The translations under genes and the position numbers were made by a program. 64,000 bases of DNA from an uncultured Chloroflexia bacterium (GTDB taxonomy: Bacteria; Chloroflexota; UBA6077; JACCZL01): contig CAVXYC010000020.1 of assembly GCA_963765765.1 (NCBI GenBank), positions 320,001 through 384,000 of the forward strand, given 5' to 3'. The notes below the pieces were generated by a model. It did no database searches. It was not told the origin of the DNA and saw only the letters and a list, made by a program, of their open reading frames with translations. This document shows, piece after piece, positions 1-64,000 of the stretch (position 1 is its first letter; each line of letters begins with the position of its first letter).

Positions 1-72
1 CGTCGTCTTACCGGCGTCGATGTGGGCAATAATCCCGATATTGCGAATGGACTCTAAATTCTTCTCTGCCAT
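1..72 (-). CDS. fusA: Elongation factor G, 5' end only (runs off window)
   Basis: Reverse strand translates MAEKNLESIRNIGIIAHIDAGKTT (G1 motif), directly downstream of rpsG. Confidence 0.95.
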   Translation of the reverse strand, partial: MAEKNLESIRNIGIIAHIDAGKTT

Positions 73-111
73 GACCTCAGGGCCACTTACCCTCGTTACT
101 CGCCAGCCAAG

Positions 112-582
112 CTACCAGCGATAGTGCGCGAATGCTTTGTTCGCTTCTGCCATTCGGTGCACGTCGTCTCGACGCTTCACCGTTGCGCCAGTTCCTTGAG
201 CCGCGTCCATCAGCTCACCGGCAAGTTTTTCCACCATTGACCGGCCAGAACGCGACCGTGCCGAGTTGACCAACCAACGCATCGCGAGCGAAATGCGGCG
301 CTCGCCTCGAATCTCCACAGGCACCTGATAGGTGGCGCCACCAACGCGCCGGGGCTTCACTTCCAGCACCGGCGTCGCATTACGCAGCGCCTGCTCGAAG
401 ACATCCGCCGCGCTGCGATGCATCTGATTTTCTACGCGATCAAGCGCCTGGTACATGAGCCTCTCCGCGAGACTCTTCTTCCCATTGACCATCAGTTTAT
501 TGATCATTCGCGAAATACCCCGGTTGCCATACTTGGCATCGGGGACGGCTTCGCGACGCACCACACGGGCACGACGGGGCAT
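112..582 (-). CDS. rpsG: 30S ribosomal protein S7
   Basis: MPRR start, RRVGGATYQVPVE, HRMAEANKAFAHYRW end. Confidence 0.98.
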   Translation of the reverse strand: MPRRARVVRREAVPDAKYGNRGISRMINKLMVNGKKSLAERLMYQALDRVENQMHRSAADVFEQALRNATPVLEVKPRRVGGATYQVPVEIRGERRISLAMRWLVNSARSRSGRSMVEKLAGELMDAAQGTGATVKRRDDVHRMAEANKAFAHYRW

Positions 583-692
583 GCCACCCTCCGTTATTGG
601 ACGTATTCAGTTCGCTAGTTATGACGCGGTACAGCGGAACGTCGCGACCCACTGAATCGTGAGCCGGCAGCACGTTCATGCAACCAAACCAC

Positions 693-775
693 GCCACCTC
701 GTATGAGGCGGCACTCACCTAGGGTGAGCTCGCTATATGGAGCTGATAGCGGGCGGTGAAGCCCGATATCAGCTC
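693..775 (-). promoter_or_regulatory. Structured rpsL-rpsG intergenic region with three hairpins
   Basis: GAGCTGATA..CGGGC/GCCCG..TATCAGCTC (740-775), CTCACC/GGTGAG (714-728), GCC-CCTC/GAGG-GGC (693-712). Confidence 0.5.
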
Positions 776-1204
776 TTATCGCCTAGGCGCAGCCGCGGCC
801 TTTGTGCCGTACTTGGAGCGCGCTTGCTTACGATCGCGCACCCCTGCTGCGTCCAACGTTCCCCTAACAACGTGATACCGCACACCGGGAAGGTCCTTCA
901 CACGACCACCGCGGATCAATACCACGGAGTGCTCCTGAAGGTTGTGCCCTTCACCCGGAATGTAGGCAGTCACTTCCATCCCATTCGACAACCGAACGCG
1001 CGCGATTTTGCGAAGCGCCGAGTTCGGCTTCTTTGGGGTCATTGTCCGGACCTGGATGCACACTCCACGTTTCAGCGGGTTGCCCCCATCAATAGCGTAT
1101 CGCTTTCCCCTCAACGTATTGAGGTTGTAGCGCAGCGCCGGAGCAGACATCTTCTTCCGGATTTTCTGCCGTCCCTTCCGGACGAGTTGACTGATTGTCG
1201 GCAC
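776..1204 (-). CDS. rpsL: 30S ribosomal protein S12
   Basis: GTG start ([11 protein letters not shown]) after GGAGG; [11 protein letters not shown] and [12 protein letters not shown] motifs. Confidence 0.98.
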
Positions 1205-1418
1205 AATCCTCCCCTGTGCTGTATCAAGGCACCATCGTGCAGTATATCGAACGGCGGTCTCACCGTCAACTGAAAGACAGTGCATTTCGCCGCCATCAGT
1301 CGGCAATTCCACGCCGCGAATCCAGTGTGGTGCCGCGGCCTAATCAGACAACGACGCGGACCGAACTTGCGCCCGATCCGCGTCGCTTATTTCGTGCGGC
1401 GCACCCGCGCCGCGTGGA

Positions 1419-5795
<4,377 letters not shown>

Positions 5796-5905
5796 CTAAG
5801 CCTCCGTGCAGCTTTCGGCAAACGACAATCGATACGCGGACGCCAGCCCGGCCGGAGCACGCAGCTCCGACGCAACGGGCCATTGGATGATATTGAGATC
5901 GAGCA

Positions 5906-9424
<3,519 letters not shown>

Positions 9425-9689
9425 ACGGATCTCCTCCAGGGCGCGATTGTGACTGGGCAGCAATACAGATCATTCAATAGTGTTGGGCAATTCCGCGCTC
9501 GTGTGTGGCTTAAAGACACAAATAGCCCGCTGCCCGTTCCATTGAGCTCAAGAACGGCACGCGGGAGTTGCGGAATATGGCGCCGACGGACACGCACGGA
9601 CGATCAAGACGTAGTATACTGCTCCGCCCTTCAGTTGGCCAATATTCGTTTCGGGGCAGCGCAGCCTACACCACCGTCCAAAGCTAAAA

Positions 9690-10517
9690 CTACGCAGCGG
9701 GCGTGGATATTCCCGGAGGCGAGGCGGGCGCCGGCTCAACCGCCTCGGTATGAACCTCCATGAAGCCTTTGAGGATGTCTAGTGGCAGCGGAAAGACAAT
9801 CGTGGAGTTCTTTTCGGCGGCGATCTCAGTTAGCGTCTGTAAATAGCGTAGCTGTAACGCCGACGGTTCTCCGCCAATGACCTCGGCCGCCGCGGCGAGC
9901 TGTTGGGACGCTTCAAACTCGCCTTGCGCATGAATCACCTTGGCGCGCTTCTCTCGCTCGGCCTCCGCCTGCCGCGCCATCGCGCGTTGCATCGTCTGGG
10001 GTAGCTCCACATCGCGCACTTCCACGGCGCTTACCTTGATGCCCCAGGCCTCGGTCTGCTCGTCGATAATGTGCTGGAGCTCCTGATTGATCTGATCACG
10101 ATTCGAGAGCAGTTCATCGAGATCCGACTGCCCCAGAACACTGCGCAACGTCGTCTGTGCAATCAATGACGTCGCGCGAATGTAGTCGAGGACCTTCACC
10201 ACGGCGTTTTCGGGATCGACTACTTTGAAGTAAACCACCGCGCTTACTTTCACGGTCACGTTATCGCGCGTGATGGCCTCCTGGCTGGGGACATCCATGG
10301 TGATCACGCGCAGGTCCACTCGCACCATGCGCTCGATTCCTGGAATCAGGAGTATCAGTCCGGGACCGCGTGCACCGGCCAATCGGCCAATGCGGAAGAC
10401 AACACCACGCTCATATTCCTGCACGACTTTGACAGCCGAGCTCAAGAACATAAACAGCAATGCCAGAACAACGACCAAAATAATGAGGTTGCCGGTCAAG
10501 AGGTCCAAGATTTCCAC
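9690..10517 (-). CDS. SPFH/stomatin (slipin) family membrane protein
   Basis: N-terminal [38 protein letters not shown]. Confidence 0.93.
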
Positions 10518-10570
10518 GCGAGACTCCCTTAGCTAGTCCAATGACATGGACGACAGCGATCCTGGGCACG

Positions 10571-11725
10571 TCAAAATCGATAGCGAACCCTTCGAATCAA
10601 AATCCCTTGCAGGATACCCAATGCGATGAGGTTGGTGAGTAGCGCGCTCCGTCCGTACGAGAGGAACGGTAGCGGAACGCCAGTCACTGGAAGGAGAGTT
10701 AGGTTGGCTCCCAGGTTCACGAAGCACTGGAAGAGCAGCATGTAGCCCACGCCAAACGCTACAAGCCGACCGAATTCGTCGCGCGCCTTGCCTGCAACGC
10801 TAATGATTCTGAAGAGCAGCACTCCGAATAGAAGAAAGAGGACCATGGCCCCAACGAAGCCCATTTCCTCTGCCAACACCGAGAAGATAAAGTCGCTGTG
10901 CTTGACCCTTAAGTAGTCGAGCTGGGTCTGGGTGCCCTGCATGAAGCCTCGACCGAACATGCCGCCGGATCCAATACTGATCTGAGCCTGAAGGATGTTG
11001 TATCCCTCACCGAACGTATCGACCTCGTGATCGAAGACATGCGTCAAGAAGGTGAAGATTCGAGCGCGCATGTACTCGCGCAGCGCAAGCCAACCCAGGG
11101 GCGCCAGGGCGACTGCCGCGATGAGGAGTGATCCTAGCTGCGTAAAGCGCGCCCCTGACGCCAGAGTGATGCCAATCCAAATGGATAAAAACGCCAACGC
11201 TGACCCAAGGTCTGGCTGTATGTAAACGAGGAGGGCGGTGGAGAGGAAGAAGCATAACGAGCCGAGCAGCCTCATCCAGGAAAGGCGACCAGGCGGGCGA
11301 TCCGCCATAAACCTGCTCAATGCCAGGATGTAGCTCAGTTTCGCTATTTCCGATGGCTGAAGGTCAAACAAGCCAAGCTGAATCCAGCGCCGCGATCCAT
11401 AGTCCTCAGCCCCACGCCCGATGAACAGGACGATGATCAACAACAGCATCGAGATGGCGTGCACGTAGTAAGAGCCCGCGCGGAAAAAGCGGTAATCAAT
11501 CGACGCGGTCACTGCCAGTGCTCCGAGTCCGAGTATTGCTGTCAACGCCTGCCTGACAGCCCAGCTCGACGGGGGAAACCAGCGTTCACAGCCTGGCTGG
11601 CAGGTGGCGGAATGAATCATCGCAACACCATAGAAAACAAGACCAACGATGGCCATGAGCATCAGATAGTCGATGCGCCGCCAGAATGCGCCGCGAACGC
11701 CGAGGGAGTCCTGCGTCGTCGTCAT
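10571..11725 (-). CDS. rodA: Rod shape-determining protein RodA (SEDS family)
   Basis: RWI..G..QPSE.AK, QPDLGS, HSDFIFSVLAEEMGF, P.TGVPLPFLSYG; follows mreBCD. Confidence 0.92.
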   Translation of the reverse strand: MTTTQDSLGVRGAFWRRIDYLMLMAIVGLVFYGVAMIHSATCQPGCERWFPPSSWAVRQALTAILGLGALAVTASIDYRFFRAGSYYVHAISMLLLIIVLFIGRGAEDYGSRRWIQLGLFDLQPSEIAKLSYILALSRFMADRPPGRLSWMRLLGSLCFFLSTALLVYIQPDLGSALAFLSIWIGITLASGARFTQLGSLLIAAVALAPLGWLALREYMRARIFTFLTHVFDHEVDTFGEGYNILQAQISIGSGGMFGRGFMQGTQTQLDYLRVKHSDFIFSVLAEEMGFVGAMVLFLLFGVLLFRIISVAGKARDEFGRLVAFGVGYMLLFQCFVNLGANLTLLPVTGVPLPFLSYGRSALLTNLIALGILQGILIRRVRYRF

Positions 11726-11728
11726 GCG

Positions 11729-12232
11729 CTACACCTCCATCTGACGCCAGCCCGTGAAGAACCGGTAGATATGCTCGGTAGCGACAAGTGCAATTGGGAG
11801 AAGCAAGGTGTTTGCGGCGGCGGCGGGAAACAGGACTCGCAAAAACCGCTCGGGCGGAAATGCTTCCCAACCCAGGGCCTGCATACCGAGCATGAGAGTG
11901 ACGTGATAGCCCACAGTCACTAGCACGCCCATCGAAATGATGAATCCTATGTTCGCTCGGACAATTTGACCGTCGACCGTGGATGTGACAGCGCCGAGGA
12001 GCACCAGGACAGACGTATGTAACCCGAAGGGAGCGCCACTCACGACGTCTAACATGATGCCAGCCACGGCGCCCAGCAGCATACCTTCCTCAAATCCGCG
12101 CAGGCTACCCCAGGCCGCGACGATAACAGGAATGACGTCCAGGTGGAGCTCCGGCACGCCGACTCGAGACCCTACGGCAGCCTCCACAGTCGCAAGGACC
12201 ACCACAATGGCCATCATGACCCAGAGATGCAT
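11729..12232 (-). CDS. mreD: Rod shape-determining protein MreD
   Basis: Hydrophobic protein with G...D..SGAPFG motif, between mreC and rodA. Confidence 0.85.
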   Translation of the reverse strand: MHLWVMMAIVVVLATVEAAVGSRVGVPELHLDVIPVIVAAWGSLRGFEEGMLLGAVAGIMLDVVSGAPFGLHTSVLVLLGAVTSTVDGQIVRANIGFIISMGVLVTVGYHVTLMLGMQALGWEAFPPERFLRVLFPAAAANTLLLPIALVATEHIYRFFTGWRQMEV

Positions 12233-12236
12233 ACTG

Positions 12237-13061
12237 CTACCGCGAGGCTTCCCTTCGAGTTGAATCCATAACGAAAAGTCGCTCGAGCTTGCCGGGGTCA
12301 ACAGACGGTTCCAGAACAGCTTCCTGGAATACGTCCACGTCCTTGCGTCGAACCTGGACAACCTTACCGATTACGAGGCCTTCAGGCACCAGCGTCCCCA
12401 GATCAGAGCTGATGACGACCTCGCCGGAATCGATCACTTCCTCCTGGGGAACGTGTTGCATCATGAGACCGCCTTCGGGACGCCCTCTTACCATCCCAGT
12501 GGCGCGTGACTCAGGATCCTGAAACCGCCCCATGATCGAGCTATTCACGTCGCTGATCAAAAGCACCTTGGCAGTCGTCGCCTCGGTGCGCACCACGCGC
12601 CCAACCAGTCCTCGCCAGGTAACTACCGCGAGCCCGTTCTGAACGTTGTCTTGGCTTCCTCGATCGATCGTGATCGCTTGCACATATGGAGATGGGTCAC
12701 GAGCGATCACGCGCACAGGAATCAGCTCGCCTGGGCCGGAGCGCTGCTTGAGTCCTAAGAGATTTCGCAGGTCACGGTTCTCCAGCTCGAGCTCCTGGAG
12801 CCTTACCATCTCAGCCTGAAGACGGCTGATCTCATCACGTGATTCTCGATTCTCACGAGCCAGGGACTGCACATGCTGAATAGTGCCGCTGACGTCGCTC
12901 ACGTCGTCGATAAATCCCGTGATGGCCGACTGAACGGGCTCGATCGCTGCCATAGCGAGGCTCTGGATGATTCGTGAAGGCTCAGGCAGCAAGATGAGCG
13001 CCACCATCAACGCGATCGCGGAGCCCGTCATCCACCATGGGAACACCCTTCGTTGCGTCAC
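12237..13061 (-). CDS. mreC: Rod shape-determining protein MreC
   Basis: TM + coiled coil (ENRDLRNLL), ITIDRGS..GLVGRV, PEGLVIGKV. Confidence 0.93.
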   Translation of the reverse strand: MTQRRVFPWWMTGSAIALMVALILLPEPSRIIQSLAMAAIEPVQSAITGFIDDVSDVSGTIQHVQSLARENRESRDEISRLQAEMVRLQELELENRDLRNLLGLKQRSGPGELIPVRVIARDPSPYVQAITIDRGSQDNVQNGLAVVTWRGLVGRVVRTEATTAKVLLISDVNSSIMGRFQDPESRATGMVRGRPEGGLMMQHVPQEEVIDSGEVVISSDLGTLVPEGLVIGKVVQVRRKDVDVFQEAVLEPSVDPGKLERLFVMDSTRREASR

Positions 13062-13064
13062 GAG

Positions 13065-14141
13065 CTACCTGCGCATGCTGAATCGGTAATTGGTGTCGAC
13101 GAGGACCTTTCGCAGTGCGTCGAGCTCATTGAGAACTTTCCCTGTCCCGCGCACCACACAGCCCAATGGATCTTCAGCTAGGACAACCCGCATTCGAGTC
13201 TCGCGTGTGAGCAAGTCCAGCAAGCCCGGCAGAAGCGATCCGCCGCCAGCCAGAGTAATGCCACGCACCATCATGTCTGCAACGAGCTCGGGCGGTGTTT
13301 CTTCGATCGTGTCGGTCACCGTCTCGACGATTGCATTTACCGAGCTCGATATGGCCCGTCTCACATCCTCAGAGCTCACCTGCACTTCGGATGGAAGTCC
13401 GGTCACGAGATTACGGCCGCGTACGGTCACAAAGTGTGATGAGAGCTCGCCATCGCCAGAGTGATAGGCATTGCCCGCGGCAATCTTGACCTCCTCCGCC
13501 ATGCGCTCGCCGATCAGCAGATTATGATGCTGCTTCATGTGGGCAATGATGTCCGTGTCCATCTCATCGCCGGCGATGCGGATGGTCCGGCTAGCCACAA
13601 TTCCGCCCAGCGAGATCACGGCCACTTCAGTCGTACCCCCGCCGATATCGACGATCATGCACCCGGCGGGCTCAGTAATCGGCAATCCGGCACCGATGGC
13701 GGCGGCCATCGGCTCCTCAATAAGCCACGCTTCACGGGCGCCCGCATTGACGGCGGCGTCATGCACCGCGCGGCGCTCGACTTCAGTGACGCCAGATGGG
13801 ATGCCAACCACGACACGCGGGCGTGGGATGATCGCGAACTGCTCGTGAACCTTCTCAATGAAATAACGGAGCATCTGCTCGGTAACGTCGAAATCGCTGA
13901 CGACGCCATCCTTCAGCGGTCGCACGGCCACGATGTTCGCGGGTGTCCGTCCCACCATACGCTTGGCTTCCGCACCCACGGCGAGAATCCGTTTGGTGCG
14001 CGGATTCATGGCCACAACGGAGGGCTCGTTGATGACGATTCCTTTGCCACGCACCAGGACGAGCGTGTTCGCCGTCCCGAGATCAATCCCGATGTCGCGC
14101 GAGAGAAGTCCGAAAAACGAATTGAATGGATTAGCGGTCAT
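13065..14141 (-). CDS. mreB: Actin-like MreB
   Basis: IGIDLGTANT, EEPMAAAIGAG, DIGGGTTEVA, LAGGG. Confidence 0.97.
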   Translation of the reverse strand: MTANPFNSFFGLLSRDIGIDLGTANTLVLVRGKGIVINEPSVVAMNPRTKRILAVGAEAKRMVGRTPANIVAVRPLKDGVVSDFDVTEQMLRYFIEKVHEQFAIIPRPRVVVGIPSGVTEVERRAVHDAAVNAGAREAWLIEEPMAAAIGAGLPITEPAGCMIVDIGGGTTEVAVISLGGIVASRTIRIAGDEMDTDIIAHMKQHHNLLIGERMAEEVKIAAGNAYHSGDGELSSHFVTVRGRNLVTGLPSEVQVSSEDVRRAISSSVNAIVETVTDTIEETPPELVADMMVRGITLAGGGSLLPGLLDLLTRETRMRVVLAEDPLGCVVRGTGKVLNELDALRKVLVDTNYRFSMRR

Positions 14142-14881
14142 TAGATCGGTCGCTTGTCCATGTCGAATCCCAATCCCATTTCCCGCAGACTTCGCCAGGG
14201 CTTCAGGCCACCGCGGCCGAGCACAATATGATCCAGCACCTCGACCTGGAGCAGATCCCCAGCGCGTCGTGCCTCGCGAGTTAGCTCAACGTCTTCGGCG
14301 GATGGTGACGGATCGCCGCTGGGGTGGTTATGAACCACGATCATGCTGGCGGCCTGATGCCGCACAGCCTCTCTGAACATCTCGCCAATTCGCGTTGTCG
14401 TTTGATTTAGCGTTCCATCAGCCACTTTGTGGTCGGCGATGACGCGATTCTTTGTGTTCAAGAGCAGCACGCGGAGCTGTTCATGCTCCAGGAGGCCCAT
14501 CTTGGTGCCGAGTAATAGTGAGACATCCTCAGGTGACCGAATCGTAGGAAGGAGCGTAGGGTCCAGCGCGAGAGCGCGTTGTCCGAGCATGAGTGCTGCT
14601 TTAATCTCAATTGCCTTGACAGGTCCAAGCCCCTTGAGCTCCTGGAGCTCCGGAATCGCCGCGTGCGAAATGCCATCGAGCCCATTGAATTTTGATAGGA
14701 CCTGGTTGGCAAGCTCAAGAACATTCTGGGACGCGGAGCCAGTTCGTAGAATAATCGCCAGAAGCTCGGCGTCAGATAGATGATCCGCACCGCTCGCCAG
14801 CAATCGCTCACGCGGACGTACCGACGTGGGAAGCTGCTTCAACCCAACGTGGTACTCGGCGAGGAAAGATTCCGAAATCAC
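14141..14881 (-). CDS. radC: RadC/JAB-domain protein (start approximate)
   Basis: RPRERL, ELLAIILRTG, HNHPSGDPSPS.ED, LDHIV; usual position upstream of mreB. Confidence 0.92.
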   Translation of the reverse strand: MISESFLAEYHVGLKQLPTSVRPRERLLASGADHLSDAELLAIILRTGSASQNVLELANQVLSKFNGLDGISHAAIPELQELKGLGPVKAIEIKAALMLGQRALALDPTLLPTIRSPEDVSLLLGTKMGLLEHEQLRVLLLNTKNRVIADHKVADGTLNQTTTRIGEMFREAVRHQAASMIVVHNHPSGDPSPSAEDVELTREARRAGDLLQVEVLDHIVLGRGGLKPWRSLREMGLGFDMDKRPI

Positions 14882-14954
14882 TCCGATCCGGTGGCAGAAG
14901 CCAGGCTGGCATCCGTGGAGAGCAGCGGCGCCAGTATAGCATGGGACGCAGAAT

Positions 14955-15935
14955 ATGACCTTCCCGAATCTAGCCGCGAACGAATCCCGAGTCGTCTTCA
15001 TGGGCAGCCCAGATTTCGCGGTGCCCTCGCTCGCGGGCCTTGTGGATGACGGGTATCAAGTCACACTGGCGGTAACCCAGCCCGATCGACCTGCGGGCCG
15101 AGGTCAGCGAATGCGCCGTCCGGCGATCGCTGTGGCGGCAGACGAGCTGGGTATCCCGGTATATCAGCCGACGACGCTCAGGACTACGGAGTCGCGTGCA
15201 CCAATCGAGGCTGAGCGGCCCGACGTTATCGTGGTGGCCGCGTTTGGGCTCCTGTTGCCATTACCGATTCTCGACCTACCGCGACGCGGCTGCGTGAACG
15301 TGCACGCTTCGTTATTGCCGAGACACCGTGGTGCGGCGCCAATTCAGGCCTGCATTCTCTCGGGCGATCCTGAGACGGGAATCACGATCATGGCGATGGA
15401 TGCCGGAATGGACACGGGCGGCATCATTTCGCAACGCTCGTTCCCTCTTATGAGCAACGAAAGCACCATGGAGCTCGAGCCCCGCCTGGCGGCGCTGGGT
15501 CGCGATCTGCTCCGCGAGACTCTTCCCGCCTGGCTTGTCGGTTCAATGAATCCCACGCATCAGGACGACGCCCTGGCCACGTACGCACCTAAGATCAAGC
15601 GCACCGATGCCGAAATCGACTGGACGCGATCTGCCGAGGAGTGTGATCGCGCGGTCCGCGCGTTCCGAGGATGGCCCAACGCGTTCACATCTATGGCTGG
15701 AAAGCACCTGATCGTTCTGGAGACCCGGGTCATTCCCGATCCGCCACAGTCAGCCGGGCCGGGGGTTGTAATGGTCCAACGCGGCGCCCCCTGGTCTCCA
15801 GCAGTGGGCACTGGAAGCGGGCTGCTTCAACTCATCAGGGTGCAGCCCGAGGGGCGCCGTCCCATGAGCGCCGCAGACCTTATTAATGGTCTCCCAGGCG
15901 TGGCCGGCATGCGTCTTGGTGAGCACGCGAATTAA
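14955..15935 (+). CDS. fmt: Methionyl-tRNA formyltransferase
   Basis: VFMGSPDFA, TQPDRPAGRG, NVHASLLPRHRGAAPIQ. Confidence 0.96.
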   Translation: MTFPNLAANESRVVFMGSPDFAVPSLAGLVDDGYQVTLAVTQPDRPAGRGQRMRRPAIAVAADELGIPVYQPTTLRTTESRAPIEAERPDVIVVAAFGLLLPLPILDLPRRGCVNVHASLLPRHRGAAPIQACILSGDPETGITIMAMDAGMDTGGIISQRSFPLMSNESTMELEPRLAALGRDLLRETLPAWLVGSMNPTHQDDALATYAPKIKRTDAEIDWTRSAEECDRAVRAFRGWPNAFTSMAGKHLIVLETRVIPDPPQSAGPGVVMVQRGAPWSPAVGTGSGLLQLIRVQPEGRRPMSAADLINGLPGVAGMRLGEHAN

Positions 15936-15968
15936 GCACCTTAGGAATACTCTGCTGAGGCGTTTGCT

Positions 15969-16640
15969 ATGATTCAGGGTGCCGTGGCAAACCTCATTTA
16001 CGTCTCGATTTTGAACGCGGATTTCCGCTTTCTCGCCGATCAGATCGCCGCGGCAGAGGAGGGCGGCGCGGACGGCGTCCACGTGGATGTGATGGACGGC
16101 CACTTCGTGCCGAACATCAGTCTAGGGCCACAAATCGTATCCGCCGTGAGGACCACGACCTCACTGACAATCGATGTCCACCTCATGATCGAGCGCCCGG
16201 AACGATTGCTCGAAGCATTCATCAGCGCCGGCGCAAACAGTGTCACGATTCACCAGGAGGCGACGCCGCACGCGCGGCTTGCGCTCGATGAGATCCATAA
16301 GCTGGGAGCAGACGCCGGCCTTGGCCTGAATCCGGGAACGGCGGTGTCACAGGCCGAGGAGTCCATCAGCGAGATTCAGACACTTCTAGTAATGACTGTC
16401 AACCCCGGCTTCGGCGGGCAAAAGCTCATTCCAGAGACAATCGGAAAAGTAGCGCGAGCGCGAGCATTGCTCGACGAGCGTAGAAGCGCCGCTCATCTAC
16501 AGGTAGACGGCGGCGTCACGATGGAGCATATTGGGGCACTAAGCAAGGCGGGTGCTGACCTATTCGTCGCTGGTACCAGCGTGTTTCACGCGCCCGGGGG
16601 GCCGGCCGCCGGAGTTCGCGCCCTGAGGGCCGATCTTTGA
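15969..16640 (+). CDS. rpe: Ribulose-phosphate 3-epimerase
   Basis: HVDVMDGHFVPN, DVHLMI, MTVNPGFGGQ, VDGG. Confidence 0.96.
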   Translation: MIQGAVANLIYVSILNADFRFLADQIAAAEEGGADGVHVDVMDGHFVPNISLGPQIVSAVRTTTSLTIDVHLMIERPERLLEAFISAGANSVTIHQEATPHARLALDEIHKLGADAGLGLNPGTAVSQAEESISEIQTLLVMTVNPGFGGQKLIPETIGKVARARALLDERRSAAHLQVDGGVTMEHIGALSKAGADLFVAGTSVFHAPGGPAAGVRALRADL

Positions 16641-16662
16641 CTATTGGATCCGAGTAAACCGA

Positions 16663-16857
16663 TCAGGCAGCGTGCTTTTTCGCGGTACGGATACAGCGTG
16701 TGCACGCGTTTACGCGCGTCGGTCGACCGTCCAGCATGAGAATTGTCTTCTGCACGTTCGGCCGCCACACTCGGTTGGTCTTATGATGCGAGTGGCTTAC
16801 GTTATTTCCGAATACGATCTTCTTGCCGCACATCTCGCAGCGTCCAGCAGCAGCCAC
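16663..16857 (-). CDS. rpmB: 50S ribosomal protein L28
   Basis: CEMCGK..FGNNVSHSH.KT.R.W.PNVQ..CTRCIR; GTG start after AAGGAG. Confidence 0.95.
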   Translation of the reverse strand: MAAAGRCEMCGKKIVFGNNVSHSHHKTNRVWRPNVQKTILMLDGRPTRVNACTRCIRTAKKHAA

Positions 16858-16974
16858 AAGGGATCTCCTTACATCGCCAAAGCGATGCTTCGATATCAAG
16901 CTATACTTGGTCAATCAGTATAGCCACGCGTCGAGAATTGACGCAATAACCGCTGTGCCGATTGCTGCGTACTC

Positions 16975-18579
16975 ATGACCATTGCAAAAGAGTCGCCCGT
17001 ACCGCGCGACGCCACGGCTTGCACCGGTTCCAACATCCAGGACCTTCTAGATGCGCTTGCCTCCAGACTTGAGTCGCACGCCGGGCACCTGAATGCCCTC
17101 AATGTGTTCCCGGTTCCTGATGGTGACACTGGAATCAATATGTCACGCACACTTCGCGCTGCCGCGGATGCGGCCTCAAGCGCTACTGGAAGTGCCGCTG
17201 ACGTACTCGCTGCAGCGTCACGCGGAGCTTTGCTGGGTGCCGCGGGAAACTCTGGTGTGATTCTGTCTCAGATGCTCCGCGGGTTCACCGAGGTCTACGC
17301 AACGGTCTCGGTGCTGGATGGAAACGGGGTAAAGAGAGCGCTTGAGGCGGCTTCCCAGGCGGGGTACAAGAGCGTCGCCCAACCTGTCGAGGGAACTATC
17401 CTCAGTGTTGCTCGGGGCACCGCGGAAGCTATCCAGCCCGGCGTCTCAATCGTGCTTGCACTTTCGCAAGCCGCACGCGGCGCGGCAGAGGCGGTCGAAG
17501 CCACTCCAACCCAGCTCGAAAAGCTGCGCGCGGCCGGCGTAGTTGATGCAGGCGGTGAGGGGTACCGTCTCATTATCGATGGCGCCCACCGATGGATGCT
17601 TGGCGAGGATATCCGCGCTGCCATTGGCCCAGCGACCGTTAGTCGCGCTCTGATTGGCGCTCAGCACACGGGCGGTGAAGTGGGTTTCTGTACGCAGTTC
17701 ATCATTCAACATTCCACCGTGCCAATTCAGGAGCTGAAGGCGGAGATCGAAGAAATGTCGACCTCGGTCATCGTTGTGGGCACCGAGGACATCATTCGCG
17801 TTCATGCTCACGCGGGCGCTCCTGGACAAGTGCTCGACCTCGCCGTTCGCTCCGGCAACGTGAGCCGCATCTCCATAGAAAATATGGAGATGCAAAACGA
17901 GTCGGCCCGCGAAGAAACTGACACTGGACTTACCGGCATTGTTGCGGTAGCTCAGAGCGAAACGGCCGCGCGGCTCCTGGAAAGTCTTGGCGCCTCCTCC
18001 GTCGTCATTCCCGCCGCCGCGAGCCCCACCGTTCAAGAGCTGCTGAACGCAGTGCAACGCCTTGGACATGAGCACATCCTGATCATGCCCAATGACAAGA
18101 ACTCGGCCTTGACGGCTGAACAGCTTCGCGGCTTAACTCCGCGCTCCATTCACATCGTGCCAACGGAGAACGTCGTTCAGTGCACCCAATGCTTACTCGC
18201 GTTCAATCCCGACCAGGCCATCGATTTACAGGAGCTTCGTTTAAGCGAGGCTCTCGGCGGCGCGAAAATAATCGAGCTGGCGCGTGCGAATCGAGCCGCG
18301 GATCTTCCCCATGCACAGGTGACAATTGGGAGTATCGTCGCCATTTACGCCGGGCAAGTTATAGCCAGCGCCACAGCTCCTTCAGAGACCATCGCGCTCG
18401 CAATGGAAAATATCGAAGCAGGTAGCCCCGAGATAGCAACGCTTTACCCTTGTGCGGAGCTTGATCCTGCCGCACTGCCTGAATTGGAAGCTCAGCTACG
18501 AGCACTCTTACCCTCTGCTGAGCACGAGACCGTTCCACTGGACTTACCTGCTCGGCTGGCGTTGGTCTCGTTGGAATAA
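16975..18579 (+). CDS. DAK2-domain fatty acid kinase subunit A (YloV/FakA)
   Basis: LNALNVFPVPDGDTG.NM, GNSGVILSQ, VVDAGG; between rpmB and recG. Confidence 0.92.
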   Translation: MTIAKESPVPRDATACTGSNIQDLLDALASRLESHAGHLNALNVFPVPDGDTGINMSRTLRAAADAASSATGSAADVLAAASRGALLGAAGNSGVILSQMLRGFTEVYATVSVLDGNGVKRALEAASQAGYKSVAQPVEGTILSVARGTAEAIQPGVSIVLALSQAARGAAEAVEATPTQLEKLRAAGVVDAGGEGYRLIIDGAHRWMLGEDIRAAIGPATVSRALIGAQHTGGEVGFCTQFIIQHSTVPIQELKAEIEEMSTSVIVVGTEDIIRVHAHAGAPGQVLDLAVRSGNVSRISIENMEMQNESAREETDTGLTGIVAVAQSETAARLLESLGASSVVIPAAASPTVQELLNAVQRLGHEHILIMPNDKNSALTAEQLRGLTPRSIHIVPTENVVQCTQCLLAFNPDQAIDLQELRLSEALGGAKIIELARANRAADLPHAQVTIGSIVAIYAGQVIASATAPSETIALAMENIEAGSPEIATLYPCAELDPAALPELEAQLRALLPSAEHETVPLDLPARLALVSLE

Positions 18580-19425
18580 TTGATGGCTGAGCTTGCATAC
18601 GTGGTCGACTCTACCGCCGATCTCCCGGAGACGCTCAACGCCTGCGCGGATCTTCGTGTGGTTCCACTGCGCATCAATTGGGGAGACCGAACCTACCGCG
18701 ATCGCGTTGATATCACCACCGTAGATTTCTATCGGCAGCTCCGCTCATCAAGCTCCTTACCAACGACTTCGGCCCCCCCTCCAGGAGACTTCGAGCAGGT
18801 CTATGAGGATCTGCTACGAGAGCACAGCGGAATCGTCTCGATTCATCTGCCGAACGCACTGAGTGGCACATACTCGGCCGCCGTTGCCGCCGCGAATCAT
18901 GTGAGTCCAGAGCGCATCCGCGTGGTCGAGGGCGGCCACTGCTCGCTCGGCCTCGGGTGGCTCGCGGAGCGGGCCGTCGAGGTTGGGACAGCGTCTGGCG
19001 ATTTGAGTGACGCGGCAAACGCCGCCGCCGATCTCGTTCCGCGCGTACGTCTACTCGCAGCGCTCGATACGCTGGAATTTCTTCAACGCGGTGGCCGCAT
19101 TGGACGTGTGGCCGCACTGGCCGGTGCTCTCCTGAACGTCAAGCCCCTACTCCAGATTAGTGACGGGCAGGTGCTGCCCCTGGAACGAGTGCGGAGTCGT
19201 GGCGGTGCGCTCCGGCGCATACGGGACCTAACGGTCAAGCTCGGAGCCTTGGAACGCGTCGCGGTACTCCACGGTGACGCTCCTGACGCTGCCGAGACAC
19301 TCAGCAAAGAGCTCGCGGGCGACTTCCCATCCATTCAAATTGAACGTGGCGAAATTAGTCCTGTCGTGGGTGTCCACGGAGGCCCCGGGATCATCGCGGT
19401 CACCTGCATTCTCGCAGCGTCGTGA
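18580..19425 (+). CDS. DegV family fatty-acid-binding protein (FakB)
   Basis: DSTADLP, PTTSAP, LSGTY, L.RGGRIG, H.GPG. Confidence 0.93.
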   Translation: MMAELAYVVDSTADLPETLNACADLRVVPLRINWGDRTYRDRVDITTVDFYRQLRSSSSLPTTSAPPPGDFEQVYEDLLREHSGIVSIHLPNALSGTYSAAVAAANHVSPERIRVVEGGHCSLGLGWLAERAVEVGTASGDLSDAANAAADLVPRVRLLAALDTLEFLQRGGRIGRVAALAGALLNVKPLLQISDGQVLPLERVRSRGGALRRIRDLTVKLGALERVAVLHGDAPDAAETLSKELAGDFPSIQIERGEISPVVGVHGGPGIIAVTCILAAS

Positions 19426-21932
19426 CGATCGAGGGCGCATCCATCACTCAATCGTCTGATGCCCGTTCGGCGATAGCCCTCGCGGAGCGCGTGCTCAAGA
19501 CGGAGCTACAGCGCGGCTGTGATAACCGCGCCGTCTTCGGAGGATTGACCAAGTTTCTATCCAACTGGAGCGCAACGCACTCCAACGATAGAACGGCCAG
19601 TGACACGATGGCAGAGCACGCTAGCAGCATCGTCGACCTACTCTCCAGCTACGCCGATCTGGACGAGTCTGAGCGCCGCGAAGCCGTGAGCGCGGCTCTA
19701 GCACGGCTTCGTTCGATACCCGTTACCGGCGGCTCATTGCCTGACCGAAATGCACCAAAGCCTATCGCTACATCTCGCCAGCCACCGGCCCCCGAGCCTC
19801 GCAAACCACAGCCTCCGCCCGCGCGCGGCGTGGTACGCCGTACTCTCGAGCCGCCTCTGGTTGCATCGACACCGCTTGCGGAGGTCAAGGGCGTCGGCCC
19901 GATCAGGGCGCGTGCACTGGAGAGACTCGGGCTCAGTGTCGCTGGCGATCTGCTTCAGCATTACCCGACGCGGTACATATTCTACCCCCCGCCCAGGCGA
20001 GCCATCGATCTCTTTTTTCAGCGCCTGGCGAGTTTCGAGGGCGTTGTTCGAAGTGTGAGTGTCGCCTCTCTTCAAAAACAGTTGAAGCGCATCACGGTCC
20101 GCGTTGCCGATTCAACGGGCACCGTTGAGGCAGTCTGGCTGCGCGCAGGAGCGGCACGTTCTCCGGTGCATGAGGGCCAGCGTATCGCCCTGAGTGGCAC
20201 GCTCGTCTCCCAAGGGCGTCAGATCGTATTTCAGAACCCCGATGTTGAACCGGCCGACGCTCCGCCACTCCATACTCGCCGAATCGTTCCCGTATACGCG
20301 CTCACCAAGGGGATCTACGATAACTGGCTACGGTCACTCGTGGCTCGGGCGGTGCGATCGCTCGTGCCCACAGCGGACGATCCTCTGCCCGCGCGGATTC
20401 GATCTGAGCTCGGCCTTCAACCGCGGCAAGAGGCCATCGCGGCAGTCCACTTGCCACCCGACCAGCCTGCCCTTGAAGCAGCACGTCGGCGCCTGGCGTT
20501 TGACGAGCTGCTCACCGTTCAGCTTGTGGTCCTTCAGCGCCGACGACGTGCACAGGAGAATGGCGCGACGCCAGTTCCGCGCTCCAACGAGGCATTCGGC
20601 GCTCTCGCGGATTCCCAGCCGTTCTCGCTGACCGGTGCTCAGCGACGGGTGATCGATGAGATTACCGCGGACATTGAGAAAGACGTGCCCATGACCCGCC
20701 TTTTGCAAGGAGAGGTGGGTTCGGGAAAGACGGCCGTAGCCGCCGTCATGCTTCATGCGGCAGCCGTTTCGGGGGGTCAAGGAGCGCTCATGGCGCCCAC
20801 CGAGATTCTGGCTGAGCAGCATTTTGCCAGCCTCAGCGCGTTCTTCGAGCGTGCCAGAGGGCGGCTGGAAGACAGGGGCCTGACGCCCCCGAGCGTGGGA
20901 CTCATCACTGGCAGCATGACCCCGAAACAAAAGAAAGCCGCGCTGAGTGCCGCGGAATCTGGGGAGACAAAGATCCTGGTTGGCACCCACGCGCTGATCC
21001 AGGATCGAGTGGAGTTCCAGGACCTCCGATTGGCAGTGATCGACGAGCAGCATCGCTTCGGCGTCCAACAGCGCATCACATTGCGCGCAAAGGGACGGCA
21101 GCCTCACGTGCTCCTGATGACTGCTACGCCAATTCCTCGGACTCTAGCGCTCAGTCTTTACGGAGATCTTGATCTTTCGATGATCGATGAGATGCCGCCT
21201 GGACGCCAGAAAGTGGAGACGATGCTGCTCGGGCCCGATCAGCGCCAGACCGCCTACGAGCACATGCGCAAAGAATCGAATTCCGGTCGGCAGTCCTTCG
21301 TCATCTGCCCGCTCGTCGAGGATTCGCCCGCGTTGGAGGCACGCTCAGCTACAGCCGAGTTTGAGCGCCTCCAGAATCAGGAGCTCTCAGGACTGCGCCT
21401 AGGCCTCCTGCACGGTCGCATGCGACCGGCTGACAAGGATGCGACGATGCGATCGTTCCGAGACCGTGAGTTTGATGTGCTAGTGTCCACGTCGGTCGTG
21501 GAGGTGGGGGTGGACATCCCAAATGCCACGATCATGGCCATTGAGGGCGCGGAGCGATTTGGACTGGCCCAGCTTCACCAGTTTCGCGGTCGAGTGGGCC
21601 GCGGAGCGGATCAGGCGACCTGCTACCTCCTCACGGAGAAACCCGATCCTGAAGCCATTGAGCGTTTGTCAGTTGTTGCGACGTCGGCAAACGGCCTGGA
21701 CCTGGCCGAGCACGACTTACGTCTGCGCGGTCCCGGCGATTACTTTGGCATGCGACAGAGCGGATTCCCGGAGCTGAAAGTCGCGACCCTGAACGATGTG
21801 CATCTTGTTGAGCTAGCGCGCGCAACCGCGCAATCCATTCTGTCGAGTGATCCCGACTTGAGACGCCCTCAGCATGCCTTGCTTTGTCGGCAGGTCGCTG
21901 AGTTTCTCGATCGAGCGGCGGAACCGAATTGA
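19422..21932 (+). CDS. recG: ATP-dependent DNA helicase RecG
   Basis: LQGEVGSGKT, DEQHRFGV, TATPIPRT, QLHQFRGRVGR. Confidence 0.97.
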   Translation: MTIEGASITQSSDARSAIALAERVLKTELQRGCDNRAVFGGLTKFLSNWSATHSNDRTASDTMAEHASSIVDLLSSYADLDESERREAVSAALARLRSIPVTGGSLPDRNAPKPIATSRQPPAPEPRKPQPPPARGVVRRTLEPPLVASTPLAEVKGVGPIRARALERLGLSVAGDLLQHYPTRYIFYPPPRRAIDLFFQRLASFEGVVRSVSVASLQKQLKRITVRVADSTGTVEAVWLRAGAARSPVHEGQRIALSGTLVSQGRQIVFQNPDVEPADAPPLHTRRIVPVYALTKGIYDNWLRSLVARAVRSLVPTADDPLPARIRSELGLQPRQEAIAAVHLPPDQPALEAARRRLAFDELLTVQLVVLQRRRRAQENGATPVPRSNEAFGALADSQPFSLTGAQRRVIDEITADIEKDVPMTRLLQGEVGSGKTAVAAVMLHAAAVSGGQGALMAPTEILAEQHFASLSAFFERARGRLEDRGLTPPSVGLITGSMTPKQKKAALSAAESGETKILVGTHALIQDRVEFQDLRLAVIDEQHRFGVQQRITLRAKGRQPHVLLMTATPIPRTLALSLYGDLDLSMIDEMPPGRQKVETMLLGPDQRQTAYEHMRKESNSGRQSFVICPLVEDSPALEARSATAEFERLQNQELSGLRLGLLHGRMRPADKDATMRSFRDREFDVLVSTSVVEVGVDIPNATIMAIEGAERFGLAQLHQFRGRVGRGADQATCYLLTEKPDPEAIERLSVVATSANGLDLAEHDLRLRGPGDYFGMRQSGFPELKVATLNDVHLVELARATAQSILSSDPDLRRPQHALLCRQVAEFLDRAAEPN

Positions 21933-22555
21933 GTATTCGTGTAACAGCCGGCCTAGCTCGTGGACGACAGCTGCTGATCCCTAAGACAGATCTGCGCCCT
22001 ACGACCGATAAAGTAAAGCAGGCGATGTTCTCCATGCTGGAGGCGGAAGCCCTGCGTCGAGATTTCGAAGGAGACCAAGATCACTTCGCGGCAATGCAGG
22101 CCTGGCCTCGGGTGCTGGATCTCTACGCTGGCAGCGGCGCGCTTGGGATTGAAGCGATCAGTCGTGGCGCTGAGCGCGCAACCTTCATCGAGCGAGATCG
22201 ACTCGCCGCGGAGACCATCCAGCGAAACCTGGAGAACACCGGACTCGCGGCGCGCGCCGACGTGCGTCGAGCGAGCGTTGAGAAGGCGCTGTCGACACTC
22301 ACCGGACCCTATGATTTAATACTGCTCGACCCGCCTTACCAGGAATACACGGCCGCGATGAAAACGCTTGAGCAGATCCAATCACGCAAACTACTCGCGG
22401 ACGGCGGGCTCGTCGTGTGGGAGCACATGGTCACTCCAGTGGCACTAGCATTGCCCAACGGGCTACGCTCCGTCCGACGCCGTGACCATGGGTCAACGTC
22501 AGTGAGTCTGCTCGAGCACGAATCGAGCGATCCGCAGGGAGAGCATGATCGGTAA
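21929..22555 (+). CDS. rsmD: 16S rRNA m2G966 methyltransferase
   Basis: RPTTDKVK, LDLYAGSGALGIEA.SRGA, DPPY. Confidence 0.93.
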   Translation: MSIRVTAGLARGRQLLIPKTDLRPTTDKVKQAMFSMLEAEALRRDFEGDQDHFAAMQAWPRVLDLYAGSGALGIEAISRGAERATFIERDRLAAETIQRNLENTGLAARADVRRASVEKALSTLTGPYDLILLDPPYQEYTAAMKTLEQIQSRKLLADGGLVVWEHMVTPVALALPNGLRSVRRRDHGSTSVSLLEHESSDPQGEHDR

Positions 22556-23048
22556 GCCGGGTTCTCAGAGAAAGATTGCGATCTACCCGGGGTCTTTTGA
22601 CCCGGTACACCTGGGGCACATCGATATTGCGCACCGAGCGGCCGCTGTGTTTGACCACGTCGTAGTGGCCGTCTTCGACCGCCCATCGAAGTCATTGCGA
22701 TTTAGCACTCAAGATCGGGTGCGGCTTTTCCAGCAAGGTCTTAAGCGCGACAATATTGAGGTCGTTCCATACAGCGGCCTGACGATCGATCTGGCACGGA
22801 AATTGGGAGCCCGGGCAATCTTACGGGGCCTTAGAGCCACTTCCGACTTCGAGTATGAGTACCAGATGACCACGATGAATCGGCACCTCGAGCCAACCAT
22901 TGAGGCTGTGTTTTTGATGACGTCCCTGGAGTACGCATACCTGAGCTCCAGCATCATCAAAGAAGTTGCAGCGCAAGGGGCACCACTGGAAGGACTTGTG
23001 CCTGAGCACGTGGCATCGGCGCTGCGAGGCGAAGCGCATGACCGGTGA
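22545..23048 (+). CDS. coaD: Phosphopantetheine adenylyltransferase
   Basis: YPGSFDPVHLGH, RGLRA.SDFEYE, SSSIIKEVA. Confidence 0.96.
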   Translation: MIGKPGSQRKIAIYPGSFDPVHLGHIDIAHRAAAVFDHVVVAVFDRPSKSLRFSTQDRVRLFQQGLKRDNIEVVPYSGLTIDLARKLGARAILRGLRATSDFEYEYQMTTMNRHLEPTIEAVFLMTSLEYAYLSSSIIKEVAAQGAPLEGLVPEHVASALRGEAHDR

Positions 23049-23057
23049 CTTAGGCCA

Positions 23058-23633
23058 ATGGTAGAGCGAGCCGAGCGCCTCGACTTCGAGCTGCTAGTCG
23101 ATCGCCTGGAGGAGGTCATCGTGGGTGCCTCACGCGTGCCGTTCGGCTCGCGTGTCATGGTTGATCAGCAGGATTGCGCGTCCATCATCGATCAGATGCG
23201 ACTCACCCTTCCGCGTCAGCTCCAAGATGCCTTCAGGATCATTGCTGAGCGGGACTCCATTCTGGACCAGGCCAGAGTGGAGTCTGAGCGTATTATTGAG
23301 CAAGCCCATCAGCAGGCCTCTGGCGAAGCGCTTCACCATGAGATCGTCCGGATTGCCCGCTCCCATGCAGCCGAAATCGAACAGCGCGCCGAGTCAGATG
23401 CGCGACGTACTCGAGAAGAAATGGACGAATATGCGCGCCAGGTCCTCGCTCGCTTGACTTCCAGGGTTGAGGCAACATTACGCGCCTTGAAAAAAGGAGC
23501 GCTGGATCTAGAGCGTTCGCATGGCATAAGCGAGCGATACCCGGACACCGAGAATGGACACTCGAGCCACACCGAACGCCGTCAGCGATCGACCAACCTT
23601 TCCCCCTTCGACACTCCAGGTGAGCCTTCCTGA
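23058..23633 (+). CDS. Conserved coiled-coil protein commonly found after coaD (DivIVA/ATP synthase b-like)
   Basis: LEEVI..A.RVPF..RVMVD motif followed by heptad-rich helix. Confidence 0.75.
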   Translation: MVERAERLDFELLVDRLEEVIVGASRVPFGSRVMVDQQDCASIIDQMRLTLPRQLQDAFRIIAERDSILDQARVESERIIEQAHQQASGEALHHEIVRIARSHAAEIEQRAESDARRTREEMDEYARQVLARLTSRVEATLRALKKGALDLERSHGISERYPDTENGHSSHTERRQRSTNLSPFDTPGEPS

Positions 23634-23669
23634 CAAGCCGAAAATTAGCCGTCAACTTGTATTGACGTT

Positions 23670-23699
23670 TTGACGGATTGCTCGGTCAACGCCTATACT
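23670..23699 (+). promoter_or_regulatory. Sigma70-type promoter for yceD-rpmF-fab operon
   Basis: TTGACG-N18-TATACT about 50 nt upstream of DUF177 ATG. Confidence 0.6.
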
Positions 23700-23748
23700 T
23701 TTCACGTGCCGCCCAGAGGCGGATTTTTCTTGCCCCATAGTTAAACCC

Positions 23749-24294
23749 ATGATTCTCGTTCACGTTGCCCAATTTCTCAAAGATGATCCAGGCGCTCGTC
23801 GAGAGCTGGAATTTCAGGAAACCGAAGCTTACCTCGGGGATGTCCAGCTCGCAGCACCACTCGAGGGCTCTGCAGAGCTTGTCCGCACGCAGCGCGGCAT
23901 TCTGGTGACCATGCCATATCACGCAACCGTTACCTTGACATGCGGCCGCTGCCTGAACGAGTTCGCCTACGTGGTAGACGATCAATTTCAGGACGAAGTG
24001 TTGGCACCCGTCGGAGAGTCACACGAGCGCGACTCAAATCGGGACGACGATGCTTTGCGTATCAGCGATGATTACGTGCTGGATCTTGGAGAACTCCTGA
24101 GGCAGGAGCTTGTGTTGCACACTCCACTGCAGCCGATATGTAAGATGGATTGCCCGGGGCTATGCGAACATTGCGGTGCGGATTTACGCACTGAGCGATG
24201 CTCATGTGATCAAATAGCCTCAGACGGACCATTCGCCGCATTGCAGAAGCTACTTCCGAATCAAACACAAAGGCCGCACGAGTCGCGGCAGTAA
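23749..24294 (+). CDS. yceD: DUF177/YceD family protein
   Basis: CGRCL and C..DCPGLCEHCG..L...C.C motifs, upstream of rpmF. Confidence 0.92.
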   Translation: MILVHVAQFLKDDPGARRELEFQETEAYLGDVQLAAPLEGSAELVRTQRGILVTMPYHATVTLTCGRCLNEFAYVVDDQFQDEVLAPVGESHERDSNRDDDALRISDDYVLDLGELLRQELVLHTPLQPICKMDCPGLCEHCGADLRTERCSCDQIASDGPFAALQKLLPNQTQRPHESRQ

Positions 24295-24379
24295 TTCTCG
24301 GGAACGTGAATCGCGCGCCTAGCGCGATTCACGCATACAATGGCTCCGCCTACGTCACGGCGGCAGGAAGGTACACACC

Positions 24380-24577
24380 ATGGGCGCATTACCCAAAAAG
24401 AAGATTAGCTCAAGTAGACGAGGCCAGCGTCGGAGTCACGACCACATCAAGCCGGTGCCGCTGGGCGCCTGCTCACAGTGCGGGACGATGAAGCCAACGC
24501 ATCGCGTTTGCCCCACATGCGGCACGTACAACGGAAACCAGATCATTACGATCAAAACCAAAACGGTCGCGGAGTAA
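24380..24577 (+). CDS. rpmF: 50S ribosomal protein L32
   Basis: MGALPKKK.S..RR..RRSH, CSQCG..HRVC.TCG.Y. Confidence 0.96.
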   Translation: MGALPKKKISSSRRGQRRSHDHIKPVPLGACSQCGTMKPTHRVCPTCGTYNGNQIITIKTKTVAE

Positions 24578-24589
24578 GAGTTCATCTAG

Positions 24590-25567
24590 GTGCCGCTCCC
24601 GATAGCGATCATTTTCCCCGGCCAGGCGTCCCAATACATTGGTATGGGAGCCGATTTTCGACGAATGTCACCATCCGTCGAAGCGATCTACCAGCTTGCA
24701 GATGCAGCCACCGGACTCCCCATTGGGCGGGTCTCCGCTATTGGACCCGATGAGCACCTGACCGACACTCGGTTTGCCCAGCCGGCAGTGGTCGCCACGA
24801 GCCTGGCGGCGCTGGCGATTTTGAAGGAAGCCGCCACCACCGCGGATGTCCAGATTCAACCGCTCATGTGCGCGGGACACAGCGTTGGCGAGATTGCCGC
24901 GCTGGTTGCTTCCGGCGCACTTGACCCAACAGCCGCACTCGACTTCGTCCGTTGGCGTGGAGCCTACATGGCGGAAGCGTGCGATTCGACAAACGGCGCT
25001 ATGGCGGCGATCATCGGATTGACCGAAGAATCAATCGAGACACTTTGTAACGAGGCTGCTTCCGCCACCGGCACCTACGCCGAGGTGGCCAATCTCAATT
25101 CGCCCGAGCAGATCGTCGTTGCCGGCCATCGGACGGCGCTGCAGTGGATCTCGGAGCATTCGCGTGAGCGCGGAGCGCGTCGAGCCACGCTGCTCAATGT
25201 GGCCGGCCCCTTTCACTCCAGCGCCATGCGCAATGTCGCGGACAGGCTGGCACCCCTTGTGAAGCGCTTGCCGATCGGGCGACCCGTACTTCCGATTGTC
25301 TTGAACCTGAACGCGGAGCCCACACAGGATCCTGATGCAATTCGTACCGAACTCGTCTCGCAGGTCTATTCGACGGTCCGTTGGAGCGACTCGATCCACG
25401 CCATGTGGGAAGCTGGGGTACGCATTTTTATTGAGGTTGGGCCAGGTCAGGTACTCACCGGACTCGCTCGACGGACTGTGAAGGGCGCCACTGTGCTCAA
25501 CGTTCAGGATGAACCCAGTCTGGAAAGCACGGTACAGGAGCTGCAGCGCCTCCAGGAAGCCGAATGA
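24590..25567 (+). CDS. fabD: Malonyl-CoA-ACP transacylase
   Basis: FPGQ.SQ..GMG, GHSVGE, GPFHS, EVGPG.VL. Confidence 0.95.
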   Translation: MPLPIAIIFPGQASQYIGMGADFRRMSPSVEAIYQLADAATGLPIGRVSAIGPDEHLTDTRFAQPAVVATSLAALAILKEAATTADVQIQPLMCAGHSVGEIAALVASGALDPTAALDFVRWRGAYMAEACDSTNGAMAAIIGLTEESIETLCNEAASATGTYAEVANLNSPEQIVVAGHRTALQWISEHSRERGARRATLLNVAGPFHSSAMRNVADRLAPLVKRLPIGRPVLPIVLNLNAEPTQDPDAIRTELVSQVYSTVRWSDSIHAMWEAGVRIFIEVGPGQVLTGLARRTVKGATVLNVQDEPSLESTVQELQRLQEAE

Positions 25568-26313
25568 TCGATCTCCAGGGGCGCGTCGCGCTTGTCACAG
25601 GTGCCTCGAGAGGCATTGGCCGCGCCGTAGCCCAACGGCTTGGAGAGCTCGGCGCGGACGTCGTTGTGAACTATCTCGTAAACCGAGAGGCGGCCGAAGA
25701 CGTCGTGGCTCATGTCAAGGAACTCGGTCGCAACGCCATCGCCTTTCAGGCCGATATCTCAATAGGCGATGAGGTGACGGCGCTGCTTGCCGCGACACAG
25801 GAGCGCTTTGGGCGGCTAGACATTCTTGTGAACAACGCCGGTGTGACCCGAGATACGCTCCTCCTTCGGATGGACGAATCAGATTGGGACGCCGTCCTGG
25901 ACACTAATCTCAAGTCCGTCTACCTGATGACCCGCGGAGCCATTCGCGGAATGATTCGTCAGCGATCTGGACGAGTTGTCAATGTTAGCTCCGTTATTGG
26001 AGTTATGGGTAACGCTGGACAATCGAACTACGCGGCCTCCAAGGCCGGTATTCTGGGCTTCACGCGCTCCATCGCCAGAGAGGTCGCATCCCGTGGGATC
26101 ACCGTGAATGCGGTTGCCCCGGAATGATTGAGACGGACATCTGGGATGGCGTTCCAGATGAAGCACGGGAACGCGCGCTGTCGGCTATCCCCCTCGAACG
26201 GGTCGGCCCGGCCCGACGAGGTGGCTGACGCGGTCGCATTCCTTGCATCGGATTCAGCCGCGTACATCACTGGCCAGGTGCTCCAGGTCGATGGCGGCCT
26301 GGTGATGGCCTGA
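25564..26313 (+). CDS. fabG: 3-oxoacyl-ACP reductase (apparent frameshifts near 26120 and 26208)
   Basis: [23 protein letters not shown]; C-terminus [12 protein letters not shown] in a shifted frame. Confidence 0.92.
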
Positions 26314-26330
26314 CCGCACCAGGATCCGCG

Positions 26331-26843
26331 ATGAATATCGAGGGTAATGAGTCCGCGCCGACCCCTCCTGCTCGGTCGCAACGATCTCGACGTCAGGCTC
26401 GAAATGCGCGTGTGCTGGCATTCAAAGTCCTATATGAGGTAGATATCGCCCGACACGCAGCGGCCGAAGTATTCGAACGACGCATTGCCGAGGAGGGAGT
26501 GCCAGCGGAGGAAGTAGATGCTCCGCGAGCATTGGTACGTGGAGTATTGCAAACTCGAGAAGAGCTCGATGACGTCATTCAAGCACATGCTACGTCGTGG
26601 CCCATCGAACAGCTTTCGGCAGTCGAACGGAACATCTTACGGATCGCCATATTTGAGCTGCGCCATCAGCGCGAGCACGTACCGGTTGGCGTTGCAATCA
26701 ATGAAGCCGTCGAGCTTGCAAAAATGTTCGGCGGCGATGCAGCATCACGCTTCGTAAACGGTGTGCTCGGTCAAGTCGTCCGAGATGACGAAGCCCAGGA
26801 AGACACACCCGTCGAACCACAGTCACCAGGAGGGGATCACTAA
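26331..26843 (+). CDS. nusB: Transcription antitermination factor NusB
   Basis: RR.AR..A...[23 protein letters not shown]....FVNGVL. Confidence 0.95.
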
Positions 26844-27082
26844 TGTCCGACAATGCAGAGGCCCGACTGCGCAAGATCATTGCAGAACAGCTCAGCGTCA
26901 ACGAAGAGGAAGTCACAACGGACGCGTCCTTTATCGATGACCTCAACGCTGATTCGCTTGATCTCGTCGAGCTGATCATGTCGTTGGAAGAAGAATTCAA
27001 CGTCAAAATCCCGGACGACGATGCTGAGAAGATTCGAACTGTCCGAGACGCCATGGAGTATCTCAACGAGCATACGAGCTAA
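26843..27082 (+). CDS. acpP: Acyl carrier protein
   Basis: [20 protein letters not shown]. Confidence 0.97.
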
Positions 27083-27143
27083 TGACGCTTTGAGCGTCAG
27101 CAATTGCCAGTAGCCCCAATCCTATGAGCGTTCGCATTTCACC

Positions 27144-27920
27144 TTGAGCACTGACGGCGACCCGACGGCGGCGCCGTCGAACTCGTCGTCATCTGACAAC
27201 GAGGAACCGCTCGAATCGTCGATGACGATGATGGAGCACCTCGAAGAGCTTCGTACCCGATTGGTGATCTCGGGAGTCGGGCTCATCGCTGGGCTGATCA
27301 TCTCAGCTATTCCTGTTCCAGGTGCCGAGTCGCTCACCTGGAAAGTCATCCAGATCCTGATTGTGCCCGTGCAGGGCCGCATTCAAGGCATTGCCCCCGG
27401 CGAAGTTTTCTTCACCTATCTGAAGATTGCACTCGTCGTCGGTGCTGCGTTGGCCATGCCGCTCCTGATCTACCAGGCGCTGAAGTTTGTTCTTCCGGCA
27501 CTCCTGCCTCATGAGAAGAAGTACATGTGGATGGCCGTACCAGGCGTGACGCTCTCGTTCGTCGCTGGCCTGGCATTCGGCTACTATGTGCTTCTTCCCT
27601 TCGCCATCGCGTTCCTGATGGGCTTCGGGGCGGACCTCATCGAACAGAATTGGAGCTTCAGCGCCTACGTTTCAACGGTTGCCACACTGCTCTTCTGGAT
27701 GGGGTTAGCCTTTGAAACTCCGTTGGTGATGTTCTTTCTGGCAAAGTTCCACGTCGTGCACGTGGACAGCCTACGTCGCTTCCGCAAGTACGCATTGGTA
27801 TTGGCGTTTGTCGCCGGCGCGATCATCACGCCTAGCCCAGACCCGGTCAACCAGACGGCCGTAAGTATTCCGCTCTATTTGCTCTTCGAGATCGGGCTAC
27901 TTCTAGCGCGATTCGCGTAG
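27144..27920 (+). CDS. tatC: Twin-arginine translocase subunit TatC (start may be downstream)
   Basis: EHLEELR.RL, P.L.PHEK, FETP, AIITPSPD. Confidence 0.94.
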   Translation: MSTDGDPTAAPSNSSSSDNEEPLESSMTMMEHLEELRTRLVISGVGLIAGLIISAIPVPGAESLTWKVIQILIVPVQGRIQGIAPGEVFFTYLKIALVVGAALAMPLLIYQALKFVLPALLPHEKKYMWMAVPGVTLSFVAGLAFGYYVLLPFAIAFLMGFGADLIEQNWSFSAYVSTVATLLFWMGLAFETPLVMFFLAKFHVVHVDSLRRFRKYALVLAFVAGAIITPSPDPVNQTAVSIPLYLLFEIGLLLARFA

Positions 27921-27941
27921 CGACCCAGCGGTCACTGGACT

Positions 27942-27977
27942 GCAGACGGCCCGGAAGTTAGCTCCCGGGCCGTCTGC
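27942..27977. terminator. Hairpin between convergent tatC and cupin genes
   Basis: Perfect 13-bp stem GCAGACGGCCCGG/CCGGGCCGTCTGC. Confidence 0.75.
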
Positions 27978-28000
27978 TATCTCGATCGCTTAATAGAGAT

Positions 28001-28330
28001 CTACTGACGATACTCATCCCTTGGCGGCGAGAACACGTCTACGAAGATGCAGTCCTCGAGACCAACGACCCCATGCGGGACCTCACCCGGAATTTCGTAG
28101 CCGTCGCCTGGACCGAGCTCCAGCTCCTTGTCGCCGATCTGGAAGCGCGCTCGCCCGGACACGAGGTGCCCGATCTGCTCGTGCGGATGAGTATGCACCG
28201 GAACTACCGCGTCGCGGTCGATCCATACACGCACAACCATTGCCTGCTCACCTTCAGCGAGCATCTGGCGGCGCACGCCTGCCAGCATCTCCACTGGTGG
28301 TGTTTCAGCAGCTCGACGAAATCCAGTCAT
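28001..28330 (-). CDS. Cupin-domain protein
   Basis: H.HPHEQ, IPG.VPHG, DVFSPPRDEY. Confidence 0.9.
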   Translation of the reverse strand: MTGFRRAAETPPVEMLAGVRRQMLAEGEQAMVVRVWIDRDAVVPVHTHPHEQIGHLVSGRARFQIGDKELELGPGDGYEIPGEVPHGVVGLEDCIFVDVFSPPRDEYRQ

Positions 28331-28339
28331 AGCGTCTTG

Positions 28340-29622
28340 TTACGCGCTTGCGCCCTCCGGGAACTCCTCCAGCTCCACAACCCGTTCTGTTCGAGCAAGG
28401 AGCTGTGGCGCCTTGGATTCCATGATGGTGTCGCGACTAATTACGCACTTCCGAATGTCGCTCCGAGACGGGATCTCGTACATGACATCCAGCAGGATCT
28501 CCTCGATGATCGTGCGAAGACCGCGTGCGCCGGTCTTGAGGTGCAACGCCTTCTCCGCCGCGGCATCAAGAGCATCATCGGAGAAGACGAGCTCCACCTT
28601 GTCGAGGCCCAGAAGCTTTGCATATTGCTTGGTGATAGCGTTGCGCGGCTCGGTGAGAATGCGAATGAGATCGTCCTTGCCAAGCTGATCGATGCTCACG
28701 ACCACAGGAAGCCGGCCGACGAATTCTGGGATGAGTCCGTACTTGAGGAGATCATCTGAGCCGAGCTGCGCCAGGAGTGCAGACGAATCCTTGTCAGAAA
28801 GAAGATCAGACTGGAAACCCATCTGACGCTTGGAACCGACGCGCTTCGCAACGATGTCCTCGAGGCCCTCGAACGCACCACCACAGATGAACAGGACATT
28901 AGCCGTATTGATCTGGATGAAGTCCTGGTGAGGGTGCTTCCGTCCCCCCTGGGGCGGCACATTAGCGACGGTGCCCTCAATGATCTTGAGAAGCGCCTGC
29001 TGCACACCTTCACCGGAGACATCTCGAGTGATCGACGGGTTATCGCCTTTTCGGGCGATCTTGTCGATCTCGTCGATATAGATGATGCCCCGCTCGGCTC
29101 GCGCGATGTCGAAGTCAGCCGCCTGGATAAGACGCAGGAGTATGTTCTCAACATCTTCGCCGACGTAGCCAGCTTCGGTCAGCGCCGTGGCGTCCGCGAT
29201 GCAGAACGGCACGTCGATAATCTTGGCCAGAGTCTGCGCAAGAAGTGTCTTGCCGCAACCAGTAGGGCCGACGAGCAGAATATTGCTCTTCTGGAGCTCT
29301 ACGTCGTCTACCTGCATACCCGCGCCCACGCGCTTGTAGTGGTTGTAGACAGCCACGGAAAGCACCTTCTTGGCGCGATCCTGACCCACGACGTAGCTAT
29401 TAAGTTGTTCGTAAATCTTCTTGGGAGTTGGAAGCTTCGATAGCGTCACCTTGGTCCGTGTAGGAGGTGACGACTCTTCGTCGATGATTTCGCGGCAAAG
29501 ATCCACGCATTCGTCGCAGATATACACCGCCCCGGGCAGGCGATGAGGCGCCGCACCTGGTCCTGGCTCTTCCCACAGAATGAACAGTGGTATTGGCCCC
29601 GACCTCCGCGAGCCGTCGGCAT
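28340..29622 (-). CDS. clpX: Clp protease ATPase ClpX (apparent frameshift near 29535)
   Basis: Zn finger CSFCGK in upstream frame joined to YICDEC; [29 protein letters not shown]. Confidence 0.96.
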
Positions 29623-29657
29623 CGGCTACCTCCTCGCCCCAATTAGATACGGCACGC

Positions 29658-30302
29658 TTACTGGACCGGATCGTCGTTGCCCGGTGATACGGGCGTACGA
29701 CCTACGATCTCATCAACGAGGTGATACTCCTTTGCAGCCTCAGCGCTCATGAAGAAGTCACGATCCATATCGCGTGATATTCGTTCCTCATCCTGACCAC
29801 TGTGGTAGATCAGGATGTCCTTGATACGTGACTGGAGCCGAAGCACCTCACGCGCCTGGATCTCAATGTCCGCAGCCGTTCCCTGGAATCCGCCGGCAGC
29901 CTGGTGGATCATAATGGTCGAGTTCGGCAGCGAGTACCGCTTACCTTTGGCCCCGCCTGTGAGCAGCACGGCGCCCATGCTCGCCGCCATGCCCACGCAC
30001 GTCGTGGAGACGTCAGGGGTGATGAGCTGCATCGTGTCATAAATCGCGAGCCCGGCGTTCACGTATCCGCCAGGACTGTTGATGTACATCATGATGTCCT
30101 TTTCCGGATCCTCGCGCGCGAGGAACAGAAGTTGGGCAATGATGAGGTTCGCAACGTTATCGTCGATTCCAGAGCCCAGGAAAACGATCCGCTCCTTGAG
30201 AAGGAGGGAATAGATGTCGTACGCGCGCTCTCCGCGATTCGTAGTCTCGATGACCATCGGGACTACTTGATTCTTGATTCGTTCTGGCGTCCAATCGCTC
30301 AT
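29658..30302 (-). CDS. clpP: Clp protease proteolytic subunit
   Basis: [26 protein letters not shown]. Confidence 0.97.
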
Positions 30303-31664
30303 GGTTTAGATTCTCCAACTGCCGCGGTCTGAGTCTCCTCAGCCGCGGTCTCCGATTCTTCTTTTTCCGTCTCTTTCGGCTTTCCATCGCCGCCTAACGC
30401 CAGATCCACGAGAGCCGCGGTGGCCTTGCGCTCGCGCAGCATGCCGGCGATGCGCTCTCGTGCAGCTTCACGCGCCATCGCCTGCTCCACAAGCTTGGGG
30501 CCGTTCTTGTCGCCCCCAACGGCCGTCTCTAGCTCTGAACGAATCTCATCGTCCGCGATGTCGATGGCCTCAGCTTTGGCGACTTCCTGCACCACAAGCG
30601 AACGTCGCACGGAACGTTCCGCGCGCTCATGGAAGCTCTTCTTCAGCGCTTCTTCTGATTCTCCAACAACAGAGATGTACTGATCGATCGGTATTCCCTG
30701 CGCACCCAGAGTTCGCTCTAGCTCGTGGAACATCTCGTCGGCGCGCTCCTCCACCATTTGAGGCGGAATATCGAGCGTTGCCTGGTCCGCAACAGCCGTC
30801 AGGACTTCATCAAGATGCTTACTTGCCGCCGCCTGTCTCTCACGACTTTCAAGGTCTTCCTTCACCGCGTCGCGTAGCGCCTGGATCGTCTCGTACTCAC
30901 CGACCGTTGCCGCAAAGGCATCGTCGGCCTCGGGAAGCTGCTTGGCCTTGATCCAGTGGATCGTCGCCGTGACGTCAACCGACTTGCCCTGCAGACGCTC
31001 GGTTTCGAAATCCTCGGGAACGGCTACGGTGTAAGCGATCTCGGCGCCAACTTCCTTGCCTACCAGGTGATCGCTGAATTCGGGGACTGGATTGACGCCT
31101 TCCGGATCAACAATGAACTCGGCATCACTGGCCTCGATCACTGTGTCCTCGCCGTCTTTCACCGCCGCATCGAGTCCTATCAAATCGCCGCCCTCTATGG
31201 GTCGCTCCACCGGCGTCCATTCGGCGTTTGATTGCCGCAGTCGCGTAATGACATCATCGATCTGCTCATCGGTGATATTCACCTCGTCCAGGGGGATCTT
31301 GACGTCCCGATAGTCGTCCGAGGGTCACCGTGGGCCGAATGGGGACCGTAGCCTTCACCTGGAGTGGGCTGATGTTCACCACCTCGAGCTTCGGGCGAGC
31401 GGCTGGAGTCAGCTGCTGCTCTTCGAGTGCATCCTCGAACACACTCGGAACGAGTTGTTGAACAGCGTCATCGAGCAACGCCTCTGGACCAATCATCCGC
31501 TCCACGAGCTGGCGAGGCGCTTTTCCGGGTCGAAACCCTGGCACTTTGACGCGCGTTACGGCGCGCCGATAAGCCTGATCGAGGGCCTTGTCAACTCGGT
31601 CCTGATCGACCTCAATGTCCAGTACAATCTGGCTTTGTTCGATGGGGGTCGCGGTAACCTTCAC
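30299..31664 (-). CDS. tig: Trigger factor (apparent frameshift near 31320)
   Basis: [10 protein letters not shown] signature; FKBP-like and C-terminal domains in next frame; upstream of clpP. Confidence 0.94.
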
Positions 31665-31881
31665 GCTCGAGTATCTCCTCGTTTCGACCGGTCCAAAACG
31701 CCGGGTCGCGCCGATAAACGGGACGGGCGTCGCCGAGCGCAGGTGGTACAAGCCCCGCCGGGGCCCACCTGACATTCTAGGCCATGCAAAACCGGGTCAG
31801 CAATGTCAAACAGGTTAGAACCTTGTCACAGTTGATGTTCAAATTTCCCGAAGGATTTGGTGCTCTATCCAGTAGTTCGTC

Positions 31882-32720
31882 GTGGAAAGCCTACCAGATG
31901 ATCGTTATCAGCGAATGCGTTTAAATCGTCTCAACGACCTGACACCCAAGGCGTGGATTCGCTTCCAGAAAAGCTGGTTCGTGCATGCGCCACCCAAACG
32001 GGCCAAGGGCATGGTCCGCCACCCCGCCAAATTCCCCGAATCGCTGGCGCAGGAGTTCATCGAGTTCTTCACGAAGCGCGGCCAATTGGTACTCGACCCG
32101 ATGGTAGGAACGGGTAGCACGCTCGTAGCCGCGGCACGCGCTGGCCGCGCCGGAGTGGGCATCGAGCTAAGTGACGAGTTTGCGAGCATCGCCGAGCAAG
32201 AGCTCCAGCGTGTGGCCGAGGACGAGCTACTCGATCTTTCAAACATCAGACTGTTCCATGAGGATGCTCGGAATATCGCATCTCTCGAGCTCCCGCCAGT
32301 GGACTACTGCATCACCAGCCCACCGTATTGGGACATGCTTCGCCAGAAGGGGTACGAGACTCAGCGAGAGCGACAGGACCGCGGTCTTCCAGTGACGTAC
32401 TCAGACGCAGACGACGACCTGGGAAACATCGCCGATTACGATAAGTTCCTCGAGCAGCTCACTCGGCATCTACGTCGAGCATTCACGCCGTACTTCGGCC
32501 GGGCGCCTATTTCACGGTCATAGTAAAAAATGTGAAGAAAGGCCCGCGCATGTACCCGCTCGCGTGGGATATCGCCCGCGGCATCAGCTCACACTTCACG
32601 CTAAAAGACGAGCGCATCTGGTGCCAGGACGATCAGCGCCTGGCGCCGTACGGCATGTTCAACGCCTGGGTGAGCAACACACACCACCACTATTGCCTGA
32701 TGTTCCGTAAGGAGCCGTAA
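31882..32720 (+). CDS. Orphan amino-DNA methyltransferase, SPPY type (frameshift near 32480-32520)
   Basis: HPAKFP, LDPMVGTGST (motif I), ITSPPYW (motif IV); C-terminal part in ORF 32532-32720. Confidence 0.82.
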
Positions 32721-32782
32721 GAAGGGGCCGCATCCCGTGGAGGTGCGGTTCTTCCTGCCGAACCCCCGGCCCGCGAGTTGCG

Positions 32783-33088
32783 TTGATCAACCAGCCTCCG
32801 AGCCGCGCACGTGGGATTCGGTTTCCAAAGGGAGACGATCGGGGACGCTACTTTCTACACATGGCGACGAAGCGATTTGTCGACTTCCCGGGCCGCGGTG
32901 GTCTCGTTTGGCGTTCCCGCGACATACCCTATCCAATCGAATTCAAGGCGTATTGGATGGTTCTGGTGATCCAGGCCATTCCGACGAGCCGTAGGTACGA
33001 TCAGGAAAGAAACCCAATCCCGGCTCACATGACGGGAATCAAGCTCGGTGACGCCTCGGCCCAGATCGATGCGGCTGCTCAGATCTAA
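32783..33088 (+). CDS. Possible hypothetical protein
   Basis: Only plausible ORF in gap; no recognised motif. Confidence 0.25.
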   Translation: MINQPPSRARGIRFPKGDDRGRYFLHMATKRFVDFPGRGGLVWRSRDIPYPIEFKAYWMVLVIQAIPTSRRYDQERNPIPAHMTGIKLGDASAQIDAAAQI

Positions 33089-33246
33089 ATGAGCTCGGCG
33101 CCGCCAGCTGCCCAATCGCCGCGCGCGGCTCGGGCGCCAGCTAAAAAAGCTGAGTTGTCACGCAGATGCGGCCGCCTGTGCGTGCCGACACCGCCTGGTA
33201 CGGAATCCATGTGTATGAAGGAGATCGATCTCAGCCCCTTCGGCCT

Positions 33247-33273
33247 CGTCGATTTACACCATCCCCGAGCGTC
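33247..33273 (+). promoter_or_regulatory. ECF42-like promoter motif
   Basis: CGTCGA-N17-CGTC, 45 nt upstream of DHFR-like gene. Confidence 0.5.
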
Positions 33274-33317
33274 CCAGTAACGAGGCACGATCCAAACCTA
33301 CGCAATGGGAGGAAATC

Positions 33318-34003
33318 ATGCGAAAGATTATCTGGGCGGCATTTGTGAGTCTCGATGGTGTCATGCAGGCGCCAGGTGGCCCCGAAGAAGATCCCACAGG
33401 AGATTTCAAATTCGGCGGCTGGACAACGACCTACTGGGACGACGCGATTGGTCAGGCACTCTCTGAGACCTTCGGCCAACACTACGATCTGCTGCTCGGA
33501 CGCAAGACCTACGAGATTTTCGCCGCGCACTGGCCATATATCGAAGTGGATGCATCAAAAAGCTCATTTGACGCTGCGGAGGCCAGCGTTGCCAACACGT
33601 TCAATAAGGTCACGAAGTACGTGGCCAGCCGCACCAGGCCTGAGCTCGCCTGGCAGAACAGCAAGTGGCTGGGCCAGGATGCCGTAGCCGCCGTCCGTGA
33701 CTTAAAGCCGACGACGGTCCGGATCTGCTGATTCAGGGCTCCAGTGACTTCAGTCAGTCACTGCTTGCTGCCGATCTGATCAACGACATTCGACTCATCA
33801 TCTATCCGCTAGCGCTTGCCAAGGGAAAACGCTTGTTCGGCGCCGGCACAATTCCGGGCGCCTTCAAGTTGACCCGCTGCACATCCTCGGAGAGCGGCCT
33901 CATCGCCGCCTCGTACGAGCGCGCTGGTGACATTCAGACAGGTTCCTTCGCCCCGGACACTCCGTCGGATGCAGAGATAGATCGGCGAAAGAATCTCAAA
34001 TGA
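33318..34003 (+). CDS. Dihydrofolate-reductase-like (RibD C-terminal) protein, copy 1 (frameshift near 33710)
   Basis: FVSLDGVMQAPGGPEED, LLLGRKTYEIF, LIQGSS, GKRLFG. Confidence 0.88.
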
Positions 34004-34088
34004 GTAGGTGATCCTATGCGCCCAGGTAGAGCGTGACTTCCCAATTCACAACGATTTTCCGAGAACCATGAACACGAGAGGACAAAAC

Positions 34089-34496
34089 ATGAGCACCAAG
34101 ATCTTCATCAACATGCCGGTAAAGGATCTAAATAGGTCAATGGAGTTTTTCAGAGCGATCGGCTGGACGTTCAACCAACAGTTCACCGACGAGACGGCGG
34201 CGTCTATGGTCATCACGGATGACATTTACGCCATGCTGCTCACCCATGAGAAATTCAGCGAATTTACGGATAGGAAGATCGCCGACACGGGCACGGCGGA
34301 AGTGCTGATCGCTCTTAGCGTGGACAGTAAAGCTGACGTGGATCGAATTGCTGACGCCGCGCTTAAAGCGGGTGGCAAGGAAGCTAAACCGCCACAAGAT
34401 TACGGCTTCATGCAGCTACGCACGTTCCTCGATCTCGACGGCCACCATTGGGAGATCCTGTACATGGATCCCAACCACGTCCAGCCAACGGCGTAA
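34089..34496 (+). CDS. VOC/glyoxalase family protein, copy 1
   Basis: IFINMPVKDL, FN.QFTDE.A, DYGFM..R.F.DLDGH.WE. Confidence 0.92.
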   Translation: MSTKIFINMPVKDLNRSMEFFRAIGWTFNQQFTDETAASMVITDDIYAMLLTHEKFSEFTDRKIADTGTAEVLIALSVDSKADVDRIADAALKAGGKEAKPPQDYGFMQLRTFLDLDGHHWEILYMDPNHVQPTA

Positions 34497-34926
34497 GTCG
34501 GCTGACGTCACATCAGGAAGCCCTCACGCTACGGAGGGTCGCTCGGTCATGAACGAGTCCCGTGCTCACTCGTCCATGACCGGCGCGAACGACATGGCTC
34601 ACCGTTCAGCTTGAACGGGCTGACCGATTGGCTCGGTGGTCCCGTCGGGTAAGCTCTCATTGGTGTTATGCGCACCAGATTCTGCGTGGCGCCCACTAGA
34701 ACGAGACGCTCTCGGCATCGAGTCGCTGGGCCATTCGTCGGCCGAACAGCAGTCGGTTGGAGCTTCCTGGGTGCGTGAGCAGTCGATTCGCCGGGCAGCG
34801 GATTGCCCGGCGTCCAGGGTTAGGTACAGCTTCAGGTGATCAGCGTAGTGAACTCCCGCCACTCCGGCGAGTTCCCTCTCAGCCCGCGTACACAGCTGAC
34901 TTGGCTTGGGCTGCGCGGGTAGCAGG

Positions 34927-35646
34927 GTGCTGCTCACGGTCATGACCTACAACGTCGGCAACGGCCTGGCTCGGCCCGAGCGGCTGGTAAGGCTGTTGCG
35001 TGAGGCGGCTGCCGACCTGGTCGGCTTGCAGGAGCTCACCGCCGCGCAGGCGCTGGCGTTGCAGACGGAGCTAGCTAACTTATACCCGTACCAGGTCCTT
35101 ACACCCACTGGCTTCACCGGCAAGGGCGTGCTGAGCCGCTACCCGGTGGTGTCACACGAACGACTCGAGCTGTACCCGGACCGCCCCGACGCGCGAGCTA
35201 CGGTTGAGGTTGAAGGCACACGTCTCAATTTCCTGGTCGCGCACCCACCTCCCCCAGGCTTGAGCGGTCTTCGCATCAACTTCCACCCCATGGCGGTGTC
35301 CCAACTGGACACGCTCGCTACCCTGGCGCTCGAGCATGCGCCCAGCGTACTGGTGGGTGATTTCAACATGACCCCTCGCAACCCGGTGTACGCCCGGTTT
35401 GTGGCCGCCGGGCTCGAGGACGCCTTTGCCACTACCGGCTCCGGCCTGGGTTGGACCTTCCCGAAGCGACTGGGACACTCGGCGCGCATCAGGCATCGGC
35501 TGCACGGATTCCCACTGCGCCTCGTCACCCGATTCGATTACATCTGGACTACGCCAGGATTACAGGCCGAGTCAGCATGGGTTGGCGCCGATGCCGGGTC
35601 GGACCACTTGCCGGTACTGGCTCGAGTCGTGCTTCCGCCCGTGTGA
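34927..35646 (+). CDS. Endonuclease/exonuclease/phosphatase (EEP) family protein
   Basis: MTYNV, VGLQE, GDFN, RFDYIW, SDHLPV. Confidence 0.9.
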   Translation: MLLTVMTYNVGNGLARPERLVRLLREAAADLVGLQELTAAQALALQTELANLYPYQVLTPTGFTGKGVLSRYPVVSHERLELYPDRPDARATVEVEGTRLNFLVAHPPPPGLSGLRINFHPMAVSQLDTLATLALEHAPSVLVGDFNMTPRNPVYARFVAAGLEDAFATTGSGLGWTFPKRLGHSARIRHRLHGFPLRLVTRFDYIWTTPGLQAESAWVGADAGSDHLPVLARVVLPPV

Positions 35647-35651
35647 CGCGG

Positions 35652-37652
35652 TCAGACGTGCTGGCTCAGGAACGCGTGCAGCTGCTCGGCCCCGACGATT
35701 GGCTCCGAGAGCGGCCCCCACTCAGACGGGTACAGCAGGAATGGCGCGGTCTGGGCGCCACCGGCGCCGCCGTGGCAGCCGATAAGCTCCTCGAAGGCCG
35801 CCACCTGCCCGGTCTCGGGCTCCCACAGACTGTTCACGACAAGGTCACCGACATCGGTGTAGGTGGACAGGCGCCGCAGGAAGTGGGACGTGCTGGGGCT
35901 TAACCCGGCGAGCGGGTCCTCCCCCGTCACACTGTCATCCTGGAGGTTACGTTGGCCTCTGGGACCCAGCACGACGGGCCCCCCTGCGACCTCCGACTCG
36001 ACGAGCACGAACCCGATGCCCGGATGTCGGACAAGCTCCTCGAGCAGCCCCGGATAAACCCTGTCGATGGCTTCCAGGCTGAGACGCTCAGAGTACTGAG
36101 TAAAGTACACCAGCGCCAGGTTCCCGGAGGCGCAAACCACGACGTTCGCATCGTTGACTGGTGGACGATCTCGGGCCGCCGGATCAAGCGCCTCAGGCCG
36201 CCCGATGCCAAGGTGCTGCACGATCCAGCGCCCCGCGCCTCCCACGGCGCCGCCGAGTGGCGTAACCTCACTGACCAGCGCGTCAACCTGACCCGGGCCC
36301 TCACCACTGCCAGCCGCCAGTCGGACATCCGTGTCAGGCAACAAGCTCCTTACCAGCTCGTCGAGCGTCTGCCCGAACCGCTGGTGAAATGTCGCCCCGG
36401 TACTCTGGCCGTGGTCCGATAGCACGACGAACCGGTATTGACGGGGCGCCCGCCGGGCAGCGCTCTCCAGCTGCTGAAGCTGCCCCTCCATCTTACGCAG
36501 CACACTACGGGCGTCTTCTGTTGCGGGCCCGGCGTGGTGCGCCACCTCGTCGTAGCCAAGGTAGTCCGCATACACGACACGTCGGCCGGCGAACATGTCA
36601 GCCACGATCGTCCACGTTGTGATGTCACGCAGCAGGACCACCGTGATCGAGCGTGCGAGCCGATAACTGCGGTCGCGCTCCATCCGTGGCTGAACATCAT
36701 CTAGGCGCTGCCGGCGGGCCTGCCGGCGCTCCAGCAGCACGTCCCACAACATGGCGCCCAGGGCCCGGTATAGGTTGTAAGGATTGACAAAGTAGTCGTA
36801 GAGGTCGCGTGACCTAACCGTGAGCTGGCCCGACTCACTGGTCAGGTGGCTCATGGTGACCACACAGTGTTCGGCGCCGCCGGCGACGATGTTGGCGACA
36901 CTGGAGCCTTCCTCGCGCAAGAGGCCGTGATCGGTTGACTGGCGCTGGTCGATCAGATGCGCATCGTTGGGGTGGTTGGACACCATCAGGCGACCACTCG
37001 ACTTCTCATACCAGCGGAAGGCAGGAATGTTGGCGTTGTTCCCATACAGGATGCCCGTTTGGCCACTGGTGGTCATTGACGGGAGATCACACTCCCAACC
37101 CTCGAGTCGGTGGCTGCCCGAAGCGAGCCAGCGCGCCAGGGTCGGCAGCCCGCCAGCTTCGAGCTCGTGCCGCAGGATCGGCTCCGCCAGGCCATCGATC
37201 TGGATCAGAATCGTGCCGGGCTCGTTCAGGTCAGAGGTCGGGACGCGGCGCCTCTGCAGCCAACGCACGACGTTTCGATAGAACGAGTCGTCGTCATTGA
37301 TCCCGAGCAGACCGCTGAGGAGCGTATTCAGAATGGCCAGACCGAACGCGAGCAGAAACGCGGTCCAGAAGCCATCAACCGCGAAGCCCGGCACGATCGC
37401 CGCGGCGACGAGCACGATCAGTCCGTTAAGGGCGAAAGCGGTCAGCAAAAAGCGCGCCAGGCCCAGGTTGACCGACAGCAGCATGATTGCGGGCCGAACC
37501 AGCGCGTTGAGCGCGCCGATGACCAGCACCACCAGGAGGCCGCTTTTCCAATCGGCAACAAAGACCCCAGGCAGGAGCCGCACCAGCACCGCCAGGGCGA
37601 CGGCCTCAATGGCCCAGGTGACGAGGCCGCGAATCGTGAGCTTGACTAGCAT
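35652..37652 (-). CDS. Membrane protein: 4-TM holin-like domain fused to alkaline-phosphatase/phosphodiesterase domain
   Basis: Hydrophobic N-terminus (LNAL.RP, VPGF.VDG); IQIDGL, GYDEVAHH.GP, LSDHGQ, HGG.GG.Q. Confidence 0.85.
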   Translation of the reverse strand: MLVKLTIRGLVTWAIEAVALAVLVRLLPGVFVADWKSGLLVVLVIGALNALVRPAIMLLSVNLGLARFLLTAFALNGLIVLVAAAIVPGFAVDGFWTAFLLAFGLAILNTLLSGLLGINDDDSFYRNVVRWLQRRRVPTSDLNEPGTILIQIDGLAEPILRHELEAGGLPTLARWLASGSHRLEGWECDLPSMTTSGQTGILYGNNANIPAFRWYEKSSGRLMVSNHPNDAHLIDQRQSTDHGLLREEGSSVANIVAGGAEHCVVTMSHLTSESGQLTVRSRDLYDYFVNPYNLYRALGAMLWDVLLERRQARRQRLDDVQPRMERDRSYRLARSITVVLLRDITTWTIVADMFAGRRVVYADYLGYDEVAHHAGPATEDARSVLRKMEGQLQQLESAARRAPRQYRFVVLSDHGQSTGATFHQRFGQTLDELVRSLLPDTDVRLAAGSGEGPGQVDALVSEVTPLGGAVGGAGRWIVQHLGIGRPEALDPAARDRPPVNDANVVVCASGNLALVYFTQYSERLSLEAIDRVYPGLLEELVRHPGIGFVLVESEVAGGPVVLGPRGQRNLQDDSVTGEDPLAGLSPSTSHFLRRLSTYTDVGDLVVNSLWEPETGQVAAFEELIGCHGGAGGAQTAPFLLYPSEWGPLSEPIVGAEQLHAFLSQHV

Positions 37653-37924
37653 CAGGCGGCGCGCGTGCGCGTCTTCTCGCTGCACAGACTGTCCACGGTG
37701 CCCAGGTCCTGGATCGCCTCTAGCCGGCGCACGATCACTTTCTCCCAAACCATGCGCTGTGCATTCGCGCTCAGCATGGCGGTCGCAATTATCGACAGGA
37801 ATTCGGTTGTGAGGCCAGCCGCCCAGAGACACCGCGAAAAGCTCGACTCGAGTGGATCCTGGCACCACAGAGCGTTCACCTGGAAGACAAGAGCGCTACC
37901 CACCACCTGTGCTCGGGATGGCAC
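37652..37924 (-). pseudogene. Internal remnant of an MgtA-like P-type ATPase
   Basis: GLTTEFLSII.TA.L...A.RM..EKVIVRRLEAIQDLG.VD.LCSEKTRT mirrors GLTPE.LP.IVT..L...KVIVK.L.AIQN.G.MD.LCTDKTGT with the phospho-Asp lost. Confidence 0.7.
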
Positions 37925-37969
37925 GCGATCCGCTTCGTCGGCAACCCTGACACTTGATGGTCACGGCAA

Positions 37970-38806
37970 TCAGGCGTCGCGAAGCACGCGATCCAGCGTC
38001 TTCGCAAATTTATCCGGGTGCTCGCCAAACCCGCCGTGGTCGCCCGGGAAGACCACCGGATCGATACCGAGCAGGCCTGCCAGTGCCCTGGCGGACCGAT
38101 TCGCGATCTGCCCGTCTGTTTCTTCTCCAACTCCCACAATAACCTTGACCTCACCGGAGCCTAGGCTGACCGTGTCTGGCACGTAATACGAGATCGGCTT
38201 GAGACCGTGCGCGAAGAAATAGTCCAGGTTGCCGCCGATGCGAGCGAACGCTTCCGCGGCCTCGGGAGGCATTTGGGCCGGATCCGGCGGCCCCTGAGCA
38301 CCATCGAGCCCGGCCATGCTCATAAACAGCTGCATCGCCGCTCCTGCGCCATCTCGTCGATACGCGGATTCGATCTCATCAGTTGATCGCATGATCGCCG
38401 ATTTGTCGGGAAGAAGCTGGACGCACGGCGGCTCGTGCGCCACCAGGCGCCGCACGCTCTCAGGATGCCGCGCCGCGAGATTGAGCCCGATCTGCGCGCC
38501 GCCACTGTTTCCGAACACGTACGCTGGACCAGCACCGAACGACTCAATGAGTCGCGCTGCGTCATCGCCGTGCACGTCCATTGATTGTTCGACAGGTGCG
38601 GCATCAAACGTGCTGCGGGAGTTTCCCCGAGGATCGTACGCGACGACCGTATAGCGGTCGGCAAGAGAAGGGACGAGCCCGTCGTAGATGCCGGCGTCCG
38701 TTGGGCCACCAGGGATAAGTAGCAGGAGAGGGCCTGAGCCGTGCGTCTCGTAGTAGATCGAGGCTCCAGGTACCTTGAGCGCCTGTCCGTGTTGAGTGGT
38801 TGCCAT
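37970..38806 (-). CDS. Alpha/beta hydrolase
   Basis: YDPRGNSRS, GNSGG nucleophile elbow, AHEPP, PGDHGGF. Confidence 0.92.
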   Translation of the reverse strand: MATTQHGQALKVPGASIYYETHGSGPLLLLIPGGPTDAGIYDGLVPSLADRYTVVAYDPRGNSRSTFDAAPVEQSMDVHGDDAARLIESFGAGPAYVFGNSGGAQIGLNLAARHPESVRRLVAHEPPCVQLLPDKSAIMRSTDEIESAYRRDGAGAAMQLFMSMAGLDGAQGPPDPAQMPPEAAEAFARIGGNLDYFFAHGLKPISYYVPDTVSLGSGEVKVIVGVGEETDGQIANRSARALAGLLGIDPVVFPGDHGGFGEHPDKFAKTLDRVLRDA

Positions 38807-38853
38807 GTGCTGCCTCCATTCGACTCCCCGCCGGGAATCGATTACAAACAGGA

Positions 38854-38880
38854 GACGGATGAGAAGCTACCGAATCGACA
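38854..38880 (-). promoter_or_regulatory. ECF42-like promoter motif
   Basis: TGTCGA-N17-CGTC upstream of the alpha/beta hydrolase. Confidence 0.6.
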
Positions 38881-38925
38881 GTTTCTGGCACTGATCAGGG
38901 ACGCCTGCCTTACCGTGGAGCTGAA

Positions 38926-39000
38926 TGGCGAGCACGGAGGGATTCGAACCCCGATACCTGGTTCCGAAGAAGAGTGCTCTACCCGCTGAGCTACGGGTGT
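38926..39000 (-). pseudogene. Degenerate full-length tRNA-Arg(UCG) copy
   Basis: Aligns end to end with tRNA at 54770-54845 with about 8 substitutions and 1 deletion that break the acceptor and anticodon stems. Confidence 0.85.
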
Positions 39001-39117
39001 GCGCATCGCTGAGAAACACTGTCATACGGCTAGCTCAATCACTCAGTGTCGCGGCAACTTCTCGTGCACTGACTAACGTCCGAGCCATGCTTTCATCGAG
39101 CGAGATTTCCCAACCGA

Positions 39118-39144
39118 TGTCGAATCGTGCCTTCCCCGTTCGAC
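39118..39144 (+). promoter_or_regulatory. ECF42-like promoter motif
   Basis: TGTCGA-N17-CGAC, about 50 nt upstream of DHFR-like copy 2. Confidence 0.6.
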
Positions 39145-39194
39145 CTATGAGTGAGCTGGTGCTCCGGCCCACGCATTGAAACGGGAGAGAGAAG

Positions 39195-39836
39195 ATGAGA
39201 AAGATCATTTCGGCCGCGTTCGTCAGTCTTGATGGCGTCATGCAGGCTCCGGGCGGTCCTGAGGAGGACCCAACGGGCGGCTTCGAGTACGGCGGTTGGA
39301 CTGCCCCATACTGGGACGAGAACTTCGGTCAGGGCACGGCGGAGAACTTCGGTCGCCCGTTCGATCTTCTGTTGGGCCGCAAGACGTATGAGATATGGGC
39401 TGGTTATTGGCCACATGTCGACGTCGATCCTAGCGCGAGCACGTTCAACGAGCTGATGGCAGCCATCGCAAACAACTTCAACAGCGCCACGAAATACGTG
39501 GCCACACGCTCAGAACCCGAGCTGACCTGGCAGAACAGCAAGTGGCTGGGCGATGACGCAGTGGCCTCCGTCCGCGACTTGAAGGCAGGCGATGGCACGG
39601 ATCTGCTCATCCAGGGCTCCAGCGACTTTTCCCAGTCGCTCATTGCCGCTGACCTGATTGACGAGTATCGACTGCTGATCTACCCACTGATCCTGGGTAA
39701 GGGCAAGCGACTGTTCGGGGAGGGCGTCGTTCCGGTCGCATTCAAGCTGACCCGCTCGGTTGCTTCGCCGAGCGGTGTGATCGTCGCCTCGTACGAACGG
39801 GACGGTGATATCAAGACGGGTTCATTCGAGCTCTAG
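39195..39836 (+). CDS. Dihydrofolate-reductase-like (RibD C-terminal) protein, copy 2
   Basis: Close paralog of 33318-34003 with the same motifs. Confidence 0.92.
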   Translation: MRKIISAAFVSLDGVMQAPGGPEEDPTGGFEYGGWTAPYWDENFGQGTAENFGRPFDLLLGRKTYEIWAGYWPHVDVDPSASTFNELMAAIANNFNSATKYVATRSEPELTWQNSKWLGDDAVASVRDLKAGDGTDLLIQGSSDFSQSLIAADLIDEYRLLIYPLILGKGKRLFGEGVVPVAFKLTRSVASPSGVIVASYERDGDIKTGSFEL

Positions 39837-39905
39837 AGGTAGACAGCCCGAACCGCAAGAATTCATCACTTGATCAACTCGACCACAAATGAAAGATGAG
39901 ACACT

Positions 39906-40331
39906 ATGAGCTACAAGATTTGCGTCAACCTGCCGGTAAAGCACCTGAAAAAATCAATCGAGTTCTTCAAGGCGCTCGGCTGGACGTTCAACCCCCAGTT
40001 CACCGACGAGACAGCAGCCTCACTGGTCATCTCAGACGAGATCTATGCCATGCTGCTCACGCACGAAAAATTCAGTGAGTTCACCGACCGGAAGATAGCC
40101 GACCCGGGCACGGTAGAAATGACGATCGCCCTCGGCGTCGATAGCAAGGCTGAGGTCGACCGCATCGCGGACGCCGCCATCGCAGCCGGCGGAAAGGAAG
40201 CCGAACCCCCGCAGGATTACGGCTTCATGCAGCAACGGAGCTTTCTCGACCTCGACGGACACGGTTGGGTGGTTCTCTACATGGATCCTGCCCAGGTTGC
40301 AGGCCGCCTCATAATGTTCCGAGCATCCTGA
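39906..40331 (+). CDS. VOC/glyoxalase family protein, copy 2
   Basis: Close paralog of 34089-34496. Confidence 0.9.
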   Translation: MSYKICVNLPVKHLKKSIEFFKALGWTFNPQFTDETAASLVISDEIYAMLLTHEKFSEFTDRKIADPGTVEMTIALGVDSKAEVDRIADAAIAAGGKEAEPPQDYGFMQQRSFLDLDGHGWVVLYMDPAQVAGRLIMFRAS

Positions 40332-40432
40332 GCCGGCACGTAAACGGAGCGCAATTCAACCCGGTCGTGGGCGAATCGGCGATGCCGGTTCGCTCGCGAT
40401 TGGCAAATGACCGCCAGGAGAAGGGATCAGAC

Positions 40433-40906
40433 ATGAAGCGAGAAAGCATCGCCTACTGGGTCTTCAACGGGCTCTTCGCCGCGTTCATGGGACTGGGAGC
40501 GATTCCTGACAGGATAATGATTCCGGAAGCGGTCGAGCTGTTCGATCTGCTTGGGTATCCGACCTACTGCTACCGTTTCTCGGTATCGCCAAGTTGCTCG
40601 GGGCAGCGGTTGTGTTACTGCCCGCTCCAGCCACGCTCAAAGAGTGGGCATATGCCGGGCTAGCCTTTGACCTGCTGGGCGCGCTGTACTCCCATCTCAG
40701 GATCGCGACACGAGCTATGGTGGGGCCCGATGATTCCCCTCGTGCTCCTGGTGCCCGCGTACGTCCTTTATCGGAAACGACAATCGCCCGCCGGTGCTTC
40801 GATTTCAGGGCTCAACTGCCTGACTGTCGCGCCAGCGGGGTTCGCCAGGTCGGGCCATCCACACGTCCCGTCCGCTCACGACGCTAGCGCCGGACCAGGT
40901 ACCTGA
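40433..40906 (+). CDS. DoxX-family membrane protein, frameshifted (end uncertain)
   Basis: MKRESIAYW, LGYP.Y, LKEWAYAG.AFDL.GA..SH spread over three frames. Confidence 0.7.
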
Positions 40907-41088
40907 GGTGGAGGGCACGACGACCCTGGAATACGACCGGGTCGTCGAGGAGCTGGTGCCGCGACCCAGCCCTGCGAAGGGAATTCCATCGCCGACCAGC
41001 ACGGGCACAAGGCTGACGCACACCTCGTCCACCAATCGGAGCCCGAGCGCCTGCTGAGCGATGTTCGCGCTCGCGATACGGACGTCTT
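40884..41088 (-). pseudogene. C-terminal fragment of a third DHFR-like protein
   Basis: ANIAQQAL..LVDEV.VSLVPVL.GDGIPF..DDPVV.QG.RALHLRY.VRR-stop; no N-terminus. Confidence 0.65.
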
Positions 41089-41330
41089 CAGCACCAGGAG
41101 GCTCTTAATGCGCTCCAGTAGATCATGAGCGACTTACTTGATCTCGGTGCGCTCCTCGGTCGTGAGTTCGGGGGAGGGGCGGGTGAGGATGTCGAAGATG
41201 ACTAGCTCTTCCTCAATTGGGTTTCACAGACGTGCCACTCCTGCTCATCATCCAGGCTGTTACTTAGTTTGAGTAGCTCCTCATAGAGCTCGTCGATACT
41301 GGAGCTCGTCGATACTGCAGCTGCCGACAT
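41089..41330 (-). pseudogene. Type I restriction subunit HsdR C-terminal fragment
   Basis: SIDELYEELLKLSNSLDDEQ..EEELVIFDILTRPSPELTTEERTEIK*VAHDLLERIKSLLVL with frameshift and in-frame stop. Confidence 0.72.
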
Positions 41331-41357
41331 TAAGCCCCCGGCGGACATCCTGGATGT

Positions 41358-41417
41358 GCATTTGAACTGAAGATTGAGGTGCGCCCGGAGGGATTCGAAC
41401 CTCCGACACCTGGTTCC
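41358..41417 (-). repeat. Direct repeat (att-like) of tRNA-Arg 3' half plus downstream flank
   Basis: GCATTTGAACTGAA..GCGCCCGGAGGGATTCGAAC.CCGACACCTGGTTCC matches 54751-54810. Confidence 0.88.
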
Positions 41418-41731
41418 AAAGTTCGGAGCGGTCGTGCGACCCAGTGCTGCGCCCACCATTGCTGAACTGACGGAACTACCTTCCGTGCGGCCGAGAGCCG
41501 CCGGTTCGACGCCTGTCTGACCAGGATTGGGATCACCATTGGGCTCAACTTGCTCGGTGGACTGAACACAAGGAGTCCGGTGAGCGCCAGATCAGCGCCC
41601 GTCTGAGCCAAGTGGCCAGAGCCACCTGGGCCCGCCTTTTACCCGCACCGCTTTGGAGGGTGTGATGTCGCGGCAGACGACCTGTCGATGATTGCACCAA
41701 GCTGGCCGAGAAGGACGGCCTGTGCCGTGAT

Positions 41732-42220
41732 GACTACATCAGGTGGCGCCAGTCGGCTCACAGGGCCCCCGGTGACCGTGCCCGCAACCCCGTCACTCAA
41801 CCCTCTCCCGGCCAAGTTTGGGATCGGGTCAGGAGGGCTCGAACGTGCTGGCTCTGGATCGGAAACATCAAGAATGGCTACGCCCGCTATTGGGACGGGA
41901 AGACCCCAGGTCGGCCCACCGTATCGCCTACGAACACTCTGTCGGCCCGATACCCGGGGAACGTTCTCGCCAGTACCTGCCCTGACGGCCCTCAGCATTG
42001 CGTCTACTACGGGACTGGACCCCCGCCCGCCTCGGGCCAGCGCTACGACCGCGCCCTGGGCATCATCGGGACCGGGACGCTGCCGAACAGAGGCTGCCGC
42101 AATGGCCACCTCCAGACGCCCGAAAGCGTCGGCTCCGCCAGGACTCGCGTCACCGCTCTGCCTGGAATGCCAGCGTATCGCCCGGGTGCGCCAAGCCGCC
42201 CGTGGGGCGCACTTGGACAA
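41732..42220 (+). pseudogene. Degenerate phage-type HNH endonuclease
   Basis: WDRVRRARTCWLWIGNIKNGYARYWDGK..AHRIAYEHSVGPIP and C-terminal GCRNGHLQTPES..CLECQR across frameshifts. Confidence 0.65.
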
Positions 42221-42477
42221 CTCGCGTACTGGGACGCAATCCCACCGGGAGGCTCGGCAAACGCACAAAAACGGGGCCCTCGTGGCCCCGGCGTTGCAGA
42301 GCTATCCCGGTTCATCGTTGCCAGACCGAACGGGACCAGGTAAGGCCGCCTGGGGGCACATCCGTCTGCTGCCCGGGAGGACTACACGCTCGCATCTCCA
42401 TGGGTCTTGACAGCTGCCCGGGCGTATGCAATATTGCACGGGTACCGCGTCTGCAAGCTCCTCGTGGAGGTCCCGCC

Positions 42478-43517
42478 ATGCTGCACCGTGCCGTTCGGTT
42501 CCTGATGCTGACGTTCCTGTTGGCCGGAGCTCGGCGTTCGCCCTGCTGCCGGTGGGGACGGCGATTGCGGCCCCACCGACGCTCACGGTGAGATCGCTCA
42601 ATGCGGGCCTGGCACTACTCGGATCAACGCTGACGGCCGCATGCTCGACGCCGAACACACTGACCTTTAGCGCTTCGGGAGTGCAGTCATCGAGTCCCGA
42701 ATGCCCCTATCCCGGCCCCTTCACGGAGCAGGGGACCCTGACCCGCGACCCGGCATCGGCCAGTACACCTTCGCGGCGACCTTCGAGATCCAGAGTCACC
42801 ACCGGGACCGTCACTGGCACCAAGAGCGCCGCGTACGTTACATTATCCCAATGGCATTGGCTTCGCTTGTTCCGGCAGCACGGCACGATCGGCTTCAAAC
42901 TTTCCAGCGAGCTACACCGCCCGCATCGAGACTGCCGAGGCGTCTTCAGTGTCAGTCGCACCTTCTTTAGACTGTCCTGGCTCCTGCTGTGCCTCACCTG
43001 CCCATCGCAGCGACTGCACTAGGACAATGTTCACTCGTCGCAGCAAGAAGCTGACCCTGCGTCGTTAAGACGCTCGCGGCAAGCACCGCACCAGCCGACG
43101 CCGACCGGCGCGGTCGCCTGGACCCGTCCTCCTTCCGCCGCCTGCGCGACGATGTCCTCAACGCGCTCCGGGGGCGGGCAGCGCTATGTCCGCCTGTACG
43201 AAACCCACAGCCCGGAGATCGTCCGCCTGATGCTGGAGGATTCGAATCTGCGCACCGAGCTGCGGGACGGGCTGCTGCTGTGGCAGGCCGATCTGGCGGC
43301 GCTGGCCGACGGGCGCGGCGGCAGTGCCACGATCGACGCCGAGCAGGTGCGGGCGGCCGAGGCGGTGCTGGACCGATTAGCGGCAAAAGGCAGTCCGAGG
43401 CTACGCCGGGCGATCGAGCAGGAGCGCCGGGCGCACCCGCCCGCGAGCTTCGTGGGCAAGCCGCTCGACCGGGCGCTGGACGAGCTACGCGCGGGCAAGC
43501 CGGAGCGGGACCGTTGA
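42478..43517 (+). CDS. Secreted protein, heavily frameshifted, with C-terminal helical domain resembling CFI-box-CTERM
   Basis: Signal-like MLHRAVRFLMLTFLL, PYPGPFTEQG, then RRLRDDVL..GGQRYVRLYETHSPEIVRLM. Confidence 0.45.
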
Positions 43518-43625
43518 CTCGGGTCGGGCTGATGCGAACGAGGCGCGCCCAGCGGCATGAGAACCGACCTCCGGTTCGGGCAGGCTGTTCCCCCAAACGG
43601 CGCGCCTTGGCGGTCGAGATTCACA

Positions 43626-44934
43626 ATGACAGCGCGGCATAACGCGACTGTATACGTGGGCATGAGCGCGGATCTCCTCCATCCCGGTCATCTCAAAGTA
43701 ATCGAAGCCGCGCGGCAGCTGGGACACGTCATCGTGGGGCTACTCACGGACAAGGCGATCGCGAGCTACAAGCGCTTGCCCTACTTGAGCTACGAGCAGC
43801 GCGAGATTATCGTCAGAAACATCAAAGGCGTGGAGGAAGTTGTCGCTCAGGAAACGCTCGATTACGTGCCAAATCTCAACAGACTCCGACCAGACTTTGT
43901 AGTTCACGGTGATGACTGGATTGAGGGCGTGCAGCGGAAGACGCGCGAGCGGGTGATACAGGCCCTCCGGAAGTGGGGAGGAGAACTCGTCGAATTCCTT
44001 ACACTCAGGGAATTTCTTCAACGCTCTCAATCGTCAGCTCCGAAAGATTGGTACCACTCCTCAGATCCGCTTGAAGCGCTTCAGACGCCTACTGAACTCG
44101 AAGCTACTTGTGCGCGTCCTCGAGGCGCATAACGGGCTCACCGGACTGATCATCGAGAATACCGAGATTACCGTGGAGGGAGTGCCTCGCGAGTTCGACG
44201 GCATCTGGATCAGTAGCCTGACGAATTCAGTTGCGAGAGGCAAACCAGACATCGCACTTGATGTAAATGCTCGGCTCAACACGATTAACGAGATCCTCGA
44301 GGTCACCACCAAACCAATCATCGTCGACGGTGACAATGGCGGGCAGCCAGACCATTTCACCTTCCTGGTTCGGACGCTTGAACGACTGGGGGTGTCCGCC
44401 GTAGTCATTGAAGACAAGGCTGGGGAGAAGAGAAACTCACTCTTTGGCCAGGATGCGGGCCAGTGTCAGGACAGCATCGACAGGTTTACGAAGAAAATAT
44501 CCATCGGCAAGCGAGCGCAAGTCACGGAAGATTTCATGATTTTCGCGCGAATCGAAAGCTTCATTCTTGGCAAAGGATATGTCGATGCCGTAACGCGTGC
44601 GAGGGCGTACAGCGAAGCCGGAGCCGACGGAATTCTGATTCATAGCAATAAGAGCACTGGAGCCGAGGTCGTTGCGTTCTCTCAGGAGTTCGCGACGTTC
44701 ACGAATCGAGTACCACTTCTAGTCATTCCGACTATGTACGATAGCGTCCACGACGACGACCTGACCAAGTTGGGAATTAACGTCGTAGTGTACGCGAACC
44801 ATCTGCTGCGAAGTGCCTACCCCGCGATGGTCTACACTGCCGAGGTCATCTTAAGAAACGGAAGAGCGTTTGAAGCAAGAGAGCACTTGATGCCGGTGGA
44901 CGATTTAATCACGCTAATACCTACGCCCCCATGA
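43626..44934 (+). CDS. pepM: Phosphoenolpyruvate mutase with N-terminal cytidylyltransferase domain (frameshift near 44000-44030)
   Basis: HPGH (HxGH) and VVHGDDW in N-domain; EAHNGL, DGDNGG and diagnostic EDK-X5-NS ([10 protein letters not shown]). Confidence 0.93.
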
Positions 44935-46097
44935 TGCTGGAGCCTCGAGACTTTTTTGACAGTCTTGGCAAGGCTGGTGTCAGTTTTTATACGGGTGTCC
45001 GGATTCGTTGCTCAGAGACTTCAACGCGTATGTCGCTGAGCATCAAGCCAACCACGTCGTCGCGGCCAACGAGGGGGGTGCAATCGCCCTTGCCGCTGGA
45101 CATTATCTCGCTACCGGGCAGCTCGCATTGGTATACATGCAAAATTCCGGCTTGGGAAACGCCGTCAATCCGCTCGTGTCCCTCGCGGATCCCGTCGTCT
45201 ACGGCATCCCGATACTCCTCCTGATTGGCTGGAGAGGTGAACTCGGGAAGAGGGACGAACCCCAGCATATTAAGCAGGGAGCGATAACGTTAGAGCTCCT
45301 AGAGGCTCTAGGGATGCCGTACGCCGTGATCGATGCGTCGACTGGAGGATATCGAGTTAGTAACGCGTGAAGCGGCAGCGATTGCAAAGGCCAAGTCATG
45401 CCCATATGGACTCGTAGTCCGGAGAAAACCTCAAAGAATACACACTTCAGAAGGATCTCCGGACGCGCTATTCGCTTACGCGTGAAGACGCATTAAAGGC
45501 CATCTTGGAAACAGTCGGCGACAACGCTGCCGTTGTGAGCACGACGGGAATGGCATCGCGAGAGATATTTGATACCGGGACGCACTGGACCAGAGCCACG
45601 CCCGTGACTTCCTCACGGTGGGCTCGATGGGTCATGCGTCGCAGATTGCGCTCGGTATCGCGCGCGCCACACCAAATCGAGATATTTACTGCCTGGACGG
45701 TGATGGCGCTGCGATTATGCACCTGGGTGCACTAGCCATCGTAGGCTCTCTGGCACCCGCGAACTTCCGCCACATGATCATCAATAATGGCGCGCACGAT
45801 TCGGTCGGTGGCCAGCCAACGGCCGGGCTCGATATCGATTTTTCCGGAATTGCGCTGGCCTGCGGTTACACAAACTGCATGGTGGCCGGGTCGGAGGACG
45901 AGATCGCGAGTGGCATGCAAGCGCTCATCTCCGTGCCAGGCCCTACGCTCCTGGAAATCAGGGTGACTAAGGGTAACCGGTCGGATCTTGGTAGGCCTAC
46001 AACAACACCTTTGGAGAACAAGGCACTATTCATGGAGTTCTTACGCCGTGAAACCAGCGGCGCACATTGGATTCGGCAGCGTCCAGCATCTCGGTGA
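44931..46097 (+). CDS. ppd: Phosphonopyruvate decarboxylase (several frameshifts)
   Basis: FYTGVPDS, AANEG.A, YMQNSGLGN.VNPL, GWRG..DEPQH..QG, GSMGHA, DGDGA.IMHLG, NNGAHDSVGGQPT. Confidence 0.9.
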
Positions 46098-47150
46098 TTT
46101 ACTGCCGGGGTACGACGCGCACGCGGTGCTCCTTGTCACAGGAGGTGCGAGTTATTCGCTTCCGGTGCTGAAAAGGCCCTCGACCTCACCTGCGACTGCA
46201 GGAACTCCATCGCTTCTCCGGGTTCTCGAATAACCCGAAGCTGGGGGACGTTGAGTCCGGCATTGAGCTCTATCGGAAGGTGAAGCCCGACGTCGTTGTG
46301 GCCGTTGGTGGCGGTAGCGTGATCGACATGGCGAAGCTCATCAATGTGTACGCGGCCGAAGGTGTCTCGGGCAATGTGACGGTCGGCGTGCCACTGATCG
46401 CGATCCCCACGACCGCTGGTACGGGCAGCGAGGCTACTCAGTTCGCACGGTTTACATCGAAAAGCAGAAACACTCAATCTCGAACGAGGCGCTACTGCCC
46501 GATGTGGCAATCGTCGACCCGGCGCTGACTCGGAGCTTACCGCCGCTCGTGGCAGCGGCCAGCGGTATGGACGCGCTGAGCCAGGCTATCGAATCGTACT
46601 GGTGTGTCAACTCAACAGACGAGTCGAAAGATTTCGCAAGAGAAGCGATCGGTCGGATCGTGCCCCACATTAGAGAGGCTGTGCACGCGGCGTCCGACGA
46701 ACCGAGGCTAGCAGTGGCGCAGGGCGCACACCTCTCGGGCAAGGCTATCAACATCACGAGGACCACGGCGCCCCATGCACTGTCCTACGCATTGACATCC
46801 CGGTTTGGTGTTCCCCATGGCCAGGCGGTGAGCCTTACTTTCCGGACATGTTCGAGTTTAATCAGGGAGTCACGGCGGAGGATACGACAGACACCAGGGG
46901 CGCTGAGTATGTTAAGCGGATCCTTGGAGATATATGTGCCTTTCTCGGATGCCGCACCGTGACTGATGCCAGCGGAATGCTTCGACAGCTCATGCTTGAC
47001 ATCGGCTTGGCAACAACCTTTGCTGAGTTGAAGGTCGATAGACAGCAGGCGATCGAAGTTATGGTTCGTGAAGTCAACGCGGAGCGCCTCGTTAATAATC
47101 CGAGACGCCTAACGGCGGAGCACTTGCGAATGTTACTTGGCGGCCTTTGA
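46048..47150 (+). CDS. Iron-containing alcohol dehydrogenase, likely phosphonoacetaldehyde reductase (frameshifted)
   Basis: GGGSVIDMAK, IPTTAGTGSEAT, DALSQAIES.W, AINITRTTAPHA.SY, HG.AV, NAERL.NNP; directly after ppd. Confidence 0.85.
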
Positions 47151-47153
47151 GCC

Positions 47154-48316
47154 ATGGAACCGCCGATTGTCCTTGCATCCCCTCGAGAGCCATCGGGCGG
47201 TTCGTGGCTCATCAACTGCCTCCTCGAACTCGGCGTCCGAGTCAATCTCCAGCCCACAGCGGATCGCATCTGGCGCGGTGCTAGCGGCCGCCAGCGGCCC
47301 TCTGTCATGTGGCAACCTGCGGAGAACGGCCGCTGGCGGCTGAATCCACGCGCCGAGGAGCTAAAGAAGTGGCTACCGATCCTGGGACACCAGGAAACGC
47401 TCCACTTTCGAGACGATCTCGAGGTGCTTTACGTGCAGGATCTGCCACAGGTCGACCTCACCAGCGCGCGCACGGTACTCTTCGTCCGGGACCCGCGAGA
47501 CGCAATCCATTCGCTGTATCGACGCATCCAACCCGAAATGTCGCTCGAGGACTTTGTTGCCTTCCCGCATCCGGTGACGCTTCTCGATGCCATTGACCAC
47601 TGGCGGCTGTTCACCGAGTGCTGGCTTGCAGTCGATGGCACGCTCATCTACCCATTCGAGGACTACAAGGCGGACGCTCCAGGTCTCTTGAGCCGGATCG
47701 TCAGAGACCTTGGGCTCGTGGCCTCACGAGAGGAGATCACTCGGGCCGCCAACGAATCAACCTTTGAGAAAGCACGGGCTGGCGATCAACGGTACCGTTC
47801 GTCGCATCCAGGAACAAGAACATTGCAATGCGCGCGGGACAGGTTGGCGAATGGAAGACCTCGCCTGAACTCCGCCAACTGTCCCGCGAGATCGAGAGAC
47901 GCATGGGGTCCATCCTGATCAAGCTCGGCTACATGCCTCACGACGAGCTAGAGGCAGTTTCCAACATCGGGAGTACTTCGCAGTTCCACTTTCTCAGAGC
48001 GTTTGAACGCATCGAGCTGCCATCAGATTTGCGCAAAGTTGTGAAATCCAGCGACCCGATGGCGTGCCCGAGACTTCCAGCAATACTGAAACTAGCATCC
48101 ACTGCTGACGCTGATCTTATGCGACGCGCGCGGTTGCACCCGCTTGAGGCACGTACCTTATTCGATACTCTCCAGGAGTACGTCGCTGCTTGGCATGACT
48201 GCTATCGCGGTCGATTTAACGCGGCTCGGGCGGCATTCGATGATGGCGCCGCCTATCACATGACTCGGATTCGCGAGCTTATGACGAGTCGCCGCCTCGC
48301 ACAGAACTTGGAGTAA
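47154..48316 (+). CDS. Sulfotransferase-fold protein (frameshift near 47820)
   Basis: LASPREPSGGSWL (5'-PSB-like), VRDPRDAIHS (3'-PB), FED, RAGQVGEWK. Confidence 0.78.
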
Positions 48317-48322
48317 GCTCGA

Positions 48323-49666
48323 TCAGGCTGACCCGCTAGCCTCCGCCTCGTCACTCGCCAAATCGCCCGCTGCATGAGCCATTGATGGGACAAAGGAGGG
48401 CAGGATAGTACGAAGGCGTCCCGTAGACGCTAGATGCATGAGTAGGCTGTGGCTGTCGCCCGTTTCGTTCTGTAGATGCACTGTCACGCCGGGACAGTCG
48501 GCCAGCCAGTCGGCGAATTCTCTATCGCGCTTATTCAGGGCGGAGTACCAGATGCTATACCGCGTGACTCCGTTGTACTCGGAGAGTAGGCTCCTGAGCC
48601 GCGCCATGGCTTCGTCAGAGCCATTGAGTCGCACGGTGCGCGGCGAAAACGCCCACACTGTCTGCATTCTGCACAGATGCCCAAACGTTAACGCTCCGTA
48701 ACTGCCGCTCGAATAACCGACACTATGTAACTCTCGCACGTGCGGGAGGGAGCTGGCATAAGACGATATCCAGCCCGCTAAAGACTCTGTGTCTGGGATC
48801 TCAGCGCTAATCCCATGAGTAAAGTTCTCGAGATAGGGATCACGGATATACAGTAAATTGCGCCGGAGAAGACCCCATCGTCTCATAGCTTCTATCTGGG
48901 AGCCAGTAGCTTTACCATCTCGACTACCCATTATGGCATCAATACCACCAAATATTACGAAGAGCTGCGCACAGTCTTTCCTCTCTAACTGCACGACCGG
49001 TTTTCTTGATTCAGACTGCTTGAGCAAGTAATTCCGAAACCATGGTAATTCCGAGAAGGATGGCGGCACTTTATCCAAGAATTGCAATATCTGACTCGCT
49101 ATCCGAGTAAGCCGATAGCCTGATGTAATCCCCAGTTGCGAGTCGGCAGTTGCTAAGAACTGAATGACCCGTTCAGATAGCAGGCTTTCAGCTTCAACTG
49201 GAGATAACGCAGCTGTGTCAAGCTGCAATTCAGAATTGCTACGCTCATAAGGGTGAGTGACCCCGATAAAGCAATCATATTCAGAAGCAAAGGCTCGCTG
49301 ATAATTTCCCTTAGTATCCCGGGCTGAGCAGACAGCCACAGGGCAGTCGAGATAAACTTCGAAGAATGGGCTTAATCGATTCCGAGCCATGACACGCATA
49401 GATGCACGATGTGCAATTGCTGCAATGACAACCACTTTCCCCGACTTCATCTCCGTGCTGGCTTCCTCGACTAGTCTTCGCCACACAGCCTCCCGGTCCT
49501 GGGGCGATGTCCGTAACGGCCTCCAGAGTCGGGCTCGAAACTCTTCACCGTCAATCAGCACAACGTTGTCAATCCCGAGCTCATTCAAGCGGGATACCAA
49601 CGCACGGGCCAGGGTCGTCTTACCGGATGCAGACAACCAGTGAGCAAGATTGCGGCGGAGGGCCAT
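48323..49666 (-). CDS. CysC/APS-kinase-like domain fused to alpha/beta-hydrolase-like domain
   Basis: SASGKTT P-loop, IDGEEFR, EVYLDCP..RDTKG.Y..FIGV..PYE; C-domain GYSSG elbow, AFSP, late His. Confidence 0.75.
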   Translation of the reverse strand: MALRRNLAHWLSASGKTTLARALVSRLNELGIDNVVLIDGEEFRARLWRPLRTSPQDREAVWRRLVEEASTEMKSGKVVVIAAIAHRASMRVMARNRLSPFFEVYLDCPVAVCSARDTKGNYQRAFASEYDCFIGVTHPYERSNSELQLDTAALSPVEAESLLSERVIQFLATADSQLGITSGYRLTRIASQILQFLDKVPPSFSELPWFRNYLLKQSESRKPVVQLERKDCAQLFVIFGGIDAIMGSRDGKATGSQIEAMRRWGLLRRNLLYIRDPYLENFTHGISAEIPDTESLAGWISSYASSLPHVRELHSVGYSSGSYGALTFGHLCRMQTVWAFSPRTVRLNGSDEAMARLRSLLSEYNGVTRYSIWYSALNKRDREFADWLADCPGVTVHLQNETGDSHSLLMHLASTGRLRTILPSFVPSMAHAAGDLASDEAEASGSA

Positions 49667-49691
49667 GCTTGCACGTTGCTTGGATGCCCGC

Positions 49692-50435
49692 TCACCTGCG
49701 CTTGCCGATCCAGACGCGCGTCGTATACGGTATGCTGGCCGTCTCCGGACACTCTCGCAACACGAGATCTTCGATCGTCGTTACAATCTCGTTGAAGCGG
49801 CTCCCCGCTTGACGCACTAATGTCGCGTGCGAGGACCAGGCAGCAAGCCAGGCTTTGGTGCTCTGTTCGTACACAAACGATACTTCGAAGCGGTGAACCG
49901 AGGCGAACAAGCCAGAAGATTCGATGAATTTGGATTGATCTGCGCGTCGATCGCCGTAGCTATAGCTCGGCACTTCCCGCTGAATCAGGGTCTCGATTTT
50001 GCTCTGTAAGGGATCATCGAGATCGCGATGATTGAATAGGACCGCCAGCTGACCGCCGCTGCGAAGTAATCTCCGGGCTTCGCGAAGCGTCGCATCGTAG
50101 TCCGCCACCCCAAACGATGAACCGTAGGTCAGAAGGGCGAACGCACCGTCTTGCAGACCGGTCTGCTCCATCAATGCATCGTGCCACCAAACGTTGGGCA
50201 ATCCCGAGGTTCGCGATTCGCCAATTTCCCTCATTCGTGGATTCGGTTCGACAGCTATCACATCGAGATTTCGAGCTGCAAGCTTCAGTGTCAGATGACC
50301 GGTCCCGGCACCGAGGTCCAACACGGGGTCACCCGCATTCAGATGAGCGACTTCAACCAGCGTGTCAATTGCGCCATCGGCGTAGTTTGGCCGGTGGGAA
50401 TACGATTCGGCCAAAGCCGTGTAGTCCCACTCCAT
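49692..50435 (-). CDS. Class I SAM-dependent methyltransferase
   Basis: WDYT..A..Y..RPNYA, LDLGAGTG, VEPN, GSSF, NHRDL.DP, YTTR.W. Confidence 0.9.
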   Translation of the reverse strand: MEWDYTALAESYSHRPNYADGAIDTLVEVAHLNAGDPVLDLGAGTGHLTLKLAARNLDVIAVEPNPRMREIGESRTSGLPNVWWHDALMEQTGLQDGAFALLTYGSSFGVADYDATLREARRLLRSGGQLAVLFNHRDLDDPLQSKIETLIQREVPSYSYGDRRADQSKFIESSGLFASVHRFEVSFVYEQSTKAWLAAWSSHATLVRQAGSRFNEIVTTIEDLVLRECPETASIPYTTRVWIGKRR

Positions 50436-50493
50436 GTTCGCTTTCCTTTCGACGACCATCTCGGCCCTGCACAGAGACTTGAAGGCCGCGCAG

Positions 50494-50769
50494 TTACGGT
50501 GAAGGCGGCTGGTCGATGTAGTGGGCAATGAGGTCGCTTAACGTCCCGATAGTTCGGAAATACTCCTCCTGAAAATCGGCCTCCAAGAATTCGAAGTTGA
50601 AGCGTGTCTCGAGTGCCGAGATGAGTTCGACGACGCTGAACGAATCAAGACCTAAGCCGCCATCAAACAGCGGAGTATCTCGGCCAAAGACTCCAGTAAT
50701 CTCCGGCGGGTTGAACTCCTCCTTTATGATGCCTTCAATAGCACCGACGATCTCATTCTGGTCAGGCAC
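50494..50769 (-). CDS. Stand-alone acyl carrier protein
   Basis: LF.GGLGLDSFSVVEL...LE..F phosphopantetheine motif. Confidence 0.88.
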   Translation of the reverse strand: MPDQNEIVGAIEGIIKEEFNPPEITGVFGRDTPLFDGGLGLDSFSVVELISALETRFNFEFLEADFQEEYFRTIGTLSDLIAHYIDQPPSP

Positions 50770-50903
50770 GCGACTCGTGTCTCCCCGTTAGTAGCTTTCG
50801 TGATGAGCTCGGTACCGCGCGTTCTGAATCGTGCGCGAAGCGGACCAACCGCTGATGGGCCGTCCTTTGCAGCCCCTCGACATGAGACTCCCGGAGCGTT
50901 GTG

Positions 50904-52316
50904 TCAGGATATCATGGCGGCTAGCGCCAGACGATCAGGCTTCGCCATGGCCGTCAGCGGCAATTCGTCCACGAATAGAAAACGATCGGGTACCGCATGC
51001 CCGGGCAGATGGTCAAGCGCCATTCGACGCAGGGTCGTAACGTCCGGCGTAACGTCCGGGCTCGTCGTGCAGACGGCCACCAGTTCCCTGCCTCTCGCCG
51101 TCGTCCCGCCTAGAACAATCACCGCACGCTCAATGGCGCCCAGTCGTTGCAGTGCGCGTTCGATATCCGCGAAGACCACCAGGAAACCATCCCGCTTGAC
51201 GCTATCGTCGAACCGACCGGCCAGGTGTAGCCGTCCTGTGGCGTCCACTCGACCCAGATCCATCGTGCGATACCAGCCGTCCCGGTAGAGTGATCGTGGC
51301 TTCCTAACTATCCCGTCTATATCGGCGTAGCCTGCACAACCGTACGGATGGTCAAAACGCAACGGGAAGGGCTCGTCTGCCAGCCGAGAGGCGCTAGGCG
51401 GCGCCAGCCTCAGACCTGGTAACGGAAGTTCCGGCCGTGTCTCGCCGCTCGAGAAAAGGGTCATCCGGGCTGCCGGCGGAAATGGCGCCCAATTCTGTCG
51501 AACCATACAAACTGACCGTACAACCATACCGTCGCTCATACTCAGCAAATGTGTATTCGTCGGTGGCATCGCCTGCTAGGACCGTGAGTCGGGTACGGTC
51601 TGGCCCTGCTTTCGCCCCTTCACTAGCAGAGCACAGAATGCAGGGGTGAGGAAGGCAACCGTGGGCTCGAATTCCGATTCGGCCCGGAGGTACTTCAGGA
51701 GGTTCGCCTCGGGTATCAGGCGAACCGACGCTCCGGCCAGCGCGGCCAGGGAGGAATGCCGCCCCAAATCCATACATGTGTGCCAGTGCAACGGGGATCA
51801 CGACCCGGTCCGACGCGTCCATTTTCAGGCGAGTCAGCAGTTGCGCGCGTTGCCCAGCAAAATTTCCGGCTTCATAAGCCACGATCTTCGGGCTTCCTGT
51901 TGTGCCCGATGTCCTGAGATAGACGTACGAAGGCGCCCCATCGCTCTCATGATGAGTTTCTTGTCCAATCTCCGGACGATCCGAAAATATGGCCGGCCAT
52001 CCCAGCTTGGGTGACGGCTTGGCCGTCGGTGTCGAGCAGAACTGTGCGGCAGAACGCTGGCAAGGCCCCGGGCACTACTTGACCGCTCTCGACGGAATCG
52101 GCCGCCGCCATAACAACACGGATTGCTCGCGGGAGAGGAGTGCAAGGAGAGCCGCCCCGCTACGAGCGTCGGTGCGAACGTGCAGTGCCACGCATTCGCC
52201 AGGCGAGACACCATTTTCGCTGAGCCATGCGTCCCACCGTGGCGCTGCGCCCGTACCTGTTCGTACGTAACGGCACCGTGCTCGTCCGAAATGTAGCCGT
52301 CGCCCGTAACCGCCAT
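50904..52316 (-). CDS. Class I adenylate-forming enzyme (acyl-CoA/ACP ligase), heavily frameshifted
   Basis: SG.TG.PK region near 51900, P.AHMYGFG, YGSTELG, WYRTMDLG..G.L..GR.DD..KRDG, LP.TAMAKPDR. Confidence 0.78.
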
Positions 52317-52547
52317 CCTTAGACTCTAAGATTTCTCGCCGGTGGTAGCGACGTCGTCCCCGCGTGGCCACCACCGGTCTGTCCTGGGGCTGGTCGCGAT
52401 CTTGCCCCTGATTGACTTGACCGCCGCTCGCTGCAGGCGCATCACACCGTGCTTCCGGCGAAGCGATATCGTCCGCTGGGGCTGCACGAGGCGGCACCGA
52501 TTTGCTCGTTTCAATGCTCCACGCTATTGAGAGATGAGAACTCCATG

Positions 52548-53341
52548 CTAGCAGGGCACCGTAACAGACCTGCTGCGGTCCTTCACCTCTTTCGTCATCC
52601 ATATGAGCTTTTTCTCTCCCAGGCCGACGATACGGGGTTTCTGACATCCGACCTCATTTCGCCAGAATTCCGTGTCCGCAAAGACGTCGATTACGAGAGG
52701 AAGATGACCATCCTAGAGTAGAGTGTGCCACCATTCATAAGCAGCGGATAGAGATACTTCAGGCAAGTGCGCGTTGAAGCAGCGAGGTCCACATCCATGT
52801 AATTGCTGCGATCGATTTGCGGAACCGGGCATGGTTTCTTCGAACCATCCAGGCACGAAACGGCACACCTCTGGACGGCCGAATCGTGCTACATTCGCCT
52901 TCACCTCGTCTATCGTTCCGCAGTATGAGCCCTTCGCAAATTTTTCCGGCCGACCGAAATGTTCCGGTCGTGCGGCTCGTTGTTGTACGGCAGGCCTTGG
53001 AAGGAATCGAAAACAACAAGCTCCCGACCAGCGAAGGCTGCCGCCAAACTAAACTTCGCGGTGCTCATCCCCTATAGGCTCCGGCCTCAACCACGACACC
53101 CGAACTGCTCGGTGGGAGAGAAAATCGTACGCATGAATACCAACATCTCCTCTTGTCGGTGAGGACTGTCGATGGCGAAGCTTGCCGCGTAGAGTTCCTT
53201 CACGATCCGCAGGCGGTCACTGAACGAAATGGACAGAGCGTGGTTGAGCACGAAGGCTGCGCAGGCCAGAAGGTCGCGCCGCTCTCGGATGGCGCGACGA
53301 ATACTGTAGGGCGGTCGGGTTAGGACGGCTTCTGCTGACAT
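52548..53341 (-). CDS. TylF/MycF-family O-methyltransferase, frameshifted
   Basis: VEAGAYRG.S, VFDSFQGLP, FVPGWFEETMP, MDVDLA.STRTCL.YLYP.L..GG. Confidence 0.8.
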
Positions 53342-53349
53342 ATCCTTGC

Positions 53350-53700
53350 TGGCGAACAGATACCGATCTCATCTCGGCAGACGTCGATGAACCCGGGCGG
53401 TCGACAACTGTTCGCTCAAACGCTGGCTCGTCTGGCAATGCTGCCCGTTGCAGTAACGGACCGCGGAGGCACAAATGCCGTCGGCAGTCGCTCCCCCCTC
53501 CGTCACGAAAGGCTTGGGTTGGGGAACCAGGGACGTGGGCGGAACCGTACTCCGAGTGTTTGCGGGAGTCAAGTGTTATGGCGCTCTCGTTGGCCAGGAC
53601 TTGCCTTGTCTCTGCGCGGCTGGCCTCCGCGGTCTTCGCCTTTTGGGCTCCTCTACGGTTCTGTAGCATGCCACTGCCCTGGCAAAGCCGCGACGCCGAG
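53350..53700 (-). pseudogene. Rhodanese-like domain, frameshifted or degenerate
   Basis: TLDSRKHSEY.SAHVPG, YCNG.HC..S.RL.EQL, GF.DV.R. Confidence 0.55.
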
Positions 53701-54227
53701 CATCACCATGGTGCTGGCCCCCAGTTCGCGATCTGCGCCAGCCCGAGCTTTAGGGCCAGTTCTCCAGCGTCCTGCACATCGATCGCCTACTCGCCATCGG
53801 CAATTCCTTACTCATGACCAGATCTGCATCGGAACGCCCATATTATGCTCCCCGCCCGCGCGCAATAGCCCACTTGCCCACTGAGTTGGGCCACACTGAT
53901 GCTTTCTTGGAAGAGTTTCTTTTCCTTCACGGTTCGGCGTTGAGGACAGTGCCTGTTTCACCAGAGCCGAACTCATAGGGTCTCTCGGTTGAGAGTGGCA
54001 TATGACGGTCGTATCGGTGGCTCTCGTTGCAGCTCTCATACATCAGTAGTCCGTGGAGTAGTCCGTGGCAGACCCGACTCCCGAAGTGCCGCCGCCCGGT
54101 TGGAATGAACAGCTTCTCGACGCTCCACTCGAGGGCGGCGAATGCCGCACCGTCTTCGCCGGTCTCGGAGCCTGGCATCGTCCGTCATCGGCACGGAAGC
54201 GGGCTACCTCATCCAGCCCCCCGCAGA

Positions 54228-54433
54228 TTCGTAGGCGAAATGGTGGGTCGACCTCCATGTCTTCCCGACCCAGTAGCGGGCGAACGCTTTCTTGATGTTT
54301 CCGAGCCATAGTCAGCATGTTCGAATTCTCTTGACCCGATCCAGAAGTTGGCCGGGAAAGGGTTCAGTGCCGAGGCTGCTGGCACGGTCATCGGTGACCC
54401 TAAGTGAGCCGCCTGGCGCCACCTGATGTAGTC
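54228..54433 (-). repeat. Inverted, diverged copy of 41732-41934 (HNH 5' part plus leader)
   Basis: Reverse complement starts GACTACATCAGGTGGCGCCAG and ends TCGCCTACGAA like the left copy; roughly 80% identical by eye. Confidence 0.85.
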
Positions 54434-54769
54434 CTTAGATTAGTGCTTGAGTGGTCTGCGTCGCGGTCAGATTAGCTGCTTCGACGGGAAACACGCCCGT
54501 CGCGTCAGCAGGGTAACTTGCGACGCTATCAATGTGCCGCAGCAGCAGGGCCGTGCCTGAATTTCGGAGCGCCACAATCGCTCGCGGACCGCTGGTCCCG
54601 ATCCCACTTAAGCAAAATCCACACTACGACACCCGCGACCGCAGCTCCCTCAGGGTTCTGCTGCGAAGTTCCACAGGATGTCACCCCTATCGGCTTCAGA
54701 ACGAATGGAGGTAACCGCAGCAAACGCGCTGCTCGCAGCACAGCTAACGGGCATTTGAACTGAAAATGA

Positions 54770-54845
54770 TGGCGCGCCCGGAGGGATTCGAACCCCCGAC
54801 ACCTGGTTCCGAAGACCAGTGCTCTATCCGCTGAGCTACGGGCGC
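54770..54845 (-). tRNA. tRNA-Arg (anticodon TCG)
   Basis: 76-nt cloverleaf, anticodon arm CTGGT-CTTCGGA-ACCAG, TTCGAAT loop, encoded CCA. Confidence 0.95.
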
Positions 54846-54905
54846 CTACGATGTCCCTTGTCGTTGCACGACGCGGCGCCCGCGTCCAGACTCAGGAGAG
54901 ATGCA

Positions 54906-54982
54906 TGGGGTGAGCGAGGGGATTCGAACCCCCGATCTTCAGGGCCACAACCTGACGCCTTAACCGCTAGGCCACGCCCACC
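54906..54982 (-). tRNA. tRNA-His (anticodon GTG)
   Basis: Cloverleaf, TCAGG-TTGTGGC-CCTGA arm, G-1:C73 pair, encoded CCA. Confidence 0.95.
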
Positions 54983-55023
54983 ATGCACTGACGCGCGGCG
55001 ATGATCGCCGCGCTCGGTCTAGA

Positions 55024-55053
55024 ATTATAGGCAGCCCGTCTACCTCCGTCCAA
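55024..55053 (-). promoter_or_regulatory. Sigma70-type promoter for tRNA-His/tRNA-Arg
   Basis: TTGGAC-N18-TATAAT about 40 nt upstream of tRNA-His. Confidence 0.6.
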
Positions 55054-55167
55054 CCCCTTGCCTGAATTCCACGAGTAGCTCCAATGAGGATGCTACTCCC
55101 TCAAGGTCCGGACGGAACGCCCATGGGCCACCATTCCATATGAACCACAATTTTTAACGGACACAGG

Positions 55168-55881
55168 ATGCGCTGCTCAATCGTCATTCGAGCCAAGAAC
55201 GAGGCCCAGTTTATCGGTGACACGTTGGCGGCGATCACTCAGCAGGAATTCTCCAGCGACCTGGAGATCATCGTTGTGGACTCTGGATCCACCGATGGAA
55301 CGATCGATATTGTCAAAACATTCCCGGCCACCCTGCTACAGATTCCACCTGAATCGTTCACGTACGGGCGAGCGTTGAATATCGGCATCGAGGCCTCCCA
55401 CGGCAGACATATCGTGAGCGTCAGCGCCCACACCCAGCCAATCGGAAAGCGCTGGTTGGAGTACCTCCTGGAGCCATTGGCCGATGAGCGGGTCTGCGGC
55501 AGCTATGGTCGCCAGATCCCTCGCCCTAATGCGACTCCTCTTGAAGTGTTCGGCATGCATTACACGGGGGTGGCCAGTGTCCACCGACGGGTGCAACGGT
55601 CGAATGCAATGTTCTCCAACGCGAATGGCGCTATCCGACGCGACCTATGGGAGACCGAGCGCTTCGACGAGCACGTCGCCGGAGCCGAGGACCTCGTCTG
55701 GACTCGGATCATGCTGAGGCGTGGTTATGAGATCGTCTTCGAGCCGCGTGCATGCGCCTATCATTCACACGGCGTCCCGCTTGGAAAGCACGCGAGGCAG
55801 ATTCTGCGCGATCTGCCGACCGTCGCTCGCTCGATGCTAGGCATAAGCGGCGCCGGCACTCACGCCCATGATTCCCGATAG
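55168..55881 (+). CDS. Glycosyltransferase family 2
   Basis: SIVIRAKNE, VDSGSTDGT, FSNAN, GAED..W, YHSH. Confidence 0.92.
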   Translation: MRCSIVIRAKNEAQFIGDTLAAITQQEFSSDLEIIVVDSGSTDGTIDIVKTFPATLLQIPPESFTYGRALNIGIEASHGRHIVSVSAHTQPIGKRWLEYLLEPLADERVCGSYGRQIPRPNATPLEVFGMHYTGVASVHRRVQRSNAMFSNANGAIRRDLWETERFDEHVAGAEDLVWTRIMLRRGYEIVFEPRACAYHSHGVPLGKHARQILRDLPTVARSMLGISGAGTHAHDSR

Positions 55882-55911
55882 ACAGCCCGTGACTTCGGAA
55901 AGCCCAGACTC

Positions 55912-57330
55912 ATGAATGCGACTGCACCGGGTCACTGGCGACCAACTCGCGATCTCATGATCTCTGCAGTGCTGGTTGGTGTTATCGCAGCGGGTATCCG
56001 CATCGCCTTCAATCCGCTGATCCCTCCGCTGCTGAACCCGGACAGTGAGGGCTATGTGCAGGCGGGGTGGAATCTGTTCCACGGGTCTGGCCTTGATCTC
56101 GGCTTACGGAGAACCCCAGGGTACGGAATGTTCATTGCGGCGGCCTTCGGTCTGCTGGGGGAGCGACTCACCTCCATCGTCGCGGCGCAACACGCTCTCG
56201 GTGTCATTAACGCCCTGCTCGCGTTGGCGCTTGGACGAATGGTCCTGGGCACCGTCGGTGGGCTGGTGATGGGAATCCTGACCGCGCTTTCCGGTCCCTT
56301 GTTGCTCTACGAGCATTTCGTCATGACAGAGATGCTCTCCACCACAGCCCTCCTCGTAGCGACAATTGCGATGCTTCATGCTTTAGCAGCGCGTACATTT
56401 GGCTGGGCGATGATCGCGGGTCTCTGCACGGGCGTGGCACTGCTTTGTCGGCCGGCCCTGCAAATCGTGATGTTTGTCGGCGTAGCTGGCTTCGCCATCA
56501 TGTTCTGGCGCTCTCCACGGCAACTGGCCCTCACCGCTGGAGCGTTCATCGTTGGCACGAGTGTCTTCATGCTTCCGTGGATGCTCAAAAACGTGGTGAT
56601 ATACGACGCGTTCACAATGGCTGGCTCCGGTCGTCATCTCCTATTCCGCCTGATCAGGTCAGATGCTGGGTTCAGCTTTGCTCGTCCGGAGGGTTTGACG
56701 ACGCCCGAGCCAGAGCCCATGGCGGGAGCCAGACGAATTCTGATGGAGCAGGCTGCCAAACATGACGGCAGCTCTAATTACCAGCGATTTCGCGAAGAGC
56801 TTGGCCTCAGCGAGGCTGAGACCAACAAGCTTCAGACGTCCCTCGCACTCGAGGCGATTCGACAGCAGCCCGTCTACTTCCTCATGGGCACGCTGGACAT
56901 CTTCGGTCGGGTATTCGTTGGCGAGCCGATAAACCTTCGCCGCGAAGGGTCCGATCTGTCAGAAGTCGATTGGGATAGGCCCATCCGCCATCTCGTGAAT
57001 CCGACGCCTCCCCGGGGAGACCGCAACACCGCACAACTATTGCTCAGCATCTGGGACCCCGGCCGCTGGGGCGCGCTCATCCCAGCAATCTTCACCATCG
57101 GCGTTCTCAGCGCAATGCTTCGGCGCTCGGGGCCGGTGCTCATGGTCGCGGTGATCGCACTGGCGCCGCAGGTTCTCGGAGCCGCCATGGCGGGTTACGC
57201 GCTGCGATTCCGCTACCCGTTTGACCCGCTCATTGCTATCGTGGCCTGGTACGGAATCTGGAGCGCCGTTGCCTTGCTTGCCGGCTTCTCGGCCGGGCGC
57301 TTTACTGGCGCACAGAGACAGCCCGCGTAG
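55912..57330 (+). CDS. Polytopic GT-C (ArnT/PMT-like) membrane glycosyltransferase
   Basis: PDS.GY loop, RTPGY, MTE, L.RP, PWM.KN, RFRYP; many TM segments. Confidence 0.78.
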   Translation: MNATAPGHWRPTRDLMISAVLVGVIAAGIRIAFNPLIPPLLNPDSEGYVQAGWNLFHGSGLDLGLRRTPGYGMFIAAAFGLLGERLTSIVAAQHALGVINALLALALGRMVLGTVGGLVMGILTALSGPLLLYEHFVMTEMLSTTALLVATIAMLHALAARTFGWAMIAGLCTGVALLCRPALQIVMFVGVAGFAIMFWRSPRQLALTAGAFIVGTSVFMLPWMLKNVVIYDAFTMAGSGRHLLFRLIRSDAGFSFARPEGLTTPEPEPMAGARRILMEQAAKHDGSSNYQRFREELGLSEAETNKLQTSLALEAIRQQPVYFLMGTLDIFGRVFVGEPINLRREGSDLSEVDWDRPIRHLVNPTPPRGDRNTAQLLLSIWDPGRWGALIPAIFTIGVLSAMLRRSGPVLMVAVIALAPQVLGAAMAGYALRFRYPFDPLIAIVAWYGIWSAVALLAGFSAGRFTGAQRQPA

Positions 57331-57403
57331 ATCACCTTGGTTAGCATGCCCACGTGCTAGACTCCTCGCCGCCCATACCACCGATATCCTGGAGGGCTCA
57401 CCC

Positions 57404-58552
57404 GTGACCACACACTCATCATCAGCAGAGCCGCGCCTTCCCGATCCGATTCGACAGCGATCCGAGTTCCTCAATTCTTATGTCGTGGCGGCTGAGGAAA
57501 AAGTGGCTGAGCCTTTTCGCGGCGTCACCGCGGACGGCAACGTCCTCCCGGGTCTCTACCCGATTCGCTCGACAGGTATTTCGACAGCGCCCATCCTGGC
57601 GGCTGCCCGCGCCTGGCTTGCTGCGCTAGGCCCCGAACAACGACAACAGGCCATGTTCTCGGTGGACCACGATCACTGGCGCCGCTGGAGCAACATCCAT
57701 CCGCCTCTTCTTCGCCATGGCGTGTGCTTGATGGAAGCCAGCGAGTCACAGCGCAAACTGGCATACGATCTGCTCGCCTCTGGTCTCAGCGTCGCCGGAC
57801 TTGATGCCGCGATGGGCGTTATGAGACTCAACGAGACCGTGGGCGAGATGACCGGCCGCTTCGACGAATACGGCGAGCAGCGATACTGGGTGAGTATCTT
57901 CGGTGAGCCGTCCGCAGACCAGCCCTGGGGTTGGCAGATTGATGGCCATCATCTCAATTTGAACTACTTCGTACTCGGAGACCAGGTAGTGCTGTCCCCG
58001 CTCTTTATGGGCTCCGAGCCCGTGATAGCGGCGGAAGGGAAGTACGTTGGCACGGCGGTCTTTCGCGCTGAGGAAGAGCGAGGCCTCGCCCTCATGCGAT
58101 CCTTAACGGATGATCAGCGAAATGCCGCAATCATCGGCGACGAGCTGCCGCACGACGTCTTCGGTACGGGGTTCCGTGACAATCTGATTCTGGAGCCTCA
58201 GGGCATCCTCTTCGATGACCTGAACGCCGACCAGCAATCTGGTCTTCGGGCCGTCATCGATACGTACGTCAATCGACTCCGCCCAGGTCATGCCGAGATT
58301 CGGATGGAGGAAGTCGTGGACCACGTCTCGGAGACACGCTTCGCATGGATCGGTGACGTGACCGACGACGGTGTCTTCTACTACCGCGTTCAGAGTCCCG
58401 TGATCCTGCTCGAATTCGACCATCAGCGCGGTGTCGCATTTCGCGGCACACCCGTTTCCAGAAACCACATCCACACCGTGATCCGAACGCCCAACGGAAA
58501 CGACTACGGCCGAGACCTGCTGCGGCAGCATTACGAGCGGTACAAACACTAG
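57404..58552 (+). CDS. DUF3500 domain protein
   Basis: W.NIH, FG.PS...PWGWQ.DGHHL, YYRVQSP...EFDH, HIH.V.RTPNGNDYG. Confidence 0.88.
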   Translation: MTTHSSSAEPRLPDPIRQRSEFLNSYVVAAEEKVAEPFRGVTADGNVLPGLYPIRSTGISTAPILAAARAWLAALGPEQRQQAMFSVDHDHWRRWSNIHPPLLRHGVCLMEASESQRKLAYDLLASGLSVAGLDAAMGVMRLNETVGEMTGRFDEYGEQRYWVSIFGEPSADQPWGWQIDGHHLNLNYFVLGDQVVLSPLFMGSEPVIAAEGKYVGTAVFRAEEERGLALMRSLTDDQRNAAIIGDELPHDVFGTGFRDNLILEPQGILFDDLNADQQSGLRAVIDTYVNRLRPGHAEIRMEEVVDHVSETRFAWIGDVTDDGVFYYRVQSPVILLEFDHQRGVAFRGTPVSRNHIHTVIRTPNGNDYGRDLLRQHYERYKH

Positions 58553-58621
58553 TCCTCAGTGATGAGTGAGAGACCCAGTCACTCCACTCATCACCCATCA
58601 CTCATCACTCGGAGTCCTTAC

Positions 58622-59674
58622 ATGCCAGATCGCATCAGACTCGGAATCATCGGCGCAGGCGGATTTACGAAGGGACGCGTCCTGCCCAACTTCCAGAAGC
58701 TCTCGGACGTAGACGTCGTGGTTGTTTGCAATCGCCACCTGGAAAGTGCTCAACAGGTTGCCGGTCAGTTCAACATCCCTGACGCCACCGATGACTATCG
58801 GGCGGTGCTGGAGCGTAGCGACGTGGACGCCGTCTTTATCGGCACTCCGCCCTACCTTCACAAGGAGGCCGTGCTAGGAGCCCTGGACACGGGCAAGCAC
58901 GTGCTCTGCCAGACTCGCATCGCGCTCACACCCGAGGAAGCTCACGAGATGCACGAGGCGGCACAGGCGGCCGCAAAACGCGGCGTCAAAGCCATGCTGG
59001 CACGCCCGGCGCCATACGCGCGCTACCAGAAATATCTGAGCCACATGATCCAATCCGGCCACTTCGGCGAGTTACGTCAAGTGATGGGGTACTGCATCTG
59101 GCCGAATTACGCGAAGCGCGACACGCCTCGGGATTACCGACAGACCCACGGCGTCTTCGGCCCATACAACGCGATGCAGCTGGGTCTCTACTGGGATGTC
59201 ATGTCTCCGTGGGTCGGGACGGCTCAGCGCGTTCTGGCGCACGGCCACACGTTCGTCACCGAACGCCCGGACGGCGTCGGCGGACCGCTGGCTCCAGTGG
59301 AGAAGCCGGACAGTATTACTGCCATTGCCGAGACCGACCGTGGCGTCGTTGCCTCGAACGTCCAGTGGTGGGCCGGCTTGTTTGGAACGAACCGTGTTGA
59401 GCTCTATGGCGAGGAAGCAACGGCAATCTACTACAACCAGGATGACCTATTGGTCGGGGCGCGAGCCGGCGATGCGAAGCTGGAGCCTATGAACGTCCCC
59501 ACCGAGTACGACGACCCCTGGCACGTAGAAGCGGACTTCGCGGCCCTAATTCGTGGAGATATCCAGGAAGCGCCGTTCACGTTCCTGGATGGTATCCGCA
59601 ACATGGAGTATCTGAAGGCCGTGAACGAATCTGTGAACGAGGGACGCTGGGTGGACGTTGGAGGAACTTCATGA
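58622..59674 (+). CDS. Gfo/Idh/MocA family oxidoreductase
   Basis: GIIGAG, D.VFIGTPPYLH, GKHVLCQ. Confidence 0.9.
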   Translation: MPDRIRLGIIGAGGFTKGRVLPNFQKLSDVDVVVVCNRHLESAQQVAGQFNIPDATDDYRAVLERSDVDAVFIGTPPYLHKEAVLGALDTGKHVLCQTRIALTPEEAHEMHEAAQAAAKRGVKAMLARPAPYARYQKYLSHMIQSGHFGELRQVMGYCIWPNYAKRDTPRDYRQTHGVFGPYNAMQLGLYWDVMSPWVGTAQRVLAHGHTFVTERPDGVGGPLAPVEKPDSITAIAETDRGVVASNVQWWAGLFGTNRVELYGEEATAIYYNQDDLLVGARAGDAKLEPMNVPTEYDDPWHVEADFAALIRGDIQEAPFTFLDGIRNMEYLKAVNESVNEGRWVDVGGTS

Positions 59675-59699
59675 GCTTCCCACGGCCTGATGATGAGCT

Positions 59700-60506
59700 T
59701 CAGACGTCTGGCGCCGACTGAAGCTCATCATCAGCCTCCACGCGACTCACCCGACGGTTGGCGCCGCGCGGGCGCTGGAGATCAGCGGAAATCGCGCTCG
59801 CGGAGGTCATAACAAGGTCAATTACTCGCTGAAATCGTGGCCGGGCAAGCCGCTGCGACGGTCCGGCAACTGTGACTGCCGCCACTACCACGCCTCGCGA
59901 ATCGCGGACAGGTGCTGAAACGGAACGGATGAGCATTTCCCGTTCCTGGTCATTGACTGCAAATCCATGTTCGCGCACATCGTGCAGTGTCTGGCGGAAT
60001 TGATCGGGTTCCGTGATCGTTCGAGCGGAATGTTTTGGCAGTCCGTGACGTATAAAGCGCTCGATCTCCTGCTCGGGCTTCCAAGCGATGAGCACCTTCC
60101 CCGTTGCGGTGCAATGCACCGGCCCGCGTTCACGTGGGCCATGCGTAACGCGAAGATTGTGGGGACTTTCAACGCGCTGGACGTACACCACATCCAGATC
60201 GTCAAGCACTCCGAGCAGGATCGTCTCTTCGGTGATACGGCCGATCTCCATCATGTGTGGCAGCGCCGGACGGAGGTCTACCTCGCTCAGCGCCACCTGA
60301 CCGAGCTCATAGAGCCCTAACCCCAGGCGGTAGCGCGCTGAATGCGCGTCTCTACGGATCAGGCCCTCGGACGCGAGCATAGTCAGCAGACGGTGAGTAT
60401 TGCCCTTGCTGAGCCCAAGGCGACGGCTGATCTCGGACAGCCGTAGCTCCGGTTCATCCTCGGAGAACGTACGAAGTATTCTGATTCCTTCGATGAGTGA
60501 GGACAC
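59700..60506 (-). CDS. IclR family transcriptional regulator
   Basis: N-terminal wHTH, HCTATGKVL, SVSAPV.D. Confidence 0.94.
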   Translation of the reverse strand: MSSLIEGIRILRTFSEDEPELRLSEISRRLGLSKGNTHRLLTMLASEGLIRRDAHSARYRLGLGLYELGQVALSEVDLRPALPHMMEIGRITEETILLGVLDDLDVVYVQRVESPHNLRVTHGPRERGPVHCTATGKVLIAWKPEQEIERFIRHGLPKHSARTITEPDQFRQTLHDVREHGFAVNDQEREMLIRSVSAPVRDSRGVVVAAVTVAGPSQRLARPRFQRVIDLVMTSASAISADLQRPRGANRRVSRVEADDELQSAPDV

Positions 60507-60559
60507 TGCTTCGCCCCATGCACGTAGTGTGGTCCAACAAATTTAGCCGTAAGTTAGTA

Positions 60560-60591
60560 TGCAGTTGTTCGAATCTTTTGAACAAACTGCA
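60560..60591. promoter_or_regulatory. Palindromic operator candidate between divergent IclR and Rieske genes
   Basis: TGCAGTT-GTTC-N9-GAAC-A-AACTGCA. Confidence 0.55.
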
Positions 60592-60654
60592 CGACGATCG
60601 GAACGGTTGTCGATTAGAGTCATAGGTAATCAATCTCACAATCAGGAGCAGAAT

Positions 60655-61951
60655 GTGCTGAGAGAGGACGAGAATCGGCGGTTGAACGAGACTGGCCGGG
60701 GTACGCCGATGGGCGAGCTGATGCGCCGCTACTGGCAGCCGATCGCCGCGGCCGGCGAGCTCGATGAAACGCCGGTCAAGCAGGTTCGGCTCCTGAGCGA
60801 GGATCTGGTTCTTTACAAGGACCACAACGGCACGTTCGGACTCGTGGATTTGCACTGTCCGCACCGTCGCGCGGACATGAGCTACGGGATCATCGAACAA
60901 GAGGGCATCCGCTGCAATTACCATGGCTGGCGCTTCGTCCAGACCGGCCAGTGTGTAGAGCAGCCATTTGACGACATCGCTCATCCCGGACGTCGACTTC
61001 AAAGCTAAGATTCAGATCAAGTCCTATCCCGTGCGCGAGCGCGGCGGGCTCCTCTGGGCGTACCTCGGCCCCTCACCAGTGCCCGAGGTGCCGAACTGGG
61101 GTCCGTTCACGTGGGAAAACGGTATCGTTCAGATGGTGTTCACCGAGATCCCCTGTAACTGGTTCCAGTGCCAGGAGAACTCGATTGATCCGGTCCACTT
61201 CGAATGGCTTCACAGCTACTGGTCGTACGACCTTGCTGGCCGACGTGGGAAGCCCGCGCCCCGTCATCTGAAGGTTGGGTTCGACGAATTCGAGTACGGG
61301 TTCGTGTACCGGCGCGTTCAGGAAGGCTTCACCGAGGAGCATCCGCTCTGGACCGTGGGACGCACCTGCCTGTGGCCCAACGCGCTTTACACGGGCGACC
61401 ATTTCGAGTGGCGTGTCCCGGTCGACGATAACACCACGCTGAGTGTGGGATGGTTCTTCGATGGAGTGGCGCCCGGCCATGAGCTCCCCACGAACCAGCG
61501 ATACTTCCACTGGTACTCACCGCTGAAGGACCCACTCACGGGACGTTGGATCAATTCGCACGTGATGAATCAGGACTTCATCGCCTGGGTTGGTCAGGGC
61601 GCTCAAGCACAACGCTCATTGGAGCACTTAAGCCCCAGCGATCGCGGGATCATCATGATGCGCCAGAAGATGTTCGAGCAGATGAATGTCGTTGCCCGCG
61701 GTGAGGATCCCAAGTGCACACTCCGGAAGGGCGTTGCTCCAGAGATTCAGGAGCTGCCTCACCCAAACGCGCTCACGCGGGGCGGGTCAGAAAGCCGCGA
61801 CGTCCGATTTCCCTTCCTGGCTGGGCAACCGCCGGAGATCGCCGAGATCTACCGCAAGGTGAAGGAGACCTGGTTCGATTCATCGATACCCATGCCTGCG
61901 AACATTCAGGATCAGGGATTGAGTCTGAGCGGGACCGCCTCGCGAGAGTAA
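60655..61951 (+). CDS. Rieske non-heme iron oxygenase alpha subunit, phthalate/LigX-like (frameshift near 60990)
   Basis: TPMGELMRRYWQP, CPHR..CNYHGW, ENSIDPVHFEWLH, QDFIAWVGQG. Confidence 0.9.
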
Positions 61952-61966
61952 GACCTAGATTCCCAA

Positions 61967-62062
61967 CGTAGTGGGGTTCCCTTTGCGGGCATCGCCTAGA
62001 TCTCAATTGGCGCGATGGCAGTTTGGACTTCTAGGCGGCGCCCCGCAAGGGAACCCACTACG
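61967..62062. repeat. GTAG-type REP-like inverted pair between convergent genes
   Basis: CGTAGTGGGGTTCCCTTTGCGGG ... CCCCGCAAGGGAACCCACTACG. Confidence 0.6.
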
Positions 62063-62063
62063 A

Positions 62064-62537
62064 TTAGCCCAAATTATTCGGGGTAGGCGAGTCGACCTCG
62101 AACTTGATCCAGTAGTTGTTCGTGTGGTGTCGCTCAAACCCGAGCCGCTGATAGAGCCGGTTGGCGACTTCGCGGCGGGGATTCGTATTGAGCTCGATGA
62201 CCGACGCCCCGCCTTCGTGAGCGAGCCTGACCGCCTCGTTGGTTAGCGCGGAGCCGGCGCCGCGTCCGCGCGCTGGTTCGTCCACAATCACATTCTCAAG
62301 TCGAGCGTGCTTGCGTGAAGGTGTCCGATAGAGAACCACGGTCGCTGTACCGATGACTTCGGCTGATTCGGGGTCACGGGCAATCAGCAAGGTCGTCGCG
62401 GGTGACTCCACCACCTGGTCTAGCTCCGCAACTGTTGGCGGCGACAGCGTAGGATGCGACTGCGGAAGCAATCGCTCGAACGCCGCCACGAGCTCCGGTG
62501 TGATTGATCTGACCGTCTCGACGACGATCTCCGCCAC
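62064..62537 (-). CDS. GNAT acetyltransferase
   Basis: VIVDEPARGRGAG, N.LYQRLGF. Confidence 0.9.
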   Translation of the reverse strand: MAEIVVETVRSITPELVAAFERLLPQSHPTLSPPTVAELDQVVESPATTLLIARDPESAEVIGTATVVLYRTPSRKHARLENVIVDEPARGRGAGSALTNEAVRLAHEGGASVIELNTNPRREVANRLYQRLGFERHHTNNYWIKFEVDSPTPNNLG

Positions 62538-62538
62538 G

Positions 62539-63340
62539 CTAGTCTCCGGCGAGATCAGAGAGCGCTAGCCCTGCTCGACGCAAAGCAGCATCGAAGAACA
62601 CCTGTCCTCGGCGCACCCCGGTAGCTTCCAACGCACCGCGTGCCTTGGACAGCTGGCGCGGAATCGCATCCAGCACCTCTGGCCGAACCTGCTGGTTAGC
62701 TCCTGACATGGAATCGGAGGCCATCTGCACTTCGCAAGCGCGCTGCAATCGCCAGTAATCCTCAAAGACCGCGGGCACGTGACTACCCACCAAAACCAGT
62801 CCATGATTTCGCAGAATCAGGACGCGCTTCGCCACCCAGGTTCTCGGCCAGGCGCTTGCGCTCATCAACATCCGTCGAGATGCCTTCAAACTCGTGGTAA
62901 CCAACATCACCGAAGAACTCTGCGCTGTAGAAGTTGTCGTAACGCAGGCCCTCTCCTTTGCAGGCGACGGCCATACCAGCGGTCGTGTGCGTGTGGACCA
63001 CGCAATGAGCATCGTGGCGTACGGCATGGATGGCACCGTGGATGACGAAGCCAGCGAGGTTTACGGGGTATTCCGAGCCGTCCAGGACGTTTCCTTCGAG
63101 ATCAATCTTGACGAGGTTTCTGGCGGTCACCTCGGAGTAGTTCAGTCCATATGGATTGATCAAGAAGTGCGGCTCAGAGCCTGGGACGCGGAGCGTGATG
63201 TGGTTGTAGATCATCTCCGTCCAGCCCTGAGCATCCACCAGACGGTAGAACGCCGCGAGCTCGAGACGAAGCTGCCACTCCTCGGCAGTCACGCCGTGCG
63301 ATCTCAGCGATTGCGGAACGAGCAGGTCAAGCGTTGCCAT
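62539..63340 (-). CDS. Class II aldolase/adducin family protein (frameshift near 62835)
   Basis: IYNHIT.R, FLINPYGL, GFVIH.AIH, HTHT, ILRNHG. Confidence 0.9.
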
Positions 63341-63380
63341 TGATTGCCTCCAGAGAGCCGACGATGGCTATTAAAACAGG

Positions 63381-63414
63381 ACCGCCCTCCGCCGCGGCGC
63401 GGGCAGAGGGCGGT
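63381..63414. terminator. Hairpin downstream of dienelactone hydrolase
   Basis: ACCGCCCT..GC/GC..AGGGCGGT stem. Confidence 0.5.
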
Positions 63415-63440
63415 TACTTCAGTGTACGAGGCGTTCGCTT

Positions 63441-64000
63441 CTAGGAAAGAGTTCGATCAAAGAATTGGAACACCTTGCTCCACCCGTCCATGGCCTGCTG
63501 CTGTCGATAGTTCGGGCGGTCGTAGTAGAAGAAGCCGTGTCCCGCGCCGTCATAGCGATGGAACTCGTACTGCTTCCCGTTCTTCTTTAAAGACTCTTCC
63601 AGAGTGTCCACCTGCTCTGGGGTGGGCGCCTGGTCCTCGTTCCCGAAGATCCCCAAAATGGGGCAGTTGATCTGGGGAACGTAGTCAATTGGCGCGACGG
63701 GTTGCTGCGGCGTGAGCTCATCAGGGCCGGCGGTGACACGCCCGCCCCACAGGTCTGCTACTGCGTCGAACTTTTGTGTGCGTCCCGCTACGAGTACGGC
63801 GTTACGTCCGCCTGAGCACGTTCCGATGATACCTACCTTGCCACTCGCCTGCGGCAATGAGCGAATGTACTCGAGTGCACCTTCGCAGTCGCCTACGACG
63901 CTGTCATCGGCCACGCCACCCTCACCGCGGATCTTTGCGGTGACATCGTCTGGCTTACCGGTGCCGGCGCGAGTGTAAAGGTCAGGACACACGGTGATGT
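63441..64000 (-). CDS. Dienelactone hydrolase family protein (5' end off window)
   Basis: PDLY, GTCSGG elbow, GNED, YDGAGHGF. Confidence 0.92.
   Translation of the reverse strand, partial: ITVCPDLYTRAGTGKPDDVTAKIRGEGGVADDSVVGDCEGALEYIRSLPQASGKVGIIGTCSGGRNAVLVAGRTQKFDAVADLWGGRVTAGPDELTPQQPVAPIDYVPQINCPILGIFGNEDQAPTPEQVDTLEESLKKNGKQYEFHRYDGAGHGFFYYDRPNYRQQQAMDGWSKVFQFFDRTLS

Follow-up and report, generated by a model that had tools for sequence, protein, structure and literature searches.

The locus raises the question of whether two convergent operons, one for the early steps of a phosphonate pathway and one holding unusual tailoring genes, act as a single biosynthetic unit, and what that unit would make. 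A phosphonate cluster is present where the earlier note had placed it, at 43,626 to 53,700 of the window (the whole stretch of 64,000 nucleotides analysed here), and the interpretation given there is partly supported. The reading that we favour, at an even chance, is that a tRNA-Arg island segment carries one member of a recurrent, apparently undescribed phosphonate cluster type in which 2-hydroxyethylphosphonate (HEP), CMP-HEP or a molecule that receives HEP would be tailored by a kinase and a sulfotransferase-fold enzyme, and that the breaks in its genes are mostly assembly indels.

Gene content and island context

When Pfam was run on stop-to-stop ORF fragments, 10 of the 11 genes called earlier were confirmed, the exception being a rhodanese relic. 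The features are as follows.

41358..41421, strand unassigned: partial tRNA-Arg copy of 64 nt (3′ half with 19 flanking nt), 89% identical to 54751-54814
43626..44934, +: cytidylyltransferase-PEP mutase fusion (CT-PepM) of Fom1-type architecture; Pfam PF01467 and PF13714, EDK-X5-NS
44931..46097, +: phosphonopyruvate decarboxylase (Ppd); Pfam TPP_enzyme_N, TPP_enzyme_C
46063..47150 (aligned part), +: iron-dependent alcohol dehydrogenase, PhpC/FomC-like by family; Pfam Fe-ADH, ADH_Fe_C
47154..48316, +: sulfotransferase-fold protein of about 387-390 aa, extended by a C-terminal helical domain; frame shifted once, near 47811
48323..49695, -: divergent APS-kinase-like domain plus alpha/beta-hydrolase-like domain (GYSSG); Pfam APS_kinase
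49692..50528, -: class I SAM methyltransferase, intact ORF; Pfam Methyltransf_25, Methyltransf_11 (fragment 49695-50537)
50494..50769, -: acyl or peptidyl carrier protein, intact ORF; Pfam PP-binding, E 5.5e-8 (fragment 50497-50787)
50904..52325, -: stand-alone adenylate-forming (ANL) enzyme; AMP-binding, AMP-binding_C; pieces in frames 2, 0, 0, 2
52551..53356, -: tentative TylF-like methyltransferase; by-eye reading over five frame switches (frames 1-0-1-2-1-2)
53380..53700, -: the earlier note's rhodanese relic, unconfirmed
54770..54845, -: intact tRNA-Arg (TCG), right island boundary; ARAGORN, Rfam
54906-54981: tRNA-His, next after tRNA-Arg; ARAGORN, Rfam

The left operon (+) runs from CT-PepM through Ppd and Fe-ADH to the sulfotransferase-fold gene. 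Pfam placed CTP_transf_like at 43533-44129 (+, E 1.6e-13) and PEP_mutase, with the motif claimed for it, at 43957-44931 (+, E 8.6e-51), TPP_enzyme_N and TPP_enzyme_C at 44960-45367 and 45573-46094 (+), and Fe-ADH (97 bits) with ADH_Fe_C over three frames at 46172-47147 (+), the Fe-ADH gene starting slightly upstream of its aligned part. A frameshift-aware alignment of CT-PepM, which has two 1-nt gaps near 43995 and 44024, gave 334 of 431 residues identical to P0028. Ppd, with four frame shifts (near 44997, 45341, 45426 and 45571), is identical to the Ppd proteins of loci L027 and L001 at 206/366 and 199/370 residues, and Fe-ADH, with three or four shifts (near 46171, 46448 and 46846), to the L027 enzyme at 188/360; none of these alignments contains a stop. 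Several close homologues bear the JGI name 'phosphoenolpyruvate phosphomutase / 2-hydroxyethylphosphonate cytidylyltransferase'. As a common CT-PepM/Ppd/Fe-ADH module, the left operon would be expected to yield HEP and CMP-HEP: by the established functions of these families, PEP mutase would form phosphonopyruvate, Ppd would convert it to phosphonoacetaldehyde, Fe-ADH would reduce this to HEP, and the fused cytidylyltransferase would give CMP-HEP. Aminotransferase, LicD and CDP-alcohol transferase domains were absent from all Pfam scans of the window, as the earlier note had observed.

The two operons converge across the 6-nt gap described previously (48316 to 48323), and the right one (-) comprises the TylF-like methyltransferase, the stand-alone adenylating enzyme, the carrier protein, the class I methyltransferase and the fusion of APS-kinase-like and hydrolase-like domains. 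The carrier protein matched NCBIfam carrier-protein models, all under their cutoffs. In the ANL enzyme (AMP-binding_C at 50907-51575 and AMP-binding at 51397-52074, both -), the C-terminal piece is closest to NRPS adenylation domains (6mfy, E 3.5e-17) and the middle piece matches anthranilate-CoA ligase. Two collinear sub-threshold Pfam matches (E 0.033, profile 116-145; E 0.01, profile 157-191) weakly suggest the TylF-like identity. For rhodanese, no Pfam match at E<=1 was found in 53220-53702 or 53372-53575. Rhodanese motif-like stretches can be discerned by eye only, in the frame listing.

The description of the cluster as island-borne is supported by the tRNA-Arg copy at 41358, which is likely the left att-like boundary of the segment carrying the cluster, by another partial copy at 38918-38997 and by the intact tRNA-Arg on the right. 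On the best explanation, a tandem array of islands has entered at tRNA-Arg, and the region from 41.4 to 54.8 kb is one of its segments.

Frame breaks and the integrity of the cluster

About 20 frame breaks interrupt the cluster, splitting every gene between frames except those of the class I methyltransferase and the carrier protein, whose ORFs are unbroken. If these shifts were real mutations in an old, integrase-less island, the locus would be a decaying relic that makes no product. Such decay would fit the frequency of frame switches: the 10-kb cluster has at least 18 of them and the 41 kb of flank at least 6 (about 1.8 per kb in the cluster, at least ten times the flank's lower bound of about 0.14 per kb). 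It would also fit the att-like tRNA copy, whose divergence to 89% without gaps points to an old insertion, the lack of an integrase domain in the domain scans of the window, and the splitting of other island genes (e.g. RibD_C at 33219-34000). However, the five genes aligned to homologues contain no in-frame stop and no large deletion, their catalytic motifs are intact, and the nearest PepM is still 77% identical to that of the window. Genes of the flank are similarly broken: rpoB occupies three reading frames, and splits or truncations affect tig, an aldolase, a Rieske oxygenase and fabG. Since rpoB is essential, its having the same lesions indicates that the assembly does produce such errors. 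Moreover, CCGG lies within 8 nt of 5 of the 11 mapped breaks (permutation p ~0.002, for a motif picked post hoc), and in 5 of 8 narrow frame-switch zones elsewhere, where about 0.2-0.4 is expected per zone. From the missing stops, the equally broken rpoB and the presence of CCGG at about half of the mapped breaks, we infer that most breaks are assembly errors. The real cluster is thus probably intact, though some genes may have decayed; the worry that it is dead is weakened, and we would give decay a low but appreciable probability.

The tailoring genes and their association with pepM

In the sulfotransferase-fold gene, Sulfotransfer_1 matched at 47151-47915 (+) with 22 bits, exactly at its cutoff. 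The protein is identical to P0148 at 271 of 382 residues, the structure model of that relative has a pLDDT of 91.2, and Foldseek returned PAP-bound sulfotransferases (E 4e-7 to 1e-5, TMt 0.43-0.62). In the family profile, the 3′-phosphate-binding motifs align to those of PAP-bound SULT7A1. At a position that follows the strand preceding the 3′-phosphate motif, the two clades of the family differ, with Gln in that of the window and His in the other; we take it to be the site of the catalytic His in cytosolic sulfotransferases, and it would be the catalytic base site of the family. Two residues are inserted in the N-terminal phosphosulfate loop, which also carries Arg in place of the Lys of the canonical loop. 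With Gln for His and such a loop, the enzyme may not carry out the usual transfer of sulfate to a hydroxyl group.

The kinase-hydrolase (APS_kinase at 48326-49780, -, 97 bits) has a 1-nt gap within its P-loop, near 49635-49640, and is identical to P0002 at 273 of 455 residues. Foldseek matched it to APS kinases with TMt 0.73-0.87, an esterase appearing at rank 47. It belongs to a family that alters several motif positions kept in canonical CysC proteins. With the NCBIfam apsK equivalog, whose cutoff is 138.7, P0002 reached 111 bits. An HMM of the kinase domain gave 157 to P0015 and 143 to P0267, as against at most 111 for every canonical CysC. The closest relatives of the kinase are fused either to PepM and a nucleotidyltransferase (P0015 being APS_kinase-PepM-NTP_transf_3) or to the methyltransferase family. 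The class I methyltransferase scored 336.6 bits with its family HMM, and its start likely lies near 50435, since relatives align from residue ~29-32. The GTG start of the kinase (49695-49693) overlaps the stop codon of the methyltransferase, and a scan of 10 longer methyltransferase relatives found an APS_kinase domain in 5. Co-occurrence and gene fusions, together with this overlap, show the methyltransferase to be the probable partner of the kinase.

Among the 80 nearest PepM loci, taken from species-representative genomes and spread over very diverse phyla, CT was found in 78, Ppd in 75 and ADH in 46, as expected of the standard module to which the early steps had been assigned. The tailoring set is as unusual as claimed: sulfotransferase, class I methyltransferase, carrier protein, ligase and TylF-like pieces each occurred in 0 of the 80, and APS-kinase genes lay within 10 kb of pepM in 4. 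The set is undescribed within the literature searched, where no combination of PEP mutase or HEP with a sulfotransferase was found. We compared the top-ranked matches of three independent searches (sulfotransferase-fold, kinase-hydrolase and CT-PepM), taking equal contig size and equal source, not gene order, as the sign of co-location. Five other metagenomic contigs, each named here by its length and source, combine such matches.

Contig 17992 (ena): sulfotransferase P0148, CT-PepM P0028
Contig 10771 (lgn): sulfotransferase P0150, CT-PepM P0042, kinase-hydrolase P0003
Contig 7563 (ena): sulfotransferase P0153, PepM P0030
Contig 5171 (ena): sulfotransferase P0156, kinase-hydrolase P0002
Contig 11418 (jgi): sulfotransferase P0161, kinase-hydrolase P0006

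Three of the five full-length kinase-hydrolase relatives on contigs of at least 5 kb share a contig with a sulfotransferase relative; as chance background, comparison of the lists by eye gave one further equal size (3209), with differing sources. Co-occurrence on contigs so matched, together with the fusions, shows the sulfotransferase-fold protein and the kinase-hydrolase as a putative functional unit with CT-PepM, and the linkage of the two operons holds at least through the kinase-hydrolase. That the two enzymes travel with phosphonate genes in other microbes points to an undescribed phosphonate product. The kinase could make a 3′-phosphorylated nucleotide donor, most simply PAPS from APS, with which the sulfotransferase-fold enzyme might modify HEP, CMP-HEP or a molecule that receives HEP; the methyltransferases may add methyl groups, and attachment or removal of an acyl or aminoacyl group may fall to the adenylating enzyme, the carrier protein and the hydrolase-like domain.

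Two unrelated operons might also have converged by chance, with only the sulfotransferase-fold and kinase-hydrolase genes belonging with pepM while the TylF-like gene, ligase and carrier protein, perhaps with the class I methyltransferase, work in another pathway, such as one to a small molecule or lipid that depends on a carrier protein. The complete lack of these four genes in the nearest PepM loci agrees with that, but the right-hand genes follow one another on one strand, with short gaps, up to the kinase-hydrolase, translation of the methyltransferase is coupled to that of the kinase, the methyltransferase belongs to a family with recurrent fusions to APS-kinase-like domains, and a carrier-protein thioester would be a natural substrate for the hydrolase-like domain; taken as a whole, we find chance convergence unlikely. 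An equally improbable explanation, in our view, is a generic surface glycan, both sulfated and phosphonylated, for which the kinase would supply extra PAPS and the sulfotransferase-fold enzyme would place sulfate on a sugar separately decorated with HEP. The few APS-kinase genes near pepM would fit, as would adenylsulfate kinase flanking ppm-ppd neighbourhoods in Campylobacter (in the part of PMC8942020 used here) and locus L053 of Natroniella sp., where cysD, cysN/C and a canonical cysC precede CT-PepM, Ppd and two Sulfotransfer_1 genes. However, the domain scans revealed no glycosyltransferase, flippase or polymerase in the island, and the window's kinase and sulfotransferase-fold protein are divergent, unlike those of L053, whose sulfotransferases reach only 28 and 24 bits against the HMM of the window's family.

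Comparison with known systems

Stand-alone adenylation enzymes paired with carrier proteins form a class of the DltA/DltC type, and in the window an ANL enzyme is likewise directly followed by a small PP-binding protein, with the DltA and DltC NCBIfam models among the pair's sub-threshold matches. Unlike in Dlt systems, the window has no DltB/DltD-like partner, and at its C-terminal end the ANL enzyme most resembles NRPS adenylation domains. The sulfotransferase-fold protein shares its fold with the PAPS-dependent enzymes of solved structure SULT2B1, SULT7A1, StaL and Teg12, and in SULT7A1 the 3′-phosphate-binding motif and the R-x-G-x-x-G-x-W loop align with the window's family. However, it is just 12-23% identical to these four, has an extra helical domain of ~140 aa, and its clade carries Gln at the presumed catalytic His.

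The early fosfomycin pathway has the same architecture, a PF01467 cytidylyltransferase N-terminal to PEP mutase, then Ppd and Fe-ADH. As for the later Fom steps, the window's Pfam scans showed no radical-SAM/B12 methyltransferase or epoxidase domain; tailoring would depend instead on the sulfotransferase-fold protein, the APS-kinase-like fusion, the class I and TylF-like methyltransferases, and the ligase with its carrier protein. In the part of the Pnt survey by Rice et al. 2019 used here (PMC6697681), Fom1 of the Streptomyces fosfomycin pathway is a CyTase-Ppm, 23.6% of Ppm proteins carry a PF01467 fusion, and the fusion inventory contains no APS_kinase fusion like that of P0015. Pnt surface-modification clusters have the nucleotidyltransferase-Ppm fusion in common with the window, and the very diverse phyla of its nearest PepM relatives are typical of surface decoration; yet the window is without an AEP transaminase, LicD-like transferase or glycosyltransferase and uses the alcohol (HEP) route.

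The closest parallels to the pairing itself are L053 of Natroniella sp. ANB-PHB2 and Campylobacter GCF 385, a pepM locus adjoining a sulfate-activation gene in the part of Li and Horsman 2022 used here (PMC8942020); such loci place APS-kinase-family and sulfotransferase-family genes beside CT-PepM/Ppd, as does the window. However, L053 has a canonical CysC (223.7 bits), CysD/N, an AEP route through an NTP-transferase-aminotransferase fusion and sulfotransferases of another subfamily, whereas the window, where no ATP sulfurylase gene was found, combines a divergent kinase and a hydrolase-like domain in one fusion protein.

The early phosphonate module and the genes around it

The genes under study lie in two operons that run towards each other.

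43626..53700, both strands: phosphonate cluster
left operon, (+) strand: CT-PepM (cytidylyltransferase-PEP mutase), Ppd, Fe-ADH and a sulfotransferase-fold gene
right operon, (-) strand: TylF-like gene, ANL ligase, carrier protein, class I methyltransferase and kinase-hydrolase (APS-kinase-like and alpha/beta-hydrolase-like parts)

Hardly any long ORFs are found at 43.6-53.7 kb in the window. Pfam recovered the genes that the earlier note had named there, apart from a rhodanese and with TylF at a sub-threshold level, and the 6-nt gap on which the two operons had been said to converge was confirmed. Five of the genes could be aligned to homologues across their frame changes.

Frameshift-aware protein-to-DNA alignments (P numbers are database relatives; L027 is a PepM locus of a species-representative genome)
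CT-PepM: 2 breaks; 334/431 identical to P0028
Ppd: 4 breaks; 206/366 identical to L027
Fe-ADH: 3 or 4 breaks; 188/360 identical to L027
Sulfotransferase-fold gene: 1 break; 271/382 identical to P0148
Kinase-hydrolase: 1 break, within the P-loop; 273/455 identical to P0002

Among stop-to-stop fragments, one matched the PEP_mutase family PF13714 with 173.2 bits (cutoff 31.5), and P0028, the closest homologue of the window PepM, itself scored 363.5 against the NCBIfam model TIGR02320 (cutoff 319.55). As assembled, CT-PepM is spread over three frames; when two 1-nt gaps are allowed, the cytidylyltransferase-Ppm fusion gives one continuous alignment to residues 1-433 of the 436-aa P0028. The read-through alignment bears out the catalytic motif EDK-X5-NS reported for this protein (11 protein letters, not shown), which PMC6697681 treats as a filter specific to Ppm. 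The domains TPP_enzyme_N and TPP_enzyme_C of Ppd follow directly 3′ of pepM, and next to them are both domains of Fe-ADH, spread over three frames; this putative PhpC/FomC-type enzyme would reduce phosphonoacetaldehyde. PepM, Ppd and Fe-ADH together lead to 2-hydroxyethylphosphonate (HEP), which a Fom1-type domain converts to CMP-HEP, according to PMC8942020 and PMC6697681. From the Fe-ADH route and the JGI names of homologues, we infer that the CT domain of the window would likewise cytidylylate HEP.

In the right operon, the domains AMP-binding, AMP-binding_C and PP-binding were found by Pfam for the ANL enzyme and the carrier protein. The ligase is broken up over frames 2, 0, 0 and 2, with at least 2 and probably about 6 frame switches. 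Upstream of it, the gene that had been called a TylF methyltransferase was read by eye as six frame pieces with 5 switches; two of its fragments are collinear on the profile PF05711 and score 13.9 and 15.5 bits, below the cutoff of 23 bits. The rhodanese relic was not borne out: fragments over 53220-53749 matched no Pfam family at E<=1.

A PepM scan of a 185,579-species set gave 116 relatives, the best 80 of which (52-63% identity, from very diverse bacteria and archaea) were kept and searched with the window genes by tblastn and HMM.

Window genes at the 80 nearest PepM loci
CT: 78/80
Ppd: 75/80
Fe-ADH: 46/80
APS-kinase-type gene, kinase part only: 4/80
Sulfotransferase-fold family: 1/80 (two distant ORFs in L053)
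Class I methyltransferase family: 0/80 with true members
Carrier protein, ligase and TylF-like pieces: 0/80

The one match to the class I methyltransferase, at locus L056, is generic and partial (44.6 bits vs 336.6 for the window protein). These counts indicate that the early module is ordinary while the tailoring set is not. At L053 (Natroniella sp. ANB-PHB2, 2452-19909), cysD, cysN/C, cysC and a transposase stand before pepM, and the genes after it encode two sulfotransferases, an NTP-transferase-aminotransferase fusion, an ATP-grasp enzyme and a protein of a phosphodiesterase family.

CT-PepM, the sulfotransferase-fold protein and the kinase-hydrolase recur in each other's company, as judged by equal size and source of the contigs that carry their relatives. 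The best sulfotransferase match (P0148, 73%) and the best CT-PepM match (P0028, 74%) share a 17,992-bp ena contig as their source, and P0150 (sulfotransferase), P0042 (CT-PepM) and P0003 (kinase-hydrolase) share an lgn contig of 10,771 bp. Further pairs are P0153 and P0030 on an ena contig of 7,563, P0156 and P0002 on an ena contig of 5,171, and P0161 and P0006 on a jgi contig of 11,418. In all five cases co-location is read from the source and the longest contig of each match. When the three lists were compared by eye, the only other equal contig size noticed was 3,209, from differing sources, a rough indication of how often such agreement arises by chance.

No paper was found that joins phosphonate, PEP mutase and sulfotransferase, or 2-hydroxyethylphosphonate and sulfotransferase, in a literature search that excluded about 1.7 million PMC articles and the subscription journals. 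A term search of Acker et al. 2022 (PMC8931226) returned nothing relevant. Li and Horsman 2022 (PMC8942020) mention a Campylobacter ppm-ppd family with a flanking adenylsulfate kinase, and they put the share of neighbourhoods with HEP routes at 8.5%. The observation in the earlier note holds and its reading is supported in part, with an early module of an ordinary kind and a tailoring trio that is recurrent and, as far as we searched, undescribed.

The sulfotransferase-fold protein, the kinase and their relatives

The sulfotransferase-fold gene has a marginal match to Sulfotransfer_1 in Pfam. The predicted model of P0148 (pLDDT 91.2) gave 101 PDB matches at E<=0.001 in Foldseek, and all those listed are sulfotransferases or the related retinol dehydratase, including PAP-bound cytosolic-type sulfotransferases, StaL and Teg12 (E 4e-7 and weaker). 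Across 44 sequences of the family, R112, D113, R115, D116, S120 and W234 are invariant. Both 3′-phosphate motifs (R-x7-S and the R-x-G-x-x-G-x-W loop) are found, and in the family profile the motif F-V-R-D-P-R-D...S and the loop R-A-G-x-V-G-E-W align to SULT7A1, which makes a 3′-phosphorylated nucleotide the likely donor. Directly after model strand 89-94, a Gln occurs in 20/20 window-clade sequences shown (P0148-P0182), and a His in 24/24 of the other clade. The post-strand position before the 3′-phosphate motif is presumably the catalytic His site of cytosolic sulfotransferases, and the catalytic His equivalent would then be replaced by Gln in the window clade, an assignment drawn from the secondary structure of the P0148 model and the place of this His in cytosolic SULTs rather than from residue-level superposition. 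The 5′-phosphosulfate loop of PAPS-dependent sulfotransferases contains a Lys; the corresponding region of the family reads S-P-R-E-P-S-G-x-[ST]-W, with an Arg and a two-residue insertion.

The kinase domain of the window opens a 447-aa ORF, scores 97.2 bits against APS_kinase PF01583 (cutoff 21.1) and has the APS-kinase fold by Foldseek (TMt 0.73-0.87, 30-34% identity). The homologues P0002 (111.0) and P0015 (133.9) fall below the NCBIfam equivalog cutoff of TIGR00455 (138.7). In the alignment, D-G-D-N, L-G-F-S, E-N-I-R-R and I-S-P of canonical CysC, positions that we take to contact APS, become D-G-E-E, Y-G-H-S, E-A-V-W-R and I-A-H in the kinase-hydrolase family. The C-terminal domain, for which Pfam gave no match, carries a GYSSG motif, of the form G-x-S-x-G expected at a nucleophile elbow, in which G331, S333 and G335 are invariant and Y332 and S334 almost invariant; the leads from Atlas are alpha/beta hydrolases (0.94-0.96), Asp2-type proteins among them, and Foldseek matched the esterase 7zjo (E 1.2e-6). 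The family is rare, with 26 proteins at E<=0.001, 8 of them full-length (45-60% identity) and 5 with the hydrolase-like part only. When its alignment was compared with the 185,579-species genome set, 22 pattern stretches matched and none was a relative, so that this species-representative set contains neither the family nor the genome from which the window comes.

Gene fusions extend these associations. P0015, a protein of 745 aa, is an APS_kinase-PepM-NTP_transf_3 triple fusion, a type that Rice et al. 2019 (PMC6697681) do not list in their inventory of Ppm fusions. With the class I methyltransferase as query, 82 representatives were retrieved at E<=1e-30; among ten longer relatives scanned, five (P0267, P0268, P0315, P0317 and P0357) have an APS_kinase domain, in either order. 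A further relative, P0402, carries a fused glyoxalase domain. With the kinase-domain HMM, P0015 scores 157 and the methyltransferase fusion P0267 scores 143, against at most 111 for every canonical CysC, which makes the PepM-linked and methyltransferase-linked kinases the nearest kin of the window kinase. In the window itself, the stop TGA of the methyltransferase (49694-49692) overlaps, as GTGA, the GTG (49695-49693) with which the kinase frame begins, and this points to translational coupling. The kinase is thus tied to the methyltransferase both by fusions and by this stop/start overlap. The methyltransferase also resembles HvrF (9e72, E 2.7e-6), a likeness that may serve as a lead only; the function of HvrF is itself a prediction in PMC7858074.

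Island structure and frame breaks

The following features lie around the cluster.

54770-54981: tRNA-Arg and tRNA-His, the intact tRNA-Arg at 54770-54845
41358-41421: 64-nt copy of the tRNA-Arg 3′ half and flank, 89% identical, gapless
38918-38997: second partial tRNA-Arg copy, also upstream of the intact gene, with 92% identity over 49 nt
41286-41317: perfect 16-nt tandem duplication, immediately before the att-like repeat
41421-43600: about 2.2 kb of GC-rich DNA (0.63-0.66) between the att-like repeat and pepM, with no Pfam match in any frame
33591-34376 and 39468-40193: RibD_C-plus-glyoxalase pair, 71-78% DNA identity, one in each of two island segments
35652-37868, (-) strand: intact ORF of about 738-747 aa with a four-helix holin-like membrane domain and a type I phosphodiesterase/nucleotide pyrophosphatase domain
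31876-32520: DNA methylase fragment

The partial tRNA-Arg copies place the cluster in the final segment, 13.4 kb in size, of a series of tandem insertions at tRNA-Arg. The two copies suggest several successive insertions, and the divergence of the repeat suggests that the island insertion is old. Within the island GC content varies: the stretch at 48-51 kb has 0.54-0.55 and that at 41-44 kb has 0.63-0.66, and the flanks lie at about 0.59-0.61. Pfam scans found no domain of an aminotransferase, LicD, CDP-alcohol transferase, glycosyltransferase or integrase inside the island, in agreement with the earlier note, which had seen none of the first three; 81 small fragments of unannotated stretches likewise gave no integrase, LicD, aminotransferase or CDP-alcohol transferase. 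The phosphodiesterase-domain membrane protein at 35652-37868 was considered as the missing transferase and set aside, having no tblastn match in the 80 PepM loci and lying in another island segment.

The many frame breaks might mean that the cluster is truly decaying, and indeed the breaks are at least tenfold denser in the cluster than the minimum counted for the flanks. However, the flanks carry such breaks too. The domains of rpoB, on the (-) strand, lie in three frames (7784-9469, 7423-8001 and 5909-7345), which requires two or more indels in some 700 nt, next to an intact rpoC (1419-5795, 1458 aa); the genes for trigger factor, a class II aldolase and a Rieske oxygenase are likewise split, and fabG is truncated. 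Since rpoB is essential and single-copy, it cannot be a pseudogene, and the assembly itself must make such indels, in local bursts. Moreover, no in-frame stop occurs in the five cluster genes aligned to homologues (CT-PepM, Ppd, Fe-ADH, the sulfotransferase-fold gene and the kinase-hydrolase). CCGG lies within 8 nt of 5/11 mapped breaks (permutation p ~0.002, an exploratory test, the motif having been picked after the break contexts were seen) and in 5/8 narrow frame-switch zones elsewhere, where about 0.2-0.4 are expected per zone. Basecalling errors tied to a motif, possibly a methylated one, would be expected to give such an enrichment. Most of the breaks are probably assembly artefacts, and we regard real decay of the cluster as unlikely; apparent pseudogenisation in the window should not be trusted as it stands.

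Possible chemistry and its counterparts

Phosphonates have yielded antibiotics and herbicides and make up a large marine phosphorus pool, and to our knowledge the steps that follow nucleotide activation are unknown for most pepM clusters. What we have identified is a recurrent trio of CT-PepM, a sulfotransferase-fold protein whose catalytic position appears to be altered and an APS-kinase-like fusion. Along with the independent fusions that join the kinase to PepM or a methyltransferase, it leads to a testable hypothesis, that of a sulfated phosphonate or of a new transfer of activated phosphonates. In the simpler scheme, the kinase would supply a 3′-phosphonucleotide donor, most simply PAPS, with which the sulfotransferase-fold enzyme would modify HEP, CMP-HEP or a HEP acceptor, and methylation and carrier-protein-dependent acylation would come next.

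A bolder scheme, which we consider quite improbable, is that the kinase phosphorylates the 3′-hydroxyl of CMP-HEP and that the sulfotransferase-fold enzyme then moves the phosphonyl group, rather than sulfate, to an acceptor. It would be consistent with the changes at several substrate-site positions of the kinase and with the 3′-phosphate-binding motifs kept in the sulfotransferase-fold protein, and, if true, would supply the transferase that is otherwise missing, as neither LicD nor a CDP-alcohol transferase is present. It would also be consistent with the nearest relative of the kinase being fused to PepM and a nucleotidyltransferase, a layout (P0015) that recalls the bifunctional PAPS synthases. 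The kinase and the sulfotransferase-fold protein would then do for phosphonates what the PAPS system does for sulfate.
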